From: an uncultured Candidatus Saccharibacteria bacterium | GTDB lineage: Bacteria > Patescibacteriota > WWE3 > 2-01-FULL-39-13 | NCBI GenBank assembly: GCA_965230915.1 | Contig: OZ246395.1 | Location: 12,019-76,018, forward strand | DNA: 64,000 nucleotides | Reading direction: 5' to 3' | In this document: positions 1 to 64,000 of the stretch, in pieces | Position numbering within the stretch: the first letter of the stretch is position 1 | Layout: each line of letters starts with the position of its first letter | The notes under the pieces: model-generated | What the model was told of the DNA's origin: nothing | Databases searched by the model: none | What the model saw: the letters and a program-made list of their open reading frames with translations, nothing else | Position numbers and translations under genes: made by a program

Positions 1-21
1 CGATTCCGACTCGGGCCTCCA
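1..21 (+). tRNA. 3' end of a tRNA (T-arm TTCGATTCC, acceptor strand, CCA at 19-21), truncated by the window edge
   Basis: Canonical T-loop motif tcgattcc followed by a 7-nt acceptor strand and CCA; the upstream part is outside the window. Confidence 0.4.
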
Positions 22-63
22 TGAATTTAATTCTTCAAGGGATGCTAAAATAAGCAAATATTT

Positions 64-139
64 GGTGAGGTAGCCAAGATGGTCACGGCATCGGTCTGAA
101 AAACCGACCATGTGAGTTCGAGTCTCACCCTCACCACCA
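64..139 (+). tRNA. tRNA-Phe (anticodon GAA)
   Basis: 7-bp acceptor stem GGTGAGG/CCTCACC; anticodon stem TCGGT/ACCGA with loop CTGAAAA (anticodon GAA); T-arm GTGAG-TTCGAGT-CTCAC; discriminator A plus encoded CCA; 76 nt. Confidence 0.82.
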
Positions 140-158
140 TGAGGTAATCCCCCTATAT

Positions 159-764
159 ATGAAAACTAAAATTGACTTATCCCAATACGAAAAAATGTAC
201 GATACCTTTGACAAAGGTCATGATCAAAGACACTTAAACGAAGTGAGAGACTTTGCAATATTACTAGCAGAAAAATATGCTCCAGAAATGAAAGAAGCAG
301 TTTATGTTGGCGCAACTTTACATGACTTAGGTTTATCGATCCAAAGAGAAGGACATGAAGAACTCGGGTATAACATGTTTAAAGATAATGAAGAATTAAA
401 AAACAATTATTCTCAAGAAGAAATCGAAGAAATACTCGATGCTATAAAAGAACACCGTGCTTCAAGCGGAAACCCTAAAACAATCGTCGGCCAAATAGTT
501 AGCGACGCAGATAAAGTCGCAACTGACACAAAACGATCTTTTCAACGTGCTTATGATTGGGGTAAAGAGAATTTACCTACAGTTAACCACCCAGGATTAT
601 TGCTTAGAGCAGCTTCCCATCTAAGGGAAAAATTTGGTCCTGGAGGAACCGGTACAAGACTTTATTTTGATGAGAGTAAAGAAAAGCAAAACAACACTTA
701 TGAGCCAATTTTTCAGGCATTAGATAAATACGATTTTGAAGCAATGGAGAGCTTTTTAAAATAG
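159..764 (+). CDS. HD-domain phosphohydrolase
   Basis: GHDQRHL ... TLHDLG motifs (H..HD metal-binding pattern), about 200 aa. Confidence 0.65.
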   Translation: MKTKIDLSQYEKMYDTFDKGHDQRHLNEVRDFAILLAEKYAPEMKEAVYVGATLHDLGLSIQREGHEELGYNMFKDNEELKNNYSQEEIEEILDAIKEHRASSGNPKTIVGQIVSDADKVATDTKRSFQRAYDWGKENLPTVNHPGLLLRAASHLREKFGPGGTGTRLYFDESKEKQNNTYEPIFQALDKYDFEAMESFLK

Positions 765-765
765 T

Positions 766-1131
766 ATGGAAGGCACAATTAACAAATTTTACGTAGGAAA
801 ATATACCGAAGGTCATGAATCTACTAAAGGCTGGTTCATCGGATCTTATCTCCCGGAAAACCAAGCAAAAACAGACCAAATAGAAATGATTTATAAAGAT
901 CATAATCCTGGCGACGTAGTTGCTCCACATAAACATGAACAAAAAATCGAAGTTGGAATAGTGATTGAAGGAAAAGTAGAAATAACGATAGAAGGTCAAA
1001 AATTTATTGCTCAAAAAGGTGATTTTTACTTCTTAGAGAAAGGTGTTTCCAGCTCATTCAAGTTCTTAGAACCAACAAAATTTATAGCAATACATAGTCC
1101 ATGTGTTCCATCAGATAAAATAGTTCTATAG
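766..1131 (+). CDS. cupin-domain protein
   Basis: HKHEQKIEVGIVIEGKVEITIEGQKF..KGDFYF pattern typical of the cupin beta-barrel; ATGA overlap with the upstream gene. Confidence 0.55.
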   Translation: MEGTINKFYVGKYTEGHESTKGWFIGSYLPENQAKTDQIEMIYKDHNPGDVVAPHKHEQKIEVGIVIEGKVEITIEGQKFIAQKGDFYFLEKGVSSSFKFLEPTKFIAIHSPCVPSDKIVL

Positions 1132-1180
1132 ACCAATTATCCTATAGCCGGTCATCGGTCTTACTTGTTATAATTTCTCA

Positions 1181-1891
1181 ATGGAAATCAGAATTAACAA
1201 ATTTTTATCACAACGCGGCATTGCCTCACGCAGAAAACTAGAAGCCATGCTTTGGGATGGTGAATTTCAAGTAAACGGCGAAAAGGCCGTTCCTGGCCAA
1301 TTGATTGATTCTGAAAAAGACACTGTAACCCATTTGGGACGACCAATCTCTCAGCCAAAAGAATTTGTGTATATAGCTTTAAACAAGCCATTAGACGTTG
1401 TTTCGAGTAACGACGATGAAATGGGTCGTACAACAGTCCTAGATATCGTAAAGTCAAAAGAAAGGCTTTATCCCGTTGGGCGTTTAGACAAAGATTCTAC
1501 CGGACTTATTTTGTTAACAAATGATGGAGATTTAGCTTTAAAGCTGACTCACCCGCGTTATCATTTGCCGAAAACATACGAAGTCGCAACTCAGGAACCT
1601 ATTATGGACTACCAGCTCGAAAAACTAGCAAAAGGAGTAAGAATTATGGGTAAAACTACTCAAAAAGCCGAAGTCGAAAGAACCGGACGCAAATCTTTTA
1701 AAATCACTATTTACGAAGGAATGAACCGCCAAATTAGAAAAATGGCGAATGAAGTTCATCTGACTATAAAAAGTTTGAATCGTGTATCGATTGGATCTAT
1801 AGAACTTAATGATTTGGCTGTTGGCAATTTCAGAAATTTGAAGCCGAAAGAAATTGAAGAATTAAAAGCGGCTCACAGTTCTACCCTATAG
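1181..1891 (+). CDS. rRNA pseudouridine synthase, RsuA/RluB family (S4 domain plus catalytic domain)
   Basis: N-terminal S4-like IRINKFLSQRGIASRR; catalytic motif GRLDKDSTGLILLTNDG with the conserved Asp. Confidence 0.82.
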   Translation: MEIRINKFLSQRGIASRRKLEAMLWDGEFQVNGEKAVPGQLIDSEKDTVTHLGRPISQPKEFVYIALNKPLDVVSSNDDEMGRTTVLDIVKSKERLYPVGRLDKDSTGLILLTNDGDLALKLTHPRYHLPKTYEVATQEPIMDYQLEKLAKGVRIMGKTTQKAEVERTGRKSFKITIYEGMNRQIRKMANEVHLTIKSLNRVSIGSIELNDLAVGNFRNLKPKEIEELKAAHSSTL

Positions 1892-1967
1892 CGTTGAAAT
1901 GCGCCTAAAATCCATTATAATATCACCCATCGGTCTTTCTCAAACACTTTAAATTAAGGATCACACG

Positions 1968-2264
1968 ATGAAGCTTTTCTACGCGTTTGTGGCAGGCTTT
2001 GTTGCTTGTTCCCTGGCAACCTTTGCGATAATTAAAAACGCGCAAAAAATTGGAGTGAGCAGCTTGATTGCTGATCCCAGGAAACTAGGCCTCGTATGGG
2101 TATACGCTGACGAGAAAATTATCATAGGAAAGGAGCTTGGCCCCGACGAAATTGAAGAACTTAAGGGGAAATTTAGGGCGGCGTGGCCCGGACATCGACT
2201 GGGGCCAATTGAAACGGCGCACCCCAAAGCCTTTCTGGAATGGCTTTACACGATAGTAGATTAA
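1968..2264 (+). CDS. small membrane-anchored hypothetical protein
   Basis: N-terminal hydrophobic helix; no recognisable motifs. Confidence 0.35.
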   Translation: MKLFYAFVAGFVACSLATFAIIKNAQKIGVSSLIADPRKLGLVWVYADEKIIIGKELGPDEIEELKGKFRAAWPGHRLGPIETAHPKAFLEWLYTIVD

Positions 2265-2271
2265 GATCGAA

Positions 2272-2313
2272 ACAGCGCGGATTGCTTATAATTCAAAACA
2301 AGCAATCCGCGCT
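2272..2313. terminator. perfect 14-bp inverted repeat (stem-loop) between convergent genes
   Basis: agcgcggattgctt-N12-aagcaatccgcgct; no clear U-tract, so it may be a bidirectional terminator or a protein-binding palindrome. Confidence 0.4.
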
Positions 2314-2320
2314 CAGACTT

Positions 2321-2530
2321 CTAAGAAACTTCTCTCATCAATAAAAATACGTATCCCAAATCATTTGGTACAGCCGCATAAAACGTACTTCTGCCTATTT
2401 CGGCATCAGAAGTAGGATAGAAACTTAAAACTTTCCAACCTTCAGCGCCTAATTTATTCAACGCATCCTGAATTATTTCAGGTGGATTTCTTTTCGAACC
2501 GAATCTTAAAAATTTATACTCGTAAGTCAT
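2321..2530 (-). CDS. small conserved hypothetical protein (DUF4177-like)
   Basis: 69 aa; GAEGWKV...motif resembles DUF4177; weak. Confidence 0.35.
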   Translation of the reverse strand: MTYEYKFLRFGSKRNPPEIIQDALNKLGAEGWKVLSFYPTSDAEIGRSTFYAAVPNDLGYVFLLMREVS

Positions 2531-2680
2531 ATCCCGAATATATTCTTATAGACCCTATCAAACAATAGTTGCAATTGATAAAAAGTTTTGATAAATTTAG
2601 TCCCGATCGCCCACTTATCAAAAATTATTCATTTTACGGTAAAATCCGTGAAATAAAGTGTAATTATTTACTAAAAATTT

Positions 2681-2974
2681 ATGAACATAAAACCACTATC
2701 CGACAAAGTAGTACTTAAGATCAAAGATCCGAAAGAAAGAACTTCCGGCGGGATCTACCTTCCTGAATCTTCACAAGAAGAAACTCATATCGCAGAAGTA
2801 ATCGCCGTAGGCGAAGGCAGATTTGCTGAAAGCGGACAAATTATTAAACCTTCAGTAAAAGTTGGCCAAACCGTTTTAATAAAAGGAAAATGGGCAGGAG
2901 ACAACGTAACCGTCGACGGCCAGGAGTATAAAATAGTTAGCGACAGCGATATTCTCGCTGTTTTGGAGGGTTAA
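2681..2974 (+). CDS. groES: co-chaperonin GroES
   Basis: MNIKPL.DKVV...GGI.LP; 97 aa, immediately upstream of groEL. Confidence 0.95.
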
Positions 2975-2976
2975 AC

Positions 2977-4611
2977 ATGTCTAAAAAAATAATCTACAAC
3001 CAAGAAGCACGAATGAAATTAAAAGCCGGAGTTGACGCACTTGCAGACGCAGTAGGTGCAACAATGGGACCTCTCGGTAAAAATGTTGCCTTAGATAAAG
3101 ATTGGGGCGCTCCAACTGTTACACACGATGGAGTTACCGTCGCAAAAGAAGTCGAGCTAAAAGATAAGTTCGAAAATATGGGAGCCAAACTGGTTTTAGA
3201 AGCAGCGACAAAAACAAACGATGCAGCAGGAGATGGTACAACAACCGCGACTGTTTTGGCACAAGCTTTAGTTGATTCAGGGTTAAGAATTACAGCCGCC
3301 GGTGCAAATCCAATGCTTGTTAAAAAAGGACTAGAAAAAGCCAGCAAAGAAGTTGTTGCTGCAATTCAAGATATGGCAAAGCCAATCAAAACTAAAGAAG
3401 AAAAAGCTCAGGTTGCAACCAACTCAGCCCAAGATTCTGAAATCGGAACAAAAATTGCCGAAGCTATGGATAAAGTTGGCGACGATGGAGTTATAACCGT
3501 CGAAGAAGGCAAAGGTATGGAAATGGAAGTCGAAACTAAAGAAGGTATGAATTTTGATAATGGTTATCTTTCTGCTTACTTTATTACCGAACCAGAAAAA
3601 ATGGTAGCCGAAATCGAAGACCCTTATATTTTGATTACTGACAAAAAAATCGGAAACATTCAGGAACTTGTTCCGATGTTAGAAATGCTCGTTAAGACCA
3701 CACAAAACTTGGTTATTATTGCCGAAGATATCGAAGGCCAGGCATTAGCAACTTTAGTTTTAAACAAAATGCGCGGAGCATTAAAAGTTTTGGCAGTAAA
3801 AGCTCCAGGGTTTGGAGATCGCCGCAAAGCAATGCTCGAAGACATTGCTACAGTAACAGGTGGATCAGTAATCAGCGAAGAGCTTGGTAGAAAACTTGAA
3901 ACAGTAACAATCGAAGATTTAGGTCGCGCCGATAAAGTCATTTCAACAAAAGACGACACAACAATTGTTGGCGGCATGGGTGATAAATCGACAATCGACG
4001 CCCGTATAAATCAAATTCGCCAAGAGCAAGATAAAACTTCAAGCAACTACGATAAAGAAAAATTACAAGAACGATTAGCAAAACTTTCAGGTGGAGTTGC
4101 AATCATTCGTGTTGGCGGAGCAACAGAAGCTGAAATGAAAGAAAAAAAATACCGCGTCGAAGACGCTGTTAACGCTACACAGGCGGCAGTTGCTGAAGGT
4201 ATCGTTCCAGGCGGAGGAATCACATTATTAAAAGCCCGAAAAGTTTTACAGGATCTTGAATATAAAAACCCTGATGAAAATGCCGGAATAAAAGTTTTAT
4301 ATGAAGCATTAGAAAGACCTTTCAGAAAAATTTTGACCAATGCCGGTGCAGAACCAGGCCAATTTATTAAAGAAATTGAAAATAATCTAGACAAAAATAT
4401 CGGCTACAACGTTTTAACCGAAACAATGGGAGATTTAATTGCAGCCGGAGTTATAGACCCGGTTAAAGTTACACGATCTGCTGTCGAAAACGCAGTAAGT
4501 GCAGCCGGAACAATATTAACAACCGATGCATTAATTGCAGATGAACCTGAAGAAAAAGCTCCCGAAGCACCAATGGGTGGAGGAATGGGCGGAATGCCAG
4601 GAATGATGTAA
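2977..4611 (+). CDS. groEL: chaperonin GroEL
   Basis: Full-length 544 aa with canonical motifs and a GGM-repeat C-terminus ([11 protein letters not shown]). Confidence 0.97.
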
Positions 4612-4637
4612 TCTGAGTATCACTAAATGTTTCAAAA

Positions 4638-4666
4638 AGAGGCTCCTTAACGGGAGCCTTTTTTAA
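4638..4666. terminator. Rho-independent terminator (bidirectional) after groEL
   Basis: aggctcc-ttaacg-ggagcct hairpin flanked by an A-run upstream and TTTTTT downstream. Confidence 0.6.
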
Positions 4667-5112
4667 TTACCAACACCGCACCCTATATTCTTGGTTAACG
4701 CACATATAAATAATTGAATCGGTTCTTTGTAATCGGCAAAGCCAGCTAGCCCATCAGTAAGATTAAATGAAAGAAGAGGCGTAAATACTAAAATTAAATA
4801 AATTAATAAAAAAGCAATAATCGCATACATTCCCCATTTGACCGATACACTCCCATGAATATAGATATGTTCTTTCATAGAGTCTGGCCTATATATATTT
4901 AAAAATATGCTGGCAAAAAATAAATTTGTGGCACCAAAAGCGAAAGCGGAACATCCAAGAATAATTAACAGCAAACTATAGAAAGACAGATTATTAAGGG
5001 GCGTGATCCATTCGGTTTCAGTTTGGATAAATTGTAAAACCAAAACTGGTAAATACAACAATAGTGTTCCTATAATTAAGTTTTTTAAACCAACATTAAA
5101 ATATTTAGTCAT
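4663..5112 (-). CDS. polytopic membrane protein, hypothetical
   Basis: 4-5 predicted TM helices; no motifs. Confidence 0.4.
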   Translation of the reverse strand: MTKYFNVGLKNLIIGTLLLYLPVLVLQFIQTETEWITPLNNLSFYSLLLIILGCSAFAFGATNLFFASIFLNIYRPDSMKEHIYIHGSVSVKWGMYAIIAFLLIYLILVFTPLLSFNLTDGLAGFADYKEPIQLFICALTKNIGCGVGN

Positions 5113-5118
5113 GTATAA

Positions 5119-5505
5119 CTAAAGACTCTCAGTTAAATTATAAATAGGAAGTATAACCAATAGAGTTGATATAACCGAATAAATACCTAAACCTAAAATT
5201 GATCCAATAAACAAGATTAAGCCTCTGTTGAATAATTTTTCAGATTTATTATCCTGCCAAAGCCTAACTCCTATATATAAATCAGCGAAGCCAATTAGCA
5301 TAAAGATTGCCGCTACAAAATAGAAAAAAGCAGGAGATGGAGCTTCAGTTCCAAAGTTATTAAATACTTCCTGCTGAGCAGGGACATATTTTACGATTGT
5401 CAATAATTGTGAAAATAAATATCCCATTCCAAATAGGATATTTGCAATACCGAGTAGCTCATTTTTATTTAAAGACTTATTCAACATATAAGCTAATTGT
5501 AACAA
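5119..5505 (-). CDS. polytopic membrane protein, hypothetical
   Basis: Hydrophobic throughout, about 4 TM. Confidence 0.4.
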   Translation of the reverse strand: MLQLAYMLNKSLNKNELLGIANILFGMGYLFSQLLTIVKYVPAQQEVFNNFGTEAPSPAFFYFVAAIFMLIGFADLYIGVRLWQDNKSEKLFNRGLILFIGSILGLGIYSVISTLLVILPIYNLTESL

Positions 5506-5553
5506 CTTCAGTCGCTTTTTTTATTTTTTAAAATTTATTGCTAGACTTTAGTC

Positions 5554-6006
5554 ATGATAAAAGAAATTCTAGTTAGCTATTGGTGGATAATTCTAATAGT
5601 TATAATTGTTGTTTCTGTAATCACAAGAAAACTAATAAAAGCACTCATTTCTCTAATTATTATTGCCGTTATAACCATGGCAATTTTTCTATTTTTCGTT
5701 TTTCCAAAAACAACCCCTATTGGAGACTGTTATATGGCCGATCTTAAAAATACAAATACAATTGGCGAGGCAACAGTAAAGCTTAAAAGCCCAGAAGAAA
5801 GATTACAGTATTTTTGTCCGGCTATGCAGAAAAACTTCAATAGTTTAACCAAATGTATCCAGGACCAAAATGTAAAAAGCGACTTAAGCTATAAATTGTA
5901 TTCTATGTTTTCGAATTCCAATAAAGAAATGACAGAAATAGTTGATACACACAATGCTAAATGCCCGAACAATAAGATCTCTGTTCCATCTTTTGTAGAA
6001 CTTTAA
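5554..6006 (+). CDS. membrane-anchored (2 TM) protein with a Cys-containing extracytoplasmic domain
   Basis: Two N-terminal TM helices, then a hydrophilic domain with 4 Cys; sits directly upstream of the T4SS-like operon. Confidence 0.4.
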   Translation: MIKEILVSYWWIILIVIIVVSVITRKLIKALISLIIIAVITMAIFLFFVFPKTTPIGDCYMADLKNTNTIGEATVKLKSPEERLQYFCPAMQKNFNSLTKCIQDQNVKSDLSYKLYSMFSNSNKEMTEIVDTHNAKCPNNKISVPSFVEL

Positions 6007-6114
6007 TTCTGACAAAACATTGTGCTATCATGATAAACTTAAAGAACAATTCGAGTAACACGAGAATTGTTAGCGACTTAGTAGTCGCGTCCGAAACTTT
6101 AAGAAAAAATTATC

Positions 6115-7359
6115 ATGGATACTTTAAATCAATCTGCCCCAACTCCCAATAATTCTGCCGATAATCAAATTCCAAATAATAATGCACAAAATTCTGAATT
6201 TGCAGAAAAGGGCCCACTATTAAACTCGCGAATGAAGCGAAATATATTAATAGGATGTGGAATAGTTGCCGTATTAATAGCTGCTTTATTTGTAGGAGTT
6301 TTTGCTTACCAGCAAATGAATAAACCTCCTGCAATGATGCCACTTCCACCTGAACCTGTAGTTGAAAACCCTGAACCGGTACGCAGTGATACTCCACGTT
6401 TTGCGTATATTAAAAATGAAAAAAATATTTGGATTAGCAATATAAATGGGGAAGAAAAATTCAGCATTTTGGAACTTCCACTTACGAGTAAAAGTCGAGT
6501 CGTGTCACTAAGCTGGAAAGATAAAGATAATTTAAGCTATGTAACTTGCGATACAAGTACTAGCGTATGCGAAATTTCTACTTATAATTTTGAAACAAAA
6601 TCTATAAAACCTGAAGTTACTTCTACTGGCTCAACCCTTACAAAATTCGCATGGAGCAAAGATGGAAAATATCTAGCATACATAGAAAACCGTGGAAAAA
6701 ATACAAACCTACGCCTAAAACTTGGAACAATCGATAATATCCTAAAAACTTATGTGACCGATACAGAAGATGCGTCTCTTAGCAAATCAGTCGTAGATTT
6801 TAATGACGACAGCCAATATATTTTATATTCTTCTCCTGAACTTATTGTAAACGAGAATAAATCAACCACCCAAACTCAATCGGTCTATATTTATCAACTA
6901 AACGGCGCTCAAATCGATGAAATAAAGAATGTTGATTATCCGTTTTTCATTGATAACGACACAGTCGCATACAAATCAAACAATCGTCTGGTTTATAAAG
7001 ACGTAGGCACAACAGACGAATCAGCAATAACCGATTTTGCCGGATACAACCCAGCGCTTTCTCCGAACGATAATCAAATTGCATATTGGCGCGACGAGGT
7101 TGGCTTTAACAATGTTGTTTTAGGTGTTTATGAATCAGATAAAAATATCCACAGAAATATTTTGAGAGGAGTTATCTTGCCAGTTTGGGTTTCCCCAGAC
7201 AAAATTGTCGGAATAAAGGCCGACAGCTGTATTGGCGAACGATGTCTTTTATATGAATTTCAGACAACCAGTATGGTGATCGTCGATGTTAATAACGGAG
7301 AAGTTTTATCAGTAGACCAAGGAAAATCACTTACAGGAGTTGCCTTTTATGCCGATTAA
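6115..7359 (+). CDS. membrane-anchored protein with N/Q-rich N-terminus and TolB/PD40-like beta-propeller repeats
   Basis: Single TM (ILIGCGIVAVLIAALFVGVFAY); repeated ...DGKYLAY..., ...NDNQIAYWRDE... blades; overlaps the next gene by 20 nt (translational coupling). Confidence 0.5.
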   Translation: MDTLNQSAPTPNNSADNQIPNNNAQNSEFAEKGPLLNSRMKRNILIGCGIVAVLIAALFVGVFAYQQMNKPPAMMPLPPEPVVENPEPVRSDTPRFAYIKNEKNIWISNINGEEKFSILELPLTSKSRVVSLSWKDKDNLSYVTCDTSTSVCEISTYNFETKSIKPEVTSTGSTLTKFAWSKDGKYLAYIENRGKNTNLRLKLGTIDNILKTYVTDTEDASLSKSVVDFNDDSQYILYSSPELIVNENKSTTQTQSVYIYQLNGAQIDEIKNVDYPFFIDNDTVAYKSNNRLVYKDVGTTDESAITDFAGYNPALSPNDNQIAYWRDEVGFNNVVLGVYESDKNIHRNILRGVILPVWVSPDKIVGIKADSCIGERCLLYEFQTTSMVIVDVNNGEVLSVDQGKSLTGVAFYAD

Positions 7360-9217
7360 AGACGAATCACAAACAGCAGGTCGCCAGCATCCAATTCCGC
7401 AAAATGTTATGGATGTTGAATTTAAAGTTGTTGGAGATATTACCCTTCGCCAACTAATGTACCTTTTTGCTGGCGCAATTCTTGCCTATATTGTTTATAA
7501 ATCTGGCGCACCAGCATTCTGGAGGTATTTAATAGTATTCTTAACAGTCACAGGAACAATTGCAATTGCGTTTGTTCCATATGAGGAACGGGGACTAGAT
7601 AAATGGTTCATGAGTTTCATACGAGCCATGACTGCCCCCACTCAAATGGTGTGGCGAAAAACTTATTCTCCTCCCGCATATTTTTTATCTGATTATGCAA
7701 ACATTATTAAGAATGAAATTATCACTTTAACACCAGCAAAAAGTCGCAATAAATTAGATGATTATTTGGGTCAACTATCAGAATCTCAAAATGACCTAGA
7801 TAGAATTGAGGCCGCACGTTTGCAAAGTATTCGAATGGGATTTTCGACACAAGCCGGTGTTAGCGTTGTTACACAACAAGCCGCACCAAGCAGTTTTTCG
7901 CCTTCCTTAGGAGGAGGACCTACAACGGATGTAATTTTTGCCGATGAGCCAACAGCCCCAGGCCGAAGCATGTCTGACACACATGACGGAAATGCTCCGC
8001 ATGCTGAAATACAGCCGGTTCATGAAAAGGCCCCTGAACCACCAGAACAAACAAAACCTACGACAACTGAAAGTCCAAAGCCACAGCCAACACAACCAAA
8101 ACCTGAGACGAAACCAGAGCAAAATCAGGAAAACTTTGGGTCACAAAAATTGCAGCAGGCTCCAAAAAATGTTGAACAAAAGCCAATTACATCTACGCAA
8201 GCTCAACAACCAAAACCGCAGACGAAGCCGGTATCACCTGAACAAAAAGAAGCGTTAAAGGCTATCAAAGAAGATGAAGCTTCATCTAAAAAAGAATTAT
8301 TAGACTCAATCGAATTTAAAAAACCGACGTTGGGAGCACCAGCAGTTGATCGTGCAATAATAAATATTCCGTCGAATCCTAAAGGTGAAATCAAAATTAA
8401 TTTAACAACAAAATTGCCAAAAGTAATTGTGGTTCAAGATTTAAAAGAAATTCAGACAAAAGAATCGTCGCTAGAAAAAAGAGTCGGAGAACTTTTAGAA
8501 GTAGCAACTCAAGTAAGATCTGAAATGCAAGCGGCGGCTGACAAAGAAGCTCATAGAAATAAAAACCAAGGTCGTATCGAATTCTTTAATACAAAATATC
8601 AAGAACTTGAAAAAGAACGCGCAAAAATCACAACACAGCTTGATGAAAGTACAAGTCAGGTTCAACAAATTGGACAATCTGCAGATTCTGACCTAACTAA
8701 ACAGGTTCACGATCTATCGATTAAAAATGAAGAGCTAAAAGCTCAGCTTGCTCAAATTCAAGAAGAAATTAATATTTTAAGAGCAACACCTCAACAAACT
8801 GCTAAACCTGCTGAACCAGTGAAAGCTGCGGCTCAACAACCAAAAAAGCCTGAACCCACACCGGCTCCACCAAGAAATTCTGACCAAGCACAATCGTTAA
8901 ACCAGGTAACCCAATCAGATTACAAACCGGAAGATCCGAATAAAAAGGCTGTAGTTGACGCAAATTTAATCACAGGCACAGTGAAAAATAAAAAGGGCGA
9001 GCTAATTGATAACGCAGTCGTTATAATAAAAGATAAAGACGGTGATGCCATACGTGCTTTAAAGACAAATCAGTTGGGGCAGTTTAAAACACAGACTCCA
9101 ATGCAAAATGGCAAATACACAGTCGAAACAATTAAGGGAGGAATGAAGTTTGATATAATCTCGGTTGAAGCAAAAGGTCAACCAATTAGTCCACTTTCTA
9201 TCATCGCCTTCGAATAA
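7340..9217 (+). CDS. PrgI/VirB3-like membrane protein fused to a Pro/Gln/Lys-rich disordered region, a coiled coil and a C-terminal carboxypeptidase-regulatory-like beta-sandwich domain
   Basis: N-terminus GDITLRQLMYLFAGAILAYIVY plus a second TM helix matches the PrgI (VirB3) family signature; residues about 190-330 are low complexity (PEPPEQTKPTTTESPKPQPTQPKPETKPEQ); 370-470 heptad-rich; the last 100 aa (GTVKNKKGELIDNAVVIIKDKDGD...GKYTVE) resemble a CarboxypepD_reg fold. Confidence 0.55.
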   Translation: MPFMPIKDESQTAGRQHPIPQNVMDVEFKVVGDITLRQLMYLFAGAILAYIVYKSGAPAFWRYLIVFLTVTGTIAIAFVPYEERGLDKWFMSFIRAMTAPTQMVWRKTYSPPAYFLSDYANIIKNEIITLTPAKSRNKLDDYLGQLSESQNDLDRIEAARLQSIRMGFSTQAGVSVVTQQAAPSSFSPSLGGGPTTDVIFADEPTAPGRSMSDTHDGNAPHAEIQPVHEKAPEPPEQTKPTTTESPKPQPTQPKPETKPEQNQENFGSQKLQQAPKNVEQKPITSTQAQQPKPQTKPVSPEQKEALKAIKEDEASSKKELLDSIEFKKPTLGAPAVDRAIINIPSNPKGEIKINLTTKLPKVIVVQDLKEIQTKESSLEKRVGELLEVATQVRSEMQAAADKEAHRNKNQGRIEFFNTKYQELEKERAKITTQLDESTSQVQQIGQSADSDLTKQVHDLSIKNEELKAQLAQIQEEINILRATPQQTAKPAEPVKAAAQQPKKPEPTPAPPRNSDQAQSLNQVTQSDYKPEDPNKKAVVDANLITGTVKNKKGELIDNAVVIIKDKDGDAIRALKTNQLGQFKTQTPMQNGKYTVETIKGGMKFDIISVEAKGQPISPLSIIAFE

Positions 9218-9221
9218 TATT

Positions 9222-9920
9222 ATGGCCAAAAAATATTTAGCAACAACTCAAGAACATTTAGACATCTACGATATTAAAAATGGAATTGTTGTTTTAAAAA
9301 ACGGAAGTGCAGTTTGTATTTTGGAAACTAACGCAATTAACTTCGACCTTTTATCTATGATGGAGCAAGACGCAGCAATTTCTGCATACAGTAATCTTTT
9401 AAATTCATTAACTTTCCCTATTCAGGTTACTATTCGTTCTAAAAAAATGGATATCAGCGATTATTTAGAAAAAGTTAAAGAAGCCGAAAATAAACAGAGT
9501 AATCCCAAAATTAAAGAACAAATAGTTGCTTACAGAAAATTTATTCAAGAAGAACTTGTTACCAAAGAAGAAGTTTTGGATAAAAATTTTTATGTGACGA
9601 TTCCATATAAATTAACAAGCGTAGCAGCAAGTGATCCATTTGGATTCATTACAGATCTAGTCGGATTTCAAGCTAAACAACCAACCCGTGTAAATACAGA
9701 TAAAGTTTTAGAAGAAGCACGCGCAGATTTAGAACCAAAGAAAAACTTTTTGATAAAAGAATTTGCAAGAATTGGTATAAAAGCAACCGCTTTAAATACG
9801 GCAGATTTGATCAAGCTATTCTATGAAATATATAACAGTGAAACATCCCAGTCACAGAGAATTCGAGGAAATGTTGATGATTTTACGTCAGCTTTAGTTG
9901 AACCAAAGTTAAAGATTTAA
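9222..9920 (+). CDS. VirB4-family N-terminal-domain-like protein (separate ORF, same frame as the downstream ATPase)
   Basis: MAKKYLATTQEHLDIYDIKNGIVVLKNGSAVCILE..NFDLLS..EQDAAISAYSNLLNSLTFPIQV resembles the extreme N-terminus of TrsE/VirB4 proteins; the ORF-track start at 9165 overlaps the upstream gene, so the ATG at 9222 is preferred. Confidence 0.45.
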   Translation: MAKKYLATTQEHLDIYDIKNGIVVLKNGSAVCILETNAINFDLLSMMEQDAAISAYSNLLNSLTFPIQVTIRSKKMDISDYLEKVKEAENKQSNPKIKEQIVAYRKFIQEELVTKEEVLDKNFYVTIPYKLTSVAASDPFGFITDLVGFQAKQPTRVNTDKVLEEARADLEPKKNFLIKEFARIGIKATALNTADLIKLFYEIYNSETSQSQRIRGNVDDFTSALVEPKLKI

Positions 9921-9926
9921 AATAAT

Positions 9927-12335
9927 ATGGGACTATTTGGAAAATCAAAACCTAAAGAAGATACTTCAGAAACACTATCTCCAATGACTACAGTGAACAC
10001 TGGAGGGGCATCATCCGAAAGTTCTGTCTCAGCTTTTAGCGGAGTTTCAGAGCCTAAAACAAAATCTGTAAGAGCAGCAAAACCACAAAAACAAAAAGAT
10101 GAAACACCTGAACAAAAATTAGCACGAGGAATTCCATCGGTTCGAGATGTTATTGCTCCAAGTGCAATCGAAGTCGACTATAACTTTTTAAAAGTCGGAG
10201 ACAAATACTTTAGAACACTTTTTATTTCTGGATATCCACGTTTTGTCGGAGCAAACTGGCTTGAACCGATTATTAACTTTGACCACACTTTAACAATTTC
10301 GATGTTTTATTATCCGATAAACGCACGAAACGTTTTGGATGACTTGCGCCGAAAAATTGCAGAAATGGAAGCAACCATTAATATCGCACGTGAAAAAGGT
10401 AAAGTTATCGATCCCGGAGTTCAAGCGGCTTTAGAAGATGCAAAATCTTTACAGGAACAATTGGTAAAAGGTATTGAAAGATTTTTCCATTTTTCTTTTT
10501 ATGTAACTGTTTCGGCAAACACATTGGACGAATTAAATAACATTACATATCAAGTTGAATCTACTTTAGGATCTCTTTCTTTGATTTCGAAAAAAGCTAC
10601 ATTAGAAATGGAAGCCGCATTCCAGACAACAGTTCCTGTTTGTTTAGATAAATTAAAAATTATTCGTAACATGGACACCACTTCTGTTGCGACGACTTTT
10701 CCGTTTACTTCAAGCGAACTTACTTCAAACGAAGGTATTTTATATGGAGTTAACAAACACAACGGTTCATTAATTATTTTTGACCGTTTCTCTTTAGAAA
10801 ATGCGAACTCAGTAATCTTTGCAAAATCTGGTGCTGGTAAATCTTATTTGGTGAAACTCGAAGCTTTACGTTCACTTTTATTTGGAGTTGACCTGATCGT
10901 TATTGACCCCGAAACTGAATATCGAAAACTTTCTGACGCAGTTGGAGGAGAATACATCGACTTTAGTATTAACAGCTCTGCAAAAATTAATCCGTTTGAT
11001 TTGCCTGTTGTTCCTGAAGTTGAAGACCAACTTAGCATGAAGATATTAAGTTTGCACGCTTTATTCAGAATCATGTTGGGAGAACTATCAAGTTCAGAAT
11101 CGGCAGTTTTAGACCGCGCCTTAATCGACACTTACAGACTAAAAGGAATCACTCAAGACCCTAATACACAGCAAGATCGTGAACCTCCATTAATGGAAGA
11201 CCTGTATAAAGTTTTACTTGCGATGGACGAACCCGAGTCAAAATCTCTTGCCGAAAGAATGGAACGTTACATTAAAGGTTCGTTAGCAGGAGTTTTCGAC
11301 CAACGTTCAAATGTTTCTTTAGAAAATTCTTTTACAGTATTTTCTATTAGAAACTTACAAGATGTTTTGCGTCCAATCGCAATGTTCATGATTTTGGACT
11401 TTATTTGGACAAAAGTTAAACACGATTTAAAGAAACGTATATTGCTGTTAGACGAGGCTTGGACTTTGATGCAATATCCAGATTCAGCTGCATTCGTTTA
11501 TTCATTAGCAAAACGTGCAAGAAAATATTACTTGGGACTTACAACAATTACACAAGACGTTAACGACTTCTTAAATACAGATTATGGAAAAGCGGTTGTG
11601 ACCAACTCGTCTATACAAATTCTGTTAAAGCAGCACCCTGCAGCAATCGACAAAATTTCTGAAATTTTCTATTTGTCTCAAGGAGAAAGAAACTTTTTAT
11701 TGGCCGCCGGAATTGGAGAAGGATTATTCTTCGCCGGAACAAATCACGTTGCAATGCAAGTTAAAGCGTCACCACTTGAGCACCAACTGGTTACAACTAA
11801 TCCGAAAGAAGTTAAAGCTGAGCAAGACGAACAAAAGCAAAATAATGCGCCAGTTACACCGAGTATTCCACAAAGAAACGAGCAAGATTTTGAAAGATTA
11901 AAACAGAGATTCGAAACGGTGGATATTAATCAACCAAGAACACAACCTGCACCACAAGGTATGCCTCAGGCACAACCAATACAGCAACCTGGACAAACAC
12001 AAACGCAACAAATGCCAAATCCTTACCAGCAAACAAATCAGGGATATACACAAGCTCCGCAAGTTCAGATGCCGCAAACTAATGCACCTGCGCCAAGTGC
12101 GCCGCAACAAGGTGGACAAATGCCAAACCCATTTGAAAGACAATCTTTTAATGGATATCAAATGCCTGCGAATAATAATACGAACGGGGCACAACAAAAT
12201 AATTGGGCTCCGCAAAATCAACAGCAGCCAAATGCACAGCCACAAAACGGACAACCTAGCCAATCACCTAATCAGGGAACTATTCCGATTAATATGAATG
12301 GTGCTACTCCAACTCCGACTCCGCCTGGGTTTTAA
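9927..12335 (+). CDS. type IV secretion ATPase VirB4/TrsE/PrgJ family, with a long Q/P/N-rich C-terminal tail
   Basis: Walker A AKSGAGKS, Walker B ILLLDEAW, VirB4 N-domain motif (DYNFLKVGDKYFRTLFISGYPRFV); the C-terminal 190 aa are low-complexity (QQPGQTQTQQMPNPYQQTNQGY...). Confidence 0.85.
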   Translation: MGLFGKSKPKEDTSETLSPMTTVNTGGASSESSVSAFSGVSEPKTKSVRAAKPQKQKDETPEQKLARGIPSVRDVIAPSAIEVDYNFLKVGDKYFRTLFISGYPRFVGANWLEPIINFDHTLTISMFYYPINARNVLDDLRRKIAEMEATINIAREKGKVIDPGVQAALEDAKSLQEQLVKGIERFFHFSFYVTVSANTLDELNNITYQVESTLGSLSLISKKATLEMEAAFQTTVPVCLDKLKIIRNMDTTSVATTFPFTSSELTSNEGILYGVNKHNGSLIIFDRFSLENANSVIFAKSGAGKSYLVKLEALRSLLFGVDLIVIDPETEYRKLSDAVGGEYIDFSINSSAKINPFDLPVVPEVEDQLSMKILSLHALFRIMLGELSSSESAVLDRALIDTYRLKGITQDPNTQQDREPPLMEDLYKVLLAMDEPESKSLAERMERYIKGSLAGVFDQRSNVSLENSFTVFSIRNLQDVLRPIAMFMILDFIWTKVKHDLKKRILLLDEAWTLMQYPDSAAFVYSLAKRARKYYLGLTTITQDVNDFLNTDYGKAVVTNSSIQILLKQHPAAIDKISEIFYLSQGERNFLLAAGIGEGLFFAGTNHVAMQVKASPLEHQLVTTNPKEVKAEQDEQKQNNAPVTPSIPQRNEQDFERLKQRFETVDINQPRTQPAPQGMPQAQPIQQPGQTQTQQMPNPYQQTNQGYTQAPQVQMPQTNAPAPSAPQQGGQMPNPFERQSFNGYQMPANNNTNGAQQNNWAPQNQQQPNAQPQNGQPSQSPNQGTIPINMNGATPTPTPPGF

Positions 12336-12510
12336 GAATGAATAAATACGTAAAGATAGGATTAGAAATAGTATTAAACTCGACCTATTAGTGTTATTTT
12401 CTTGACTTCAAATAAAAAATGGAAGCTTTCCTATAAGTTTTTGGCTTACGATGAAAGCTTCCGACACCGATTCAGTAGACCGACTCAAATACGAAGGTGC
12501 AGATAGAGAA

Positions 12511-12849
12511 TTATCGTATCCGAAAAATTCTTACCAAAACAACGGTAGTTACAGGCGTCAATAAATTCCCTATTACTACAAATGGCAATACTAGTACGAA
12601 TAGAACTAACAAAATCCCGCCCGCTTGCCATATCGCGCTAAAGATCGAAAATCCCATGACCAAAACGATCCCAACAATCATGCCGATTCCAACTTGCCAT
12701 CCCGGAACCTGCTCAGGCTGAGGAGCTTCGACTACTGTCACTGGGCTTGGGATTCTGGTTCCCTTAGGCTTGATAAATTGCTTAAGGATCCAATTCAAAA
12801 GATATACTCCAAGAACAAATAACAGCAAGTATGTCCAGATTGCATCCAT
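12511..12849 (-). CDS. small membrane protein, hypothetical
   Basis: 3 hydrophobic helices. Confidence 0.35.
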   Translation of the reverse strand: MDAIWTYLLLFVLGVYLLNWILKQFIKPKGTRIPSPVTVVEAPQPEQVPGWQVGIGMIVGIVLVMGFSIFSAIWQAGGILLVLFVLVLPFVVIGNLLTPVTTVVLVRIFRIR

Positions 12850-12936
12850 AGTAAACCTCTTTCTTGCACGGTGCTATTAAACGCGACGTTTAAAATTGGA
12901 AGAATTATATGTGGGACTGATACAAATAGCAACTAT

Positions 12937-14046
12937 TTACCAGTTAGCTTTCATGGGCATGGCGAGAAAAAAGTAATTGTCTTGGTCTTTAATATTAAAC
13001 AAACCAGGCTTAAGAGGATCAGAAGCCTTAAAAATAATTTCGGCTTCATCGATATTACTTAAAAAGTCTAATAAATATTTTGCGTTAAAAGTTATTTCGA
13101 TATTGTCACCATCTAGCTCACCGTTAATTTTGCTTTGGTTGCTTCCGGTTTCTGACGGTTGAGATTTTGCCTCAATTACATCTTCATTTGCAGAAATTTT
13201 TACGCTGTTTCCGATGTCTCGTGAAAAAATGCTGGCTAACTTTATTGCATTCAAAAGTTCTGTTTTTGAAACGTGAATTTCCGATGTAAATTCTTTTGGC
13301 AAAACTGCTTCGTAATCAGGATATTGTCCTTCGATCATCCTAAGTTGAGCTTCTGAATCTTCTGCGCGAACAACGACTGCATTTTTATCTGTGTTAATTA
13401 TTATTTCTAAACTTTCAGATTTTGGTGCAAAACTTTTTACAATATCGGTAAATGCTTTTGCAGGAATAACACATCGAACTTCGCTAGAAACTTCAGATTC
13501 TAATGCTAATTTATATTCGGCCATTCGATATCCGTCGGTACACGCAATGACTAAAGTCTTGCCTTCTGCTTTTAGAAATACTCCAGTTAAAACAGGTCGT
13601 GATTCATCTGCAGCAGATGCAAATTGAACTTGTGAAATTGCCTTAACAAGTTCTGAAGATTTAATAATTAATTTATCTCCATCTTCTGGTAATTCTAAAT
13701 TTGGAAATTCACTTGCAGGAATTGTTGTTAAATTTGCTTTTGCTTTATCAGTTGTAACTCTTAAGTTTGATCCGTCTAAAGTTAATTCAATTTTCTCATC
13801 GCTTAATTGATTAACAAAATCAATTAATATTTTTGCTGGAACAGTTATTTCGCCAGGCTGATCTACTTTTGCACCAACCCATGATGAAATTGTAATTTGT
13901 AAATCTGATGAAGTAATTTTTACACGACCTTTGTCGGTACGAATTAATAAGTTTGATAAAACGGGAAGTGGACTTCGATTATTTACCGCACGACTAACGA
14001 GTGCCAAACCTTTCTGAAAATTTTCTTGTAATACAGTGAATTGCAT
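12937..14046 (-). CDS. dnaN: DNA polymerase III beta sliding clamp
   Basis: MQFTVLQENFQKGLALVSRAV..PVLSNLLI; 369 aa with three-domain clamp organisation. Confidence 0.9.
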   Translation of the reverse strand: MQFTVLQENFQKGLALVSRAVNNRSPLPVLSNLLIRTDKGRVKITSSDLQITISSWVGAKVDQPGEITVPAKILIDFVNQLSDEKIELTLDGSNLRVTTDKAKANLTTIPASEFPNLELPEDGDKLIIKSSELVKAISQVQFASAADESRPVLTGVFLKAEGKTLVIACTDGYRMAEYKLALESEVSSEVRCVIPAKAFTDIVKSFAPKSESLEIIINTDKNAVVVRAEDSEAQLRMIEGQYPDYEAVLPKEFTSEIHVSKTELLNAIKLASIFSRDIGNSVKISANEDVIEAKSQPSETGSNQSKINGELDGDNIEITFNAKYLLDFLSNIDEAEIIFKASDPLKPGLFNIKDQDNYFFLAMPMKANW

Positions 14047-14096
14047 ATTCTGTTAACTATTTGTAACAGAAAGAGTAGTAAAACGGCAAGCGGGAA

Positions 14097-14582
14097 TTAT
14101 TCGGAAATTTCTTGGTTATCAGGAATAATGATGACTCTACGGTTGTATCCTTCGCCTTCTGATGAAGATGTAACTCCTTCGAGTTCTCCAACTTTATCAT
14201 GGACAATTTTTCTTTCGTAAGAATTCATTGGATACAATGCAACTGATTTCATTAATGATTTTGCTTTTTCAGCAGCATTTTCTGCAAGTTCTGTTAATTT
14301 TCTTTCGCGTTCTAATCTGTAACCAGAAACATCAACTAAAACTCCAACACCTTCTCCGACTTCTTTAAAGAGCATTACATTTAATAGGTGCTGTAACGCA
14401 TTTAAAGTCTCTCCATGGTATCCAATTATTAAATTTGTATCTTGAGTATCTATCTCAACATAAAATCGTTCATTAGTTGTATTTCTTTCTTGTGGAAATT
14501 TAATTTCAGCTTGAACTTCTAATTGAGCGAAAATAGTTTCTAATGTTTCTTTAATTTTTTGTTCAATTTGATTTCTGTCCAT
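14097..14582 (-). CDS. khpB: RNA-binding protein Jag/KhpB (KH plus R3H domains)
   Basis: Conserved position downstream of yidC; the C-terminal R3H-like ...GEGYNRRVIIIPD. Confidence 0.78.
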   Translation of the reverse strand: MDRNQIEQKIKETLETIFAQLEVQAEIKFPQERNTTNERFYVEIDTQDTNLIIGYHGETLNALQHLLNVMLFKEVGEGVGVLVDVSGYRLERERKLTELAENAAEKAKSLMKSVALYPMNSYERKIVHDKVGELEGVTSSSEGEGYNRRVIIIPDNQEISE

Positions 14583-15351
14583 TTGTTAATTCCTTACTAG
14601 CTTTTGGGCGGGATAGATAAGCATACTGTCCAACAGCTATTATGGTCGAAATAAACCAATAAAGCGGAAGACCGGCCGGCAAATTAAATCCAAATACGAC
14701 TGTCATAATTGGCAGCATATAGGTCATTTGCTCCTGCATATTATACATAACATCATCAGACTTGTCAGGTGTATTCTCCGCTATTTTCTCCATTTTCTTA
14801 GTACTTTGCATTGTATATTTGGACATAAAAAATTGAGCAATACCAGCTAATACAGGTAAAACAAACCATGGGTCCGGTTTTGCTAAGTCCCAAAGTAAGA
14901 ATTTAGTATGTAATTGAGCTCCATCTGCAAACTTTAAAAAGTCGAGTGGATACAATAAATGGTTAATATCAGAGATCATTACCCCGCTTCCTTGCAAGAC
15001 ATTCGTGAAGACTCTATATAAAGCAATAACAATAATAATTTGGATAATCTGAGGTAAGCAACCAGCAGCCGGATTAATTCCATGTTCTTTAAATAGCTCC
15101 ATCTGCTTTTGGGCAAATTCTTCACGCTTTGGATATCTCTTTTTTAATTCGTCTATTTGTGGCTGAAGCTCTTTCTGTTTCTTAGACATCTCGAGCATCG
15201 GCTTAGAAAGCGGGTAAGTGACGACTTTAATAAGTACGGTAAGCGCAATAATGGCCAAACCTAGGTTTTCCCACATAAAGTGGTACAAAATTATGAGCCC
15301 ATTTAAAATTGGGATATAAAACAGGGTATTCCAGATATCAGTTAAAAACAT
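14563..15351 (-). CDS. yidC: membrane protein insertase YidC (short form)
   Basis: Polytopic, conserved YidC/Oxa1 core motifs, in the rnpA-yidD-yidC-jag context. Confidence 0.88.
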   Translation of the reverse strand: MFLTDIWNTLFYIPILNGLIILYHFMWENLGLAIIALTVLIKVVTYPLSKPMLEMSKKQKELQPQIDELKKRYPKREEFAQKQMELFKEHGINPAAGCLPQIIQIIIVIALYRVFTNVLQGSGVMISDINHLLYPLDFLKFADGAQLHTKFLLWDLAKPDPWFVLPVLAGIAQFFMSKYTMQSTKKMEKIAENTPDKSDDVMYNMQEQMTYMLPIMTVVFGFNLPAGLPLYWFISTIIAVGQYAYLSRPKASKELTNGQKSN

Positions 15352-15353
15352 GC

Positions 15354-15608
15354 TTAGGTAACGGGATCATATCCGCCTTTTGTAAAAGGGTTACATCGAA
15401 GTATTCTCCAAAGACCTAAAAATCCGCCTTTAAAAATGCCGTATTTATCGATGGCCTGGTATGTATATTCTGAACAATAAGGTTCAAAACGACAGACACG
15501 AACGCCCAAATGGCTAAAGGTGTGACTTTGGTCTAGAGAAATCCACTTTTGATAAAAACGAATTGATCTCAGAATTAATTTCTTCAACACTGACGACGAT
15601 TTTACCAT
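15354..15608 (-). CDS. yidD: membrane protein insertion efficiency factor YidD
   Basis: RFYQKWIS...C.FEPYCSEY signature. Confidence 0.85.
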
Positions 15609-15888
15609 TTTTGTCGAAAAATGTTTTTTTAGGGATAAAAATGAAACTGTATCTTTCCGGGAATTTCTCTAAATTGCCTTTTACTGATCTTGAAATTATT
15701 CGGCGAATTTTATTCTGCTCGACTGCCTTTTTAGTAAGACGATTTGAAGTAATAACAGCAAATTGAGGCGCCACCGCCCTATCTTCTCTATACTTAACTA
15801 TTAAATGGGGAGAGACAAACTCGGTTAAAGACTTTAAAACTCGGGTGAAATTATATCTGGTTTTGAGGCTGAATTTTCGGCTATACAC
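15514..15888 (-). CDS. rnpA: RNase P protein component
   Basis: Basic protein with RLTKK..F..V.R motif; overlaps yidD by about 95 nt in another frame. Confidence 0.78.
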
Positions 15889-15911
15889 AGCTAAATTCTA
15901 CAATAAAACGC

Positions 15912-16070
15912 TTATTTAGATACGCGTCCTCTATTAATAGCGAGTCTTACACGGCCTTTAAGTCTGCGTCTTTTAAGGACATTTCTGCCTGCTTTAGTTC
16001 GCATTCTTTTTAAGAATCCATGTTTTCTGTTTCCTTTCTTTACTTTTGGTTGCCAGGTTCTTTTCGGCAT
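15912..16070 (-). CDS. rpmH: 50S ribosomal protein L34
   Basis: [40 protein letters not shown]; the track ORF (to 16205) is a 5' extension, and the internal ATG at 16068-16070 gives the canonical length. Confidence 0.85.
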
Positions 16071-16127
16071 AGCAAGGCAAATTGTAACATAAGAGGGCAA
16101 TCCACACCATATATTAAGAGCCTGGAT

Positions 16128-16158
16128 TTGTGGATAATTTCGGGTTGACTGTGGATAA
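16128..16158. promoter_or_regulatory. two perfect DnaA boxes (TTATCCACA, reverse orientation) at the dnaA 5' end
   Basis: tgtggataa at 16128-16136 and 16150-16158; they lie upstream of the preferred dnaA ATG at 16181. Confidence 0.55.
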
Positions 16159-16180
16159 ACCTCCTTATACACTGCCAGAT

Positions 16181-17578
16181 ATGGATCAGCTGAAACTAGA
16201 TACAATTTGGAAATCTATAAAAGGAGAATTAGAAGTAGTATCTAATCCTGTTCATTTTAAGGCGAATATCCCCGGTACATATATCAGCAAAATCGACGAA
16301 GAAAATAAAATTATTGAAATTTCAGCTCCCAGCGAATATAAAAAAAACTTTATAGAAGACCGCTTTTACGGCTACTTAAAAGAAATTATTGAAAAAGATC
16401 TAGGCCGAGGATACCGACTAATGTTTACGGTTACCAAGGTTGAAAAAAATGAAACTCCACAAGATCTTGGGCCACTTTTTGACCAAGAGGAAGAGACCAA
16501 AACAGATGAGGCAGATTTTAATAAAAGACTGACAGATGCAGGACTTAGTAATAGATATACAATTGGCCGCTTTATAGTAGGATCGCACAACAAACTTGCC
16601 TATGCAGTATCTACAGCAATAATCGATAATCCAGGCAGAGTTTATAACCCATTCTTTTTATATTCTGGAGTAGGTTTAGGAAAAACCCACTTGGTTCAAG
16701 CCATTGGCTACGAAATTTTACGAAAGCATCCGGACAAAGTCGTCGTTTATAAAACCGGTGAACAATTTTTAAATGAAGTAGTTGAAGCCGTTAGGCGAGG
16801 AGGCGCAGCCAACCAAGATTTTAAGAGAAATGACCTAAAGAAGAAATATCGAAATGCAGATGTCCTCATAATCGACGATATACATGCTATCGCTGGAAAA
16901 ACTTCCACTCAGGAAGAATTTTTTAATACATTTAATACTTTGTACATGGCACAAAAGCAAATTATTTTGACTAGTGACCGAGCTCCACATGAAATAAAAA
17001 CTTTAGAGGAACGATTATCTTCAAGATTTGCCAGCGGAATTATTGCAGATATTCAAAAGCCCGATTTTGAAACAAGAGCAGCAATTTTGAAAGAAAAAAA
17101 TGAGGAACTGAATTTACAGGCTCCAGATCACGTTATCGATTATGTTGCAAATTCCGTAACGACAAGTATTCGGGAACTAGAATCGGCTTTATTACAAACG
17201 GTCACTCACGCCAGAACATTCGGACAAGACCTAACAAAAGAAACTACCACTAATATAATGAACGATATTAATCGGGAAAAACAAAGGCGGGTTACTCCGA
17301 ATACAATAATTAGGGAAACCAGTAAATATTATGGCATTACGGTTAAAGATATTAAAGGTCAGCGCCGGTTAAAAAATCTAGTAATGCCAAGACAGGTTTG
17401 CATGTATCTTCTTCGTGATATGGGAGGTTTAGGGTTCCAATCTATTGGCGAACTTTTAGGTAATCGAGATCACTCAACGGTTGTACATGGAGTTAATAAA
17501 ACTTCTGAATTAATAAAAGAGCCTACCTTTAGTAAAGAGATTGAACAAATTAAAACTAATATATTAGTTGATGCTTAA
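16181..17578 (+). CDS. dnaA: chromosomal replication initiator DnaA
   Basis: AAA+ Walker [10 protein letters not shown], a box VII region, and a C-terminal HTH (domain IV); the track start GTG at 16130 would put the DnaA boxes inside the ORF, so the ATG at 16181 ([12 protein letters not shown]...) is more typical. Confidence 0.93.
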
Positions 17579-18035
17579 TTATAAAAACAAATCTCTTTTT
17601 AAAAACTTCCTTTGTTTTTATGAACTAAATATTTCTATCCACAAGTTATTCTTTTTGTATTTTTAGATACTTAAATAAATATATATAAAGAGAAGCAGTT
17701 ATAGTAGGGACTGTGGATATGGGGATAAAGTCAGATTTTATTAATATAACTGTAAAAATCTGCAAAAAGTTTGTTTATAACTTTTTAATTAGCCATTTAT
17801 CAGCTTTTTAATTAGCTGTCATAAAATTTTCATTAATATTTCATAACTTTCATTTGTTGATCAATTTTCTAAATTCGGGTTTAGTTCTGTTGGCTAAATC
17901 GCCACTTATCAACATGCAATATAGTAAATTACTAAGTTCTCCACATATAATAGCTATAGGGTTGTTGTAAAAATAAGGCCGTGAAATAGGTTTATTTTTA
18001 GGGGTATTTAATAGAAAGTGGTAAAATTTTAGGTA
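17579..18035. other. candidate oriC: 457-bp AT-rich non-coding region downstream of dnaA with several DnaA-box-like 9-mers
   Basis: CTATCCACA (17635-17643), tgtggatat (17712-17720, reverse), TTATCAACA (17906-17914), ggggataaa (reverse TTATCCCCA); AT-rich tracts that could serve as a DNA-unwinding element. Confidence 0.45.
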
Positions 18036-19352
18036 ATGTTAAAAGCAAGAACACTGCCCATCGTCTTAATATTTTCTTTAATCTTTACCCTTGTAATTAT
18101 CTTTGCTTTTACGACTATTCCTTTTTTAAAGAATTTATTGCCATTTAAAACACCAGATGTAAGTGTTCCTTCTTCAGCTCAAAATGTTTCGATAGAGTAT
18201 TGGGGCATGTTTGAATCACCAGATGCGATGAATACTTTGATTGCTAAATATAATGAGACTCACCCAGGAGTAAAAATCACTTATGTTGACCGTAACTTTG
18301 ACGGGGATATGGCAAGATATAAAAGTACTTTATTAACTAGATTAAAAGCCGGAAATGGTCCACAGATCTTTAGAGCTCATTCAACTTGGATGCCTGAATA
18401 TATAAATGAGGTCAGTTTAAATAACCAAAGTGTTAAGTTAGAAGAATTCAGACAGAGATTTTATCCCGTTGCCGAAACACAATGCGTTTTGACTGATGGA
18501 AGAGTCATTTGTATTCCGCTTATGTATGATGGCTTAGCGCTCTTGTATAACAAGGAAATGTTTTCGGCTTTAGGTATCGGTGAGCCAGATACATGGGATG
18601 AAGTTCGGGAAGCGGCCCTTAAATTAACCCAGCGTGGAGCCAATGACACCATTAATGTTTCAGGAGTTACACTTGGGACTTCAAATAATGTCTCATATGC
18701 GAGTGATATTTTAGGTTTAATGTTCTTACAAAGCGGAGTTGCTATACCAGAGGGAATTGATACTGATCGCGCAAAAGAAGCTTTAACTTTTTATACAAGT
18801 TTTGCTAGAGAACATAGAGTTTGGAGTGTTAACTTTTCTGATTCTTTAAATGTATTTGCAAGCGGCCAGGCGGCAATGACATTTGGAACAACCCAGGACA
18901 TAATTAGAGTTCTTGAATTGAATCCCACTATGCAACTTGGAGTTTTGGCTGTTCCACAATTACCTGATATTTCTGGTGGAACAACCTCTGATACATGGGC
19001 ATCATTTTGGGTAGAGTCAGTTTCTGCCGACGCTTCAAAAGAAGAGCAAAAAGCAGCTTGGGATTTCCTAGAATGGATGAGCCAGCCAGACCAGCAAAAA
19101 ATGCTTTATACGGAAACTTCAAAGTACAAGAAATTTGGTTTTGTTCCGGGAAACCGTGAAGCCCAAAATGTAGTCGCAGATAATCCTTATTTGGTGAATA
19201 TGGCCAAACAAGCCGTGTATTCGAGGACATCTATTATTAGCGATAAAGTTGGAAATGATAACTATTCTAAGATATTTAAGGATATGATTACTGATGAAGA
19301 TCTCGAAGAAGCAAAAGCCTCGTATTTAAAATTGACCGGGTCTGGTCAATAA
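18036..19352 (+). CDS. ABC transporter extracellular solute-binding protein (family 1, sugar-type), orphan
   Basis: N-terminal anchor then an SBP_bac_1-like region (KITYVD.....TRL.AGNGPQIF.AHSTWMPEY); no permease or ATPase adjacent. Confidence 0.7.
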   Translation: MLKARTLPIVLIFSLIFTLVIIFAFTTIPFLKNLLPFKTPDVSVPSSAQNVSIEYWGMFESPDAMNTLIAKYNETHPGVKITYVDRNFDGDMARYKSTLLTRLKAGNGPQIFRAHSTWMPEYINEVSLNNQSVKLEEFRQRFYPVAETQCVLTDGRVICIPLMYDGLALLYNKEMFSALGIGEPDTWDEVREAALKLTQRGANDTINVSGVTLGTSNNVSYASDILGLMFLQSGVAIPEGIDTDRAKEALTFYTSFAREHRVWSVNFSDSLNVFASGQAAMTFGTTQDIIRVLELNPTMQLGVLAVPQLPDISGGTTSDTWASFWVESVSADASKEEQKAAWDFLEWMSQPDQQKMLYTETSKYKKFGFVPGNREAQNVVADNPYLVNMAKQAVYSRTSIISDKVGNDNYSKIFKDMITDEDLEEAKASYLKLTGSGQ

Positions 19353-19464
19353 TCCCGCAAAATAGCCTCTTAATTAATGTATAATTTGAGCATATTTAAT
19401 AATGTGTGGAAATTATTAGCGAAGAAGTCTCGCCTAATTATTAATAGCCAGTCTGCCCTACTTT

Positions 19465-21696
19465 ATGGACAAAAATTACGATCATAAAATAAAAGAATCA
19501 GAAATGTACCAAATGTGGGAAGATAAAAAATCTTTTTCTCCTGAGGGTGCTGGAAAGTTGCGCCAGTCGAACGGCCAGCCCTACTCTATTTTGATGCCTC
19601 CACCTAACGCAAACGCTGCTTTGCACTGCGGACATGCAACTTATTCGATACAAGATCTAATGGTTCGATTTAAACGAATGCAGGGCTTTGATGCTTTATA
19701 TTTGCCAGGAACCGACCATGCAGGCTTTGAAACCCAAGTTGTTTACGAACGAAATCTTAAAAAAGAAGGTAAAAGCCGTTTTGATTTTGATCGTGAAACC
19801 TTCTTTAATGATGTTTTAAATTTCGTTAAAGAAAATTCAAATGTCGCTACAAATCAGCTAAAAAAGATTGGTATGTCAGCTGATTGGGACCGAAATACCT
19901 TTATGCTCGATAAGAAAGTTATCGATATCGTATATGACACATTCATGAAATTGGTTAATGATGGTTTGGTTTATCGCGATGGATATATGGTTAATTATTC
20001 GACCTTCCATGGAACTACCTTCTCTGATTTAGAGACCGAATATAAAGATTCGATTTCACCTTTGTACTATGTGAAGTACAAATTGGCTGACGGCGACGGA
20101 TTTTTAACTATTGCCACAGTTCGACCTGAAACAATCTATGCTGATGTTGCGATTGCTGTTAATCCAAAAGACTCTAAATATGAAAAATTCGTCGGAAAGA
20201 AAGTTCTGAATCCATTAAATGGCCGCGAAATGATTGTTATAGCCGATGACTATGTTGATATGGAATTTGGAACCGGAGCTCTAAAAATTACACCGGGACA
20301 TGATTTTAATGATTATCAGATTGGTAAAAAACATAATCTCGAGATTATCTCTTTGATCAATTTAGATGGAAAAATGAATGCCAATGCAGGGGAAGTTGAA
20401 GGTATGTATCCGAAACAGGCTCGCATTAAGACCTCAGAAATCTTAAAAGAAAAAAATGCATTAGAAAAGGTTGATGAGAATTATGCGAACCGCGTTTTGG
20501 TTGATTACAAAGACCAAATGCCGATTGAGCCGATGCTTTTGCCTAATTGGTTTATAAATACCGATAAATTAATGGAGGCTGTTATTAAAGCTGTTGAGGA
20601 CGAAAGAGTTAAATTTAATTTACCGGAATGGAAACGCGATATTTTAAGATGGATTACCGAAAAGAAACCCTGGCCAATTAGTCGCCAAACTGTTTTTGGA
20701 ATAAGAATTCCAGCATGGTATGAGGTTACCAAAGAAGTTAACCCAGATATTCAGGTAACTTTTATTGCTAACGGTGAATATAAAACGGGAAATGTTTATG
20801 AATTGCTTGGTCAGTATTCACTAGACGAAATCAAATCTGGTCTTCAAAAAGTCATTGCCCCTGCAAATTCAAAATTTGTAATTCAGCTCGAAGCACCAGG
20901 TGAAAATTATCTACAAGAAACCGACACATTTGATACTTGGTTTAGTTCTGGTCAGTGGCCAATGACAACGCTGAATTATCCAAATAGCGAAGAATTTAAG
21001 AAGTATTATCCGACTGATCTTTTAGATTCGGGCTACGATATTATGTTCTTTTGGATTGCTCGAATGATTATGTTTGGGCTTTATTTAGCTGAGGAAGTTC
21101 CATTTAAGATGGTTTACTTTCATGGAATGGTTACCGATAAGTCAGGTCAAAAAATGAGTAAGAGCAAAGGAAATGTTATTAATCCGATGGAATTTGTTGA
21201 AAAATACGGGGCTGATGCCTTAAGAATGGGAATAATCGTTGGAGGAAATACCGAGGCACGGTTTACACCACTAGACGAAGACAAAGTTCGTGGATATATG
21301 CACTTTTCAAATAAGATTTGGAATATCGCCCGCTTTATTGAAATGAAAGGTTCTTCGAAAGAGTTGGATTTAAATAATCTGCAGCCTGAAGACAAACAGA
21401 TTTTAGAAGACTTAAACAAACTAACACGCGATGTTACTGAATATTTGGACGGATTAAAATTCAAATTTGCAGGTGAAGCAATCTACGAATTTATCTGGGA
21501 AAAGTTGGCCAACACATATTTAGAAGCAATAAAAGACCGAACCGATGATCAGGCTTTGGCTGTTTTAAACCATGCATTCTTAACTTCGCTAAAGCTGCTG
21601 CATCCGTTTATGCCGTTTATAACTGAAACTGTTTGGCAGGAACTTAAACCTCAAAATGAAGCTGAGATGATTATTGTTTCGAAGTGGCCTAGTTAA
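19465..21696 (+). CDS. valS: valine--tRNA ligase (compact form)
   Basis: PPPNANAALHCGHA (HIGH-type), LPGTDHAGFETQ, KMSKSKGNVI; 743 aa, lacking the C-terminal coiled coil. Confidence 0.82.
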   Translation: MDKNYDHKIKESEMYQMWEDKKSFSPEGAGKLRQSNGQPYSILMPPPNANAALHCGHATYSIQDLMVRFKRMQGFDALYLPGTDHAGFETQVVYERNLKKEGKSRFDFDRETFFNDVLNFVKENSNVATNQLKKIGMSADWDRNTFMLDKKVIDIVYDTFMKLVNDGLVYRDGYMVNYSTFHGTTFSDLETEYKDSISPLYYVKYKLADGDGFLTIATVRPETIYADVAIAVNPKDSKYEKFVGKKVLNPLNGREMIVIADDYVDMEFGTGALKITPGHDFNDYQIGKKHNLEIISLINLDGKMNANAGEVEGMYPKQARIKTSEILKEKNALEKVDENYANRVLVDYKDQMPIEPMLLPNWFINTDKLMEAVIKAVEDERVKFNLPEWKRDILRWITEKKPWPISRQTVFGIRIPAWYEVTKEVNPDIQVTFIANGEYKTGNVYELLGQYSLDEIKSGLQKVIAPANSKFVIQLEAPGENYLQETDTFDTWFSSGQWPMTTLNYPNSEEFKKYYPTDLLDSGYDIMFFWIARMIMFGLYLAEEVPFKMVYFHGMVTDKSGQKMSKSKGNVINPMEFVEKYGADALRMGIIVGGNTEARFTPLDEDKVRGYMHFSNKIWNIARFIEMKGSSKELDLNNLQPEDKQILEDLNKLTRDVTEYLDGLKFKFAGEAIYEFIWEKLANTYLEAIKDRTDDQALAVLNHAFLTSLKLLHPFMPFITETVWQELKPQNEAEMIIVSKWPS

Positions 21697-21702
21697 ATTA
21701 AT

Positions 21703-22290
21703 ATGTTTATCCAATCAGTCCCACAATACGTAGAATGGTTTTTGATTCTATATCCATTTATTTACCTTTGTTGGAGCTTTATTATAAGAAATAAAAAGAC
21801 TTTTTTATTGTACGTAATATTTGATTTAATCGCGATCTTATATCTATGGATTTTATATGGAGTAATAGTAACTAATGATTGGAAAGTCACTTCAGATGGA
21901 ACTTTCCGAGGCGCAATAAATTTATTATCGAATAAGAATTATAAAGACTTCTTTGAAAGATATTTGGAGTTACTCGCTTTTTTCGTTGTATACATAAGTC
22001 TTGGGGTTAGGCTTCTAACAAAAATACTAAAATTTGTTCGAAAAGACCTTTTCAAAATCCTTGTACTTTCCTTTATTTGTATTTTGTTCTTAATTGTATT
22101 TGGGTTTACAACGAGTTCAATCAGGGTGGACTTTGGCTTATGGACAGAGGCGCTTATATTCAGACCTGAGAATTGGGATAGCCTTTTGTATTTTATTGTG
22201 AGTTTCCTATTTTTACCTGAAGCTATTATTTTCTTAATTATGTTGTTTAATCTTCGTAAGTCGAAAAAACAAAAAATAAATGGAAACTAA
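21703..22290 (+). CDS. polytopic membrane protein, hypothetical
   Basis: 5-6 TM helices. Confidence 0.4.
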   Translation: MFIQSVPQYVEWFLILYPFIYLCWSFIIRNKKTFLLYVIFDLIAILYLWILYGVIVTNDWKVTSDGTFRGAINLLSNKNYKDFFERYLELLAFFVVYISLGVRLLTKILKFVRKDLFKILVLSFICILFLIVFGFTTSSIRVDFGLWTEALIFRPENWDSLLYFIVSFLFLPEAIIFLIMLFNLRKSKKQKINGN

Positions 22291-22834
22291 CTTCGCCTCT
22301 CGCGCTGGAGAAAAACTCCAATTCGCACTAGATCAATTTCAAATTTCCGTAAAAGACAAAATTTGTGCTGATTTGGGTTCAAGCACTGGCGGATTCGTCA
22401 GCTGCTTACTTCTAAATGGAGCAGCAAAAGTTTACTCGGTCGATACTTCGTATGGAGAACTCGCCTGGACTCTGCGCAACGACGAACGTGTTGTTGTAAT
22501 GGAACGGGCCAACGCACTTCATGTTGAGTTACCGGAAAAAGTAGATTTTATTTCGATTGATGTCGGGTGGACTCCACAAGCTCTTATACTCCCCCATGCG
22601 CTTTCGCTATTAAAAAACGACTCGTATATTATTTCGTTAATCAAACCACATTACGAGGCGGATAAACGTCTTATACGCAAAGGTAAATTGCCCGACGAAA
22701 ATATTGAAGAGGTTTTGGATCAGATGAAAAATAAATTGGCCGAACTTGATATTAAATTTGAGAAAATTGTTGAATCCCCTATTGTTGGTAAACGTGGTGG
22801 AAATCGAGAGTTTTTAGGACTTATTCGGATTTAG
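22280..22834 (+). CDS. tlyA: TlyA-family rRNA 2'-O-methyltransferase (no S4 domain)
   Basis: SRAGEKLQFAL..F.I.V.DKICADLGSSTGGF ... DERVVVMER matches the TlyA/FtsJ-like SAM-MTase. Confidence 0.8.
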   Translation: METNFASRAGEKLQFALDQFQISVKDKICADLGSSTGGFVSCLLLNGAAKVYSVDTSYGELAWTLRNDERVVVMERANALHVELPEKVDFISIDVGWTPQALILPHALSLLKNDSYIISLIKPHYEADKRLIRKGKLPDENIEEVLDQMKNKLAELDIKFEKIVESPIVGKRGGNREFLGLIRI

Positions 22835-23519
22835 TTTCAGAAGAGTCTTCACCTTCTTTAGCAGATTCTCTTTCGGCAGCTTTTTCTTCTGAAATTACTC
22901 CGACTTCTGATACGTCTCCTGTAGCTTCTTCTGCTGGAGCTTCGATCTGTTGAGCGAAGTCTAATTTAAGGACGATTTCTTCTGGGTCTAAATCAATTTG
23001 GATTTTTTCTTCATCAACTTTGATAGCCTGCTTTAAGGTTAAAACATCTCCAACTTCTTTTAGTTGAAGGGCGTCTACTTCAAAAGCTTTTGGAAGATCT
23101 TTTGGAAGACAGGTTACTTCAATTTCAGAAATAATGGTGATAATGATACCTTCGTTAGATTTAACTTTTGGATGCTCGTCAGCATTAATAACTTCGACCG
23201 GAATAGCAGCTGTAATTTCTTGCTTCATGTCGACTTCGAAGAATGAAACGTGGATTGGTTCCATTGATAATGGGTGAATTTGAACGTCTGAAATAAGAAC
23301 GTTTTTTTCGCCATCGCCGCTTAATTTAAGTGTGACCAGCGATGATTCGCCCGCCTCTGCAAAGACTTTTGAGAAATCAGCCATATTTACAGAAACTGGT
23401 ACAGTTTCTTCTTTTCCTTGTGAAGACTTCTTTGAAAAGATAATCCCTGGGATAACCCCTTCTCTTCTGAGGACTTTTGATTTTTTATTTAATTCTCTTT
23501 CTTTTGCAAGTATTTCCAT
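22821..23519 (-). CDS. rplY: 50S ribosomal protein L25 / general stress protein Ctc, with acidic C-terminal tail
   Basis: L25 N-domain (RREGVIPGIIF... ), Ctc-type second domain, Glu/Ser-rich tail. Confidence 0.85.
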   Translation of the reverse strand: MEILAKERELNKKSKVLRREGVIPGIIFSKKSSQGKEETVPVSVNMADFSKVFAEAGESSLVTLKLSGDGEKNVLISDVQIHPLSMEPIHVSFFEVDMKQEITAAIPVEVINADEHPKVKSNEGIIITIISEIEVTCLPKDLPKAFEVDALQLKEVGDVLTLKQAIKVDEEKIQIDLDPEEIVLKLDFAQQIEAPAEEATGDVSEVGVISEEKAAERESAKEGEDSSETKSE

Positions 23520-23710
23520 AATGATTTGGGCTCGGTTTTAAGCAATTTTTTAAGCTTTTTTATCTCGATATATTCTATATTTACTGATAAACCCTCTTTT
23601 TTTTGGGTTTTAGCTGTCGAATCTATAGATTTTTTGGTTCTATTTGTATTAGTCATAGTGTCTATAGTCGAGAAATTAACTGCCCTAGTGTAACACTAAA
23701 TAATGCTTAT

Positions 23711-26545
23711 TTAAAGAGGAAATTTGAGTTCTTTATCGGTGTCAAACAAGAGGTTGGTGTTCGACTCAGTTTTACCCTCTAGTTTGATGCTAAGAGGAGA
23801 AACCTCTGATCCTGGCTGTTTTTGAAGGGTTATGTCCATATAGTTGTCTTTATAGACTTTTTGAGGGGATCCATATTCGATTCGCAAAACCACGTTCTCT
23901 TTCGTAGGGATATAAAGATCGGTTTCGTACATAACCTTGGTGCCATATTTAGAGACTTTTATTGATCTGGCGATGTTCTTTTCTCCAGTTTCGGCAATAA
24001 TGGTGGCTGTATTTATGAGGGTGTCTCCTGGGGCGATCATTATTATGTGGTCTAAATAGTCAGAATCGCCATTGTTTGTGTACTTAATCTCTATTGTCCT
24101 TATATAGCCGTCATTTTCGGTTGGCAGGACTCCCTCGTAGGTTATTTCTGATGTGATCTTTTCGCTTGGGATATCGGTAAGGTTGTTGTTACCAAAGAAT
24201 AAGAAATCATCGCTATCTGAGCCTTTTAAGGTACCTCCCCAATTGTTTTCTATGATACTGCTATAGACACTTTCATCAGTATGATAAATCATCATATCTC
24301 GAGAATTTAGGGCAGAATAAATCATTGGTTCTAGGGTTTGGAACGAATCAGGATTACTTCTAAAGGTGTCAAAAATATATGAGAAAACGTCTTTTATAAC
24401 GTCAGCCTTTTGGTTTTTGGTTAAGGAACTCGTAAAGTTTTGTTCATTAATTACTTTGTCATTCACTCTTATTTCGCCAAGTGTTTTTATGAAGGTTTTT
24501 AATAAGTTTGTATCTACTGCTATTACTCCATTAATTTTTTCTTTTCCTAGATACGAATAGAGATTTATTGCGGTTTCGGAAGCATTTCTAAAGTCTGGAT
24601 CCCAGGTTACATCTTCCATTCGAAGAAAATCCTGGCTTGTTAAAGCTTGAATTGGCTCTGGAGCTGGAATTTGACCATTTAAGTCTATTTGCTGATGGGC
24701 GTCAGAAGATTTTTCTAACTTTTCGATTGAGAATTTACCGTTTTCAGCTTTTAAAAGCCCGTAAACTTCAACCTGGCCTCCAGACGATCTGGCTATATTT
24801 AGGTTTTGAACTAAAAGCAAATAAATCTGTGGGTTTTTGTATCCTAATAAATCGCCCAGTGCCGGCTCGATAGCGCGAATTTTTTCTAACTTATCTTTAT
24901 TTTTATTTAATGAATTTAAACTTTCGTTTATTAGTCCGCGAATATACGAATTTCTGGTTTCGAGTGTTTCGAAATTATTCTCTATCTTTTCAATTTTTTC
25001 TAAAGATTTATCGATATATTCCGGAGACGCAACGGTACTTGCACCTAAAACATCTGAATCTGAATTTAGCGCGATTTCATGTGAGTCTAAGTTTTTGAAT
25101 GTTGCGTAAAGGTCGACTCCCGATAGGTAATTTATTGCAAGCGAAATTTCTTTTGCGGTTTCTATTGCTAAATGTTGATCTTTATCAGAAATTCCAATTC
25201 GTTCCGCAATAAAGCCAACAGGTGCCGGAATGGTTTCTAGTTTATTAAAGTATGTGCTGGCTTTTTCACTATTGTTATATGCAGATGTTAAGTCGGTTGT
25301 TTGGATATTATTTGAAGCTTTTTTAAGATAAATAACTCCTGCACTAGCGTTATACGCGAACATCAAAGATGGAAGGCTTAGTGCAACTATTAGGCAAGCA
25401 ACTAAAGCCACAATTGCTTTTCGAGGCTTTTTACTTGAGGCTTTTTTAGATTTGACCGATTTAGTTTGTCCGACTTTAACTTCCGGAATTACCTCAACAT
25501 AATCATAATCATTGTCGGAGTCTTCGAGTTCTTTTTCTTCGATAACATCTTCTGATTGCCGGTTTTCTTCATCGTTAAATTCATAGTCGTTATAGTCTTG
25601 GTCTAAATCTCTTTTTCTAGATTCCGGATCGAATGGGTCGTAAGGTTCGGTTGGTTCTTCGTAATCACGATCAAAAGATTTGTATGAAAGCGGTGAGGTG
25701 TCTGTAAATGAATCATCTTTTGCTAGTTCTAAGCTTTCGTCATTTAATTCATCTTCTGCACCATCGACCATCGGGATTCCATTGTAGTCACACAAATCTT
25801 CTATACCTGCTTTAAGCTCAACTTCAGGCCACCAGTTTTCGGGATAATTTATTTCTGCATCTGGCAGTGGAGTCGACAGGTTTTCTTCATGCGTATAACT
25901 TATTTCCAAATCAAAATCTGTGAGTTCTTTTATAAAGTGAGCAAGCTCAATTTCCGTGATTGGATCTTCAGGGTAAAGTGTATAGTGTTTTGATTTTGAA
26001 GATGGATCATTAAGGGTTTTTATAATTTGTTTGAGTCCGCTTTTAAAATCTTTTTGGTGTAAAAGATAGTGTTCGTTTTCATCAGAGTCGACAGTTAAAA
26101 TGTTTGAACCGGAAGTAACCGATGTTATAAATTCTTCTAATTTTTGATCTGTGTTGATTTCGGGACCGTAAATATCTTCGATATGAACAGTTGCAAATTT
26201 GACTCCAACTTTAGTGCAGTAAGATTTAATTAAATCGATCGCTGTAACAATTGTGCTTTCTGGATGGGTTTCTTCCCTTTCGCGGTATACAAAAATATAT
26301 GGAGAATTAACTTTTTTTGCTAAATCAATTAATTCTTTAATTTCAATTGTGTTATGAATTAAATCACTAGATTCATCAAGTAAATTTTCCGCATTGCTTA
26401 CATCTAAAACGGCATGAATATCTTTAGGGTCATCTAATGAATTAATTTTTTGTGTAATGTCGATTGTTAAGAGTCCAGATTCACCAAAAGCAGTGTGTAA
26501 ATAGGTGCTTATTTTATTGTTGCCGTATATTAAGATTGTGTTCAT
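23711..26545 (-). CDS. large bitopic membrane protein: degenerate N-terminal Rossmann/epimerase-like cytoplasmic domain, acidic linker, one TM, and an extracytoplasmic domain of about 550 aa
   Basis: MNTILIYGNNKIS... Rossmann-like without an intact GxxGxxG; acidic D/E/Y-rich segment; TM AIVALVACLIVALSLPSLMFAY; large hydrophilic C-terminal region. Confidence 0.45.
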   Translation of the reverse strand: MNTILIYGNNKISTYLHTAFGESGLLTIDITQKINSLDDPKDIHAVLDVSNAENLLDESSDLIHNTIEIKELIDLAKKVNSPYIFVYREREETHPESTIVTAIDLIKSYCTKVGVKFATVHIEDIYGPEINTDQKLEEFITSVTSGSNILTVDSDENEHYLLHQKDFKSGLKQIIKTLNDPSSKSKHYTLYPEDPITEIELAHFIKELTDFDLEISYTHEENLSTPLPDAEINYPENWWPEVELKAGIEDLCDYNGIPMVDGAEDELNDESLELAKDDSFTDTSPLSYKSFDRDYEEPTEPYDPFDPESRKRDLDQDYNDYEFNDEENRQSEDVIEEKELEDSDNDYDYVEVIPEVKVGQTKSVKSKKASSKKPRKAIVALVACLIVALSLPSLMFAYNASAGVIYLKKASNNIQTTDLTSAYNNSEKASTYFNKLETIPAPVGFIAERIGISDKDQHLAIETAKEISLAINYLSGVDLYATFKNLDSHEIALNSDSDVLGASTVASPEYIDKSLEKIEKIENNFETLETRNSYIRGLINESLNSLNKNKDKLEKIRAIEPALGDLLGYKNPQIYLLLVQNLNIARSSGGQVEVYGLLKAENGKFSIEKLEKSSDAHQQIDLNGQIPAPEPIQALTSQDFLRMEDVTWDPDFRNASETAINLYSYLGKEKINGVIAVDTNLLKTFIKTLGEIRVNDKVINEQNFTSSLTKNQKADVIKDVFSYIFDTFRSNPDSFQTLEPMIYSALNSRDMMIYHTDESVYSSIIENNWGGTLKGSDSDDFLFFGNNNLTDIPSEKITSEITYEGVLPTENDGYIRTIEIKYTNNGDSDYLDHIIMIAPGDTLINTATIIAETGEKNIARSIKVSKYGTKVMYETDLYIPTKENVVLRIEYGSPQKVYKDNYMDITLQKQPGSEVSPLSIKLEGKTESNTNLLFDTDKELKFPL

Positions 26546-26575
26546 CGGGCAGACTTCAAGTCAAAAACAATAGAC

Positions 26576-27247
26576 TTGGTGACAAGCTACAAAGAGTTTA
26601 TCAAATTTGGTGACTCTAATGTTAAAATGACTTCTATGTTAAAACCTATGTTTTTTAGCGGCCACAAGCACACTTTTTATATTAACTTGATTATTTGGTC
26701 TTTGGTTATTTCTTTGGTTGTTTTACTTACCAGTTTTGTGTTTCCAAAATATTACAGAGCATACAATACTTATTACTTTGACGCGCAATATACGACTAAT
26801 GATTCAGTAATTGATTTTTCACCTCAACAATTAGCCGAAAAAACTTCTGAGAATGTTAAAGGAATTATAGAAAGTCCTAATTTTTTAGGTCGAGTTTTAG
26901 AAAATGCCGGTTACGAAAACACTACTAAATCTCGTGAAAAATTGAGCAAGAAGATATCTGTTAAAAAAGTCGGGCCTCAAGTTTTATATGTAGAAATTAA
27001 TGGATACCGCAACTTTGAGACACTAGAAAAAACCATAAGTTCATTAACGCAGGTTTTGGGTACTGAGGTTTCAGCAATAAATAGTAATGGAAATATTATG
27101 GTAGCGTTTAATGAGGTTAATGAAAAGCCAAACGTCGAAGAAGTTCAGATTTACCCGTGGCTAAATGCCGGAATCGCCTTATTGCTTGTAATAATTTTGG
27201 GAGTTTCTTTGAATGAGTTTAAAAAGTATATTGAAAAAGATGGATAA
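26576..27247 (+). CDS. two-TM protein with periplasmic loop (Wzz-like topology), hypothetical
   Basis: TM near the N-terminus and TM at the C-terminus flanking a domain of about 150 aa; ATGGATAA overlap with the downstream RNase H. Confidence 0.35.
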   Translation: MVTSYKEFIKFGDSNVKMTSMLKPMFFSGHKHTFYINLIIWSLVISLVVLLTSFVFPKYYRAYNTYYFDAQYTTNDSVIDFSPQQLAEKTSENVKGIIESPNFLGRVLENAGYENTTKSREKLSKKISVKKVGPQVLYVEINGYRNFETLEKTISSLTQVLGTEVSAINSNGNIMVAFNEVNEKPNVEEVQIYPWLNAGIALLLVIILGVSLNEFKKYIEKDG

Positions 27248-27641
27248 GCTAATAATAAATACAGACGGAGGAGCAAGGGGTAATCCCGGGCCAGCCGCTA
27301 TTGGTATAACTTTAAGATCTGAATCAGGTGAAACAATTTTAAAGTATAAAGAAAAAATTGGTGAAACTACAAACAACGTTGCAGAATACCGCGCCTTAAT
27401 AAAAGGATTAGAATTAGCATTAGAAAACAAGGCAAGCGATGTCGAATGTATTTTAGATAGCGAATTGGTTGTAAAACAAGTGAACGGATTGTACCGCGTA
27501 AAAGAAGAAAGTTTAAAAATCCTTCATTCTGAGGTTAGAAATTTGTTATCAAAATTTAATTCTCACATGGTAAAACATGTTAAGAGAAAGGATAATTCTG
27601 CCGCAGATAAGCTTGTAAACGAAGCTCTCGACAACATTTAA
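27240..27641 (+). CDS. rnhA: ribonuclease H (RNase HI-like)
   Basis: INTDGGARGNPGPAAIG...NNVAEYRALI..L (DEDD-type catalytic residues); start moved to the internal ATG at 27240. Confidence 0.7.
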   Translation: MDKLIINTDGGARGNPGPAAIGITLRSESGETILKYKEKIGETTNNVAEYRALIKGLELALENKASDVECILDSELVVKQVNGLYRVKEESLKILHSEVRNLLSKFNSHMVKHVKRKDNSAADKLVNEALDNI

Positions 27642-27642
27642 T

Positions 27643-28386
27643 ATGGAATCTGCTGCCATAAAAAACGATTTAATAAAAACCCTTAAGCTAATTAAGGCTG
27701 AAGAAATTCCGGTTTTAACCGAAGAAATTACAAGCTATTTTATTGCTTCAGATAAATCATCACAGCTTAATAAACCTTCGGTTCTAACTGCTTTAAATGA
27801 GTTACAACAAGAGAGAAAAGTTTTTTCCGAAGATGAATTTATAAGTTTTTCTGAAAGCTTTAAAGATAAAATAAAAGACAGGTTAGATTTAGAAGAGTCG
27901 ACGAGGGAAAAGTCTAAATATACAAAAAATCTATTTAAATTTTTAGAAAATTTACCATTTGTAAAATTTGTTGCGGCAAGCGGAAGTTCACCTTTTGGCC
28001 GAATTGCTAAAAACGAAAAAATAAAATTAATAGTAGTTGCAGATAAAGAAACCAGGCATTTATCAGAATTCTGTATAAAAAAATATTTACAGCTCAATCG
28101 GGCTTATAAAAACTTTGAAGTCGAAAAAGTTTTTGAAAGCGATAATCTTAAGTGGCATCGACCAGACGCTGAAAGCGCAATAAAACTTTTAAATATGATT
28201 GTGGTTATAAGTAAAAATAAAACCTACGAGAATTTTATGGCAACTAATAATTGGATCTTTGATATTTTTTCTAATTATCCACTAGAAAAAGTAAGCTGGG
28301 GATTCAGGGTTACAAAAAATATTGATATCAAAACTGCACCAATTTTTAAAACTTTAAACAAATTTTTGACGCCAAAAGCATTATAA
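27643..28386 (+). CDS. hypothetical cytoplasmic protein
   Basis: No recognisable motifs; convergent with the giant secreted-protein gene. Confidence 0.35.
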   Translation: MESAAIKNDLIKTLKLIKAEEIPVLTEEITSYFIASDKSSQLNKPSVLTALNELQQERKVFSEDEFISFSESFKDKIKDRLDLEESTREKSKYTKNLFKFLENLPFVKFVAASGSSPFGRIAKNEKIKLIVVADKETRHLSEFCIKKYLQLNRAYKNFEVEKVFESDNLKWHRPDAESAIKLLNMIVVISKNKTYENFMATNNWIFDIFSNYPLEKVSWGFRVTKNIDIKTAPIFKTLNKFLTPKAL

Positions 28387-31300
28387 ATCGTATTTCTCTC
28401 TGTAAGTTTTTTGCAGGTTTTCGACTTCTTCTTTAAATCCTTTTGGCATTTGGTCTATAGGTGTTTCCATCGTAAAGTTTCCTTTAGCAGAATATCTATT
28501 TAGGATTTCTTCGAGATCTGCTGCTATTTCTGCCTGAATAACTTCAGGATCAACTTTTGTCTTAACAGGGGTCATTACGGTTTGGGCGACCATTTGTGTC
28601 GGAGATTTTTCTTTTGTAATTGGTGCTGTGCCTTCGTTATCGCAAGTAGACGAAAGTTGTCCGCCTGTACAATATTGGCGTAATCCCATTTGGAATAATC
28701 CGTAGTCGCAATAACCGATATTTGCTCCCCATCGGCCTTCGGTGAATTCATCAGGTCGGCAGGATCCGTAATATCCTCTTAAAGCTCGCTTAACTGCATC
28801 GAAGTTAGATTCACTAATTGTTCCGTTTCTGTAGTCGACTCCAGCTTTTTGTTTTAGTACACGAGCAGCCAATGTTGGCGCGACTTGAGGATTGCATCGT
28901 CCATCTTTTCGATATTCGCTTTGTGGTGTTCCCGCTGCCCATCTTTGAATGTTCCAATTCTTTTGTTCTGTAGGGTCTGTTATATCGAAGACTGTGTCGT
29001 CAGTAATTTGGAACGGACCAGTTGCAGTTACGCTATTTCGTGAACATGAATTTAAGCTGCCGCCTCCTTCTATATCTAATATAACGGCGATAAGTCTTGC
29101 AGGAACGCCTGAATCTAATCCTACATTTTCGATTTGTTTTAATGTATCTCCACTAATATTGTTGCTACCCGGTGCAGAACTAAAGAAGTTTCCGCCGCCA
29201 CGGAGTGATGATAAGAATGGTTCGCACAACCCAATTGCCCGTGTAGGAAAGTCTGATGGAAGGCTTCCCGCTGCTTCGCTTAAACAATATTGTGCGGCCT
29301 GACTAAAGTGGTCGGTGTATTCGATGTACATACTTCTGGTATCGCTGCCGCTAATACTTAAATCAAGACAATCTTGCGGTCCACCAAGCCCAAATCTTGC
29401 CAACGCATTTGATAACGGGTTACTTCCGCAATTAGGTGTGGTATTGTTTCCACTCGCGTTAGATCCTGAAATACCTCCAAGTGAAAGTTTAAGTTCGAGC
29501 TCGTGTTTGCTAGGCTTTGGATCAAAATAAGAGTCGCTGACTCCCGGTACCTTATATAAACCCTGAAAAACCTGGAAGTCATAATTGCTTCTATTTTGGT
29601 TTAATTTACCCATAAAACGGCTTGGGACATATCCATATAAAAGATATTGGCGTTCACCAAATGTGCATGACCATTTTTCGTCTCCTTCATGATAGACCCC
29701 ATTTATATCTGTATAGCCTTCTTCTTCATCTTTTTCACAGTGATAGTTAAATAATTTGGCACCAGCTGCATAAAGACTTTTTATAAAGTCTGAAAATATA
29801 TTTCCTACAGAAATTGAAATATCCTCTTTATCTTCTATGTCCTTTGCTAATCTGAAAGTTTGATTTCCGGTTTGGCAGAATCCTTTTTCGCAATTTGGAT
29901 CATCTGTGACTTCTAATAAATCTTCGGCATCCATAGTTGCGCATTCTCCACCAGGAGCCCAAGTTTCACATTTTGTACAGTCGATTGGTGGAGGTGGTCT
30001 GTCGTCGACAATCCCACAAGCTCCTTCATTTGGACAGGTACATACTGGTCTTTGTGTACAGTTAGGATTGTCCGAATATGGAGCGCTACTATTTGTAATT
30101 TGGAAATGAACTTTAAGTTCCATTTTGTTTTCAGCAAGCTCACGTGGAGTTACAGGAATTGAACATCCTGGTAAAGTTTCAATCGGGACTCCATATTTTT
30201 CGCCATCATTACCGTTAGGGTTGTAAATTGGAAGACCAGCTGACTTATGTAGGTTCCCTCCATTTGGATTTCCACATGTACTGATTTGTGTTGATTGGCC
30301 GGTTGTTTTGTCGGTTACCCAATATTCAATATAGTAGCCCCAGTCGACAGGTTGAGGACACTCGGGTTGACCGTTCCATACTTTTACTGAAAACTGATTT
30401 TCTGCAGTTTTGTTTTCGATTAATATGTGAGCGCCTTGGCAATATGGCTGAGCTTCTTCATATGGAGGAGCTGCTTGAGCCTGTGCCTGTTTTGGATTTA
30501 CCGGATTTATATTATCGAGCGAATAAGAAGTTCCAATCTCTTCATCAGAATCTGTTGGGGTTTTTAGAACAACATCCGCAATATAACTTTGTGTATTTTT
30601 ATTTTGATCAGCATTTTGTTTTGCTAAAAGTTGTTGCTCTTGAGCATAATAGTCTTCTAATGATGTTGCTAATATAGTGCTTCTTCCGATTGGAACTGTG
30701 TCGCCGGGTTTTTTTACAACTGCAGCACTAAAATCCCATAGAACTTTGTCCATCGCCTGACGATCGGCTGGTTCTAAAAGTTTAATTTTATCTGCTTCAT
30801 TCATTGAAAATTTAATTAGATGTCCCATACCTATACAGGCTTCTGGTGGATCACCCGGACCACATTTTTCACCGCTTTTATCGTTCTTTAAACACTCTTC
30901 ACCTGTAGATGGATCGCAAACAGATGACTGCAAACATCCGATGAACGCCTGATTAAAAGCTAAATTATCAATTGTAGATTTGCGGCCTGGTTTAATTCCA
31001 TCTTGGCTGGGATAAACACGAGCCTGAAATGCTGCATAAGTCTCTGTTGTTCCTTGCTTTTCTGGTTGAGCCTGAATTTCAAGACCTCCTTGATATATAA
31101 ATCCTGGAATATGCGAAGTTATATAAAGAGGCAAAGATCTTGGCGTAATAGTACTGGGTTTATATTGAGCAATAGCCTTATTATTAATAAAGTCATCATT
31201 TGTAGCTGCCAATGAACCGATATATTTTTGCGTCATTGTACTAAAATCGGTGCTCCAATATTTAGTAGGGGCTATAACAATTCTTTCAGTTACAACCGCG

Positions 31301-32226
31301 CTAACAATATCTCCTTCATTTTCTTTTTCATCGGTTGCGCTGGCATAAATTTGCCAAGGACCTTTTCCATCTGGCGATGGGTCTTGATGTCCTATAACTT
31401 GGCCTCTATATAAAGTCTGGTCTGTTTTAATCGGGCCAACGCATTGGCTTTCACCTGTTCCACCGGCGCTTGTTAGCAAAGCACAAACTTTTACGTTGTT
31501 AACTTTTGGAGCCGTTGCAGTAACTTTATTTGTAATACTTGAGCCACGTCCAAATCCGATCCAGCCATAATCTTTTGCATATAAGAATGTTTCACCTTTT
31601 CCATTACCTTCTAGGATTTGAACTTCAACAACATCACTTATCGTTCCGAGTGATCCTCCAACGTTGTAAGTATCGTAGTGGCGATTGAATTTCATCGCGA
31701 ATCCGGTGTAACCGGTAAATGGAGCATTACATCTTGAACAATTTAATCCGTCTTTCTTGAATCCGACAATTGTATGGTCTGACGTCATTACATCGCCTTC
31801 GCACATATTTCTTTTTATCCATTTAGCCGGAGCATAGCTGGCTAAATCGACAGTGTTAGGGTCAACATTTCCTGCAACCATTGTGAAACCTGCATCAAAG
31901 CCTTCGCATTGAACATTTCCGTTTTCGGTTGCCCATGAAGTATCTCTCAAGTGATAAATATAATTTGCGTCATATGCGAATTCTTCATAAACTTCACCGG
32001 TAGCGTTTTTAACTATATAGAAGCCAGGCATTCCCATTACGGTGCTTTGCACGTTATAGAATCTTTCTCCACTGCTGATTAAATTCGCACTGCCCTGACC
32101 AGAAGGGTTAAAGTAATCAAGCATATCAACACAAGTTTGGGCATAGCTTTTTGTAGGGGCAATTAGCGCAGCCGCAAAAATTGCGAGTACGATTATTAAA
32201 TTTTTAGATCTAATAAAATAATTCAT
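28381..32226 (-). CDS. giant (1281 aa) secreted Cys-rich protein with weak C-terminal SLT/lysozyme-like motifs
   Basis: Signal peptide MNYFIRSKNLIIVLAIFAAALIAPTKSYA; more than 50 Cys spread along the chain; a C-terminal segment (about 28700-29080) has E...S..TATGPFQI and GLFQM motifs reminiscent of lytic transglycosylases. Confidence 0.55.
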   Translation of the reverse strand: MNYFIRSKNLIIVLAIFAAALIAPTKSYAQTCVDMLDYFNPSGQGSANLISSGERFYNVQSTVMGMPGFYIVKNATGEVYEEFAYDANYIYHLRDTSWATENGNVQCEGFDAGFTMVAGNVDPNTVDLASYAPAKWIKRNMCEGDVMTSDHTIVGFKKDGLNCSRCNAPFTGYTGFAMKFNRHYDTYNVGGSLGTISDVVEVQILEGNGKGETFLYAKDYGWIGFGRGSSITNKVTATAPKVNNVKVCALLTSAGGTGESQCVGPIKTDQTLYRGQVIGHQDPSPDGKGPWQIYASATDEKENEGDIVSAVVTERIVIAPTKYWSTDFSTMTQKYIGSLAATNDDFINNKAIAQYKPSTITPRSLPLYITSHIPGFIYQGGLEIQAQPEKQGTTETYAAFQARVYPSQDGIKPGRKSTIDNLAFNQAFIGCLQSSVCDPSTGEECLKNDKSGEKCGPGDPPEACIGMGHLIKFSMNEADKIKLLEPADRQAMDKVLWDFSAAVVKKPGDTVPIGRSTILATSLEDYYAQEQQLLAKQNADQNKNTQSYIADVVLKTPTDSDEEIGTSYSLDNINPVNPKQAQAQAAPPYEEAQPYCQGAHILIENKTAENQFSVKVWNGQPECPQPVDWGYYIEYWVTDKTTGQSTQISTCGNPNGGNLHKSAGLPIYNPNGNDGEKYGVPIETLPGCSIPVTPRELAENKMELKVHFQITNSSAPYSDNPNCTQRPVCTCPNEGACGIVDDRPPPPIDCTKCETWAPGGECATMDAEDLLEVTDDPNCEKGFCQTGNQTFRLAKDIEDKEDISISVGNIFSDFIKSLYAAGAKLFNYHCEKDEEEGYTDINGVYHEGDEKWSCTFGERQYLLYGYVPSRFMGKLNQNRSNYDFQVFQGLYKVPGVSDSYFDPKPSKHELELKLSLGGISGSNASGNNTTPNCGSNPLSNALARFGLGGPQDCLDLSISGSDTRSMYIEYTDHFSQAAQYCLSEAAGSLPSDFPTRAIGLCEPFLSSLRGGGNFFSSAPGSNNISGDTLKQIENVGLDSGVPARLIAVILDIEGGGSLNSCSRNSVTATGPFQITDDTVFDITDPTEQKNWNIQRWAAGTPQSEYRKDGRCNPQVAPTLAARVLKQKAGVDYRNGTISESNFDAVKRALRGYYGSCRPDEFTEGRWGANIGYCDYGLFQMGLRQYCTGGQLSSTCDNEGTAPITKEKSPTQMVAQTVMTPVKTKVDPEVIQAEIAADLEEILNRYSAKGNFTMETPIDQMPKGFKEEVENLQKTYREKYDL

Positions 32227-33251
32227 TATCTTTTTATGGCTTCTAACATTAGGTATCCCGTTCCTGATCGGTTTCCTGAGACTCTAACATTTGCTTCTAA
32301 AATGTATACAGGAACAATATAATTATCAACCGCAAGGTAAGCAATGTGACCGCGCACAATATTTATAGATTCAATAGGATCTCCGATCGGATAAGTTCCA
32401 TTAACTAACTTAGCTTTTGTATTTTCGGTTTGAAGATCTCTTCTTATTTCATTTGTATCTAATAGTTCGTAGTCACCGACCGAACTCCCAATAGTTCCTG
32501 ATGCCTCATAATATAATCTTGAGATGTCACCCTTACTATTTAGCCAGATGGTAATTGTATTTGGAACTAAGCTCGATTCCTTATCAATAATAGGGAGGTC
32601 TTTCACCCTGGCTTGATATTTAAGTTGAATTAAATTTGCTCCACGGGCCTGATCTGTTAATTCAGGGTGGTCAGAAGTCGCTATCACATAAGAATTTTCG
32701 AAATATTCATACGTTGTATTTGGTAATTCGAGTTTTCTAATAAAATCTTCGGCACTTTGCTTGTAAAGATCTATATTGGCCGAAACAGCAAAATTTGTAT
32801 TCTCTGATTCTGACTGAACAGCCAAATCGGTATAAGTTAATTCGCCTATTGATGGATAAACAACCAAGTTCTTTTGTCCTTCGCTGGCTAAAATTACCCT
32901 TCTGAGTTCAGCATCATTTGAAGTGGAAACTTTAGTTAACCCCAATTTATTCGGAAGTCCATCTGCAAAATCCTCGGGAAAATTATTAGCAGGATTAAAT
33001 TCATACATTGGTAGACGATCATAGAATGGAGCTGTTAACGAAAAATCAGGTGACACATTAAATTTGGTATTCGGGGTCGTAACAGTTTGAGATGGGTCTG
33101 GCTTTAATTTATCCTCGATTTTAACATCGGCCAATGGATAAGGCGCAGAAGTTTGGTTCAAAATTTCATCGCGTGCAATTTGGTACAACAAATATCCCAT
33201 GATTGCGATGATTATTATAAATGTAATTGTTAGTATTAATTTTCTAGTCAT
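32226..33251 (-). CDS. membrane-anchored extracytoplasmic protein (341 aa), hypothetical
   Basis: N-terminal TM LILTITFIIIIAIMGYLLY; the internal ATG at 33249-33251 abuts the upstream stop at 33253 (coupled); its stop overlaps the downstream start (ATGA at 32226). Confidence 0.45.
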   Translation of the reverse strand: MTRKLILTITFIIIIAIMGYLLYQIARDEILNQTSAPYPLADVKIEDKLKPDPSQTVTTPNTKFNVSPDFSLTAPFYDRLPMYEFNPANNFPEDFADGLPNKLGLTKVSTSNDAELRRVILASEGQKNLVVYPSIGELTYTDLAVQSESENTNFAVSANIDLYKQSAEDFIRKLELPNTTYEYFENSYVIATSDHPELTDQARGANLIQLKYQARVKDLPIIDKESSLVPNTITIWLNSKGDISRLYYEASGTIGSSVGDYELLDTNEIRRDLQTENTKAKLVNGTYPIGDPIESINIVRGHIAYLAVDNYIVPVYILEANVRVSGNRSGTGYLMLEAIKR

Positions 33252-33252
33252 A

Positions 33253-36200
33253 TTATCTCGACATATTACACGAAGCCGACCCCACACATGATTTTGGAAC
33301 GTTCTCCGGAATATATGAGCCAGGTTCTGGCGTGTCACTGTATCTAATTAATCTTAATGGTTTCCCTGGTCCAAGACATTCAACACTTGTGTTTACAAAT
33401 TCGTAGTGTAAGTGAGGTCCTGTTGAATTTCCCGATGTGCCCATTTCTCCAATTATCTGATTGGCTTCTATTTGTTGGCCAGTACTTACGGCTATTGAAG
33501 ACATATGGCCATATATAGTAGCAAAGCCTAATGGAGATATAACTTTTACATAATGGCCATATCCATCTGGATCATCGCCTCTGAAAGCTGTTCCATTATG
33601 GGTAGCTTTTATAGCTTGTCCTATACCCGAGGCCATGTCCAAAGCTTCTGCATTTTTATGGCTGTCATATGTATATGCTGTTTGAGTCAATGTAAAAGGT
33701 TGTGTCGGCCATCCTGCGGGACAAACCGAACAGCCACCTGCTCCAAATTTTGTACTTACCGATGCCTCGCCCTTTTTACCAGGGTCTTCTTCAACTGTTA
33801 CTTCTATATTGTTTAGATAAGTTCCATCCGTTGTTAAAATGTTTTCTAAGATAAATGGGGGAAGAGTTAATATTTGTCCCGGTTGAATTGTTCGTGACGG
33901 CAAATCTCCAAGATTTGGGAGGGCAACTTTTCCATAAGTAGCGTCTGATGTAACTTCAACAATACCTCCTCCGCTTGCGCATGATTTCGAATATAAAAGA
34001 GTATCGGTAAAGCCATCAATATTTAGAGGAATTGGATTTGGTGCATTTGTTGCCTCATCTATTGCCGTATCAGTAATGTTTCTAATTGTGATTGTGTATT
34101 CAATTCCGCTTCCGTTAGAAACCTGTCTGGCTGTTTTTGTAACCTGAAATTTTTTCGAGCTAATAACATCTGAATATGCGCCGCCTCCGGTTGACGGTTC
34201 CATCGGCGCCATCATTGCGATAATTCCTATTACAAAAATCATAGGGATGATAAAGCAAGAACATCCCCCAAGAACAATTCCTAATACAACACGGCTGACT
34301 GTACGAAGTTTCGCCATGAGCATTTCCCACGATGACTTGAATGCAAAAGAGAATTTTCCCTGCAGAATCTTTGATGTAAAATTCCAAACGACATCGCCAA
34401 CAGCAGCTAGTATGTAGCTGATTCCCCCGGTTACAATACCGGCCGAATTTGAAAGTATAAAGCCTAGGCTTTTTAGAACTACAGGACTCAAAAACTTTGT
34501 TAATGTTTTTGCAACAACGCTGGTTGCTATAGTCGGATTCGCGCCAAGGCCAGAGAATTTTGTACCAATACCTGTAAGGAATTTTACAAAGCCCCATTTT
34601 TCAACAGCACCCATTAAAAGTGTCTCGTCGCCAAAGCCGGAATTACGTAAAAGATCTTTGAAAGGTTCGAAGATCTTAACGGCAGTTTTAATTAATGCAT
34701 TATTGCCAGCGTATCCTCCCCAAAGAATTTCGCGGTATAAGAAGGTGTACATCGCATTTGCTGTACGGTTGTATTTATTTAATAAACCTGCAAAAGGTGC
34801 TGTAAATTGTTTTACTTTTCCTTCTTTTACAATTCTCGCTAAGAATTCAAAGCGATCAGCTAAACCTAGTGCAAATGAACCTGGATGATTGTTGGGATCA
34901 GATAAATATTCTAATAAGGCAAAACCTCCGGCATTCGGTGTATTCAAGTTTGTAATGTTTTGGCTAAGTTTTCCAACCTTCTCGGCTGTAGTTAGTCCTA
35001 ATCCTTCTGCCAATATTTCGAAACTTGTTGTAGGTACGTTGCCTGCAACAATCGAATTGCCAGCATTTCTAAGTTCGTCCATGAAGTTTCTTGCACGGTC
35101 GAGGTCGGCCAAAAGGTAGTCTGGGTCAAAATCTGCAATATTTGCAAAACCACAATCTAATAATAATTGGCCACCCGCGCCTGTAGATTTTCCCCATGAC
35201 TTATCTAAAACATCATATAAGCTGTAGTCCCCAAAAAGACCGTTAGATTTTTGTAGGCCGAAGCCGCTGGTAACTGCGGGTGCTCCATCTGGTACGATTT
35301 TTATTGCCGTTTGTGTCCATTGCGCATTGTTTGTTGGCCCTTGTCTCCAGCTTACGTATGTTTCGGCTTCGAATAATTTTTTCGGAGCGAGTCTTGAAAT
35401 TAGTTTTAAATCTTTAAGTTCGCCGGCTTCAAATGCAAGTCCGGTTGCTGTACCAATAAAGCCATTAAGCTTTCTTGTATTTCCAATAATATTAATTTTA
35501 TCGAGGTATTTTACATATTCGCTGACTGTTCCCCATCTAGGGTCTGTGAAGGGTAGGACGTTAAGCATTTTACTCGAAAGCAAAACGACTTCTATGAATT
35601 TTTTGCTTTCAATACTTTCTAATATTTCTTTTGTGGTAGATGCAAAGAACAAATTGTTAGCAATTTTCGATGACCTTGTAGCCGCCATTATTCTATCTCT
35701 TGCGATAGCTCCGGCAGAATTGATTCTTGTTGTTGCAGCCCCTACTTCGGCGTTTAATGTTGTAGGAATTCGAGTATCCGCAAAACTGACAAAAGGAGTG
35801 TCTCCTGGGATAGCGTATAAACTATTGAATTTAGCAAGTTCCGCTTCTCCTACGATTGTTTTTGCCGCATTGCTAATTCCGGCAAGAACTTCTGGCTGGT
35901 GCAATTTCGCCTGCAATTCAGCCTCAAGTGCTCGTTGAGTTTTTAATCTATCTAAATATCCCTTTTTTAAAAGTTGCTTTTCGCTTTCAAGAACAATACG
36001 AGGCCTGGGTGGTTGAGGTGTACCTGGTGGAGAACCTGCTGGTATAGCTGGTCTTGGTGCTGCTAAATTAGGAACGCTAAATAAATTGGCGTCGCTAAGT
36101 TGAGGAACATCTAGCTCGAATGCACTTGCGAATTCTGCACCTGCGGCATCTTTTAATTTTTCCTGATATAGACCTTGGTTTACAAACTCGCTTCTTAAAA

Positions 36201-37233
36201 ATGCTTTTGAAAATTCCTTGTTTTCGCCGGTTAGGTTATCCCAGATAGCATTTTGTTTTGCCGTCGCAGTTGCTGCATCTCCTAAGCCTAGGGCTTTTCT
36301 TAATTTTGCATCGTTGTTAAGGATATCGTTAAATGCATCATTTGCGTTTGTGATTCCATGTAAAGCGGCTTGCTCCTGGAATGTTTGTGAAAATGCTCCT
36401 TTGGATTCATAAATGCCAGGTCTGCCTGTTGCAGGATTTATTCCGCGTCTTTCTTTAACCTTTAATACGTCGTCTAAATTTATTCCAAGTTCACTGGCAA
36501 CAGCCCTGTTATAAGCAGTAATACTGCCTGTGTGATAAATGGAACGTGGGGTTGCACTTTCCATGTACCCTGACAACGCAGTTAGTTGTCCTGATAAATC
36601 TCTGTAGGCTTTATAACTTGCTTCACGGTTCGTACCCTGCTCCCAAACTTGCCTGTCTTCGTATCTGTCAGCTCCAATTGCTTGAACTAGTTTTATTTTT
36701 GATTGTGGACCTCCAATGCCGCCGACATCGACAAGGTCTTCCGTATCAACAACGCTAATTCCCAGGCCTTTAGCCACTCGAGTTCCTAAATTTTGTGGCT
36801 TAAGAACTTCTGACCCTTTAACTGTTGTTAAGTTACCTTTTGTTAATGCTTCAAGTACGTCGCTTCGTCGGTCGCCGGCAAGCTCATCAAGGTTCATGAT
36901 ATCGTTGCGAGTTTGTTGATTTAGCTTTTGTAATGTCTGTAGTGGCTCACTTATGAGTTTCGTTAAATCAACCTTTGTATTAACGCCTTTTACATCTAAT
37001 AATGCTTCCTGGCCCCCGGCAACAAAGGTGCTAATGATTGCTTCATCGACTTCATCTGAAATAGTGGCTCTTACCTGAAGGGTAGTTAAGTTTTGTTTGA
37101 AATCTTTGTCGTAAAAGCCAATTACATCTTTTACAATTCGATCCTTTATAGATCTTGGAACATCAATCGGAGCTCTATAAAATTCTTTTACAAAACTTCT
37201 TAATGTTAAATCGTCATTTTTTGGTGGCGGCAT
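33253..37233 (-). CDS. giant (1326 aa) protein with internal TM cluster and C-terminal M23/LytM metallopeptidase domain
   Basis: No signal peptide; hydrophilic N-terminal region of about 900 aa; 3-4 TM helices near residues 930-1010; C-terminus HNGTAFRGDDPDGYGHY...GTSGNSTGPHLHYEF (HxxxD and HxH zinc ligands). Confidence 0.6.
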   Translation of the reverse strand: MPPPKNDDLTLRSFVKEFYRAPIDVPRSIKDRIVKDVIGFYDKDFKQNLTTLQVRATISDEVDEAIISTFVAGGQEALLDVKGVNTKVDLTKLISEPLQTLQKLNQQTRNDIMNLDELAGDRRSDVLEALTKGNLTTVKGSEVLKPQNLGTRVAKGLGISVVDTEDLVDVGGIGGPQSKIKLVQAIGADRYEDRQVWEQGTNREASYKAYRDLSGQLTALSGYMESATPRSIYHTGSITAYNRAVASELGINLDDVLKVKERRGINPATGRPGIYESKGAFSQTFQEQAALHGITNANDAFNDILNNDAKLRKALGLGDAATATAKQNAIWDNLTGENKEFSKAFLRSEFVNQGLYQEKLKDAAGAEFASAFELDVPQLSDANLFSVPNLAAPRPAIPAGSPPGTPQPPRPRIVLESEKQLLKKGYLDRLKTQRALEAELQAKLHQPEVLAGISNAAKTIVGEAELAKFNSLYAIPGDTPFVSFADTRIPTTLNAEVGAATTRINSAGAIARDRIMAATRSSKIANNLFFASTTKEILESIESKKFIEVVLLSSKMLNVLPFTDPRWGTVSEYVKYLDKINIIGNTRKLNGFIGTATGLAFEAGELKDLKLISRLAPKKLFEAETYVSWRQGPTNNAQWTQTAIKIVPDGAPAVTSGFGLQKSNGLFGDYSLYDVLDKSWGKSTGAGGQLLLDCGFANIADFDPDYLLADLDRARNFMDELRNAGNSIVAGNVPTTSFEILAEGLGLTTAEKVGKLSQNITNLNTPNAGGFALLEYLSDPNNHPGSFALGLADRFEFLARIVKEGKVKQFTAPFAGLLNKYNRTANAMYTFLYREILWGGYAGNNALIKTAVKIFEPFKDLLRNSGFGDETLLMGAVEKWGFVKFLTGIGTKFSGLGANPTIATSVVAKTLTKFLSPVVLKSLGFILSNSAGIVTGGISYILAAVGDVVWNFTSKILQGKFSFAFKSSWEMLMAKLRTVSRVVLGIVLGGCSCFIIPMIFVIGIIAMMAPMEPSTGGGAYSDVISSKKFQVTKTARQVSNGSGIEYTITIRNITDTAIDEATNAPNPIPLNIDGFTDTLLYSKSCASGGGIVEVTSDATYGKVALPNLGDLPSRTIQPGQILTLPPFILENILTTDGTYLNNIEVTVEEDPGKKGEASVSTKFGAGGCSVCPAGWPTQPFTLTQTAYTYDSHKNAEALDMASGIGQAIKATHNGTAFRGDDPDGYGHYVKVISPLGFATIYGHMSSIAVSTGQQIEANQIIGEMGTSGNSTGPHLHYEFVNTSVECLGPGKPLRLIRYSDTPEPGSYIPENVPKSCVGSASCNMSR

Positions 37234-37281
37234 GTGTTATATTAATTGATTAAAGTATACATGTATGATTTAATTATTACG

Positions 37282-38649
37282 ATGAAATTTTACACAAAGG
37301 CGAAACATATAATTGTAACAGCTTTGATATTTTTTACCATTTTTTCATTTGTATTTCCTGTTATTGTTAGCGCGCAATCAGAAGACGATGTTTTTTACCC
37401 CGGGCTAGGCCGTATAGGTGAACAACTTTCAATGAGATATTGGGCGAAAACATTTGTTATGGGGACTGCAGTTGACGTTACTTTAGCAATTGCATGCGGA
37501 GGAGAAAACGATAAAGAAAATACATGGGGAACTCCAAATGGTGCAGAAAATTGTGTCCCTCCGATTGAACGTGTAAGCGCAAGTTTGCAGGGTGACCAAC
37601 CCAGAATGATGGGAGGACTTGCTTCTGTAAGTGCCTTAGCGATGGACTATAGCGTTAACGAGCCAATGATTCCAACAGACATGGCGTTATTTTTAGATGA
37701 TACATTCGATCAAACTCTATTTTCATCACCATCATATGCACAGAACTTACCAGAGAATTTATCTAAACCAGATGAATTTTTTCAATCAGCTACATACACA
37801 CTTTGGAAAAGCGCCAGAAATATAGCACTAGGGCTATTAGGTGTGTTATTAGGAATTGCAGGACTTAGCATTTTATTCAGAAGTAAACTTAGCCCACAGG
37901 TTACAGTTACTGTTGCAAATGTTTTACCTTATTTGCCACTCTCAATTATTGGTATCGTTTTATCGTATCCAATAATTGCAGTTATATTTAATTTATTAGA
38001 GCCATTATTATCAATTGCTTGGGCATTAGGAGCTGGAATTGTTGTAGAGCTATCTGTTGGTGCGGTTGATACATCAAGAGGTGTTTATGCTTTAGTTGGG
38101 CAATCATTTAAAGCTCTTCTAAGCCCTATGACTTGGTTAGGTGTAAGTAATATTGCAACAATTTCTTTTATTTTAGTCTTGATCATGCTTGTCGCATTGG
38201 TCATGGTTTTAATCGCTACCGCCAGATATATCTTTGAATATGCTAAAACAATGGTTCTTTTTGTTTTTTACGTTATAGCTTTTCCATTGCTTTCAGCAAT
38301 CGCAATCTTGCCAGGTAAACAGAATTTATTTTCTGTATTATTCAAGAAAGTTTTGGCCAATTTATTAGCCTTGCCGATAATGACCTTATTTACTCTAATT
38401 GGTCTTGGGTTTATCGCTTCTATACTTCCAGCTGTTCAAAGCGGAGCTTCAACCGGTTTACTTGGGTTAGAATACATTAGTGTTGGAGGAAATATATTTG
38501 CAGCCATTGTTAGATTCGCAATCGGTTGGGGAATAGTATGGAATTCATTTAAAGCTAGAAAAATGTTAGAAGACTTCTTTGGTGCAGGCGGATCATTGGC
38601 ATCAACCTTCCAAGGTGGCGGATCATCAGGCCCTCCAGGAAAGAAATAA
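37282..38649 (+). CDS. polytopic (about 8 TM) membrane protein with signal peptide and extracytoplasmic N-domain, VirB6/TrbL-like candidate
   Basis: Signal MKFYTKAKHIIVTALIFFTIFSFVFPVIVSAQS; extracytoplasmic domain of about 120 aa, then multiple TM; Gly-rich tail. The ORF-track start at 37246 leaves only 12 bp to the divergent gene, so the ATG at 37282 is preferred. Confidence 0.4.
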   Translation: MKFYTKAKHIIVTALIFFTIFSFVFPVIVSAQSEDDVFYPGLGRIGEQLSMRYWAKTFVMGTAVDVTLAIACGGENDKENTWGTPNGAENCVPPIERVSASLQGDQPRMMGGLASVSALAMDYSVNEPMIPTDMALFLDDTFDQTLFSSPSYAQNLPENLSKPDEFFQSATYTLWKSARNIALGLLGVLLGIAGLSILFRSKLSPQVTVTVANVLPYLPLSIIGIVLSYPIIAVIFNLLEPLLSIAWALGAGIVVELSVGAVDTSRGVYALVGQSFKALLSPMTWLGVSNIATISFILVLIMLVALVMVLIATARYIFEYAKTMVLFVFYVIAFPLLSAIAILPGKQNLFSVLFKKVLANLLALPIMTLFTLIGLGFIASILPAVQSGASTGLLGLEYISVGGNIFAAIVRFAIGWGIVWNSFKARKMLEDFFGAGGSLASTFQGGGSSGPPGKK

Positions 38650-38697
38650 CCTATCCTAACCTAAATAATCTTTTTATAAATATAAAGTTGAAGTAAA

Positions 38698-39093
38698 TTA
38701 GAGTGTATCGTTGACGAAAGTGCTTAGTGCGTCTAACCAGAATTGAACATTTCCCAATCCAAAGAATGCTAAGAAAAGGTTTAGTAAAAATCCACCACCA
38801 CCTATTACAACAAAGGCTAACAGCAGAGTATACGGCCACTGATGTGCCAGTTCTTCTAAAACACTAGAGTTTTCTCGGTTCATTGCAGTTTTGTATATCA
38901 AAAACATTGAGATAATTATTGCGACGGCAACCAATATGATTTGGAATGTGGTCCATGCTTTTGGAACAGCACAATTTATGTAGCTTCCAACGTCGAAGTA
39001 ATATCCTGAATCTGCGGGTAAATTCCACCCGTCTGTACCTGTATATGAGGCGCCAGAATCATTAATATATGAAGTGTTATAACAATCCGCCAT
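38698..39093 (-). CDS. VirB2/TrbC-like two-helix membrane protein (paralog 1) with small Cys-containing N-domain
   Basis: TM1 FQIILVAVAIIISMFLIY, loop KTAMNRENSSVLEELAHQWPY, TM2 TLLLAFVVIGGGGFLLNLFLAFFGL. Confidence 0.4.
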   Translation of the reverse strand: MADCYNTSYINDSGASYTGTDGWNLPADSGYYFDVGSYINCAVPKAWTTFQIILVAVAIIISMFLIYKTAMNRENSSVLEELAHQWPYTLLLAFVVIGGGGFLLNLFLAFFGLGNVQFWLDALSTFVNDTL

Positions 39094-39170
39094 AATTTTC
39101 TCTTATAATTTTAACAGATTGCCATTTAATTACTAATAGATTAAGTGTTAAAATAATAACAACTCATAAT

Positions 39171-40268
39171 ATGTACTTAACAATGCGAAAATTACTTGCA
39201 ATTTTTATATTAGCTATATCTCCGCTTTTTATTTTTTCTAACCGAGTATCAGCAAGAACAACACCAGACCCTGGCTACGGTATGGAGGCTCAATATATCG
39301 GTGAACCAGAAGTCACTCCCGAAAAAATTAAATTCAAGTTTATTGTAATGAATACTGGCAAGCTTAAATCTTGGGGCATAGATGTATATGTGGTCGGCTT
39401 TACAAGTAAGGGTTGTACTTATAGTCCTTCGCCCAATTTTAATATTGATGATCCTAATAATTCTTTTGGTTACAGTGGTCACCCTCCTACAGAATTTGAG
39501 GCAGAATGTACGATTACTACAGCTGTAGCTTCTGACCTTGATGGAGATATGTATCTCGATATATATAATGATGGAGAAGCCTGGGGGCCAAATAGTGATG
39601 TGATTATTGGCAGTAAGGCAATACAATATGATTTCGGATTTGGATCGGTAAGTTTCGACGGGTATCCAGAGGCACTAGGTGGAAATGTTTTTAAATTTAA
39701 ATTAACAGCTGGTCCTCGCGCAGTTGGTATAAATACTAATTTAGTTGTATCAAGTCCTTCGATACCTGCTTCATGGAATGGCGGGGGTGTATATAACTGT
39801 CCTGAAGTTAATTTTCCAGCATTAGGTGGAGTGGAAACAAAAGAAATTCAATGCGATTTTAACCAATTATCTCCGGGGAATTATAATATAGCAGCTGTTC
39901 TTGGTAAGCCAAGCGTCAGTGATACTGGAGGTGACACATTTGATACAACCGCGATAACCATTGTTGCCCCAGGGCAGCCACCGGTTCAACCTGGGGGCCC
40001 AGGTGGACCACCCATTGTTCCGCAATATAGTTTATTTGACTTGAATTCGTTCTTTGGACTTTTGCAAAATATAATAATTGCAATCGCTGTTGTTTCAGGT
40101 ATTTTTATTATTCCTTATGCATTTATATTAATGGCTAGTGGAAACCCTGAAAAAATTAAGCAAGGTACGGAATGGTTAAAGTCGATTTTATGGGGGTACT
40201 TGGTTGTCTTCTTAGCTGCAACCTTAATAAGATTTGTCGGAAGCGATATCTTAAGCCTCGGGATTTAA
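39171..40268 (+). CDS. secreted 365-aa protein: N-terminal extracellular domain, Pro/Gly linker, C-terminal VirB2-like hairpin (paralog 2)
   Basis: Signal peptide; beta-rich domain; GQPPVQPGGPGGPPIVPQ linker; C-terminus IIIAIAVVSGIFIIPYAFILMASGNPEKIKQGTEWLKSILWGYLVVFLAATLIRFV aligns with the loop motif of ORF 42329. Confidence 0.45.
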   Translation: MYLTMRKLLAIFILAISPLFIFSNRVSARTTPDPGYGMEAQYIGEPEVTPEKIKFKFIVMNTGKLKSWGIDVYVVGFTSKGCTYSPSPNFNIDDPNNSFGYSGHPPTEFEAECTITTAVASDLDGDMYLDIYNDGEAWGPNSDVIIGSKAIQYDFGFGSVSFDGYPEALGGNVFKFKLTAGPRAVGINTNLVVSSPSIPASWNGGGVYNCPEVNFPALGGVETKEIQCDFNQLSPGNYNIAAVLGKPSVSDTGGDTFDTTAITIVAPGQPPVQPGGPGGPPIVPQYSLFDLNSFFGLLQNIIIAIAVVSGIFIIPYAFILMASGNPEKIKQGTEWLKSILWGYLVVFLAATLIRFVGSDILSLGI

Positions 40269-40384
40269 CTGAATTTACCAAATTATTTTTCCAAAAAGGT
40301 CCTCGGCTATATTGTCTTCGACAGATTATTAGACTGCGAAATTTTTTGTCAAAATAATTTGGTAAATTCACACAGCTGGCTTGC

Positions 40385-42220
40385 CTAATCTTTCACTTCT
40401 ATATTAAATAGGGCGCTTTTTATTTGAAGTGCTCCTGGGGCTCTAAGGTTAAATATAGCTTTAAAATCGTCTCCGCTAACTTTCATTTCTCCTTTATTAG
40501 TTTTAATTTTTACTTCTGAAGTTTCTCCACCTGAAGAATAAGTTACACTTACGTCGCTTACTTTGGTTATGCCTGACTTATCAGCGACATCATCGCGTGA
40601 CCATGTATCGTCGATGTCTTCTCCCCAACAACTTTCTGCATCAACTTGAGATAAGTGCTTTTGGTTATCTTTATCTTCTTTATACAAAGCGACGGCGCCA
40701 ACAATATCTGCAAATTCTTTTTCGGTTAACCATGGATGTTTGCGACCGCATGCTTCGCCGCCTCTAGTTTTGTACCAGCCTTTATAGAACCATGGGGAAC
40801 CACCTTTGCTTTCATAAGCTTCGCTTGTCCAACAATCTCTAGAACCGCATTTTGTATCCCAGCCACCCTTGGTTTTGTGACCTAAACTAGTGTATTGATA
40901 GTTATATCCACCGGATGAAGCGGCATATAGTGCTGAAAATATTTGATCGGTATCATTTCCGATCATTACCATACCTTTTGTTTCTTCAACTGCTTGATGC
41001 CATCGTGCAGCGGAGGATGCGGTGGCCTTTGATGACGACCAAACCTGACAACTTTCCGTGGTGCAAATCCTGCCTCCGCCCCCGCCACTACCATTGCGCC
41101 ATCCGACATATGCCATTGCGTATGTACGTGCAGCTATAGCTTGAGCTTTTAGAGCTTCCATTGGCCAATCGGCCGGCATTTCTGCGAGTCCTTTTAGATA
41201 TTTCCCATCTAGTGACATTTCCCCTTTATCTGTATTAATAGTATCTGGAAGATCCGGCTTGGTAATATCGACATCACCATAATATGCTTTCAAAATATCT
41301 TTGTAGTTTTGGCCAGATTCAGCACGGCCTTTTGCCCCATATTGGCTTAAACCCTGTCTATGTGGAGCTCCAAAAGAGAACCCTGCAAAGGCCGGTGAAA
41401 ATCCGGGATTATAATTAGCTTGTGATGCAGCGTCGCCCGTAGATGGAACATCTCCCACACTAGTAGTAAATGTTCCAGTTTTAGCTTCTAATAGTGATTT
41501 TTGTTTTGCAGATAATTCGTTAAGCTTGCGCTCTAGGCTGGCTTTTTCGTTTGAAACATTCCTAAGTTGTGCCTGTTGAGTCGCCGCCTGGGCTGATAGT
41601 TTTGAAACTAAAGTTTGAACCTCTTTTTTTTGCGTCTCTACCTGTGCTTTTATAGCTTCAACTTCCTTTTTATCACTTTCATATTGGGCAATATTTCCAT
41701 TGAGAGAGCCTATAAATTGTTTTGAGCTGTCGATAAAGCTTAAATGATATGCGGCATCTTCTGCAGCCTTAGAAAGGCTTGAAGTTGAGAAGAGCATCTC
41801 TAATAAGCTTTGCTGGTTCGATATATATAAACTTCTAACTGTTTTATCGCGGATTTTTGTGCTTGAATCTAGCTCAATCTTTTTTAGATCAAGTTTCTTA
41901 TTTAGGTTTGAGATATCATCTGTTAGCCCTTTGATTTGTGAATTTAAAGAATTAATCTGGCTTTGATTAACATTAATCTGGCCAGTTAAGTTCTTTATAG
42001 CTGCAGATATTGAATCGGCTTTCGCTTTTATATCGCTTAATTTGCCTTCTGTTTCTTTGATATCTTTCTCAAGCTCTTCTATTTCGGCATCTTCATCAGC
42101 ATATGAATAGGTGGTAAACTGGCTAGATATAGCCAACACAGATATGAAAGTGTAAAGAGTGAGCAAAAAGATCTTAAGTAATGTCTTTGGGGCTCTATTT
42201 CGATTTGGCAGCATCTCCAT
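40385..42220 (-). CDS. membrane-anchored coiled-coil protein with SpoIID/LytB domain (peptidoglycan-remodelling)
   Basis: N-terminal TM; about 200 aa of heptad-rich coiled coil; SpoIID signature ...ALKAQAIAARTYAMAYVGWRNG...; strong Gly-rich loops. Confidence 0.62.
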   Translation of the reverse strand: MEMLPNRNRAPKTLLKIFLLTLYTFISVLAISSQFTTYSYADEDAEIEELEKDIKETEGKLSDIKAKADSISAAIKNLTGQINVNQSQINSLNSQIKGLTDDISNLNKKLDLKKIELDSSTKIRDKTVRSLYISNQQSLLEMLFSTSSLSKAAEDAAYHLSFIDSSKQFIGSLNGNIAQYESDKKEVEAIKAQVETQKKEVQTLVSKLSAQAATQQAQLRNVSNEKASLERKLNELSAKQKSLLEAKTGTFTTSVGDVPSTGDAASQANYNPGFSPAFAGFSFGAPHRQGLSQYGAKGRAESGQNYKDILKAYYGDVDITKPDLPDTINTDKGEMSLDGKYLKGLAEMPADWPMEALKAQAIAARTYAMAYVGWRNGSGGGGGRICTTESCQVWSSSKATASSAARWHQAVEETKGMVMIGNDTDQIFSALYAASSGGYNYQYTSLGHKTKGGWDTKCGSRDCWTSEAYESKGGSPWFYKGWYKTRGGEACGRKHPWLTEKEFADIVGAVALYKEDKDNQKHLSQVDAESCWGEDIDDTWSRDDVADKSGITKVSDVSVTYSSGGETSEVKIKTNKGEMKVSGDDFKAIFNLRAPGALQIKSALFNIEVKD

Positions 42221-42328
42221 TGAATTATTATAGCATTTAGTTTACAATACTATGATTTTATGGATACAATTGTAGTAAGTTAGTTAGTCAAAATTATTTT
42301 AATTAAAAAACACCAAGGAGGTGTAAGA

Positions 42329-42748
42329 ATGAACAAGGTTAAATATTTAAGCTCTTTAATAGTAGCAGGAGCAACTTTAGCGGCAACTACAGTCGCAGCT
42401 AATGCACAACCATCAGGCGGAATCAGCGCTTCATCATTAAAGGTTACTAGCAGTATCGGAAACATCACAGACATATCTACTGGTGTAACTTTCATTTTGA
42501 ACTTATTCGTATATTTAGGATGGATCGGAGTTATAGTTGGAGTTGGTTTAGCTGTATTTGGTTTGGTATACAAACTTATAAATACTGATAGCGAAGAAGC
42601 AATGAAAACTGTTCAAGGCTACTTGACCAAAGCTGTTTTGATTGTTGTTGCTGGTATTTTATTGATCGGTGCAGGATTTATCGTAAAGACTGTCGCTGGT
42701 TTATTCAATGTAACACCATTAACAGTATCATCGTTTAGTTCTCAATAA
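42329..42748 (+). CDS. VirB2/TrbC pilin-like protein (paralog 3), probably highly expressed
   Basis: Strong SD AAGGAGGTG 7 nt upstream; signal peptide ...TTVAANA; TM1-loop(DSEEAMKTVQGYLTK)-TM2 architecture. Confidence 0.55.
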   Translation: MNKVKYLSSLIVAGATLAATTVAANAQPSGGISASSLKVTSSIGNITDISTGVTFILNLFVYLGWIGVIVGVGLAVFGLVYKLINTDSEEAMKTVQGYLTKAVLIVVAGILLIGAGFIVKTVAGLFNVTPLTVSSFSSQ

Positions 42749-42820
42749 AGATAGCTAAAACCGTGTGCAAGAAGTTGGCGAGCTTTTTTAAAGATTGTCA
42801 TTCTTGCACATTTTTAATAT

Positions 42821-43180
42821 ATGTCTTGTGACTCATTTTTAGATTGTATAAACGATCCAATCGTAGATAACAAATTACCCGCAGAGAATATTGTTGTAGA
42901 TGTCAGCACTACTACTATTTACGTTGTAAACTTATCCTTATTTGCTTTTCAAGTAATATTATTTGTGGCGGTTGTTTATTTTATATTTAAAGGCATTCTT
43001 TCCATAATTCGCGCTGATTCTTCAGAAGCATTCGAAAAATTCCAAGGGGCTATTACTAATGCTGTTTTTGCTGCCGTTGGCTTAGTTCTGCTAGTTGGCT
43101 CAAGATTTATATTCGTGGCTGTTTTGAGAATGGTGGGGATTCCAGATGCGGAAAATCTCTTTATTAACTTACCTTTCTAG
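42821..43180 (+). CDS. VirB2/TrbC-like two-helix protein (paralog 4)
   Basis: Loop DSSEAFEKFQGAITN is homologous to the loop of ORF 42329; flanked by two hydrophobic helices. Confidence 0.45.
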   Translation: MSCDSFLDCINDPIVDNKLPAENIVVDVSTTTIYVVNLSLFAFQVILFVAVVYFIFKGILSIIRADSSEAFEKFQGAITNAVFAAVGLVLLVGSRFIFVAVLRMVGIPDAENLFINLPF

Positions 43181-45421
43181 CCAAGCATTATTTGTATAAA
43201 CAGTATAAAACTGATTATCATCTATTCGTGTCCCATACTTCATAAAAATTTCTTTTGCAATTTTATTGTTTATATCATTTAAACACTGAATTTCCACAAA
43301 CGAAGATACTTTATTAAAAACGAAATATTTGAAGTTATAATTTTCATTCATTTTTAAGAAATCTTCTTCAGAATATTTATCTGTATACATATCAAAGTAA
43401 ACAGCTCTATTAAAGTAATCATCGATGTAATAGCTTATGTTAGAAAAAGATGGAAACGAAGAGAAAAGTATTTTTTCGTTTGATTTATTTAATACATTCG
43501 ATGTGTTTTCCGCTTGTAAATAGATTCCACCATAAACATCTTTAGTCAGTTCTTGTCTTGAGTGTTCTGGGGCAATATAAATCGAGAGAGCTTCGGTTAG
43601 AATAGTTGCATTCATATATACGACCACGCTAAAGGCTATAAAATATTTGAAAATATACCAATAATTATCTTTAGTAAGGTAAATGCTCGAAATTAAGAAA
43701 AATAAAACAAAGGCTAGTGCCGGATACCAAACAATAATCGGAGTCATGTATATAATCGGGATTGCAAATAAAATCGCAATTATAAAAATTATCATTTGTG
43801 AATTAAATTGAAGCTTTGGCTTTTTTGCTAAGAAATAAAATAATGCAATTAGCATCGTTGTTGAAATCCAAATTCCAGGGTCCCCAAGCGAAATTGATAT
43901 AGCAGCATTTTTAGGGAATGCAATTATTAATAAAGCTTTCAAATATTTAAGTGAGTCAGTCGGAAGGCCATAATAAGATTCTTGTTCATATGTAACGATA
44001 TTTTGTAGACACGAACTCAACTGCATTGGCATAAAAGTGTCTTTCGCCATTGGAAATAAACCAAATCCAATATTTTCAAAAAAAGGAATGTTTGATCTGT
44101 AAAACAAAAACCAAATAAGTGGAACTAATAAAGTTATTCCAAAATTAATTACTAACTGTTTTGCGGACTCTAGTAAATTGATTTTGTTTTTATAATTTAT
44201 GAAAATTAAGACTAAAAGATATGATGGAATCAAAAAAACAGATGTTAATTTTATTAGTATACTGTATCCCAAAAAGATTGATCCTAAATATAAAAACTTA
44301 GGATTTATATTTTCCTTATATTTTAAAAGAAGGCTAATAAAAGTAAGCTGAACCAAGGCGAGAACTACATCTATTTTAAATTCTCCTATTAAAATTCTTA
44401 AGAAGGGTGGAAAGAATATTGCTGGAAGCAATGCCCAATATATAACTCTCTTTGGATTAAATAAATTTTTTGCTATTAAATATATCGGGATTACAATGTT
44501 CAACGATAAAATTTTAAATATAAAATTCGCCTGAGCCGATCCAGCTATTTTAAATGCTGGAGCCATTAAAACTTCTGCAATAAAAGGAACAACTTGGAAT
44601 CCATCAGTTCTAGGTAATGCACCGTTGTTTGCAATATCTTGAATGATATTTAAATACATTCTTAGCGCATCAGGCCCGGGGGGAAGTTCCTGTTGTGCGA
44701 ATATTAGTATTGCTGTCAAAAAAAGCAAAGTGATTATTGTAAGGGCAATTTCAATAGGTCTTAAGTCAATGGTTTTGTTCCAGGTTACAATCTTCTGTAG
44801 GCTTTTTAGTGTTAGTGACTTTTTGTAATCATAGATAAAAACCCAAAGTGCCGGCAAAAATATAAGCGAAATACTTATAAAGTTTAGTAGCGAATATCCA
44901 GCAATAAAAAATACAAAGAATCCGACTAGCATCATTCCACTTATAAGAGAATAAAGATATTTCTCGATTCGACTCAAATTAATATATAAATTCTTTAATA
45001 TAGCTTTGGTTAATAATTTCCCATAAGTAAGAATCGTTATTAAGTAAGCTGCTAATAAAATAATCCCAATAGACGATATTTTTATAGATAGCAAAAATGA
45101 TTTTGAGATACTAAAAAATAAATTTATATCTATCTTTTGATTTAGACCATTTGTAAAAAAGGCGAAATTGTATAGAAGTAAAAGAGATATGTAACTAATT
45201 AAGAATGAAATAGCTATTTTAATTGTGGTTATCTTGATAGGTCTTTTTATATTTTTAAATAGACCAAGAATTAATATAATTTCAACCAAAACTGCTGCAG
45301 CGGCAAGAATTAACAGTGGGTTTCTAGATAAGAAAAAAATGAAAGAAATGGCTAGCAGTAATACTATCAAAAGTCTCTGCCACTTTATATTCAGTATGTT
45401 TTTGAAGTCTATAATTTTCAT
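43169..45421 (-). CDS. large polytopic membrane protein (750 aa), possible GT-C glycosyltransferase
   Basis: More than 14 TM helices with a hydrophilic C-terminal domain; weak similarity to PMT/ArnT-like topology. Confidence 0.3.
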   Translation of the reverse strand: MKIIDFKNILNIKWQRLLIVLLLAISFIFFLSRNPLLILAAAAVLVEIILILGLFKNIKRPIKITTIKIAISFLISYISLLLLYNFAFFTNGLNQKIDINLFFSISKSFLLSIKISSIGIILLAAYLITILTYGKLLTKAILKNLYINLSRIEKYLYSLISGMMLVGFFVFFIAGYSLLNFISISLIFLPALWVFIYDYKKSLTLKSLQKIVTWNKTIDLRPIEIALTIITLLFLTAILIFAQQELPPGPDALRMYLNIIQDIANNGALPRTDGFQVVPFIAEVLMAPAFKIAGSAQANFIFKILSLNIVIPIYLIAKNLFNPKRVIYWALLPAIFFPPFLRILIGEFKIDVVLALVQLTFISLLLKYKENINPKFLYLGSIFLGYSILIKLTSVFLIPSYLLVLIFINYKNKINLLESAKQLVINFGITLLVPLIWFLFYRSNIPFFENIGFGLFPMAKDTFMPMQLSSCLQNIVTYEQESYYGLPTDSLKYLKALLIIAFPKNAAISISLGDPGIWISTTMLIALFYFLAKKPKLQFNSQMIIFIIAILFAIPIIYMTPIIVWYPALAFVLFFLISSIYLTKDNYWYIFKYFIAFSVVVYMNATILTEALSIYIAPEHSRQELTKDVYGGIYLQAENTSNVLNKSNEKILFSSFPSFSNISYYIDDYFNRAVYFDMYTDKYSEEDFLKMNENYNFKYFVFNKVSSFVEIQCLNDINNKIAKEIFMKYGTRIDDNQFYTVYTNNAWLER

Positions 45422-45438
45422 TCTAGAGAGATATTTAT

Positions 45439-45891
45439 TTGAAAGCTAAATATCATTATAATATAGATATGCTAAAAGCCATCGCAAGAATTATTGATTT
45501 TGTCACCTGGATTGTTTGTTTTTTGTTAGTCGCGCGTTTTGTAACTCATTTTTTTGGAACCAAATCCGATGCTCCCCTTATCGAGTGGCTTTATGGAACT
45601 ACGACCGATTTAATATCACCTTTCGCTAATTTTTTTGGTGTAGTGACTATTGGGTCAGGTTATAAGATCGATTCACCCGCAATTGTTGCGGTAATTATCT
45701 ATGGAATAGTCGGCTATGGCCTTGTTGCTTTATTAGACTCTATAGCAAATCATTTTGCCTTTAAGCCTAAAATTCATGAAATGGTTTCTCCGAATCCTAC
45801 TGCGCCGAGTGTAATAGAGCAAAAGCCCATAAATGAACCAGTCGACCTAAAAACTGAAGTTCCCTCGATCTCCGGCGGAAAAACTATTTAG
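45439..45891 (+). CDS. small membrane protein, hypothetical
   Basis: Two to three hydrophobic helices. Confidence 0.3.
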   Translation: MKAKYHYNIDMLKAIARIIDFVTWIVCFLLVARFVTHFFGTKSDAPLIEWLYGTTTDLISPFANFFGVVTIGSGYKIDSPAIVAVIIYGIVGYGLVALLDSIANHFAFKPKIHEMVSPNPTAPSVIEQKPINEPVDLKTEVPSISGGKTI

Positions 45892-45900
45892 AGTTAAGAG

Positions 45901-47250
45901 TTAATTTTCAGTTTTAGTAAACGAAGATTTAGTAAGAGGATAATTTATTATTTTTGCATTTTTATTCCCGGGTAATGGGAATGGCTCTCCCTCAAAGTCT
46001 GATATTTTGTAATCCCCAAAAATAAAATCTTCTGGCTTCATAATTATTTTGCCTTTCCACGCCGGGACTTCGTTCCAACCCATTACACCTATTACTTTTA
46101 TATTGTCTTTGCCCAGATAATATTGGTACGGGAATAACCATCCAGCATTTTCTATCAGAACAACTTGATTCTCTCTTAGTAACTGGGCCTTATCAGAGAT
46201 ATTTATTTTTAGATATGAATTCCAATAGCCGAAAGCATAAATATTTATAAGGCTTACAGATATTAGTATCATGCTCAATGTTATTTTATTGTGAATTATC
46301 CTATCTAAATAAACTGCCAATATAATAAAAATAGGTGCAAATGAAAACCAATAATACCTCCAATAGAATATATGACTCTGGAAAGATATTATTGTAAATA
46401 TAATTAGCGATCCCAGAGCAGATAACCACAGTAAACTATAAAAAGTGTTTGGTGTATTTTTTATAGTTTCAATATCCTTTTTCCCATATTTAATTAGGCT
46501 ATATATGAATACAATAGTTATTATTAAATATATTGGGCCTGTCGAATCAAAAAAATCTGAAAGGCGTCCTATATAGAGTTGAATTGGGAGAGCAAAGAGC
46601 GTAAATAAATTAGGATTAGTTGATACCCAGGTATTTATTGAGCCGTCAGAAATCTTTACTAAATAGAATGTTATTAGCCAAGGTATATAGAATATAAAAG
46701 AAATTACATTATAAATTGATAATCTTATCGATAAATCTTTATCTTTAAAAAATAAAACTCCAAAATATAAAAATAGACCTAACACAAAAAATAGTGAGGA
46801 GGTGTTCAAAAACAATAGAACAACATTCGTTAAAATAAACCAAGCCGATCTTTTATTTATTAAAATGAGCGATATCAAAACTAATGCTGCCTGCATTATA
46901 TACATACGACCTTCTGTTGCAAAATAAAGCATTGCCGGAGAAGTAAAAATAAATACAAGAAAAGCATATCTAGTGTACTTTTCTATTTCCATGAATTTTA
47001 GTGCTTTATTAAATAATGGAATAAATAGTAAATATGTAATTAAGCTCGGAATACGTATCGCGAAGGGTGAACTTCCAAATATAATCATCCAGTAATGTAT
47101 AAAATAATAATAAAGTGGAGGGTTAAAGTCAGAAAGTGTCAGAAAAGTTATATCTGAAATACTTTTTTGCGATAAAAATATGGTGAAGGTTTCGTCTAAC
47201 CAAAGTCCGTCCCATAAAGAAGTGAATGTTCCAGCTAAATATTCGATCAT
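45901..47250 (-). CDS. GT-C family glycosyltransferase (ArnT/PMT, GT39/GT83-like)
   Basis: N-terminal loop with the DE motif (WLDETFT), about 11 TM, lipid-carrier-dependent mannosyl/arabinosyl-transferase-like architecture. Confidence 0.42.
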   Translation of the reverse strand: MIEYLAGTFTSLWDGLWLDETFTIFLSQKSISDITFLTLSDFNPPLYYYFIHYWMIIFGSSPFAIRIPSLITYLLFIPLFNKALKFMEIEKYTRYAFLVFIFTSPAMLYFATEGRMYIMQAALVLISLILINKRSAWFILTNVVLLFLNTSSLFFVLGLFLYFGVLFFKDKDLSIRLSIYNVISFIFYIPWLITFYLVKISDGSINTWVSTNPNLFTLFALPIQLYIGRLSDFFDSTGPIYLIITIVFIYSLIKYGKKDIETIKNTPNTFYSLLWLSALGSLIIFTIISFQSHIFYWRYYWFSFAPIFIILAVYLDRIIHNKITLSMILISVSLINIYAFGYWNSYLKINISDKAQLLRENQVVLIENAGWLFPYQYYLGKDNIKVIGVMGWNEVPAWKGKIIMKPEDFIFGDYKISDFEGEPFPLPGNKNAKIINYPLTKSSFTKTEN

Positions 47251-47298
47251 ATGTATAAATAATAAAGTGACTTGTATTAAAGTCCAAGCAATAAGTAT

Positions 47299-47323
47299 TA
47301 AAAAAAGACCTTTTCAGGTCTCT
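47299..47323 (-). terminator. Rho-independent terminator downstream of the tmRNA 3' end
   Basis: Minus-strand reading: agagacct-gaaa-aggtcttt followed by TTTTTT. Confidence 0.5.
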
Positions 47324-47345
47324 TTCAAATTCTCGGAATATTATA

Positions 47346-47718
47346 TGGTGGAGATGGAGGGAATCGAACCCTCGTGCTAATAGATTTTCCGTTCAAAGTA
47401 TTACAAGCTTCGCAGTTTTAAAAATTTATATAAACCTAGTAAAACTGCAAAAGGTGTTTATATAAATGATTCCTTACTTTCGTAAAGCGTGTCTTGCGAC
47501 TTCCAATGTAGGTTGAGCTTAATAGAAAGACATTGGCAAACTTTGATCTATTAAACTGCTGATGGATAATTCCGTTCGTTTAGATTAAGCGTAAGCTATT
47601 TCGTAAACGTCAGCTGTAACGTTGTTATTGACGTTTGATTTTTGATTCAGTTTTAAGACTTATATCAGGTCTGCTTGCTTCAGACGAAGTGTCTGCTAGG
47701 CGATGCCTTGACATCCCC
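47346..47718 (-). ncRNA. ssrA: tmRNA (SsrA), 373 nt
   Basis: 5' GGGGAUG... and 3' ...GGUUCGAUUCCCUCCAUCUCCACCA form a tRNA-Ala-like acceptor stem with the G3-U70 wobble; internal candidate tag frame ending ...ADVYEIAYA-UAA; sits next to smpB. Confidence 0.8.
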
Positions 47719-47773
47719 AAACGTGAGAAATATCTCATTTCTAAGCTAGTTTGTCAAGAGCTATAGGCTTAAA

Positions 47774-48229
47774 TCAGCGCAGTCTCGCGGTTTTCATAGT
47801 GCGCTCAATTTCACGCTTTTCTTGTTTCTCAATAAGATCTTGTCGCTTATCTGATTTCTTTTTTCCGCGGGCAAGACCAACAGAAATTTTTATTAATCCA
47901 CCTTTGGTGTATAAAACTAACGGAATCAAAGTGTAACCTTGTTGGTTAACTTTTCCTTCTAGGGATTTTATTTCTGATTTATGCATTAATAATTTCCTAG
48001 TTCTTGAAGGATCATAGTTCAAAATTATTCCAGCCTTTGCATATAGGGGAATGTTGAGCCCGATTAATGAAACTGAGTCATGTGTAATTTTAATGTGAGC
48101 TCCGGTTAAAGTTCCCTGGCCTTCTTTTAAAGCCTTAACTTCAAACCCTAGCAATTTTATTCCGGCTTCGTAAGTTTCTAATATTTCGTAATCATAATGA
48201 GCTCGACGGTTTTTGATTAAACTTGGCAT
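47774..48229 (-). CDS. smpB: SsrA-binding protein SmpB
   Basis: KNRRAHYDYEILE..EAGI.L.G.EVK signature and a basic C-terminal tail. Confidence 0.9.
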   Translation of the reverse strand: MPSLIKNRRAHYDYEILETYEAGIKLLGFEVKALKEGQGTLTGAHIKITHDSVSLIGLNIPLYAKAGIILNYDPSRTRKLLMHKSEIKSLEGKVNQQGYTLIPLVLYTKGGLIKISVGLARGKKKSDKRQDLIEKQEKREIERTMKTARLR

Positions 48230-48247
48230 ATTCGTTCCCTTTATTAT

Positions 48248-50095
48248 TTATAACGTAATTTCGTGAAGAACTTTGTTCTTTTCGAAAAGTATCTTTCCTT
48301 TTTCATATTTAGGGAAGGTGAAGAATTTTGGATTCTGATTATCCTTTGTTAGATCTATTGTTTGAATATATTCGCCTGTTACTTTGTTAAAAACCTGGAT
48401 CACTTTTGCTCGCTCGCTTATATCAAGTATATAAAGCTTTCCATTTGATGCTTCCATAGAAATTGGGTTTGAGACTCTAGAAAAATCTAATTTGAAATTC
48501 TGATTTCGTCTTTTGCTATCAAATTTAATAATTTCTGAATCGGTAACCACATAAACGCTTCCGTTATCAATTAACATTGATCGGGCGTTTGATAATGTTT
48601 GGTCAGCCGCGAGCCATTCTTTTGCCGTGGTTTTATCAGTCGTAGATGCGTCGATTGGATATGTGTAAATTTTATCTTTTGTTAAAAAGTACAAAGAACT
48701 TGAATATGGATACATATCTATAATACCTGAGACTCCCGGTAAGTAGTCATCAACTTTTTCAGGACTGGTTGGCTTTAAAACATAAAATTTATTGCTGTCT
48801 CCTAAATAACAGTAGTTAAGATCGCACTCTAAGAATTGTGGGAGGGCTGATTCTTCAAAGCTTCCGAATATGCTTTTAGATTCTTTTGTTTTTGGGTCGA
48901 TACTATAAAGTTTTTTGTTTGATGCATCTAGGATTAAGATTTTATCCAATGTTGTACTAATTCCGGTTATAGTTGGAGTTTCGCCTATACTGTTCAGATC
49001 CATAAAAACTGGGTATAGATCAGTATCGCTTTTTAGTTCGGGGGATATTGAAGCTCCCATTACAGATGGGTTTGCAACCACTAGTGAAACTCGGGATTCG
49101 ATATCGTTTGCGATATGTCCTTGTGGCTCGGTAAAAATTTTATAAGCAACTAGTGCGAATACCATCACCATCGCTAATCCTACAGCTGCACGTTTTTTCG
49201 CTTTTTTACTTGTCTTTGAAGCTTTCTTAGGACCCTTAGGCATATTAACTGCCCCAGAAGTAGCAGTTGGGGTGGATAATCCCGAGATTGATGATACTGG
49301 GGCTGTCTTTTTATTTTGATAGAACTTAAATCGGTCGGAAAGTTTTTCATTGTCAGAAAATCTAGATCTAAATTTTAGAAATGACGTTGATATAGCTTCT
49401 TTTAGTCTTGAGTCTGACTGTTTGCTGGAACCACTTGAGTTTTGCTTTTCGATTATAGCTACCTTTATTAAAAGTGCGGCTAATTCATCTTTTTCGGCAT
49501 GCGACGCAATAGTTTGGGAGATATTTCCTAGTGAATTTATAACGTCATTAGCTGGAAAAGTTTGTGCGAATTTATCAGTCCCTATAATAACAACATCCTG
49601 ATCGTCTAATATGCCTGAGTTTGTCCAAAGTTCATTTGTTGCAGGGCTTAAGGAGAGGTTTCTAACACCGGTTCCTCGGACAAGATAAACCGCTGGGGAA
49701 CCCAAGTAGCTTGTATAGAGCACTCTGTTCCATATTAACGCTGTGGCAAAGTTAAGCTTAAAGTTTGCTTCTACTGATCCCAATGAGAGTGACTCGTCTT
49801 TTGACTTTATGGTTAAAACTAGCTTTAAGGCTCTATTTAAGGCTTTTTCTAAAGAATGAAGCGGGGTTTCCTCGGTTAGTCTATAAAAGTTTTCTTGCAC
49901 ACTGTCTAAGAATAAAGAAGCTGTGTCCTTAAGGTTAAAATCTCCATTAGCGCTGATTCTAAGCGTTATAAATAGTCTGCCCCGTTTGGCCAACATTTGT
50001 TCGCTAGGGACATCAAATTCATGCGTAATAACGATGTTTTTGGCCTCAGGGTTATAGTTTGCTCCTATGTTTTGGACTTTTAAAGAGATTTCCAT
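48248..50095 (-). CDS. bitopic membrane protein: cytoplasmic N-domain, one TM, extracytoplasmic beta-propeller-like repeats
   Basis: Lys-rich linker; TM AAVGLAMVMVFALVAYKIF; repeated KLYSID/KFYVLK/KIYTYP/SVYVVTD/KLYILD blades. Confidence 0.4.
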   Translation of the reverse strand: MEISLKVQNIGANYNPEAKNIVITHEFDVPSEQMLAKRGRLFITLRISANGDFNLKDTASLFLDSVQENFYRLTEETPLHSLEKALNRALKLVLTIKSKDESLSLGSVEANFKLNFATALIWNRVLYTSYLGSPAVYLVRGTGVRNLSLSPATNELWTNSGILDDQDVVIIGTDKFAQTFPANDVINSLGNISQTIASHAEKDELAALLIKVAIIEKQNSSGSSKQSDSRLKEAISTSFLKFRSRFSDNEKLSDRFKFYQNKKTAPVSSISGLSTPTATSGAVNMPKGPKKASKTSKKAKKRAAVGLAMVMVFALVAYKIFTEPQGHIANDIESRVSLVVANPSVMGASISPELKSDTDLYPVFMDLNSIGETPTITGISTTLDKILILDASNKKLYSIDPKTKESKSIFGSFEESALPQFLECDLNYCYLGDSNKFYVLKPTSPEKVDDYLPGVSGIIDMYPYSSSLYFLTKDKIYTYPIDASTTDKTTAKEWLAADQTLSNARSMLIDNGSVYVVTDSEIIKFDSKRRNQNFKLDFSRVSNPISMEASNGKLYILDISERAKVIQVFNKVTGEYIQTIDLTKDNQNPKFFTFPKYEKGKILFEKNKVLHEITL

Positions 50096-50149
50096 TGCGT
50101 AAAGATTATACTATAGAACCTCTGGTCAATCTCTCTACCTCGGTATGGG

Positions 50150-50395
50150 TTAGAGGTAGAACAAGGCGAACAAAAGGGTCAGGATTACAATAAATAATTG
50201 CAGGTAGGCTAAGATAACTAGGGACTTGTTTCCTCCACTATGTATCGTTTTTCCCATCATATTTACCTGCTTTATGGACATTATTATTAACACTAGATAG
50301 AAAAATAGAAATGCCAGAAGAACTATTCTTGCAACTGGGTATATATCTAACCCAATGTCTCCAGCTTTTATGAATGTGTTAGTCGGTATGGCCAT
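50150..50395 (-). CDS. small two-TM membrane protein
   Basis: Hydrophobic, 81 aa. Confidence 0.3.
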   Translation of the reverse strand: MAIPTNTFIKAGDIGLDIYPVARIVLLAFLFFYLVLIIMSIKQVNMMGKTIHSGGNKSLVILAYLQLFIVILTLLFALFYL

Positions 50396-50948
50396 GTCTT
50401 ATTTTATAATTTTGGACTAAATCTGTAAGTTTATCGTGAACCATTTCGGGCTTAGGAATAGCTCTGAATTCAAATTCAGTTTTTTCAGCGGCAGTTTGCA
50501 TCATAATATCTCCGTAGTCAAACAGAATTTGCCAGAAATTATGGGTTTCGAACGTTACATCTTCAACTTTGTTAAGAGTTGCTTCGGATACGCGCTTTGA
50601 CCAAAGGCCTCTAAAATCAATGTCGATTACTCGTCTGTCGGTGACTATATAAACGTTGTAGTACCAGATCAAAAAGGATTCAAAAGTAAAAAACATTACT
50701 ATTAGATACCATATTATCAAAAATATAATCTGATACTTTGCTGGAATTACAGCAAAGGGGTCTGCGAAATAAGCTTGTATTAGTGACATTGCAACTATTG
50801 GGGCGATTGCAAATATTAAAGCTGCAATTATCCAGGGGAGGTTAGTTATTGGGTGTCTTCTCATTAAAAAATAAAGGGTCTCGCCCTCTTCTTGAGAATC
50901 AAAAGTAATATTTTCTGGTCGTTCTATAAGTGCGCCAAGGTAACTCAT
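50379..50948 (-). CDS. membrane-flanked bacterial PH-domain protein (bPH_2/YdbS-like)
   Basis: Two TM followed by ...YIVTDRRVIDIDFRGLWSKRVSEATLNKVEDV... typical of bPH_2. Confidence 0.5.
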   Translation of the reverse strand: MSYLGALIERPENITFDSQEEGETLYFLMRRHPITNLPWIIAALIFAIAPIVAMSLIQAYFADPFAVIPAKYQIIFLIIWYLIVMFFTFESFLIWYYNVYIVTDRRVIDIDFRGLWSKRVSEATLNKVEDVTFETHNFWQILFDYGDIMMQTAAEKTEFEFRAIPKPEMVHDKLTDLVQNYKIRHGHTD

Positions 50949-50952
50949 ATTG

Positions 50953-51699
50953 CTAATTATAGCGTAAATCTCGGGCTAATGCGTAGGCTGTTACTTTGTT
51001 GGCATGGAAGTTTTTAAGTAATTTAGCGGATGTATTTAACGTTGCACCTGTTGTGCATACGTCATCAATTAGAAGTATATGTTTATTTCTTATTATTGGG
51101 ATCGACTCTTTTTTTAGATAAATGCTTGGCTTTTGCCTAGCTGAAGCTGAAAGTCTCTTTTGTTGTTTTGAAAAAGGTGCTTTGTAGAGGGCCTTATATA
51201 TTGGGATATTTAATACCACACTAATATATTCCGCTATAACGTCTACAGGCTCAGCTATCCTTGGTTTTAGGTGTTTTGGGCTAGGGGGTATTGGGATTAT
51301 TAGATCTGGTTTTGAATGCATAGTTACGGGTCTTAATAAAACTTTGATTTGTTCCGGCCTGGAGCTTTTTTGCCTTAGGATTCTTTTGGCTATTCCTTGG
51401 TATGAGTAGGTGTATGTAAAATTTGATATGTGCGAATATCTGCGGCAGAATTTATGGGTTTCGCCACTCGAACAAAGGTTTTCGCAAACAATACATAGGG
51501 GAAAATCATTTTCACATTCAGTTAGATGTTGTGCGCACGAAGGGCATATTTCGTAGCCAAATCTTTTGCACCCTATACATACTTTCGGAAATAGAAGGTT
51601 GAGAAAAGATTTCCGTGGGTTATCCACACTGCGAAACTTGCTGCCAGTAAGGGCTTTTGCCGCATTTAGTCCGATAGTTTTTCCGTTAACATGCCCCAT
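50953..51699 (-). CDS. comF: competence protein ComF (phosphoribosyltransferase-like)
   Basis: N-terminal Cys4 zinc finger (CIGC...CPSC) and a C-terminal PRTase motif ILLIDDVCTTGATL. Confidence 0.7.
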   Translation of the reverse strand: MGHVNGKTIGLNAAKALTGSKFRSVDNPRKSFLNLLFPKVCIGCKRFGYEICPSCAQHLTECENDFPLCIVCENLCSSGETHKFCRRYSHISNFTYTYSYQGIAKRILRQKSSRPEQIKVLLRPVTMHSKPDLIIPIPPSPKHLKPRIAEPVDVIAEYISVVLNIPIYKALYKAPFSKQQKRLSASARQKPSIYLKKESIPIIRNKHILLIDDVCTTGATLNTSAKLLKNFHANKVTAYALARDLRYN

Positions 51700-51820
51700 A
51701 GCTAATATATTAATCGTAGTAAATCACAAATCTTTTAAAGGAATTTATCAGCTTAATAACTTAAATTTATCAAATTAGTGATGAAATAAACTTAATATGT
51801 AGTATGATAGGAAGGTATTT

Positions 51821-53710
51821 ATGAAAGACAGAAATAGCGCACAACAAAGCAATAAATCCAATAAAAGTAAAAAAGATTTTCAATTTAAATTTACGATTAA
51901 TCCATTTGTTCTATTAACTATCGCAATAATGATATGGAGTCTTTTGACATGGGTAAATAGCCCGCTAATGACTGAGGTGCCAGAAGAAGTTCCGCTTAAT
52001 ACTATTATAGAAGGCATTAAAAAAGGCGATGTTGAGAAAGTTGTTATTGAAGCCAATACCTTAAGTATAGATATGAAAAATGGCGATAAGGTTAAGGCTA
52101 TGAAAGAATCTAACGTAAGTTTTTATGAATTATTGGCCCTGCAAAATATCGATGCAAATACAGTTCCTGGTGGTATTTATGAAAAACAGGCTGTTCCATG
52201 GGTAGAGATTTTAGGAAATTTAGCTATACCATTATTAGGCTTGGGTGTTTTGATTTGGGTATTTATGAGGGCGACTAAGTCTAATGGCGGGTTATTTAGC
52301 ATAGGCAAATCAAAAGCTCGTCTATTTGAAAAAAACAATCAGAATAAAATTGGTTTTGCTGATGTGGCAGGTGCAAATGAAGTTAAAGGTGAGCTTGTCG
52401 AAGTTGTTGATTTTCTAAAGAATCCGGATAAATATATAAAACTTGGGGCAAGAATTCCTCGTGGGGTTTTATTGATTGGTCCAGCTGGAGTAGGAAAAAC
52501 TTTACTTGCTCGTGCAACCGCGGGCGAAGCCAATGTTCCTTTTTATTCTGTAGCGGGTAGTGAATTTATCGAGATGATTGTCGGAGTTGGTTCTTCCCGT
52601 GTGCGCGATTTATTTGCTATGGCGAAGGAGACCGCGCCATCTTTAATTTTTATTGATGAAATTGATGCGATTGGCCGACATCGTGGAAAATCTATGGCTA
52701 TGAGTAACGACGAGCGCGAACAGACTTTAAATCAGATTCTTGTAGAAATGGACGGGTTCGATAGCCGTACTAGTGTTATTGTGATTGCCGCAACTAACAG
52801 ACCTGATATGTTAGACCCTGCACTTGTCCGTCCTGGCCGTTTTGATAGACATATAAAGTTGGAACTTCCAGATATAAAAGAGCGTGAAGAAATTCTAAAG
52901 ATACATATGAAAGGTAAGCCTTTTTCTGAGGATGTAAGTCTAGAAAGGCTTGCTCGTCAGACTGTCGGGTTTAGTGGCGCTGATATCGAAAACATGCTTA
53001 ACGAAGCGGCAATTTTAGCTGCAAGAAAAAATGCCATAGTTATTACTCCTAAAGATTTAACAGAAGCTTCTACTAAAGTGAAAATGGGTCCTGGAAGAAA
53101 ACTTTTACAGACCGATCAGGAAAGAAGCGTTATTGCTTATCACGAAGCTGGTCACGCATTGGTTGGTTCGTTAAACGAACACGCTGATCCGGTTAATAGA
53201 ATTTCTATTGTTTCTAGAACTACAAGTCTTGGGCACACTGAATTTTTACCTAAGAGTGAAATGTCGAACCAAAGCAAAAATAAATTGCTCGCTTATATTG
53301 AAAGCTTAATGGGAGGGCGTGCAGCCGAGGAGCTAATATTTAATGAAGAAACAGTCGGTGCTGCGGGAGATATTGAGCGCGCAACTTATATTGCTCGCAA
53401 GATGGTTACTGATTTTGGTATGAGTCCTCTTGGCCCGGTAAATCTTGTTAGCGATAATTATGCGATGTATGAAGGCGCTCAGAATAAGGCCTTGGGCTAT
53501 AGTGATAAAGTTGCAGAGCAAATTGATATGGAAGTTCAAAAAATTATTTCTGAACAGTTAGAAAAAGCTAAGAAAACCCTGAAAGACAACAGAAAAATGC
53601 TTGATCGAATTGCAAATGAATTATTAGAACGAGAGACCCTAGAGCAAGATGAATTTGAAGCAATAATGAAAGAAGAAGGCGCAGAAATAAAACCTCACAC
53701 TTACCTATAA
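51821..53710 (+). CDS. ftsH: ATP-dependent zinc metalloprotease FtsH
   Basis: Two N-terminal TM, AAA Walker [19 protein letters not shown] zinc motif. Confidence 0.95.
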
Positions 53711-53765
53711 TAATCCGATTTAGGATCTTGCCCGTATATCCACTAGTAGGTATCTTAGATAAATA

Positions 53766-53780
53766 ACACAATATATTGAG
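53766..53780. promoter_or_regulatory. candidate NrdR box upstream of nrdR-nrdJ
   Basis: aCACAATATATTGag palindrome resembling the NrdR operator consensus (acaCwAtATaTwGtgt), about 35 nt upstream of the nrdR start. Confidence 0.4.
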
Positions 53781-53812
53781 CCGAAGAAAACACGTAGCCC
53801 ATTAGAATAAAC

Positions 53813-54256
53813 ATGCAATGTCCATTCTGTAAGACAAAAGAAACGAAAGTAATTGATAAACGTGATAGTGAAGACGGGACAGTTTCTAGGCGAAGAAGAG
53901 AGTGTACTGAATGTAAAAACCGTTTTACAACTTACGAAAAAATTGAATCTCTTTCAATTAAAGTTGTTAAAAGCGATGGCACTTTACAAGATTATGATCG
54001 TTCTAAATTAATACGTGGAGTTGGTATTTGTGCCCAAAAAAGATTATCACCCGATGAAATTGAAAAGTTTGTAGACGATATTGAAATGGCTATTTTAAAT
54101 AGAAAGTCGACCAAAATATCTTCTAGTGAAATTGGTCGTTTAGTACTTAACAAACTAAAGGAAATCGATAAAGTTGCATATTTAAGGTTCGCGAGTGTGT
54201 TTCTTGAATTCGAAGACGTCAATGAATTCAAGGATGAGCTTAAGAAGCTCGAGTAG
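53813..54256 (+). CDS. nrdR: transcriptional repressor NrdR
   Basis: MQCPFC....V.D.R......RRRRECTECKNRFTTYE zinc ribbon plus an ATP-cone. Confidence 0.9.
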   Translation: MQCPFCKTKETKVIDKRDSEDGTVSRRRRECTECKNRFTTYEKIESLSIKVVKSDGTLQDYDRSKLIRGVGICAQKRLSPDEIEKFVDDIEMAILNRKSTKISSSEIGRLVLNKLKEIDKVAYLRFASVFLEFEDVNEFKDELKKLE

Positions 54257-54279
54257 TATTTTATTTTTTATTCAATCAA

Positions 54280-56847
54280 ATGCCTAAGATGAAAAAGAAA
54301 GTTCTTTCTGTAAAAGAACAAACATACACAAGTTTATCTACTGTTGATGAAATTCAAATGGATAACAACGCAAAAGAAATTTTTATGCGTCGTTATGCAT
54401 TAAAAAATGATGAAGGTAAACCTCGTGAAACGATCGAAGAAGCCTTTATGCGTGTCGCTAGTCACATTGCCGATGGAGAAAAATCCAAGAAATTAAAAGA
54501 CGACTACACTTCTTACTTTTATAAATTAATGGCCGAAAAAAGATTCGTGCCGAATACTCCAACCTGGTCGGGTTCCAAAACTAAATTAGGCCAGCTTGCT
54601 GCATGTTTTGTTCTTCCAATTCTTGATGATATGGGTTCTGCACGTGGAGGAATTTTTGATACGCTAAAAAATGCTGCATTAATTCAACAAACTGGAGGAG
54701 GTAATGGGTTTTCATTTTCAAGATTACGTCCCAAAGGTGATCGTGTTAGCGCGAGTAATGGGGTTGCGAGCGGTCCTGTAAGCTTTTTAGAAGCTTATGA
54801 CAAAGCATTTGGTCAGATTGCACAGGGTGGAACAAGACGTGGTGCAAATATGGCAGTCTTAAGAATAGATCACCCGGATGTTCGTGAATTTATTCGTTCT
54901 AAAGCTGAAGAAGGTAAAATTGCCAACTTTAATATTTCGGTTGGAGTCACAGATAAATTCATGAAAGCTTTGAAGGAAGACGGCGATTTTGAATTGATTA
55001 ATCCAAGAAACGGAGCTGTTGTAGAAACCGTAAAGGCTAAAGAATTATTCGACGAAATTGTTGAATATGCTTATCGAAATGGTGAACCTGGTGTTTTATT
55101 TTTAGACGCCGCAAATAGGCAAAATCCTGTACCAAATCAGTATGAACTTGAAGCTACAAATCCTTGTGGCGAACAGTGGTTAGGACCATACGAAAACTGT
55201 TGTTTAGGTCACGTAAATATAAATGCTTCGGTTATTGATGGAAAAATGGACTGGAATCACCTTCGTGAAACTGTAGTATTAGGAACCCGCTTTTTAGATG
55301 ATGTGGTTACTCAAAATGCATACGTGCCTGCTGTGCCTGAATTAAAAGAAGCTGCACACAAAAATCGACGTATCGGCTTGGGATATATGGGATTAGCAGA
55401 TGCAATGTACAAGTTGGGAATTAGGTATGGAAGCAAAGAAAGTTTGGATTTTGCTTCTCAGGTAACTGAATTTGTCAGATACCATTCAATGTTAACGAGC
55501 GTAGAATTAGCACAAGAAAAAGGAGCTTTTCCTGGAATAAAAGGTAGCATTTACGATCCTGAAGATGTGAAATGGGCTATTCCAACTTCTTTAGTCGAAT
55601 ACAATTTAGATTTAGAAAGACCGAGACTAGATTGGAACAAAGTTTATACAGGTATCAAAAAATTTGGAATTCGAAATTCAACACAGACAACAATTGCTCC
55701 AACTGGAACAACTGCAACTGTTTATGGGTTAGAAGGTTATGGATGCGAGCCGGTGTTTGCTTTGGCTTATTACAGAAATGTCTATCAATCAGCTGGTGGA
55801 GATAAAAATCTTCAATTAACTTATGTTAGCCCTTCATTTGAGAAAGCTTTAAATGATAGTGATCTAGATGAAGCTACAAAGAAACAAATTATCGAAGAAT
55901 CAATTAATCAGGGAACAATTCAACATTTAGATAATGTTCCAGAAAATATTAAAAATACATTTGTTGTGTCTGCTGATATTACTGCCGATGAACATGTTTG
56001 GATGCAAGCGGTTATTCAAAGATTTATTGATAATTCGATTTCTAAGACATGTAACTTCCCTGAAGGTGCAACCAAGGAAGACGTTAAAGAGGCTTATCAG
56101 AAAGCTTGGGATTTAGGATGCAAAGGTTTGACCGTTTATGTAACTGGTTCACGTCAGGAAGTTGTTTTAGAAACTAAAGCTACAAAAGATAAAAAAGCTG
56201 GAAGCGAAGCTGCCGCTGAGGTTGTCGAAGAATTTGAGGCAAAACGGCCAAGACCAAGTGTTGTTGTTGGGCGAACACATGAGATTTCAACTCCATTTGG
56301 AAAAGCTTTTATTACTGTTAACAGAAATGGTGCAACAGGCCGACAACCATTCGAAGTCTTTATAACCATTGGTAAATCAGGAACCGATGCTGCTGGGTAT
56401 GCAGAAGCATTAGGCCGCTTAATCAGCGGATGGTTGAGAAGTTCGAAAGATCCAAATAAAGCTTTAGAAGAAGTAGCTCATCAACTACGTGGAATTGGGG
56501 GCTCGACAAGCATCGGATTTGGAATTGGAAGAGTTAGCAGTATTCCAGATGCAGTAGCTAAAGTTTTGATTAACGAATTGAACTTAAGTCATAAATTAGA
56601 AGGTAATTCAGAGAATATGTTATTAGAAACTGGAGAAGATTATCGTCAGGACAGTTTATTCGAAAAAATTTCTGTTGACGCTACATCTAGCGCTCCAGCA
56701 GAAGCTGCTGTCGGTTCTTCAGCTGTTTCAAAGTCTTTAGGTGCAGTATTTAAGAATGCATCGGTTTGTCCAGAGTGCAATAATTTGACTCTGATCGAAA
56801 CTGAAGGATGCGTAAAGTGCAGTAATTGCGCTTACACTCGTTGCTAA
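54280..56847 (+). CDS. nrdJ: class II (adenosylcobalamin-dependent) ribonucleotide reductase NrdJ with C-terminal Cys4 zinc ribbon
   Basis: RNR barrel motifs (LAACFVLPI.DDM, TGGGNGFSFSRLRPKGD, NPCGEQ), C-terminus CPECNN...CVKCSNC. Confidence 0.85.
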   Translation: MPKMKKKVLSVKEQTYTSLSTVDEIQMDNNAKEIFMRRYALKNDEGKPRETIEEAFMRVASHIADGEKSKKLKDDYTSYFYKLMAEKRFVPNTPTWSGSKTKLGQLAACFVLPILDDMGSARGGIFDTLKNAALIQQTGGGNGFSFSRLRPKGDRVSASNGVASGPVSFLEAYDKAFGQIAQGGTRRGANMAVLRIDHPDVREFIRSKAEEGKIANFNISVGVTDKFMKALKEDGDFELINPRNGAVVETVKAKELFDEIVEYAYRNGEPGVLFLDAANRQNPVPNQYELEATNPCGEQWLGPYENCCLGHVNINASVIDGKMDWNHLRETVVLGTRFLDDVVTQNAYVPAVPELKEAAHKNRRIGLGYMGLADAMYKLGIRYGSKESLDFASQVTEFVRYHSMLTSVELAQEKGAFPGIKGSIYDPEDVKWAIPTSLVEYNLDLERPRLDWNKVYTGIKKFGIRNSTQTTIAPTGTTATVYGLEGYGCEPVFALAYYRNVYQSAGGDKNLQLTYVSPSFEKALNDSDLDEATKKQIIEESINQGTIQHLDNVPENIKNTFVVSADITADEHVWMQAVIQRFIDNSISKTCNFPEGATKEDVKEAYQKAWDLGCKGLTVYVTGSRQEVVLETKATKDKKAGSEAAAEVVEEFEAKRPRPSVVVGRTHEISTPFGKAFITVNRNGATGRQPFEVFITIGKSGTDAAGYAEALGRLISGWLRSSKDPNKALEEVAHQLRGIGGSTSIGFGIGRVSSIPDAVAKVLINELNLSHKLEGNSENMLLETGEDYRQDSLFEKISVDATSSAPAEAAVGSSAVSKSLGAVFKNASVCPECNNLTLIETEGCVKCSNCAYTRC

Positions 56848-56890
56848 TATTACTTGTGAATATTAGTCCTGGGCAGGGACGGTTAACGAA

Positions 56891-56917
56891 GGCGGAGCAT
56901 AGTCTCCGCCTTTTTTA
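56891..56917 (+). terminator. Rho-independent terminator after nrdJ
   Basis: ggcggag-cata-gtctccgcc followed by TTTTTT. Confidence 0.6.
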
Positions 56918-57087
56918 ATTTCGTGAGAAGTTTACAAGCTTCGAAACGAAATGAGATTCGCGTACATTAGTACGTGAAGATTCAATCTTTGTGAACGAAT
57001 TTTAATTTCATTGTTCAAAATATTTAATCTCCTCCAGATAAGCTTTGAAAGTAGTGTAAATATTTCAACCTTAAGGAGGTGAGTATA

Positions 57088-57699
57088 GTGCGAAAAATAT
57101 TTTTGAGTTTAGCTTTGATTTTATTGAGCTCGGCTTCTTTATTTGGAGTTGCATCGGCGGCATTCGAAGAGAAGGTCAGCGTGTTAGGTACTTCGTTTAC
57201 CATTGGAGAAATGAGTGACGTGCCAGCTCCTGTTAATAGCAATACTGCCTTAAAAATCTTAAAGAGCAATTCATCAGGCTCAGATAGCAGTAACTTAGCT
57301 GATACAGTAAATGGGCCAGCATTTAATGATGTGAATCAGACTTGGACGCAAACATTTCCAATTAAATTGTTCAATAAAGGTAGTAAAACCTTAACAATTG
57401 CCAGTGGGGCTAATTACATTTCTGATCCGGATACATTGCGAGACGATTTATTTGTAGAAATCTTAGATTGGAATGATGCTAACAGTAACGGAACAGTAGA
57501 AGAAAGTGAACTCGGCGCATCTCATGGTCACGATACTATTTTAAGAATGAAAAACGATACGTTTAATATGGGAGATATTTCTGCGAACGAAGTTAAAGGA
57601 TATGCTTTACGCTTCGATGGAAGCGGTTTAAGCGAAGCAAATGTTGGAAAGAATGCTGTGTATGATTTTGTATTTACGGCCGTTGAGAAAGCGTTATAG
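57088..57699 (+). CDS. secreted protein with SipW-cognate-type signal peptide (TasA/camelysin-like candidate)
   Basis: Strong SD AAGGAGGTG; signal MRKIFLSLALILLSSASLFGVASAAF followed by EEKVSVLGTSFTIGE, reminiscent of the TasA N-terminus; directly upstream of the sipW-like gene. The track start at 57079 overlaps the SD. Confidence 0.45.
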   Translation: MRKIFLSLALILLSSASLFGVASAAFEEKVSVLGTSFTIGEMSDVPAPVNSNTALKILKSNSSGSDSSNLADTVNGPAFNDVNQTWTQTFPIKLFNKGSKTLTIASGANYISDPDTLRDDLFVEILDWNDANSNGTVEESELGASHGHDTILRMKNDTFNMGDISANEVKGYALRFDGSGLSEANVGKNAVYDFVFTAVEKAL

Positions 57700-57738
57700 T
57701 GGTTATTTCCGGCATCCCTAAAGGATGCCGTTGAAAAA

Positions 57739-58338
57739 ATGAAATACATTTTCAAATTTATTTTATCTATATTGGTGCTTTTTATTGGAGCACTACTTTA
57801 TTTTTCGAGCGGCTCAAATAATTTAGACCAGAAATTTTATGTAGTTTCATCTGATTCAATGAGCCCAAAGCTTAGTAAGGGGGATTTGATAATCGAAAAA
57901 CCTGCCAGTGATTTAGCCGTTGGTGATATTGTGAGCTTTAAGTCTCCAAATGACCAAAATACTTTTATAACACATCGTATTGTTCGGGAATCTTTTGAAG
58001 ATGAACCGTTTTATACAACAAAGGGTGATAACAATTCCGCGGAAGATCCATGGAGAATCTCTTCAGACATGGTTGTAGGAGAAATTTCGTGGTCTTTGCC
58101 GCTAATTGGATATCCGATTTTATTTTTGAAAAGCTCCGTCGTTTATTTATATATTCTTGGCGGGTTTATTTTGCTGATGGGTTTTATTGAAATAAATTCT
58201 TTGAGCGCTGAAATCGCTTACGAGTGGGAAAGAAAAGAAAGTTACCGTTGGTATAGAAAAATCAAAAAATATATTTATAGAATTGATAATTTTATGGGGA
58301 AATTTAATGCTAATAAGATCGAAAACGCTCCGAATTAA
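57739..58338 (+). CDS. sipW: signal peptidase I, SipW/Sec11 (S26B) type
   Basis: N-terminal TM, SDSMSPKLSKGD (catalytic Ser), ...GDNN..D box, C-terminal TM. Confidence 0.7.
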   Translation: MKYIFKFILSILVLFIGALLYFSSGSNNLDQKFYVVSSDSMSPKLSKGDLIIEKPASDLAVGDIVSFKSPNDQNTFITHRIVRESFEDEPFYTTKGDNNSAEDPWRISSDMVVGEISWSLPLIGYPILFLKSSVVYLYILGGFILLMGFIEINSLSAEIAYEWERKESYRWYRKIKKYIYRIDNFMGKFNANKIENAPN

Positions 58339-58430
58339 CGGAGCGTTTAAAAATTTAATCGATTAATAACTTTCCCGCTAGCAGGGAAAGGCAATTGTGT
58401 TTTAAACACAATCACGTAAAAACCTAAGTT

Positions 58431-58703
58431 TTACTTAACAGCATCTTTTAATGGTTTTGCTGTCTTGAATGCAACTGCATTTCTTCCTGGAATGGTGATT
58501 TTTGCACCAGTCTGTGGATTTCTTCCTTCTCTTGCAGCACGTTTTCTAACTTCGAAAGTTCCGAGTCCAGATAACTGAACTTTTTCACCTTTTACTAGTG
58601 TTGAGCTGATATTATCAACCATTGCATCTACGATTCTGCGAACCTGTGCTTTTGGCATATCTAATTCAGTTGAAAGGTTTACTACTAATTCTGCTTTTGT
58701 CAT
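58431..58703 (-). CDS. hup: DNA-binding protein HU
   Basis: MTKAELV...GFG.F.V..R..R.GRNP.TG motif; SD GGGAGGTG; the track ORF with a TTG start at 58751 is a 5' extension. Confidence 0.85.
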   Translation of the reverse strand: MTKAELVVNLSTELDMPKAQVRRIVDAMVDNISSTLVKGEKVQLSGLGTFEVRKRAAREGRNPQTGAKITIPGRNAVAFKTAKPLKDAVK

Positions 58704-58892
58704 TTTAAAATTCACCTCCCTTTTTAATTTAATATCCTTGCGGATATACAAAACTTAAATATTGATACATGGGATTATTCACGCATCAATGTTAGATGTA
58801 ACATAACGCTGAAAGTGTTGAACTGTCAATCTTTTTTGAATACTATATTCTTTTTAGTTGATGTTTCAACGTTTTACATTTGTCGACAAAAA

Positions 58893-58916
58893 AAGCCGCG
58901 ATGTACGCGGCTTTTT
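58893..58916 (-). terminator. bidirectional Rho-independent terminator after rny
   Basis: aagccgcg-atgta-cgcggctt flanked by A-run and T-run. Confidence 0.5.
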
Positions 58917-58935
58917 CGAGGGGCTAATTTATTTT

Positions 58936-60480
58936 CTAAGTTGCAGTTGCGACTGATCTTAGTTCGCGAATCACAACAACTTTTACAGTTCCGGGGAATG
59001 TTTGTTCATTTTCAATTTTTTGTGCGATGTCATGTGAAAGTTTTACGGCTTCAACGTCATTGATATCTTCAGGCTTAACAATTACGCGAACTTCGCGTCC
59101 AGCAGAAATTGCGAATGCTTTATCAACACCTGGGAATGATTTTGCAGCATCTTCTAAAGTATTCATACGTTTTAAGAAGCTTTCATAATCTTCGTAACGT
59201 GCACCAGGACGTGAACCTGAAATAGAGTCGGCAATTTGTACTATAACTCCTTCTATAGAAGAAGGTTTATCGTTATGGTGGTCAGCAACCGCAGCCAAAA
59301 CTGGTTTAGGAATATTAAATTTTCTTAAATATTCAACCCCAAGTTCAATATGGTTCCCTTCTTTATCAGTAATGACTTTTCCAATATCATGCAATAAACA
59401 TGCAAGCTTTGTGATTGCAACATCTGCTCCAATTTCATTAGCAATTTTTACTCCAATTTGAGTTTCTTCTAATGTATGTTGGATCATGTTTTGACCGTAA
59501 GAAGTTCTATATTTGAAAATACCTAATTTTTTAACAAGTTCTTTTGGAAGATTAAATACTCCAACTTTTGCACAGAGTTCTTCTCCTGCCTGTGTAATTA
59601 TTTTGTCTAGGTTTTCTTGTGTTTTCTGAATAACTTCTTCAATTCTGGCTGGATGAATTCTTCCATCTTTAATTAAAGTTTCCATCGATAGGCGGGCGAC
59701 TTCACGTCGAATAGCGTCAAAGCTAGAAATTCTTAATTCGCCACCTTCTTCAAAATCGATATTAACACCTGTTAAGTCTTCGAATGTGCGAATGTTACGA
59801 CCTTCTTTACCGATAATTCTTCCTTTAACTTCTTCATCTGGAAGTTTAACTGTTGAGATTGTGTATTCGGGAACGTAGTCTGTTGAACCATGCTGCATAG
59901 CTTCAACTAGAAGTTCTTTAGCCTTAGTATCAACTTCGAGCTGGATTTTTTCTTCAGATTCTTTGATCTTTCTTGCAACTTCGTTGTTTAAGGTTGCTTC
60001 GAGGTTGTCTAAAATCAGTTTTTTAGCCTCATCTTTTGTTAGAGATGAAATGCTTTCTAATTTATCAACTTGCTCTAGACGGAGTTTTTCAATTTCTTCA
60101 TTTTTCTTTTGCCATTGGCCTTGAAGAGATTTGAGCTGGTTTTCTTTGTTCTCGGACTCTTTTATTTTGTTATTGAGTTCGTCTAGCTTATTTTCAAGCC
60201 TTTTTTGATCTTCAGCGGCTTTGTTTCTGATAGTTTGAGCTTCTTCGTCTGCTCGTTCTTTGATTTTTAGAGCTTCATCTTTTGCATCTAAAACAATCTG
60301 CTTAGCCTTATTTTCAGCTTCTTTAACTAATTGCTCTACTTGTGGGGGTGCTGTGACTATAGGAGTTTCTGCAGTCGCAGTTCTTTTAGGGTTAGCCTGG
60401 GTTTTGGTTATCAAGAAATACACCAAAGCGGCGCTACCAAAAGTGCTTATTAATACGATTATGAGCGTATCTATTGGCAT
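58936..60480 (-). CDS. rny: ribonuclease Y
   Basis: N-terminal TM, coiled coil, KH domain (GRIIGKEGRNIR), HD domain (LLHDIGK). Confidence 0.9.
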   Translation of the reverse strand: MPIDTLIIVLISTFGSAALVYFLITKTQANPKRTATAETPIVTAPPQVEQLVKEAENKAKQIVLDAKDEALKIKERADEEAQTIRNKAAEDQKRLENKLDELNNKIKESENKENQLKSLQGQWQKKNEEIEKLRLEQVDKLESISSLTKDEAKKLILDNLEATLNNEVARKIKESEEKIQLEVDTKAKELLVEAMQHGSTDYVPEYTISTVKLPDEEVKGRIIGKEGRNIRTFEDLTGVNIDFEEGGELRISSFDAIRREVARLSMETLIKDGRIHPARIEEVIQKTQENLDKIITQAGEELCAKVGVFNLPKELVKKLGIFKYRTSYGQNMIQHTLEETQIGVKIANEIGADVAITKLACLLHDIGKVITDKEGNHIELGVEYLRKFNIPKPVLAAVADHHNDKPSSIEGVIVQIADSISGSRPGARYEDYESFLKRMNTLEDAAKSFPGVDKAFAISAGREVRVIVKPEDINDVEAVKLSHDIAQKIENEQTFPGTVKVVVIRELRSVATAT

Positions 60481-60729
60481 TTTTATTTACAGAAGGTTGT
60501 CGGGTTTAGTCTAGGCTATAGAAAAGGTATCAATCTTAAGTTTTTAGCTATTTAATTGATTTGTTAATAATTTTGTCTTAATAACCATTTTTCTTTGATC
60601 CTTTTAATAAGTTGTTCTATGGCCGGTTTCCAGGCGGCTTCCAGGTCTAGTTCTAGGCTAAAATCGAGGCTTCTGGCCTTTATATCTAACTAATTAATAT
60701 TCAAGAAACATTCGATACTAACCGATATT

Positions 60730-61422
60730 TTAGAAAGGGTTGAGTAGGCTGTCAACAACACTCTGGGTTACTTCCCAAGAATAACCCTTACCAGCAAGGT
60801 AACGAGCTAATTTAATTTTGAGTTCTTTTGGGTCAGAAATGCGGTTTTGTAGAAGCCTTAGCTTCTTTTCGGCAACAGCATGTGCCCTTGATTCTTCAGA
60901 CTCTGAGCTTAGATTTCCTAATATATCGGAAATTAAAGGTTGTGGAATTCCCTTTGACTGTAGTTCTGCTCGAATTGCATTTTTGCTTTTGGCATTTTTT
61001 GTGGAGGTTCTTTGGGTTACCAGCCAATTTGCGAATTCTTCATCGTTTATATAATTAAGGTTTTTTAAGGTGGAGATAATCTCATCAAGTAATTTAGATG
61101 TATCGAGGTTCTTATATTCGGCGGTTTCTTTGACTTGTGCGTAAAGCTTCTTTTTTAGATATTGGTGAATTTCGCGTTCGCTATGCGGACGACTACCTAA
61201 AAATCTTAAAACTGCGCTATTTAATTTACCTTTAAGGCTTTTGTATAAGAGATCTGTTAACTTGGGTTGGTCGAGAATATCCGCAACAGCAAGCCGGGAC
61301 TCGAGCAAGTCGTTCCCGGATATGCTGCAGAGAAATTTATTATCAACAAAAATCTGATATAGATCTTTGTTATTAGTCGAGAGTGATATCTTCGTTACTT
61401 GCACTTGATTTGCCAGAGGCAC
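60730..61422 (-). CDS. recX: RecA regulator RecX
   Basis: Three-helix-repeat protein immediately downstream of recA; the start may be later than the track start (50-nt overlap with recA). Confidence 0.72.
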
Positions 61423-62449
61423 TCTTAAATGACTTGTCTTTTAGGTTGGCGTAAATCTGAGTTTCAATCTCTTTCGAAACTTTAGGGTTTTCTTCCAAAT
61501 ATTTTTTGGTGTTTTCGCGGCCTTGTCCGATGTTTTCACCTTTATATTTAAACCATGCGCCCGATGCTTCGATTAGTCCTTGGTCGATTGCTGCATCTAG
61601 TATGCTTCCTGAGATACTTATTCCTTTTCCGAAGATAAGGTCGAATTCAGCAACTTTAAATGGTGGTGCAACCTTGTTTTTTACGATTTTAACTTTGGTT
61701 CTGCTACCGATTGTTTCACCTTTATCGGTAATCGCTAAAGTTTTACGAATATCCATGCGGACTGATGCATAGAATTTTAGCGAGCGTCCACCAGTTGTTG
61801 TTTCTGGGTTTCCGAACATGACACCAATTTTTTCACGAAGTTGATTAATAAAGATGACAGTTACATTTGTTCTGCTTGTGACCCCCGTGATTTTTCTAAG
61901 GGCTTGGCTCATAAGTCTTGCTTGTAGTCCCATATGTGAGTCGCCCATTTCGCCTTCGATTTCGGCGCGCGGGGTTAAAGCAGCGACAGAGTCGATAACT
62001 ACAACATCTAAGGCTCCGCTACGGATAAGTGTTTCTGTAATTTCTAAAGCTTGTTCTCCATTATCAGGTTGAGAAATATACATTTCTTCGACATTAACAC
62101 CTAAGTCTTTTGCATATCCAGGGTCGAATGCATGTTCTGCGTCAATAAATGCAGCTTTACCTCCCATTTTTTGCGCTTGAGAAACAATGCTAAGCGCCAA
62201 TGTTGTTTTACCGCTTGATTCAGGACCGTATATTTCTATGATACGTCCACGTGGAACTCCGCCAACTCCTAACGCAATATCTAAAGTGAGTGATCCAGTT
62301 GGAATAACCTTGATATCTTCGGCGGGATTATCTCCCATCTTCATAATCGAACCTTTTCCATATGTTTTTTCTATCTGACTTATTGCAGATTTAAGTGCGT
62401 CTAACTTGTTGTCTTGTTTTACTGGTGTTTCAGTTTTTGTTTTAGGCAT
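61373..62449 (-). CDS. recA: recombinase RecA
   Basis: [12 protein letters not shown] Walker A, L1/L2 loops. Confidence 0.97.
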
Positions 62450-62642
62450 AGTTTTTTAAATATAACTCATAAACATTAAATAAACATAAACTTTTTATTT
62501 TCAAATTGGAACCGAAAATTAAACGGAACATTGTTCGGGTTAGTTTCGGTATAATTATTAAAAATTATCACAATAAAAAAGTTTGCACAACCCAAACTTT
62601 TAAACAGTTGCATTTTGTTTTTACGGCTATATAGTAATTAGT

Positions 62643-62906
62643 ATGATTACAATAATAGATTACTACGCAGACTGGTGCGGACCATGTCAAATAATTAGTC
62701 CAACTCTTGAAAAACTTGAACAAGAGTATGCTGGAAAATTAAAGGTAGAAAAGGTTGATGTAGATGCTCAGCCAGATCTTGCGCAACAACAAGGAGTTAT
62801 GAGTATTCCAACTTTAGCTCTTATAAAAGATGGAAAAGAAGTAGACCGTAAAATCGGATTAGTTACCGAGCCGGTTTTAAAGAGCTGGATCGACGCAAAT
62901 CTTTAA
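62643..62906 (+). CDS. trxA: thioredoxin (short form)
   Basis: WCGPC active site; 87 aa. Confidence 0.85.
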   Translation: MITIIDYYADWCGPCQIISPTLEKLEQEYAGKLKVEKVDVDAQPDLAQQQGVMSIPTLALIKDGKEVDRKIGLVTEPVLKSWIDANL

Positions 62907-62911
62907 TTAAT

Positions 62912-63919
62912 ATGAATATCGCAATAAATGGATTTGGCCGAATTGGTCGTGCAACTTTTAAACTTTTGCTCGACAAAAAAGCAGCAGGAGAAGACATTAA
63001 TATTGTTGCAATTAATGATTTAGGTTCCATCGAATCATTAGCTTACTTATTAAAATACGACACAGTATATGGTCGATACGAAAAAATGGTTGAACATAAA
63101 GAAGGTTTATTAATTGTTGATGGGGTTGAATACAAAATGCTTGCGATTAAAGAGCCACTTCAACTTCCATGGAAAGATCTAAATGTAGATATCGTTATTG
63201 AGTGCACCGGAATATTTACCGAATCAGAAAAGGCACAACAACACATTACCGCCGGAGCAAAGAAATTGGTTCTATCGGCTCCTGCAAAAGATGATGGATT
63301 CGTTACAAGAGTATTTGGATCAGATGTTATGGATCAAGGAGCAACTCTAGTTTCAAATGCTTCATGTACAACAAACAACATAACTCCTGTTATTAGAATT
63401 TTGAACGATGCATTTGGAGTAGAAAAAGCTGTTTTAACAACTGTTCATGCATATACTGCTTCTCAGTCAATTGTTGACGGGCCAAGCAAAAAAGATTTAC
63501 GCGAAGGACGAGCTGCTGCAATGAGTATTATTCCGTCATCAACCGGAGCTGCAAAAGCTACGGGTAAGGCAATGCCTACAATGAATGGTATTTTTGATGG
63601 AATTTCTTTGAGAGTGCCTGTAGTTTGCGGATCAATTTCTGACATTACAGCTGTTCTTAAAAAAGACGTAACAGCAGAAGAAGTTAATGCTGCATTAAAA
63701 GCTGCCTCAGAACGCGAAGACATGAAGCATATTGTTATGTATACAGAAGAGCCTTTAGTTTCACGAGATATTATAAAGACATCATATTCAGCAATAGTAG
63801 ACGGAGAAATGACCCGCGTAGTAGGTGGAAATTTAGTAAAAGTTTTGGCCTGGTACGATAACGAATGGGGATATTCAAATAGACTTGTCGAAATGGCTAT
63901 ATATATGTGTAAGAGCTAA
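62912..63919 (+). CDS. gap: glyceraldehyde-3-phosphate dehydrogenase
   Basis: NGFGRIGR NAD-binding, ASCTTN catalytic Cys. Confidence 0.93.
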   Translation: MNIAINGFGRIGRATFKLLLDKKAAGEDINIVAINDLGSIESLAYLLKYDTVYGRYEKMVEHKEGLLIVDGVEYKMLAIKEPLQLPWKDLNVDIVIECTGIFTESEKAQQHITAGAKKLVLSAPAKDDGFVTRVFGSDVMDQGATLVSNASCTTNNITPVIRILNDAFGVEKAVLTTVHAYTASQSIVDGPSKKDLREGRAAAMSIIPSSTGAAKATGKAMPTMNGIFDGISLRVPVVCGSISDITAVLKKDVTAEEVNAALKAASEREDMKHIVMYTEEPLVSRDIIKTSYSAIVDGEMTRVVGGNLVKVLAWYDNEWGYSNRLVEMAIYMCKS

Positions 63920-63921
63920 TT

Positions 63922-64000
63922 ATGGCTAAACGCTATTTAGTAACACCACGAGAGCAAAGATGCATCGGATGTAGACTCTGCGTTTTAGCAGCAGCTAGAT
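63922..64000 (+). CDS. partial ORF (5' end) with CxxCxxC 4Fe-4S-type motif
   Basis: MAKRYLVTPREQRCIGCRLC...; truncated by the window edge. Confidence 0.3.
   Translation, partial: MAKRYLVTPREQRCIGCRLCVLAAAR

Follow-up and report, generated by a model that had tools for sequence, protein, structure and literature searches.

Among T4SSs, that of Saccharibacteria is the first demonstrated to be essential for the growth of its bearer (PMC10633639, PMC12857230). In Patescibacteria, T4SS clusters are found near dnaA, together with pilin arrays and M23-containing VirB1-like proteins (PMC12102498). The VirB1-class hydrolases of Gram-positive T4SSs are built from an intracellular N-domain, a TM segment and extracellular LytM/SLT/CHAP domains (PMC12857230 section 10, PMC11323569). 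In PrgK the TM segment comprises residues 254-274 and the LytM domain is degenerate and regulatory (PMC11323569, PMC12857230). A further relevant protein is SEML1_0007 of Southlakia epibionticum, which has 1113 aa and a C-terminal peptidoglycan-peptidase fold. Its gene is located between those of VirB4 and a lysozyme/CHAP protein, and epibiotic growth requires it (PMC10633639 supplements).

Here we consider a 1326-aa ORF (gene T) called within a window of 64,000 nt, the whole stretch of DNA that was analysed. We think it probable that the product is a bitopic N-in/C-out protein, predicted to act as a peptidoglycan endopeptidase of an origin-proximal Gram-positive-type T4SS/pilus apparatus in what is likely to be a Saccharibacterium (Patescibacteria). 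By prediction, its layout is the ALPHA/DELTA plan of VirB1-like proteins, with an intracellular N-domain, one TM anchor and wall-degrading activity outside, as in PrgK (pCF10, DELTA) and TraG (pIP501, ALPHA). Both of these belong to MPF_FATA-type T4SSs, a class related to those of Patescibacteria, and the LytM/M23 fold is common to PrgK and T. Hence the topology is not unusual, as an earlier note on this DNA had it, being the ordinary plan for Gram-positive T4SS wall hydrolases (PMC11323569, PMC12857230). The novelty lies in the giant, orphan inner part: it has about 980 aa in T, whereas that of PrgK has about 250 and that of TraG fewer still. Other differences from these proteins concern the outer part. 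Proteins such as PrgK, TraG and Orf14 have a glycan-cleaving domain (SLT/muramidase), usually accompanied by CHAP; T has neither, and M23 is its sole enzymatic domain; unlike the degenerate LytM of PrgK, this domain keeps most metal and catalytic residues. T further departs from PrgK and TraG in its beta-sandwich spacer, its disulfide-rich framework and a location that is not next to virB4. A plasmid search detected no sequence similarity to T beyond M23.

The resemblance to SEML1_0007 is drawn from annotation. Both proteins are Saccharibacterial, exceed 1100 aa, have no annotated N-terminal domains and end in a peptidoglycan-peptidase fold. The SEML1_0007 gene is followed by a gene of the wall glycosidase type, belongs to the T4SS region close to dnaA and scores as essential in Tn-seq; among the Foldseek neighbours of its product is a "Peptidase M23 domain-containing protein". 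However, its C-terminal fold is of the Hedgehog/DD-peptidase (M15-like) kind rather than M23, its gene is directly 3' of virB4, and the HMMER profile search for homologues of T retrieved no protein of 1113 aa.

Table 1. Features of T and of the surrounding locus, in positions of the window; aa numbers refer to T.
Feature	Position	Strand	Basis
T, predicted bitopic membrane protein with C-terminal M23 peptidase	33253..37233	-	ORF, profile match, homologues
Conserved hydrophilic N-terminus, aa 1-49, MP(P)P..[DE].TF.GW[IL]ED....P, low AF2 confidence	37087..37233	-	homologue alignment, AF2
Mixed alpha/beta region, aa 75-360, conserved KGVNT, DRR, EDR, YNR..ELG.DLD blocks	36154..37011	-	pLDDT mostly 60-90
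Pro-rich, variable, disordered linker, aa 361-418	35980..36153	-	pLDDT <50
Three long coiled-coil-like helices (416-444, 446-473, 491-542), aa 419-542	35608..35979	-	pLDDT mostly 84-89
Mainly helical region, aa 543-905, best conserved blocks LFFASTTK..LE.IE, LN.YNR.AN..R.FLYK	34519..35607	-	homologue alignment, model
Gly-rich weakly hydrophobic helix G.LTGGISY..A.G, aa 920-950	34384..34476	-	hydropathy, flank charge
Single robust TM helix (signal anchor), aa 981-1009	34207..34293	-	hydropathy, flank charges
All-beta sandwich, predicted extracytoplasmic, Ig/DUF11-like spacer, aa 1029-1163	33745..34149	-	strands throughout, pLDDT about 85-96; weak DUF7927 match in homologue P0022
Invariant GGCxxCPxGWP linker, aa 1164-1180	33694..33744	-	family alignment
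M23/LytM domain, aa 1181-1281, conserved H1192, E1196, D1199, H1243, H1274, H1276	33391..33693	-	profile, alignment, AF2
Cys-containing C-terminal tail, aa 1282-1326, C1286, C1316, C1322 conserved	33256..33390	-	family alignment
Gene B, about 341 aa, one N-terminal TM, conserved downstream partner	32226..33251	-	ATG 1 nt past T stop
Gene A, 1281 aa, signal peptide, 37 Cys, conserved downstream partner	28381..32226	-	start overlaps B stop (TAATG)
Gene C, about 455 aa, signal-peptide-like N-terminus, about 7 TM, divergent	37282..38649	+	topology
Gene D, 131 aa, small 2-TM pilin-like protein	38698..39093	-	topology, synteny
Gene E, 365 aa, signal peptide, C-terminal T4SS_pilin (PF18895, E 5e-7)	39171..40268	+	profile match
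Gene F, 611 aa, coiled coil + SpoIID domain, in syntenic module	40385..42220	-	profile, synteny
Distant T4SS locus: PrgI/VirB3-like (625 aa), 251-aa ORF, VirB4-like ATPase (TraG P-loop/AAA_10, 802 aa), adjoins dnaN/dnaA	7340..12335	+	profile matches

The gene, its start and its family

Gene T is real and encodes a predicted single-pass membrane protein of 1326 residues, the size given in the earlier note. Its start is fixed by an in-frame TAA (37239-37237) two codons 5' of the ATG and by an N-terminus that is kept in 23 homologues (22-47% identity, independent assemblies); an upstream in-frame start was looked for and none was found. Neither T nor any of these homologues has a signal peptide, and there is no hydrophobic stretch in the first ~900 aa, so the description of this part as devoid of an export signal stands. 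Comparison of the homologues, which the note had proposed, uncovered an N-terminal motif common to all 23. The note had also allowed for an artefact, in which a wrong start masks a signal peptide or a misassembly has joined two genes; a frameshift would be a further way to such a fusion. Only the unusual length, together with the lack of an obvious Shine-Dalgarno-like sequence 5' of the ATG, would speak for it. The upstream stop and the homologues, which agree in start motif, architecture and length class, refute it, and we give it practically no weight.

The lengths of the homologues are mostly 1258-1475 aa, and every full-length member carries a C-terminal M23 domain; P0018 (1171 aa) stops shortly past the TM helix and has no M23 match. 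The family is tiny, with 28 representatives in 1.84 billion in the HMMER profile search. HMMER matches to the homologues break at the linker of aa 361-418 into 2-3 stretches.

Membrane topology and domains

The earlier note counted 3-4 TM helices, whereas we find one robust helix and one marginal segment. The former (aa 981-1009) has KD values of 2.35-3.39 in 22 of the 23 members, P0018 being the exception. The latter, the Gly-rich segment of aa 920-950, has a family mean KD of 1.0-1.3 and is flanked by net positive charge on both sides; it is probably peripheral or re-entrant at the cytoplasmic face, with no clear TM character, and it could span the membrane. The 15 residues before the strong helix contain 2-5 K/R in 21/23 members, while the 15 residues after it contain 0-1 K/R in 20/23 and are net negative or neutral. 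Cysteines are also unevenly distributed. The C-terminal part of ~316 aa has 6-10 of them, always an even number and largely conserved, as against 0-2 per member in the N-terminal 980 aa (0.04% across the family). For comparison, Cys content is 2.9% in the exported neighbour A and 0.44% in the cytoplasmic proteins of the window; set against the Cys-poor cytoplasmic proteins of this genome, the N-terminal depletion is not diagnostic for T alone (P = 0.07). Because of these charge and Cys distributions, the most likely orientation is N-in/C-out, with ~980 residues inside the cell and M23 outside. This agrees with the earlier suggestion of a cytoplasmic N-terminal region. The suggestion that went with it, a VirB6-extended or TcpH-like protein, fares worse: T has one TM helix rather than 5 or more and matches no TrbL/VirB6 profile in Pfam or NCBIfam.

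AF2 predicts a largely helical structure for the ~980-aa region. Neither sequence nor fold searches matched it to anything in Pfam, NCBIfam, PHROGs, PDB, BFVD, plasmids or phages (the best BFVD Foldseek result has E 0.036 and TM <0.1), and none of the searches tied it to any T4SS component. The motif at its N-terminus (aa 1-49) is a possible docking motif.

The presence of an M23 domain, claimed earlier, is confirmed. Pfam Peptidase_M23 (PF01551) matches aa 1196-1281 with 74.4 bits (gathering cut-off 28.7), and PDB sequence matches for this part go down to 2.5e-17. In the AF2 model of aa 1011-1326 (pLDDT 88.7) an all-beta sandwich precedes the M23 fold, and the best PDB fold matches of this model are ShyA, Csd1/2/3, EnpA, DipM and LasA (Foldseek probability 1.00). 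PHROG matches are confined to aa 1158-1302. The best NCBIfam M23 matches (ShyA/ShyC, MepM, DipM, EnvC, NlpD) fall far below their cut-offs; for SLT, lysozyme and CHAP domains there was no Pfam or NCBIfam match.

The zinc site had been described as intact HxxxD/HxH. The second half of this description is right, the first is not. E1196, D1199, H1243 and the HxH pair H1274/H1276 are invariant in 19/19 members and H1192 is found in 18/19. The canonical HxxxD is absent, since the position D-4 (Ala1195 in T) is never His (0/19). What the family has instead is [S/T]-H-x3-E-[A/S]-x-D, i.e. H1192-x3-E1196-x2-D1199. Thus T has the fold, the HxH and the catalytic His and Asp in common with canonical M23/LytM enzymes (ShyA, MepM, Csd1-3, LytM, lysostaphin, EnpA), but its conserved His is at D-7 and an invariant Glu is at D-3. 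With the canonical His missing family-wide, neither zinc binding nor activity can be taken for granted. T also differs from canonical M23 proteins in being anchored internally, after 980 predicted cytoplasmic residues, and not by an N-terminal signal peptide or anchor.

The neighbouring genes

T belongs to a seven-gene module near dnaA, which contains a SpoIID gene, two pilin-like genes, a gene for a polytopic membrane protein and T-B-A, whose stop and start codons abut or overlap. The module is kept around a homologue of 28% identity and partly in loci L001 and L003. Gene A has no family match. The PF18895 pilin gene is two genes from T. VirB4, named in the earlier note as a possible partner of the N-terminal region, is no neighbour of T: the sole VirB4-like ORF (9927-12335) lies 21 kb away. 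Nor does the term "VirB6-like" find support for the divergent gene C beyond topology and context, as neither HMM nor plasmid tblastn searches detected homology to VirB6/TrbL. Because of these two facts, the link of T with a T4SS rests on the pilin gene, synteny and analogy.

The gap between T and C measures 12 bp from a TTG (37246) or 48 bp from the ATG (37282), as had been noted; it is the ATG that precedes the signal-peptide-like segment. Shared divergent regulation was proposed on these grounds. The divergent arrangement is indeed conserved, but the spacing is not tight elsewhere (166 bp in L004) and a promoter scan gave nothing above shuffles.

Potential roles of the protein

If our preferred interpretation is correct, the signal anchor would insert the chain into the membrane. 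Its cytoplasmic side would hold ~980 residues (N-terminal motif, alpha/beta region, Pro-rich disordered linker, three-helix coiled coil, helical region and Gly-rich juxtamembrane helix), and its outer side ~316 disulfide-rich residues forming the spacer, the linker and the metallopeptidase. The latter may locally cleave peptide cross-links of the wall and so make a passage for the channel or pilus; it may also act on the wall of the host where the two cells meet. The cytoplasmic part might serve as a tether or a regulator of the enzyme at the machine, and B and A, its two conserved partners of extracytoplasmic type, would be co-translated with T.

Alternatively, T may be a general enzyme of wall remodelling or division, unrelated to the T4SS, in which an anchored M23 and a SpoIID-type lytic transglycosylase act in growth, septation or budding and the cytoplasmic domain connects the protein with the cytoskeleton or divisome, as happens for regulated LytM factors. 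A SpoIID homologue within the conserved module would fit such a role, as would the best NCBIfam matches, which are growth and division M23 proteins (though far below their cut-offs, as stated above), a VirB4 gene that is not adjacent and a gene C that is not demonstrably VirB6. Yet the PF18895 pilin gene and another gene for a small pilin-like protein are part of the same module, a family this narrow is unlike a core division factor, and the layout resembles the Southlakia pair of T4SS peptidase and lysozyme. We regard a division role as unlikely, if worth keeping in mind.

Lower still we would place the idea, raised in part in the earlier note, that T, or its N-terminal stretch of 900 aa, leaves the cytoplasm without a Sec signal. 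One possibility would be a surface component or substrate of the T4SS with both ends outside, held by a hairpin of aa 920-950 and 981-1009; another would be delivery to the host envelope, or into it, so that the wall is breached, as with M23 phage ejection/tape-measure proteins. The two segments may indeed pair, the loop between them being net +1 to +4 in 22/23 members; the N-terminus is conserved and yet predicted to be disordered, as a recognition motif would be; and the region before the anchor is nearly free of Cys throughout the family. Against this, the hydrophobicity of aa 920-950 does not reach TM level in most members and net positive charge is found on the N-side flank as well, the low Cys content is shared by cytoplasmic proteins of the genome, and the very hydrophobic, charge-polarised helix of aa 981-1009 is typical of a stable anchor. 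As to phages, M23 is found at the ends of their long, mostly helical tape-measure/ejection proteins, after hydrophobic segment(s), and PHROG and PDB matches to T concern the M23 part. However, T is chromosomal, with pilin genes and no phage genes around it, and searches of PHROG, BFVD, phages (by tblastn) and plasmids gave no match for its N-terminal region. An identity as a phage tape-measure or ejection protein is not borne out, and export in general is improbable.

Returning to a peptidase of the T4SS, one bolder version can be mentioned, to which we give little credence. The 980-aa orphan region could be a new inner-membrane-platform or regulatory module of the T4SS, which docks via its N-terminal motif and makes the outward, catalytically unusual (Hx3Ex2D) M23 respond to host contact or to the ATPase cycle. 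Cross-links would then be opened as required, perhaps those of the host wall where the cells touch, in a gated breaching of the wall for epibiotic feeding. A wall peptidase joined to a very large, conserved, fold-orphan region that is predicted to be cytoplasmic is a candidate link between motor and wall opening, and the family provides a defined handle on topology, zinc site and interaction partners. Among its members, one of 45% identity is found in an uncultured Saccharibacteria MAG.

The target protein and its family

The target, the 1326-aa protein with a C-terminal M23 domain, has no signal peptide, as the earlier note held. An in-frame TAA lies two codons 5' of its ATG, so no longer reading frame can supply one, and hydropathy places no hydrophobic stretch in the first ~900 residues. 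Its sole Pfam domain is Peptidase_M23 (aa 1196-1281, 74.4 bits against a cut-off of 28.7), which confirms the enzyme domain, and NCBIfam and PHROGs matches are confined to the same stretch. The N-terminal region has no match in Pfam, NCBIfam, PHROGs, PDB sequences, plasmids or phages.

Might such a protein be an artefact? An exact-sequence look-up found no record of it, and word-indexed searches (with the single protein and two alignments) gave, beyond the target itself, one homologue. Profile search of genome contigs with a 4-sequence alignment gave one locus. One homologue comes from a MAG labelled "uncultured Candidatus Saccharibacteria". When 1.84 billion representative proteins were searched exhaustively by HMMER, with a profile restricted to the N-terminal 1015 residues, 28 proteins emerged, nearly all of 1170-1475 aa. 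The conserved N-terminal region sought among homologues does exist: a hydrophilic start motif, MP(P)P..[D/E].TF.GW[I/L]ED, is common to all 23 sequences of the family alignment (identity 22-47%), and M23 forms the C-terminal end of every full-length member. Similar lengths, the same start and the same end rule out a fusion artefact. Neither a missed upstream start nor a joining of two genes, the two errors that had been feared, was found, given the TAA and 23 homologues built alike; the artefact explanation is refuted. This narrow lineage-specific family is new.

The AF2 model of aa 1011-1326 (19-sequence alignment; pLDDT 88.7, pTM 0.81) consists of a beta-sandwich (aa ~1029-1163), an invariant GGCxxCPxGWP linker and the M23 fold, in that order. 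Its Foldseek matches are ShyA, Csd1/2/3, EnpA, DipM, EnvC, LasA and lysostaphin. The model of aa 1-1015 (14-sequence alignment; pLDDT 66, pTM 0.69) is divided into regions in the table. This very large, conserved, fold-orphan region, predicted to be cytoplasmic, is new.

The non-canonical M23 metal motif is also new. In an alignment with TagE (PDB 5j1l), the canonical HxxxD His corresponds to Ala1195 of the target, and none of 19 members has His in that column. In place of HxxxD the family has [S/T]-H-x3-E-[A/S]-x-D, with H1192 in 18/19 and E1196 and D1199 in 19/19. Every member has Glu at D-3, and in a few of them 2-4 residues are inserted between His and Glu (33391-33693, minus; family alignment A5). 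H1243, H1274 and H1276 are invariant across the family. Hence, of the HxxxD and HxH ligands described as intact, HxH (H1274/H1276) stands and HxxxD does not.

Features of the window and regions of the target
Feature	Position	Strand	Size	Remarks
Second T4SS locus	7340-12335	plus		PrgI/VirB3-like, 251-aa ORF, VirB4-like; beside dnaN/dnaA
VirB4-like ATPase	9927-12335		802 aa	TraG P-loop/AAA_10; 21 kb from target
Gene A	28381-32226	minus	1281 aa	signal peptide, 37 Cys; conserved downstream of target homologues
Gene B	32226-33251	minus	about 341 aa	bitopic; always follows target
Target ORF	33253..37233	minus	1326 codons	
Gene C	37282-38649	plus		divergent, polytopic; signal-peptide-like start, about 7 TM helices
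Gene D	between C and E		131 aa	2 TM
Gene E			365 aa	C-terminal PF18895 T4SS pilin domain, E 5e-7
SpoIID homologue	40385-42220	minus		N-terminal coiled coil; member of conserved module, also in L004/L005 (loci with target homologues)
Target, N-terminus	aa 1-49			AF2: low confidence, yet sequence conserved
Target, mixed alpha/beta region	aa 75-360			AF2
Target, Pro-rich linker	aa 361-418			disordered, variable (AF2)
Target, three long helices	aa 416-542			AF2, pLDDT mostly 84-89
Target, largely helical region	after aa 542			AF2 pLDDT >90 around aa 710-760
Target, juxtamembrane helices	end of N-terminal model			AF2

Membrane topology

The 3-4 transmembrane helices claimed earlier reduce to one strong hydrophobic segment in family-averaged hydropathy, aa 981-1009, whose best-window Kyte-Doolittle value is 2.35-3.39 in 22/23 members; the exception is P0018, a 1171-aa homologue that ends soon after the helix without an M23 match. 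The Gly-rich aa 920-950 are marginal, with mean hydropathy of only 1.0-1.3, below threshold in many members. Their flanks are net positive on both sides (+1 to +6 on the N-side and +1 to +4 on the C-side, each in 22/23), which argues that this stretch does not cross the membrane and lies on, or dips into, its cytoplasmic face. Around the strong helix, the 15 residues on the N-side hold 2-5 Lys/Arg in 21/23 members and the 15 on the C-side 0-1 in 20/23, the latter being net negative or neutral in most.

Cysteines are partitioned likewise. The N-terminal ~980 residues have 0-2 Cys per member (9 in 22,246 residues family-wide). The ~316 C-terminal residues have 6-10, always an even number (leaving aside P0018, which is truncated C-terminally, and a single member that has four), conserved positions being C1085, C1168, C1171, C1286, C1316 and C1322. 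Within the window, Cys content is 2.9% in the secreted neighbour A and 0.44% in cytoplasmic proteins, so the C-terminal part resembles a disulfide-bonded extracytoplasmic region and the N-terminal part a cytoplasmic one. From four concordant lines of evidence we infer a single-span, N-in/C-out protein. The cytoplasmic placement suggested in the earlier note thus gains support from flank charges and Cys partition; the suggested VirB4 partner does not adjoin the target, being 21 kb off.

Gene order and a possible function

T (the target), B and A are closely packed as one operon: the ATG of B lies 1 nt past the T stop, and that of A overlaps the B stop, A being translationally coupled. The order recurs in L001 and L003, two other loci with target homologues. 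Neither A nor B has a family match in Pfam, NCBIfam or PHROGs, and A has no PDB match; a putative SLT-like motif close to the C-terminus of A found no support in Pfam or PDB. By placement and topology, B would fit as a candidate VirB8-like wall subunit.

On the divergent side, the label "VirB6-like" for gene C gained no support: neither C nor its homologue matches a VirB6/TrbL model (HMMs) or a plasmid gene (tblastn). As to shared divergent regulation of C and the target, the divergent orientation is kept, unlike the short gap between the genes (48 bp here, 166 bp in L004), and a promoter scan of the intergenic region gave nothing exceeding shuffles. A homologue of only 28% identity sits in the same gene order, with SpoIID and proteins of 151 aa, 390 aa (weak PF18895 match) and 458 aa, and divergently the homologue, a 342-aa protein and a large protein. 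That SpoIID occurs together with an M23 protein is reminiscent of the engulfment and "feeding-tube" machinery of sporulation, though only by analogy.

According to reviews and primary work, every VirB1 homologue known from a Gram-positive T4SS is fixed to the membrane and exposes its enzymatic domains outside the cell. In PrgK (DELTA class), a TM helix (residues 254-274) separates the intracellular N-terminal domain from extracellular LytM (degenerate), SLT/muramidase and CHAP domains; the intracellular domain of TraG (pIP501) is shorter (PMC12857230 section 10; PMC11323569). Patescibacterial T4SSs derive from the MPF_FATA type, often lie near dnaA, have VirB2-like pilin arrays and in most cases no relaxase, and some of their VirB1-like proteins carry M23 domains (PMC12102498). 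The T4SS cluster of Southlakia epibionticum ML1, SEML1_0006-0019, is essential. Within it SEML1_0007, itself scored essential, codes for a 1113-aa "hypothetical protein" and is flanked by VirB4 (0008) and a lysozyme/lysozyme/CHAP protein (0006); the one domain assigned to it is a Hedgehog/DD-peptidase fold at the C-terminus (aa 951-1105), with M15B- and M23-domain proteins among its Foldseek neighbours (PMC10633639 and supplements). By its annotation it parallels the target.

The target likewise has a predicted intracellular N-terminal part, a TM helix and a predicted extracellular enzyme domain, although it is no sequence member of the PrgK/TraG families, having no SLT, no CHAP and no similarity outside M23. 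The earlier observation is confirmed in part. The topology called unusual follows the standard layout of Gram-positive T4SS hydrolases (PMC12857230, PMC11323569), so that the first interpretation is only partly supported. By analogy with this known layout, the target would work like a T4SS-associated, membrane-anchored wall hydrolase.

Two other explanations deserve mention. The target might remodel the wall together with SpoIID, independently of any T4SS; the shared module favours this, but as the same gene order also holds the pilin-domain gene, we regard it as unlikely. Sec-independent export of the target protein, or its action on a host, is more doubtful still. N-terminal Cys depletion was considered as evidence for export and rejected as undiagnostic, because Cys is scarce in the cytoplasmic proteins of this genome too; in the target taken alone the depletion does not reach significance (P about 0.07).

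In the most likely mechanism, an internal signal-anchor would insert the chain, and ~980 residues would stay cytoplasmic. The outside part would fold with disulfides, holding the M23 endopeptidase one beta-sandwich off the membrane, where it would open peptide cross-links and let the pilus or channel encoded nearby traverse the wall. More speculatively, the cytoplasmic part (conserved N-terminal motif, coiled coil, helical region) may localise or regulate the enzyme at the machine, and B and A may act with it outside.

The second T4SS locus and the wider window

The T4SS core genes form a second locus, separated from the target module by dnaN/dnaA, and the cumulative GC-skew minimum is at 14-16 kb; the apparatus is thus split around the replication origin. 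The PrgI/VirB3-like protein there has 625 aa and a C-terminal CarboxypepD_reg domain. The window is chromosomal (dnaA, dnaN, GroEL, LeuRS, FtsH, RNR and tmRNA are present; GC about 37%). The tag predicted from the tmRNA gene (47346-47718, minus), ERNYPSAV, is without the usual hydrophobic ...LAA-type ending. ORFs of 615 aa (48248-50095, minus) and 449 aa (45901-47250, minus) have no family match, and a 944-aa protein (23711-26545, minus) has DUF4012 as its only match.

Follow-up and report, generated by a model that had tools for sequence, protein, structure and literature searches.

Patescibacteria rely on host cells, and what their pilins build or bind is the question that the present locus touches. 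Pilin arrays of 2-11 genes have already been published for these bacteria (PMC12102498, PMC10633639). VirB2-like arrays were found in S. epibionticum (SEML1_0014-0019) and N. lyticus TM7x, and 441 arrays were counted in 383 assemblies (PMC10633639, PMC12102498). In S. epibionticum, the VirB6-like SEML1_0013 is followed by six essential PF18895 pilins (SEML1_0014-0019; PMC10633639). The one tractable species cannot grow as an epibiont without its T4SS and pilin array. T4SS genes near dnaA/dnaN are the published Patescibacteria layout, and only 1135 of 1948 assemblies have pilins close to virB4 (PMC12102498). No filament of any patescibacterial T4SS has been reported, and a 2025 review calls one a possibility (PMC12857230).

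We analysed a 64-kb stretch of a Patescibacteria chromosome (the window), in which the VirB4, TrsD-like and PrgI-like genes adjoin dnaN and dnaA. The features used below, including four pilin-like genes named A to D, are as follows:

7340..12335, + strand: T4SS core, three proteins
7340-9217, + strand: 625-aa protein with a PrgI/VirB3-like domain (PF12666 PrgI, 37.8 bits)
9165-9920, + strand: TrsD/VirB4-N-like protein, 251 aa (NF041427 TrsD, E 2.4e-7)
9927-12335, + strand: VirB4 ATPase (NF045971 CD1110-family VirB4, 387.5 bits, cutoff 325)
14563-15351: YidC, named in the proposed insertion route
33253..37233, − strand: membrane protein, 1326 aa, with a C-terminal M23 peptidoglycan endopeptidase (PF01551, 74.4 bits; NCBIfam peptidoglycan hydrolase models)
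37246..38649, + strand: polytopic membrane protein, 467 aa (hydropathy: N-terminal TM, ectodomain of ~145 aa, at least 5 TM at 189-431)
38698..39093, − strand: A-type pilin-like protein, 131 aa (ORF; syntenic orthologs; hhalign with controls)
39171..40268, + strand: B-type modular pilin, 365 aa (PF18895 match; AF2)
39171-39254, + strand: predicted signal peptide of B, aa 1-28 (read from sequence)
39255-39962, + strand: beta-rich ectodomain of B, aa 29-264 (AF2)
39963-40031, + strand: Pro/Gly linker of B, aa 265-287 (AF2)
40032-40265, + strand: pilin hairpin of B, aa 288-365 (AF2; PF18895)
40385..42220, − strand: coiled-coil protein, 611 aa, with a SpoIID/LytB domain for peptidoglycan remodelling (PF08486, 71.8 bits; TIGR02669, 123 bits)
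42315..42323, + strand: Shine-Dalgarno sequence AAGGAGGTG, 5 nt before the ATG of C
42329..42748, + strand: C-type pilin, 139 aa, candidate major subunit (homologs; AF2; BLASTP against D)
42821..43180, + strand: D-type pilin-like protein, 119 aa (PF18895 sub-threshold; paralog of C)

The T4SS setting of the preliminary description was borne out by the CD1110-type VirB4 (387.5 bits) together with the TrsD-like and PrgI-like proteins; the core also matched PF19044/PF12846. Judged by its family match, the VirB4 is of the Gram-positive type (CD1110). By gene spacing as in the published definition of an array (at least two pilin genes, in tandem or one non-pilin gene apart, in a genome with VirB4; PMC12102498), genes A to D are an array. 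The locus resembles the patescibacterial arrays in its divergent PF18895-type two-helix proteins, in tandem or one non-pilin gene apart, in the mean paralog identity of ~25%, in a chromosomal MPF-FATA-like T4SS without relaxase near dnaA, and in the position of the array after a polytopic, putatively VirB6-like gene. Unlike those arrays, the pilin module here starts ~26 kb downstream of virB4, a distance of about 20 CDS or more, where the array definition sets ±20 CDS. By the HMM criteria of that survey a single member of the four would count as a pilin. Two members have no signal peptide, and one carries a 236-aa ectodomain. In those parts of the array literature covered by text search, ectodomain-fused pilins and fixed orthologous subunit types are not described.

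The TrbC/VirB2/TraA pilins (PF04956; F, T, RP4 and R388 pili) are likewise small two-helix proteins with a polar loop and a signal peptide, the last seen here in B and C. They share the predicted topology of the present proteins (termini out, loop in), and in both cases the genes accompany VirB4 and a polytopic membrane protein. Unlike these pilins, the present proteins gave no significant match to PF04956 or to the sequence or fold of a solved pilin, belong to a monoderm host without an outer-membrane core complex, and have longer helices (~36 aa), with no sign of cyclisation or acetylation. The Mycoplasma ICE family Mbov_0395 (NF045849, pilin-like conjugal transfer protein) is another likeness, being a VirB2-like hairpin of a wall-less/monoderm MPF-FATA-type T4SS. 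The B hairpin aligned to 14-76 of the 80 model positions of this family (E 0.0017); its score of 18 bits is below the cutoff of 40, so B is not a member. Taken together, we consider that the four genes encode a VirB2-like pilin set (PF18895 superfamily) of a chromosomal Gram-positive-type T4SS in a Patescibacteria/CPR bacterium, probably WWE3-like to judge by relatives labelled WWE3 or 'uncultured Ca. Saccharibacteria', with a probability of about 0.7.

All four ORFs of the preliminary description were recovered, and the architecture proposed for them was found in each. Hydropathy showed two hydrophobic segments separated by a polar loop of 15-20 aa in all four proteins. Two long hydrophobic helices with a short polar loop, forming a unit of ~70-80 aa, are a trait of PF18895 and were present in 4/4, with the helices of B and C also seen in AF2 models. 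All four loop motifs described previously exist, but that description gave them as C, D, B, A and did not follow the order of the ORFs. The strand had been left out: A lies on the minus strand and is divergent from B. No fifth pilin-like member was detected by family HMMs and a hydropathy screen among the 342 window ORFs of at least 50 aa, and Pfam searches of small two-TM ORFs near virB4 gave no further pilin.

The four proteins are highly divergent. Paralog identity is at most 30%, and pairwise similarity was undetectable except between C and D, which are clear paralogs according to BLASTP (E = 1.8e-13, 30% identity over 83 aa). Profile-profile comparison was read against nulls from 40 locally permuted controls and reversed controls, with signal peptides trimmed. 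The scores were 36.3 for A-C (null 15.8±3.6), 31.7 for A-B (null 13.5±2.7), 26.0 for C-B (null 12.2±2.2) and 29.1 for A-D (null 15.1±3.2), and none of them was reached by any of the 40 permuted or by any reversed control. D-B alone was not significant. In hhalign, the A family was connected with the C family (probability 91%, E 1e-6) and with the B hairpin (E 1.5e-4); these values became significant only with the 35-sequence A-family profile, not with 3-sequence alignments. These results agree with a single remote-homology family of four, as claimed before, in which A is tied to B, C and D, and C and D to B, through profile-profile comparison only. Fold searches could not distinguish this hairpin from any other helical hairpin, and PDB sequence profile searches with the C and A families returned membrane-protein noise and no pilin.

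B is a bona fide match to Pfam PF18895 T4SS_pilin (30.1 bits, cutoff 26.6, E 5e-7; aa 291-356 against positions 9-71 of 71). The B-family consensus reached 29.9 bits, and an unfused B-type ortholog (L007:5474-5854) passed with 30.3 bits. D stayed below the cutoff (17.7 bits, E 0.0039). A and C had no PF18895 match at E<=1 and no Pfam match at all, and the A and C/D family consensuses did no better; weak PF18895 matches were found in 1/35 A-type and 3/23 C/D-type relatives. Since the Pfam profiles on which surveys rely miss two of the types, survey pilin counts are underestimates. The earlier assignment to TrbC/VirB2 held for the pilin family through the PF18895 match of B, but not for PF04956, which was reached by none of the four proteins or their consensuses. 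The best PF04956 score came from the A-family consensus (17.4 bits, cutoff 27.9, E 0.005) and was equalled by unrelated membrane-protein matches, and one A-family member matched at E 0.006. The S. epibionticum pilins match both profiles. The family thus appears related, if weakly, to the pilus-forming TrbC/VirB2 proteins.

C is likely the major subunit, judged from its signal peptide, its AAGGAGGTG ribosome-binding site and its conservation, which is the highest in the set. The predicted layout comprises a signal peptide (aa 1-26), an S/T-rich N-tail, helix 49-84, the loop NTDSEEAMKTVQGYLTK, helix 89-125 and an S/T-rich C-tail. The cleavage site is predicted between …TVAANA and QPSGG, where the A-Q pair is invariant (AxA-type, read straight from sequence). 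AF2 modelled C as a helical hairpin (H49-84 and H89-125, pLDDT 74-93). Both the signal peptide and the strong ribosome-binding site noted earlier for this gene were recovered, and the window contains no more than two copies of AAGGAGGTG (42315 and 57073). C has 12 homologs at 58-77% identity. Its orthologs are 48-77% identical, and the 77% to the one in the related locus L001 is the top value among the pilins. Within the C family, the loop is conserved most (0.88), followed by the helices (0.80), and the tails least (0.43-0.47). The C type is present as 1-3 copies per genome, with tandem amplification to 2-3 in relatives. Promoter and terminator scans gave no more than chance would (33 promoter-like sites, 33.1 expected), and no claim was built on them.

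Signal-peptide-like N-termini were found only in B and C among the four. A and D cannot carry a signal peptide, because the ATG lies only 3 (A) or 1 (D) codons past the upstream in-frame stop; their N-termini are instead acidic tails bearing two Cys. A consists of an acidic 46-aa N-tail with a conserved Cys pair (C4/C41), helix 1 (~47-67), the loop KTAMNRENSSVLEELAHQ, helix 2 (~88-113) and a C-tail. D has an acidic N-tail (MSCDSFLDC…) with two Cys, helix 1, the loop RADSSEAFEKFQGAIT and helix 2. A word-based homolog search with A returned A itself only, and its relatives came through synteny and exhaustive phmmer, which gave 38 cluster representatives at E<=1e-3. In most of these, a signal peptide precedes C-Y…C, and the N-tail Cys pair is nearly invariant across the family. 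Measured against the cleavable leader of PF04956 pilins, B and C have a predicted one by AxA-type sites, A and D have none, and most A-family relatives have one. Syntenic A orthologs were found in L001, L003, L005-L009, L018, L019 and L021, and D orthologs with the same MxC…C start in L001, L004, L008 and L009. The absence of a signal peptide in A and D is unusual among VirB2-type pilins and counts against the pilin reading. So do the PF18895 scores of A, C and D, the missed PF04956 profile, the PDB searches without a pilin match, the 26 kb to VirB4, the lack of VirB6, TrbL or PrgH similarity in the 467-aa protein, and the low-confidence model of B.

B has a signal-peptide-like N-terminus with an AxA-type site, read straight from sequence, between MYLTMRKLLAIFILAISPLFIFSNRVSA and R. 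Its AF2 model contains beta strands at 38-264, the linker at 265-287 and helices at 288-322 and 326-364 (mean pLDDT 57.8, 4-sequence alignment). At this level of confidence, the model agrees with the earlier proposal of a beta-rich domain and a Pro/Gly linker in front of a pilin hairpin. Foldseek searches of the PDB gave generic tandem Ig-like/FN3/Calx-beta matches only (TM < 0.3); with a low-confidence model from four sequences, 'Ig-like adhesin' is a generic reading. Between B and its L001 ortholog, the hairpin is 75% identical and the ectodomain 27%, with the neighbouring genes at 59-81%. Among the B relatives the hairpin is common at 64-75% identity, and the ectodomains differ, are replaced or are larger. 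No relatives were found in JGI metagenomes with the B hairpin as query; related loci were retrieved with the C family. As sequence comparison suggests, hypervariability within the set is confined to the B ectodomain. Two relatives carry domains of a secreted type, N-terminal behind a signal peptide in P0034 and C-terminal Asp-rich Ca-binding-like repeats in P0052.

The order of polytopic protein, A(-), B(+), SpoIID(-), C(+) and D(+) is kept in about 10 related loci, and A(-) B(+) SpoIID(-) C(+)[C'] D(+) was found in L001, L003, L005-L009, L018 and L019. In the window A and B are adjacent, as are C and D, with only the SpoIID gene between the pairs; this gene parts the two pairs in every locus spanning the region. 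In all of these loci each pilin type is represented by an ortholog, with order and orientation unchanged, which suggests that A to D are old, specialised paralogs. The 467-aa polytopic protein is conserved in synteny at 29-59% identity; it had no Pfam, NCBIfam or PDB match and no detectable similarity to VirB6, TrbL or PrgH. From its position immediately before the pilin array, as in S. epibionticum, we infer that it may be VirB6-like. The 1326-aa M23 protein has TM segments at 931-1014, is syntenic in L001 and L003, and is a candidate for a VirB1-like role in opening the cell wall. The SpoIID protein is 58-81% identical in 7 loci. No PDB relatives were found for the 370-aa and 1281-aa neighbours. 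The neighbours of the pilins are housekeeping and T4SS genes; phage genes and bacteriocin export or immunity genes were not found near them.

From these data we infer a topology, the formation of a filament, major and minor roles and an adhesin function. There are 0-1 K/R in the tails, which are acidic, and 2-3 K/R in the loops. Together with the N-tail Cys pair of the A family and the ectodomains on either terminus in relatives, this charge pattern computationally predicts termini outside and a cytoplasmic loop. Each protein would enter the cytoplasmic membrane as a hairpin of two helices, its ends outside and its polar loop facing the cytoplasm. For B and C the route would be Sec with signal peptidase, for A and D N-tail translocation, e.g. 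through the YidC encoded in the window. The VirB4 ATPase, together with the neighbouring polytopic protein (putatively VirB6-like), would then pull the subunits out of the membrane to be stacked as a filament or conduit, which would cross the wall through a hole opened by the neighbouring M23 and SpoIID enzymes. C would be the major, highly expressed structural subunit, and A and D low-abundance specialised subunits, e.g. for initiation, base or capping. B would be a modular minor pilin whose hairpin holds it in the filament and whose N-terminal tandem beta-sandwich ectodomain is displayed outside. This ectodomain might serve as a host-cell binding module, in place of the VirB5/PrgB-type adhesins absent from these systems.

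These proteins might also be homologs of VirB2-like pilins that build no extracellular pilus, being stoichiometric parts of a T4SS channel or a short wall-spanning conduit, with B as a membrane-anchored surface protein and its hairpin as an anchor or docking element. We regard this as unlikely. Gram-positive-type T4SSs are generally without a pilus and no patescibacterial filament is reported, the ~36 aa helices are hydrophobic throughout, four conserved non-interchangeable types resemble the parts of a complex, and P0034 and P0052 reuse the hairpin to anchor diverse ectodomains. However, the C family has the pattern of a polymer subunit, with conserved loop and helices and variable exposed tails; the RBS of C is very strong and relatives have the gene amplified in tandem, as suits a bulk structural protein; and the weak kinship to pilus-forming TrbC/VirB2, seen in the A-family member at E 0.006 and in the double matches of the S. 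epibionticum pilins, points the same way. The fixed order and orientation of one-to-one orthologs, in genomes with SpoIID neighbours at only 58-81% identity, weighs against paralogs kept mainly for antigenic or host-range variation, i.e. interchangeable major pilins that alternate or diversify fast, a view put forward for the Bartonella and Anaplasma VirB2 arrays. An antigenic reading was offered for patescibacterial arrays in a published study (PMC12102498), and both the low paralog identity (at most 30%) and the C-type copy number of 1 to 3 between genomes would suit it. Nevertheless, the types are set apart by fixed features (signal peptide, Cys pairs, ectodomain), C orthologs at 48-77% identity are not fast-evolving, and the variable element is the B ectodomain only. 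The antigenic diversification suggested in the preliminary description is disfavoured, and we consider it very improbable. In this WWE3-like lineage, the 'array' is made up of four conserved subunit types that do not interchange, and four fixed types suggest a defined structure of several subunits, not antigenic variation.

That the genes encode small two-helix membrane proteins of another kind, such as holins that pair with the hydrolases next to them, class II bacteriocins or immunity peptides, has a negligible probability. Small hairpin proteins do lie beside an M23 peptidase and a SpoIID-domain protein, and fold searches were non-specific. Yet T4SS_pilin was the only specific family match, and no holin or class II bacteriocin profile in Pfam or NCBIfam matched A-D at E<=1. 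The locus is chromosomal, conserved beside housekeeping genes in many genomes and free of detected phage or bacteriocin export/immunity genes nearby, the predicted cleavable signal peptides of B and C fit such proteins poorly, and an ectodomain of 250-490 aa is ill-suited to a holin. The holin or bacteriocin reading was rejected, neither profile nor context supporting it.

Returning to the pilin set, modular pilus adhesins are known in other systems, such as FimH with lectin and pilin domains in chaperone-usher pili, and modular type IV pilins, e.g. PilB of S. sanguinis. By analogy with these, B would fuse a polymerisation module to a binding module, and a minor subunit would show the adhesin on the fibre. 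The folds and assembly machines of these other systems are unrelated to those here, and the polymerisation module here would be a C-terminal VirB2-like hairpin. The large, fast-evolving outer domain of B could be the missing host-binding adhesin of the system, and B offers a concrete candidate for host recognition where published surveys found no adhesin. More broadly, B-type modular pilins may tentatively be seen as the missing adhesins and host-range determinants of patescibacterial T4SS, with the VirB2-like hairpin fused to ectodomains that can be swapped (Ig-like sandwiches, Cys-rich modules and, for the A-type lineage, also a glycoside-hydrolase-like domain); this is a possibility that we ourselves rather doubt. 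If true, the pilin subunits of a monoderm T4SS filament would bear interchangeable heads with binding or enzymatic function, and ectodomain swaps on a constant hairpin would decide which host cell the epibiont attaches to or feeds from. The modular pilin is the sole element that is modestly new; such arrays as a category have been described before, so the gain is incremental. The B-type proteins found are 126, 320, 329, 365, 390, 490, 511, 511, 517, 523 and 575 aa long.

Four ORFs for pilin-like two-helix proteins (A, B, C and D) are present in the window, as the preliminary description had reported; the minus strand of A, which is divergent from B, had been missed, and the loop motifs had been listed with C first, then D, B and A.

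38698-39093, minus strand: A, 131 aa
39171-40268, plus strand: B, 365 aa
42329-42748, plus strand: C, 139 aa
42821-43180, plus strand: D, 119 aa

Hydropathy analysis confirmed the helix-loop-helix architecture described for all four, with two hydrophobic segments and a polar loop of 15-20 aa in each. The AF2 model of C was a helical hairpin (H49-84 and H89-125, pLDDT 74-93). For B, whose model has low overall confidence (pLDDT 57.8), the hairpin was predicted at H288-322 and H326-364, preceded by beta strands at aa 38-264 and a linker at 265-287, which agrees with the beta-rich domain and Pro/Gly linker described before. Reading this ectodomain as 'tandem Ig-like sandwiches' is a low-confidence suggestion from this model and from generic structural matches, all with TM below 0.3. 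For so simple a fold, PDB searches by sequence and by structure were uninformative.

The earlier identification of A-D as VirB2-like pilins of a type IV secretion system (T4SS) was largely right in kind, but by profile score B is the only formal member of the Pfam pilin family (PF18895, T4SS_pilin, 30.1 bits, above the threshold of 26.6). D scored below threshold (17.7 bits, E 0.0039), and A and C had no Pfam match. Membership in the canonical TrbC/VirB2 profile PF04956, to which the proteins had been likened, was tested and not found. A holin or bacteriocin identity of A-D received no support.

In pairwise comparison, a clear relationship was seen only between C and D (BLASTP E 1.8e-13, 30% identity over 83 aa). 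A was orphan-like in a word-indexed search, yet syntenic orthologs exist, and exhaustive phmmer searching found 38 cluster representatives of A relatives. When a 35-sequence A-family profile was compared by hhalign, A matched the C family in register from the signal peptide to helix 2 (prob 91%, E 1e-6) and also matched the B hairpin (E 1.5e-4). Since composition alone can make membrane hairpins match, signal peptides were trimmed, and reversed and locally permuted profiles were used as controls.

Profile-profile scores of the pilin types (for each pair: observed score; mean ± SD of the null; number of controls that reached the observed score)
A-C: 36.3; 15.8 ± 3.6; 0/40
A-B: 31.7; 13.5 ± 2.7; 0/40
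C-B: 26.0; 12.2 ± 2.2; 0/40
A-D: 29.1; 15.1 ± 3.2; 0/40

Taken alone, the D-B profile comparison was not significant. These scores above the controls indicate that A, B, C and D are one remote family. No fifth member was found within the window.

The window is a low-GC chromosome segment (about 37%) with housekeeping genes (dnaA, dnaN, yidC, leuS, groEL, recA, ftsH and similar). At 7.3-12.3 kb lies the core of a monoderm-type T4SS, with a PrgI/VirB3-like domain, a TrsD-like protein and a VirB4 of the CD1110 family (387.5 bits versus a cutoff of 325). The pilin genes lie in a second block together with two large unknown proteins, an M23 peptidoglycan endopeptidase (1326 aa), a polytopic membrane protein (467 aa) and a coiled-coil SpoIID-domain protein. 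The 467-aa protein is putatively VirB6-like, a label taken from position and topology only. The T4SS is split into two chromosomal blocks flanking the dnaN-yidC-dnaA region, and several further genes were noted.

7340-12335: first T4SS block, with PrgI-like, TrsD-like and VirB4 proteins; PrgI is joined to a 625-aa protein, in which a coiled coil and a CarboxypepD_reg-like domain occur
28381-43180: second block, about 26 kb off, with hydrolases, polytopic protein and pilins
28381-32226, minus strand: 1281-aa protein, single N-terminal TM segment
32226-33338, minus strand: 370-aa protein, single N-terminal TM segment

The 1281-aa and 370-aa proteins had no match in Pfam, NCBIfam or PDB. Two related loci (L001 and L003) conserve both of them upstream of the M23 protein. 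They may represent still uncharacterised parts of the T4SS, with a VirB8-like or a surface role, for instance. Promoter scans stayed at chance level.

The context agrees with published Patescibacteria arrays (PMC12102498, PMC10633639). Patescibacterial T4SS are chromosomal, MPF-FATA-like, near dnaA/dnaN and without relaxase; 1948 assemblies had VirB2-like pilins, and there were 441 arrays, comprising 2-11 divergent pilin genes with a mean identity of 25% (PMC12102498). Southlakia epibionticum has six PF18895 pilins directly after a VirB6-like gene (PMC10633639), and these pilins are essential for its epibiotic growth (PMC10633639; review PMC12857230). The phenomenon of divergent pilin paralogs in Patescibacteria is thus already published. 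Modestly new are the conserved four-type architecture, two types escaping current profiles, the signal-peptide loss in A and D, and the hypervariable modular pilin B as an adhesin candidate.

The MAGs that yielded relatives of C carried the labels candidate division WWE3 or uncultured Saccharibacteria. The region was spanned by nine loci, genomic or metagenomic (L001, L003, L005-L009, L018 and L019), and all kept the same order and orientation: polytopic(+), A(-), B(+), SpoIID(-), one to three copies of C(+), and D(+). Identity between the window and L001, its closest relative, was 81% for SpoIID, 77% for C, 75% for the B hairpin, 66% for D, 62% for A, 59% for the polytopic protein and 43% for the M23 protein, and only 27% for the B ectodomain (159 aa aligned, E 1e-3). 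Conservation in the C family was 0.88 in the loop and 0.80 in the helices, far above the N- and C-tails (0.43-0.47). B-type proteins measured 126 (unfused, L007), 320, 329, 365, 390, 490, 511, 511, 517, 523 and 575 aa, and their N-terminal parts were unrelated or rearranged. Each of the types A-D had its own ortholog across the region-spanning loci. The paralogs had been suggested to reflect antigenic or functional diversification; the antigenic explanation is disfavoured, as the 1:1 orthology points to fixed specialised types.

We propose that A-D would serve as hairpin subunits of the T4SS. VirB4, together with the polytopic VirB6-like protein, would pull them out of the membrane and build a filament or conduit, which would pass through an opening made in the wall by the M23 and SpoIID enzymes. 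C would be the bulk subunit, given its strong RBS, signal peptide, highest conservation and amplification in relatives. A and D would be specialised minor subunits, and B a modular minor pilin displaying a variable beta-sandwich ectodomain. B could plausibly substitute for VirB5- or PrgB-type adhesins, none of which turned up in these systems in a published survey (PMC12102498). As the main alternative, A-D might never leave the membrane and act as a channel component. A pilus has not yet been seen for any patescibacterial T4SS (review PMC12857230), which is in line with a channel, but we regard this alternative as unlikely.

The N-termini of B and C were signal-peptide-like (cleavage sites judged by eye), as the earlier description had it for C; cleavage is predicted to leave R29 of B and Q27 of C as the first mature residues. 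A and D had no such N-terminus, and neither reading frame could be extended upstream. Both start with an acidic tail with two cysteines. A (38698-39093, minus) and D (42821-43180, plus) have thus lost the signal peptide, though most family members carry it, and retain the acidic N-tail with its Cys pair. This combination implies that the N-tail is translocated without a signal peptide, or else that the topology differs. Distant genomes (L004, L008 and L009) also kept the D-type start MxC…C.

Modular VirB2-like pilins are not confined to the B type, since A relatives carry fusions as well. P0034 (598 aa) has a signal peptide and, before the hairpin, a weakly matching GH42-like glycoside-hydrolase domain (21.3 bits, cutoff 21), P0052 (318 aa) has Asp-rich, Cys-containing Ca-binding-like repeats after it, and P0051 (207 aa) has a Cys-rich C-terminal tail. 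P0034 and P0052 show that a secreted-type domain is possible at either terminus. The pilin tails are acidic, the loops bear K/R, and the Cys pair of the A-family N-tail is nearly invariant. Together with the terminal fusions, these features support a predicted topology with both termini outside and the loop inside. A Cys-rich module (…C.C…C.CAC…) stands just before the hairpin in the B-types of 490-575 aa (L001, L003, L005 and L006), and one C-type pilin (L006:8001-8576) has the same module C-terminally, preceded by a poly-Gly stretch. B of the window has the Pro/Gly linker in its place.

Other neighbouring genes were also recorded.

43169-45421, minus strand: GT-C type glycosyltransferase (PMT_2, 38 bits), convergent with C/D and overlapping the end of D by 12 nt
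45901-47250, minus strand: second polytopic protein, 449 aa, without family, after the glycosyltransferase
27213-27641, plus strand: RNase H / RVT_3-type protein, 142 aa
23711-26545, minus strand: DUF4012 protein, 944 aa

With the Ser/Thr-rich exposed tails of C beside this glycosyltransferase, O-glycosylation of the pilin is conceivable. The glycosyltransferase position holds GT87 and PAP2 genes in L003 and none in L001. The RNase H / RVT_3-type and DUF4012 proteins, with the ribosomal L25 gene on one side and the T4SS-associated block on the other, appear unrelated to the pilins.

The sequence AAGGAGGTG lies 5 nt upstream of the ATG of C and has only 2 copies in the window. The other copy (57073-57081) lies where ORF 57079-57699 begins, an ORF without a Pfam match; the listed GTG start of this ORF is part of AAGGAGGTG, so its true start is probably further downstream.
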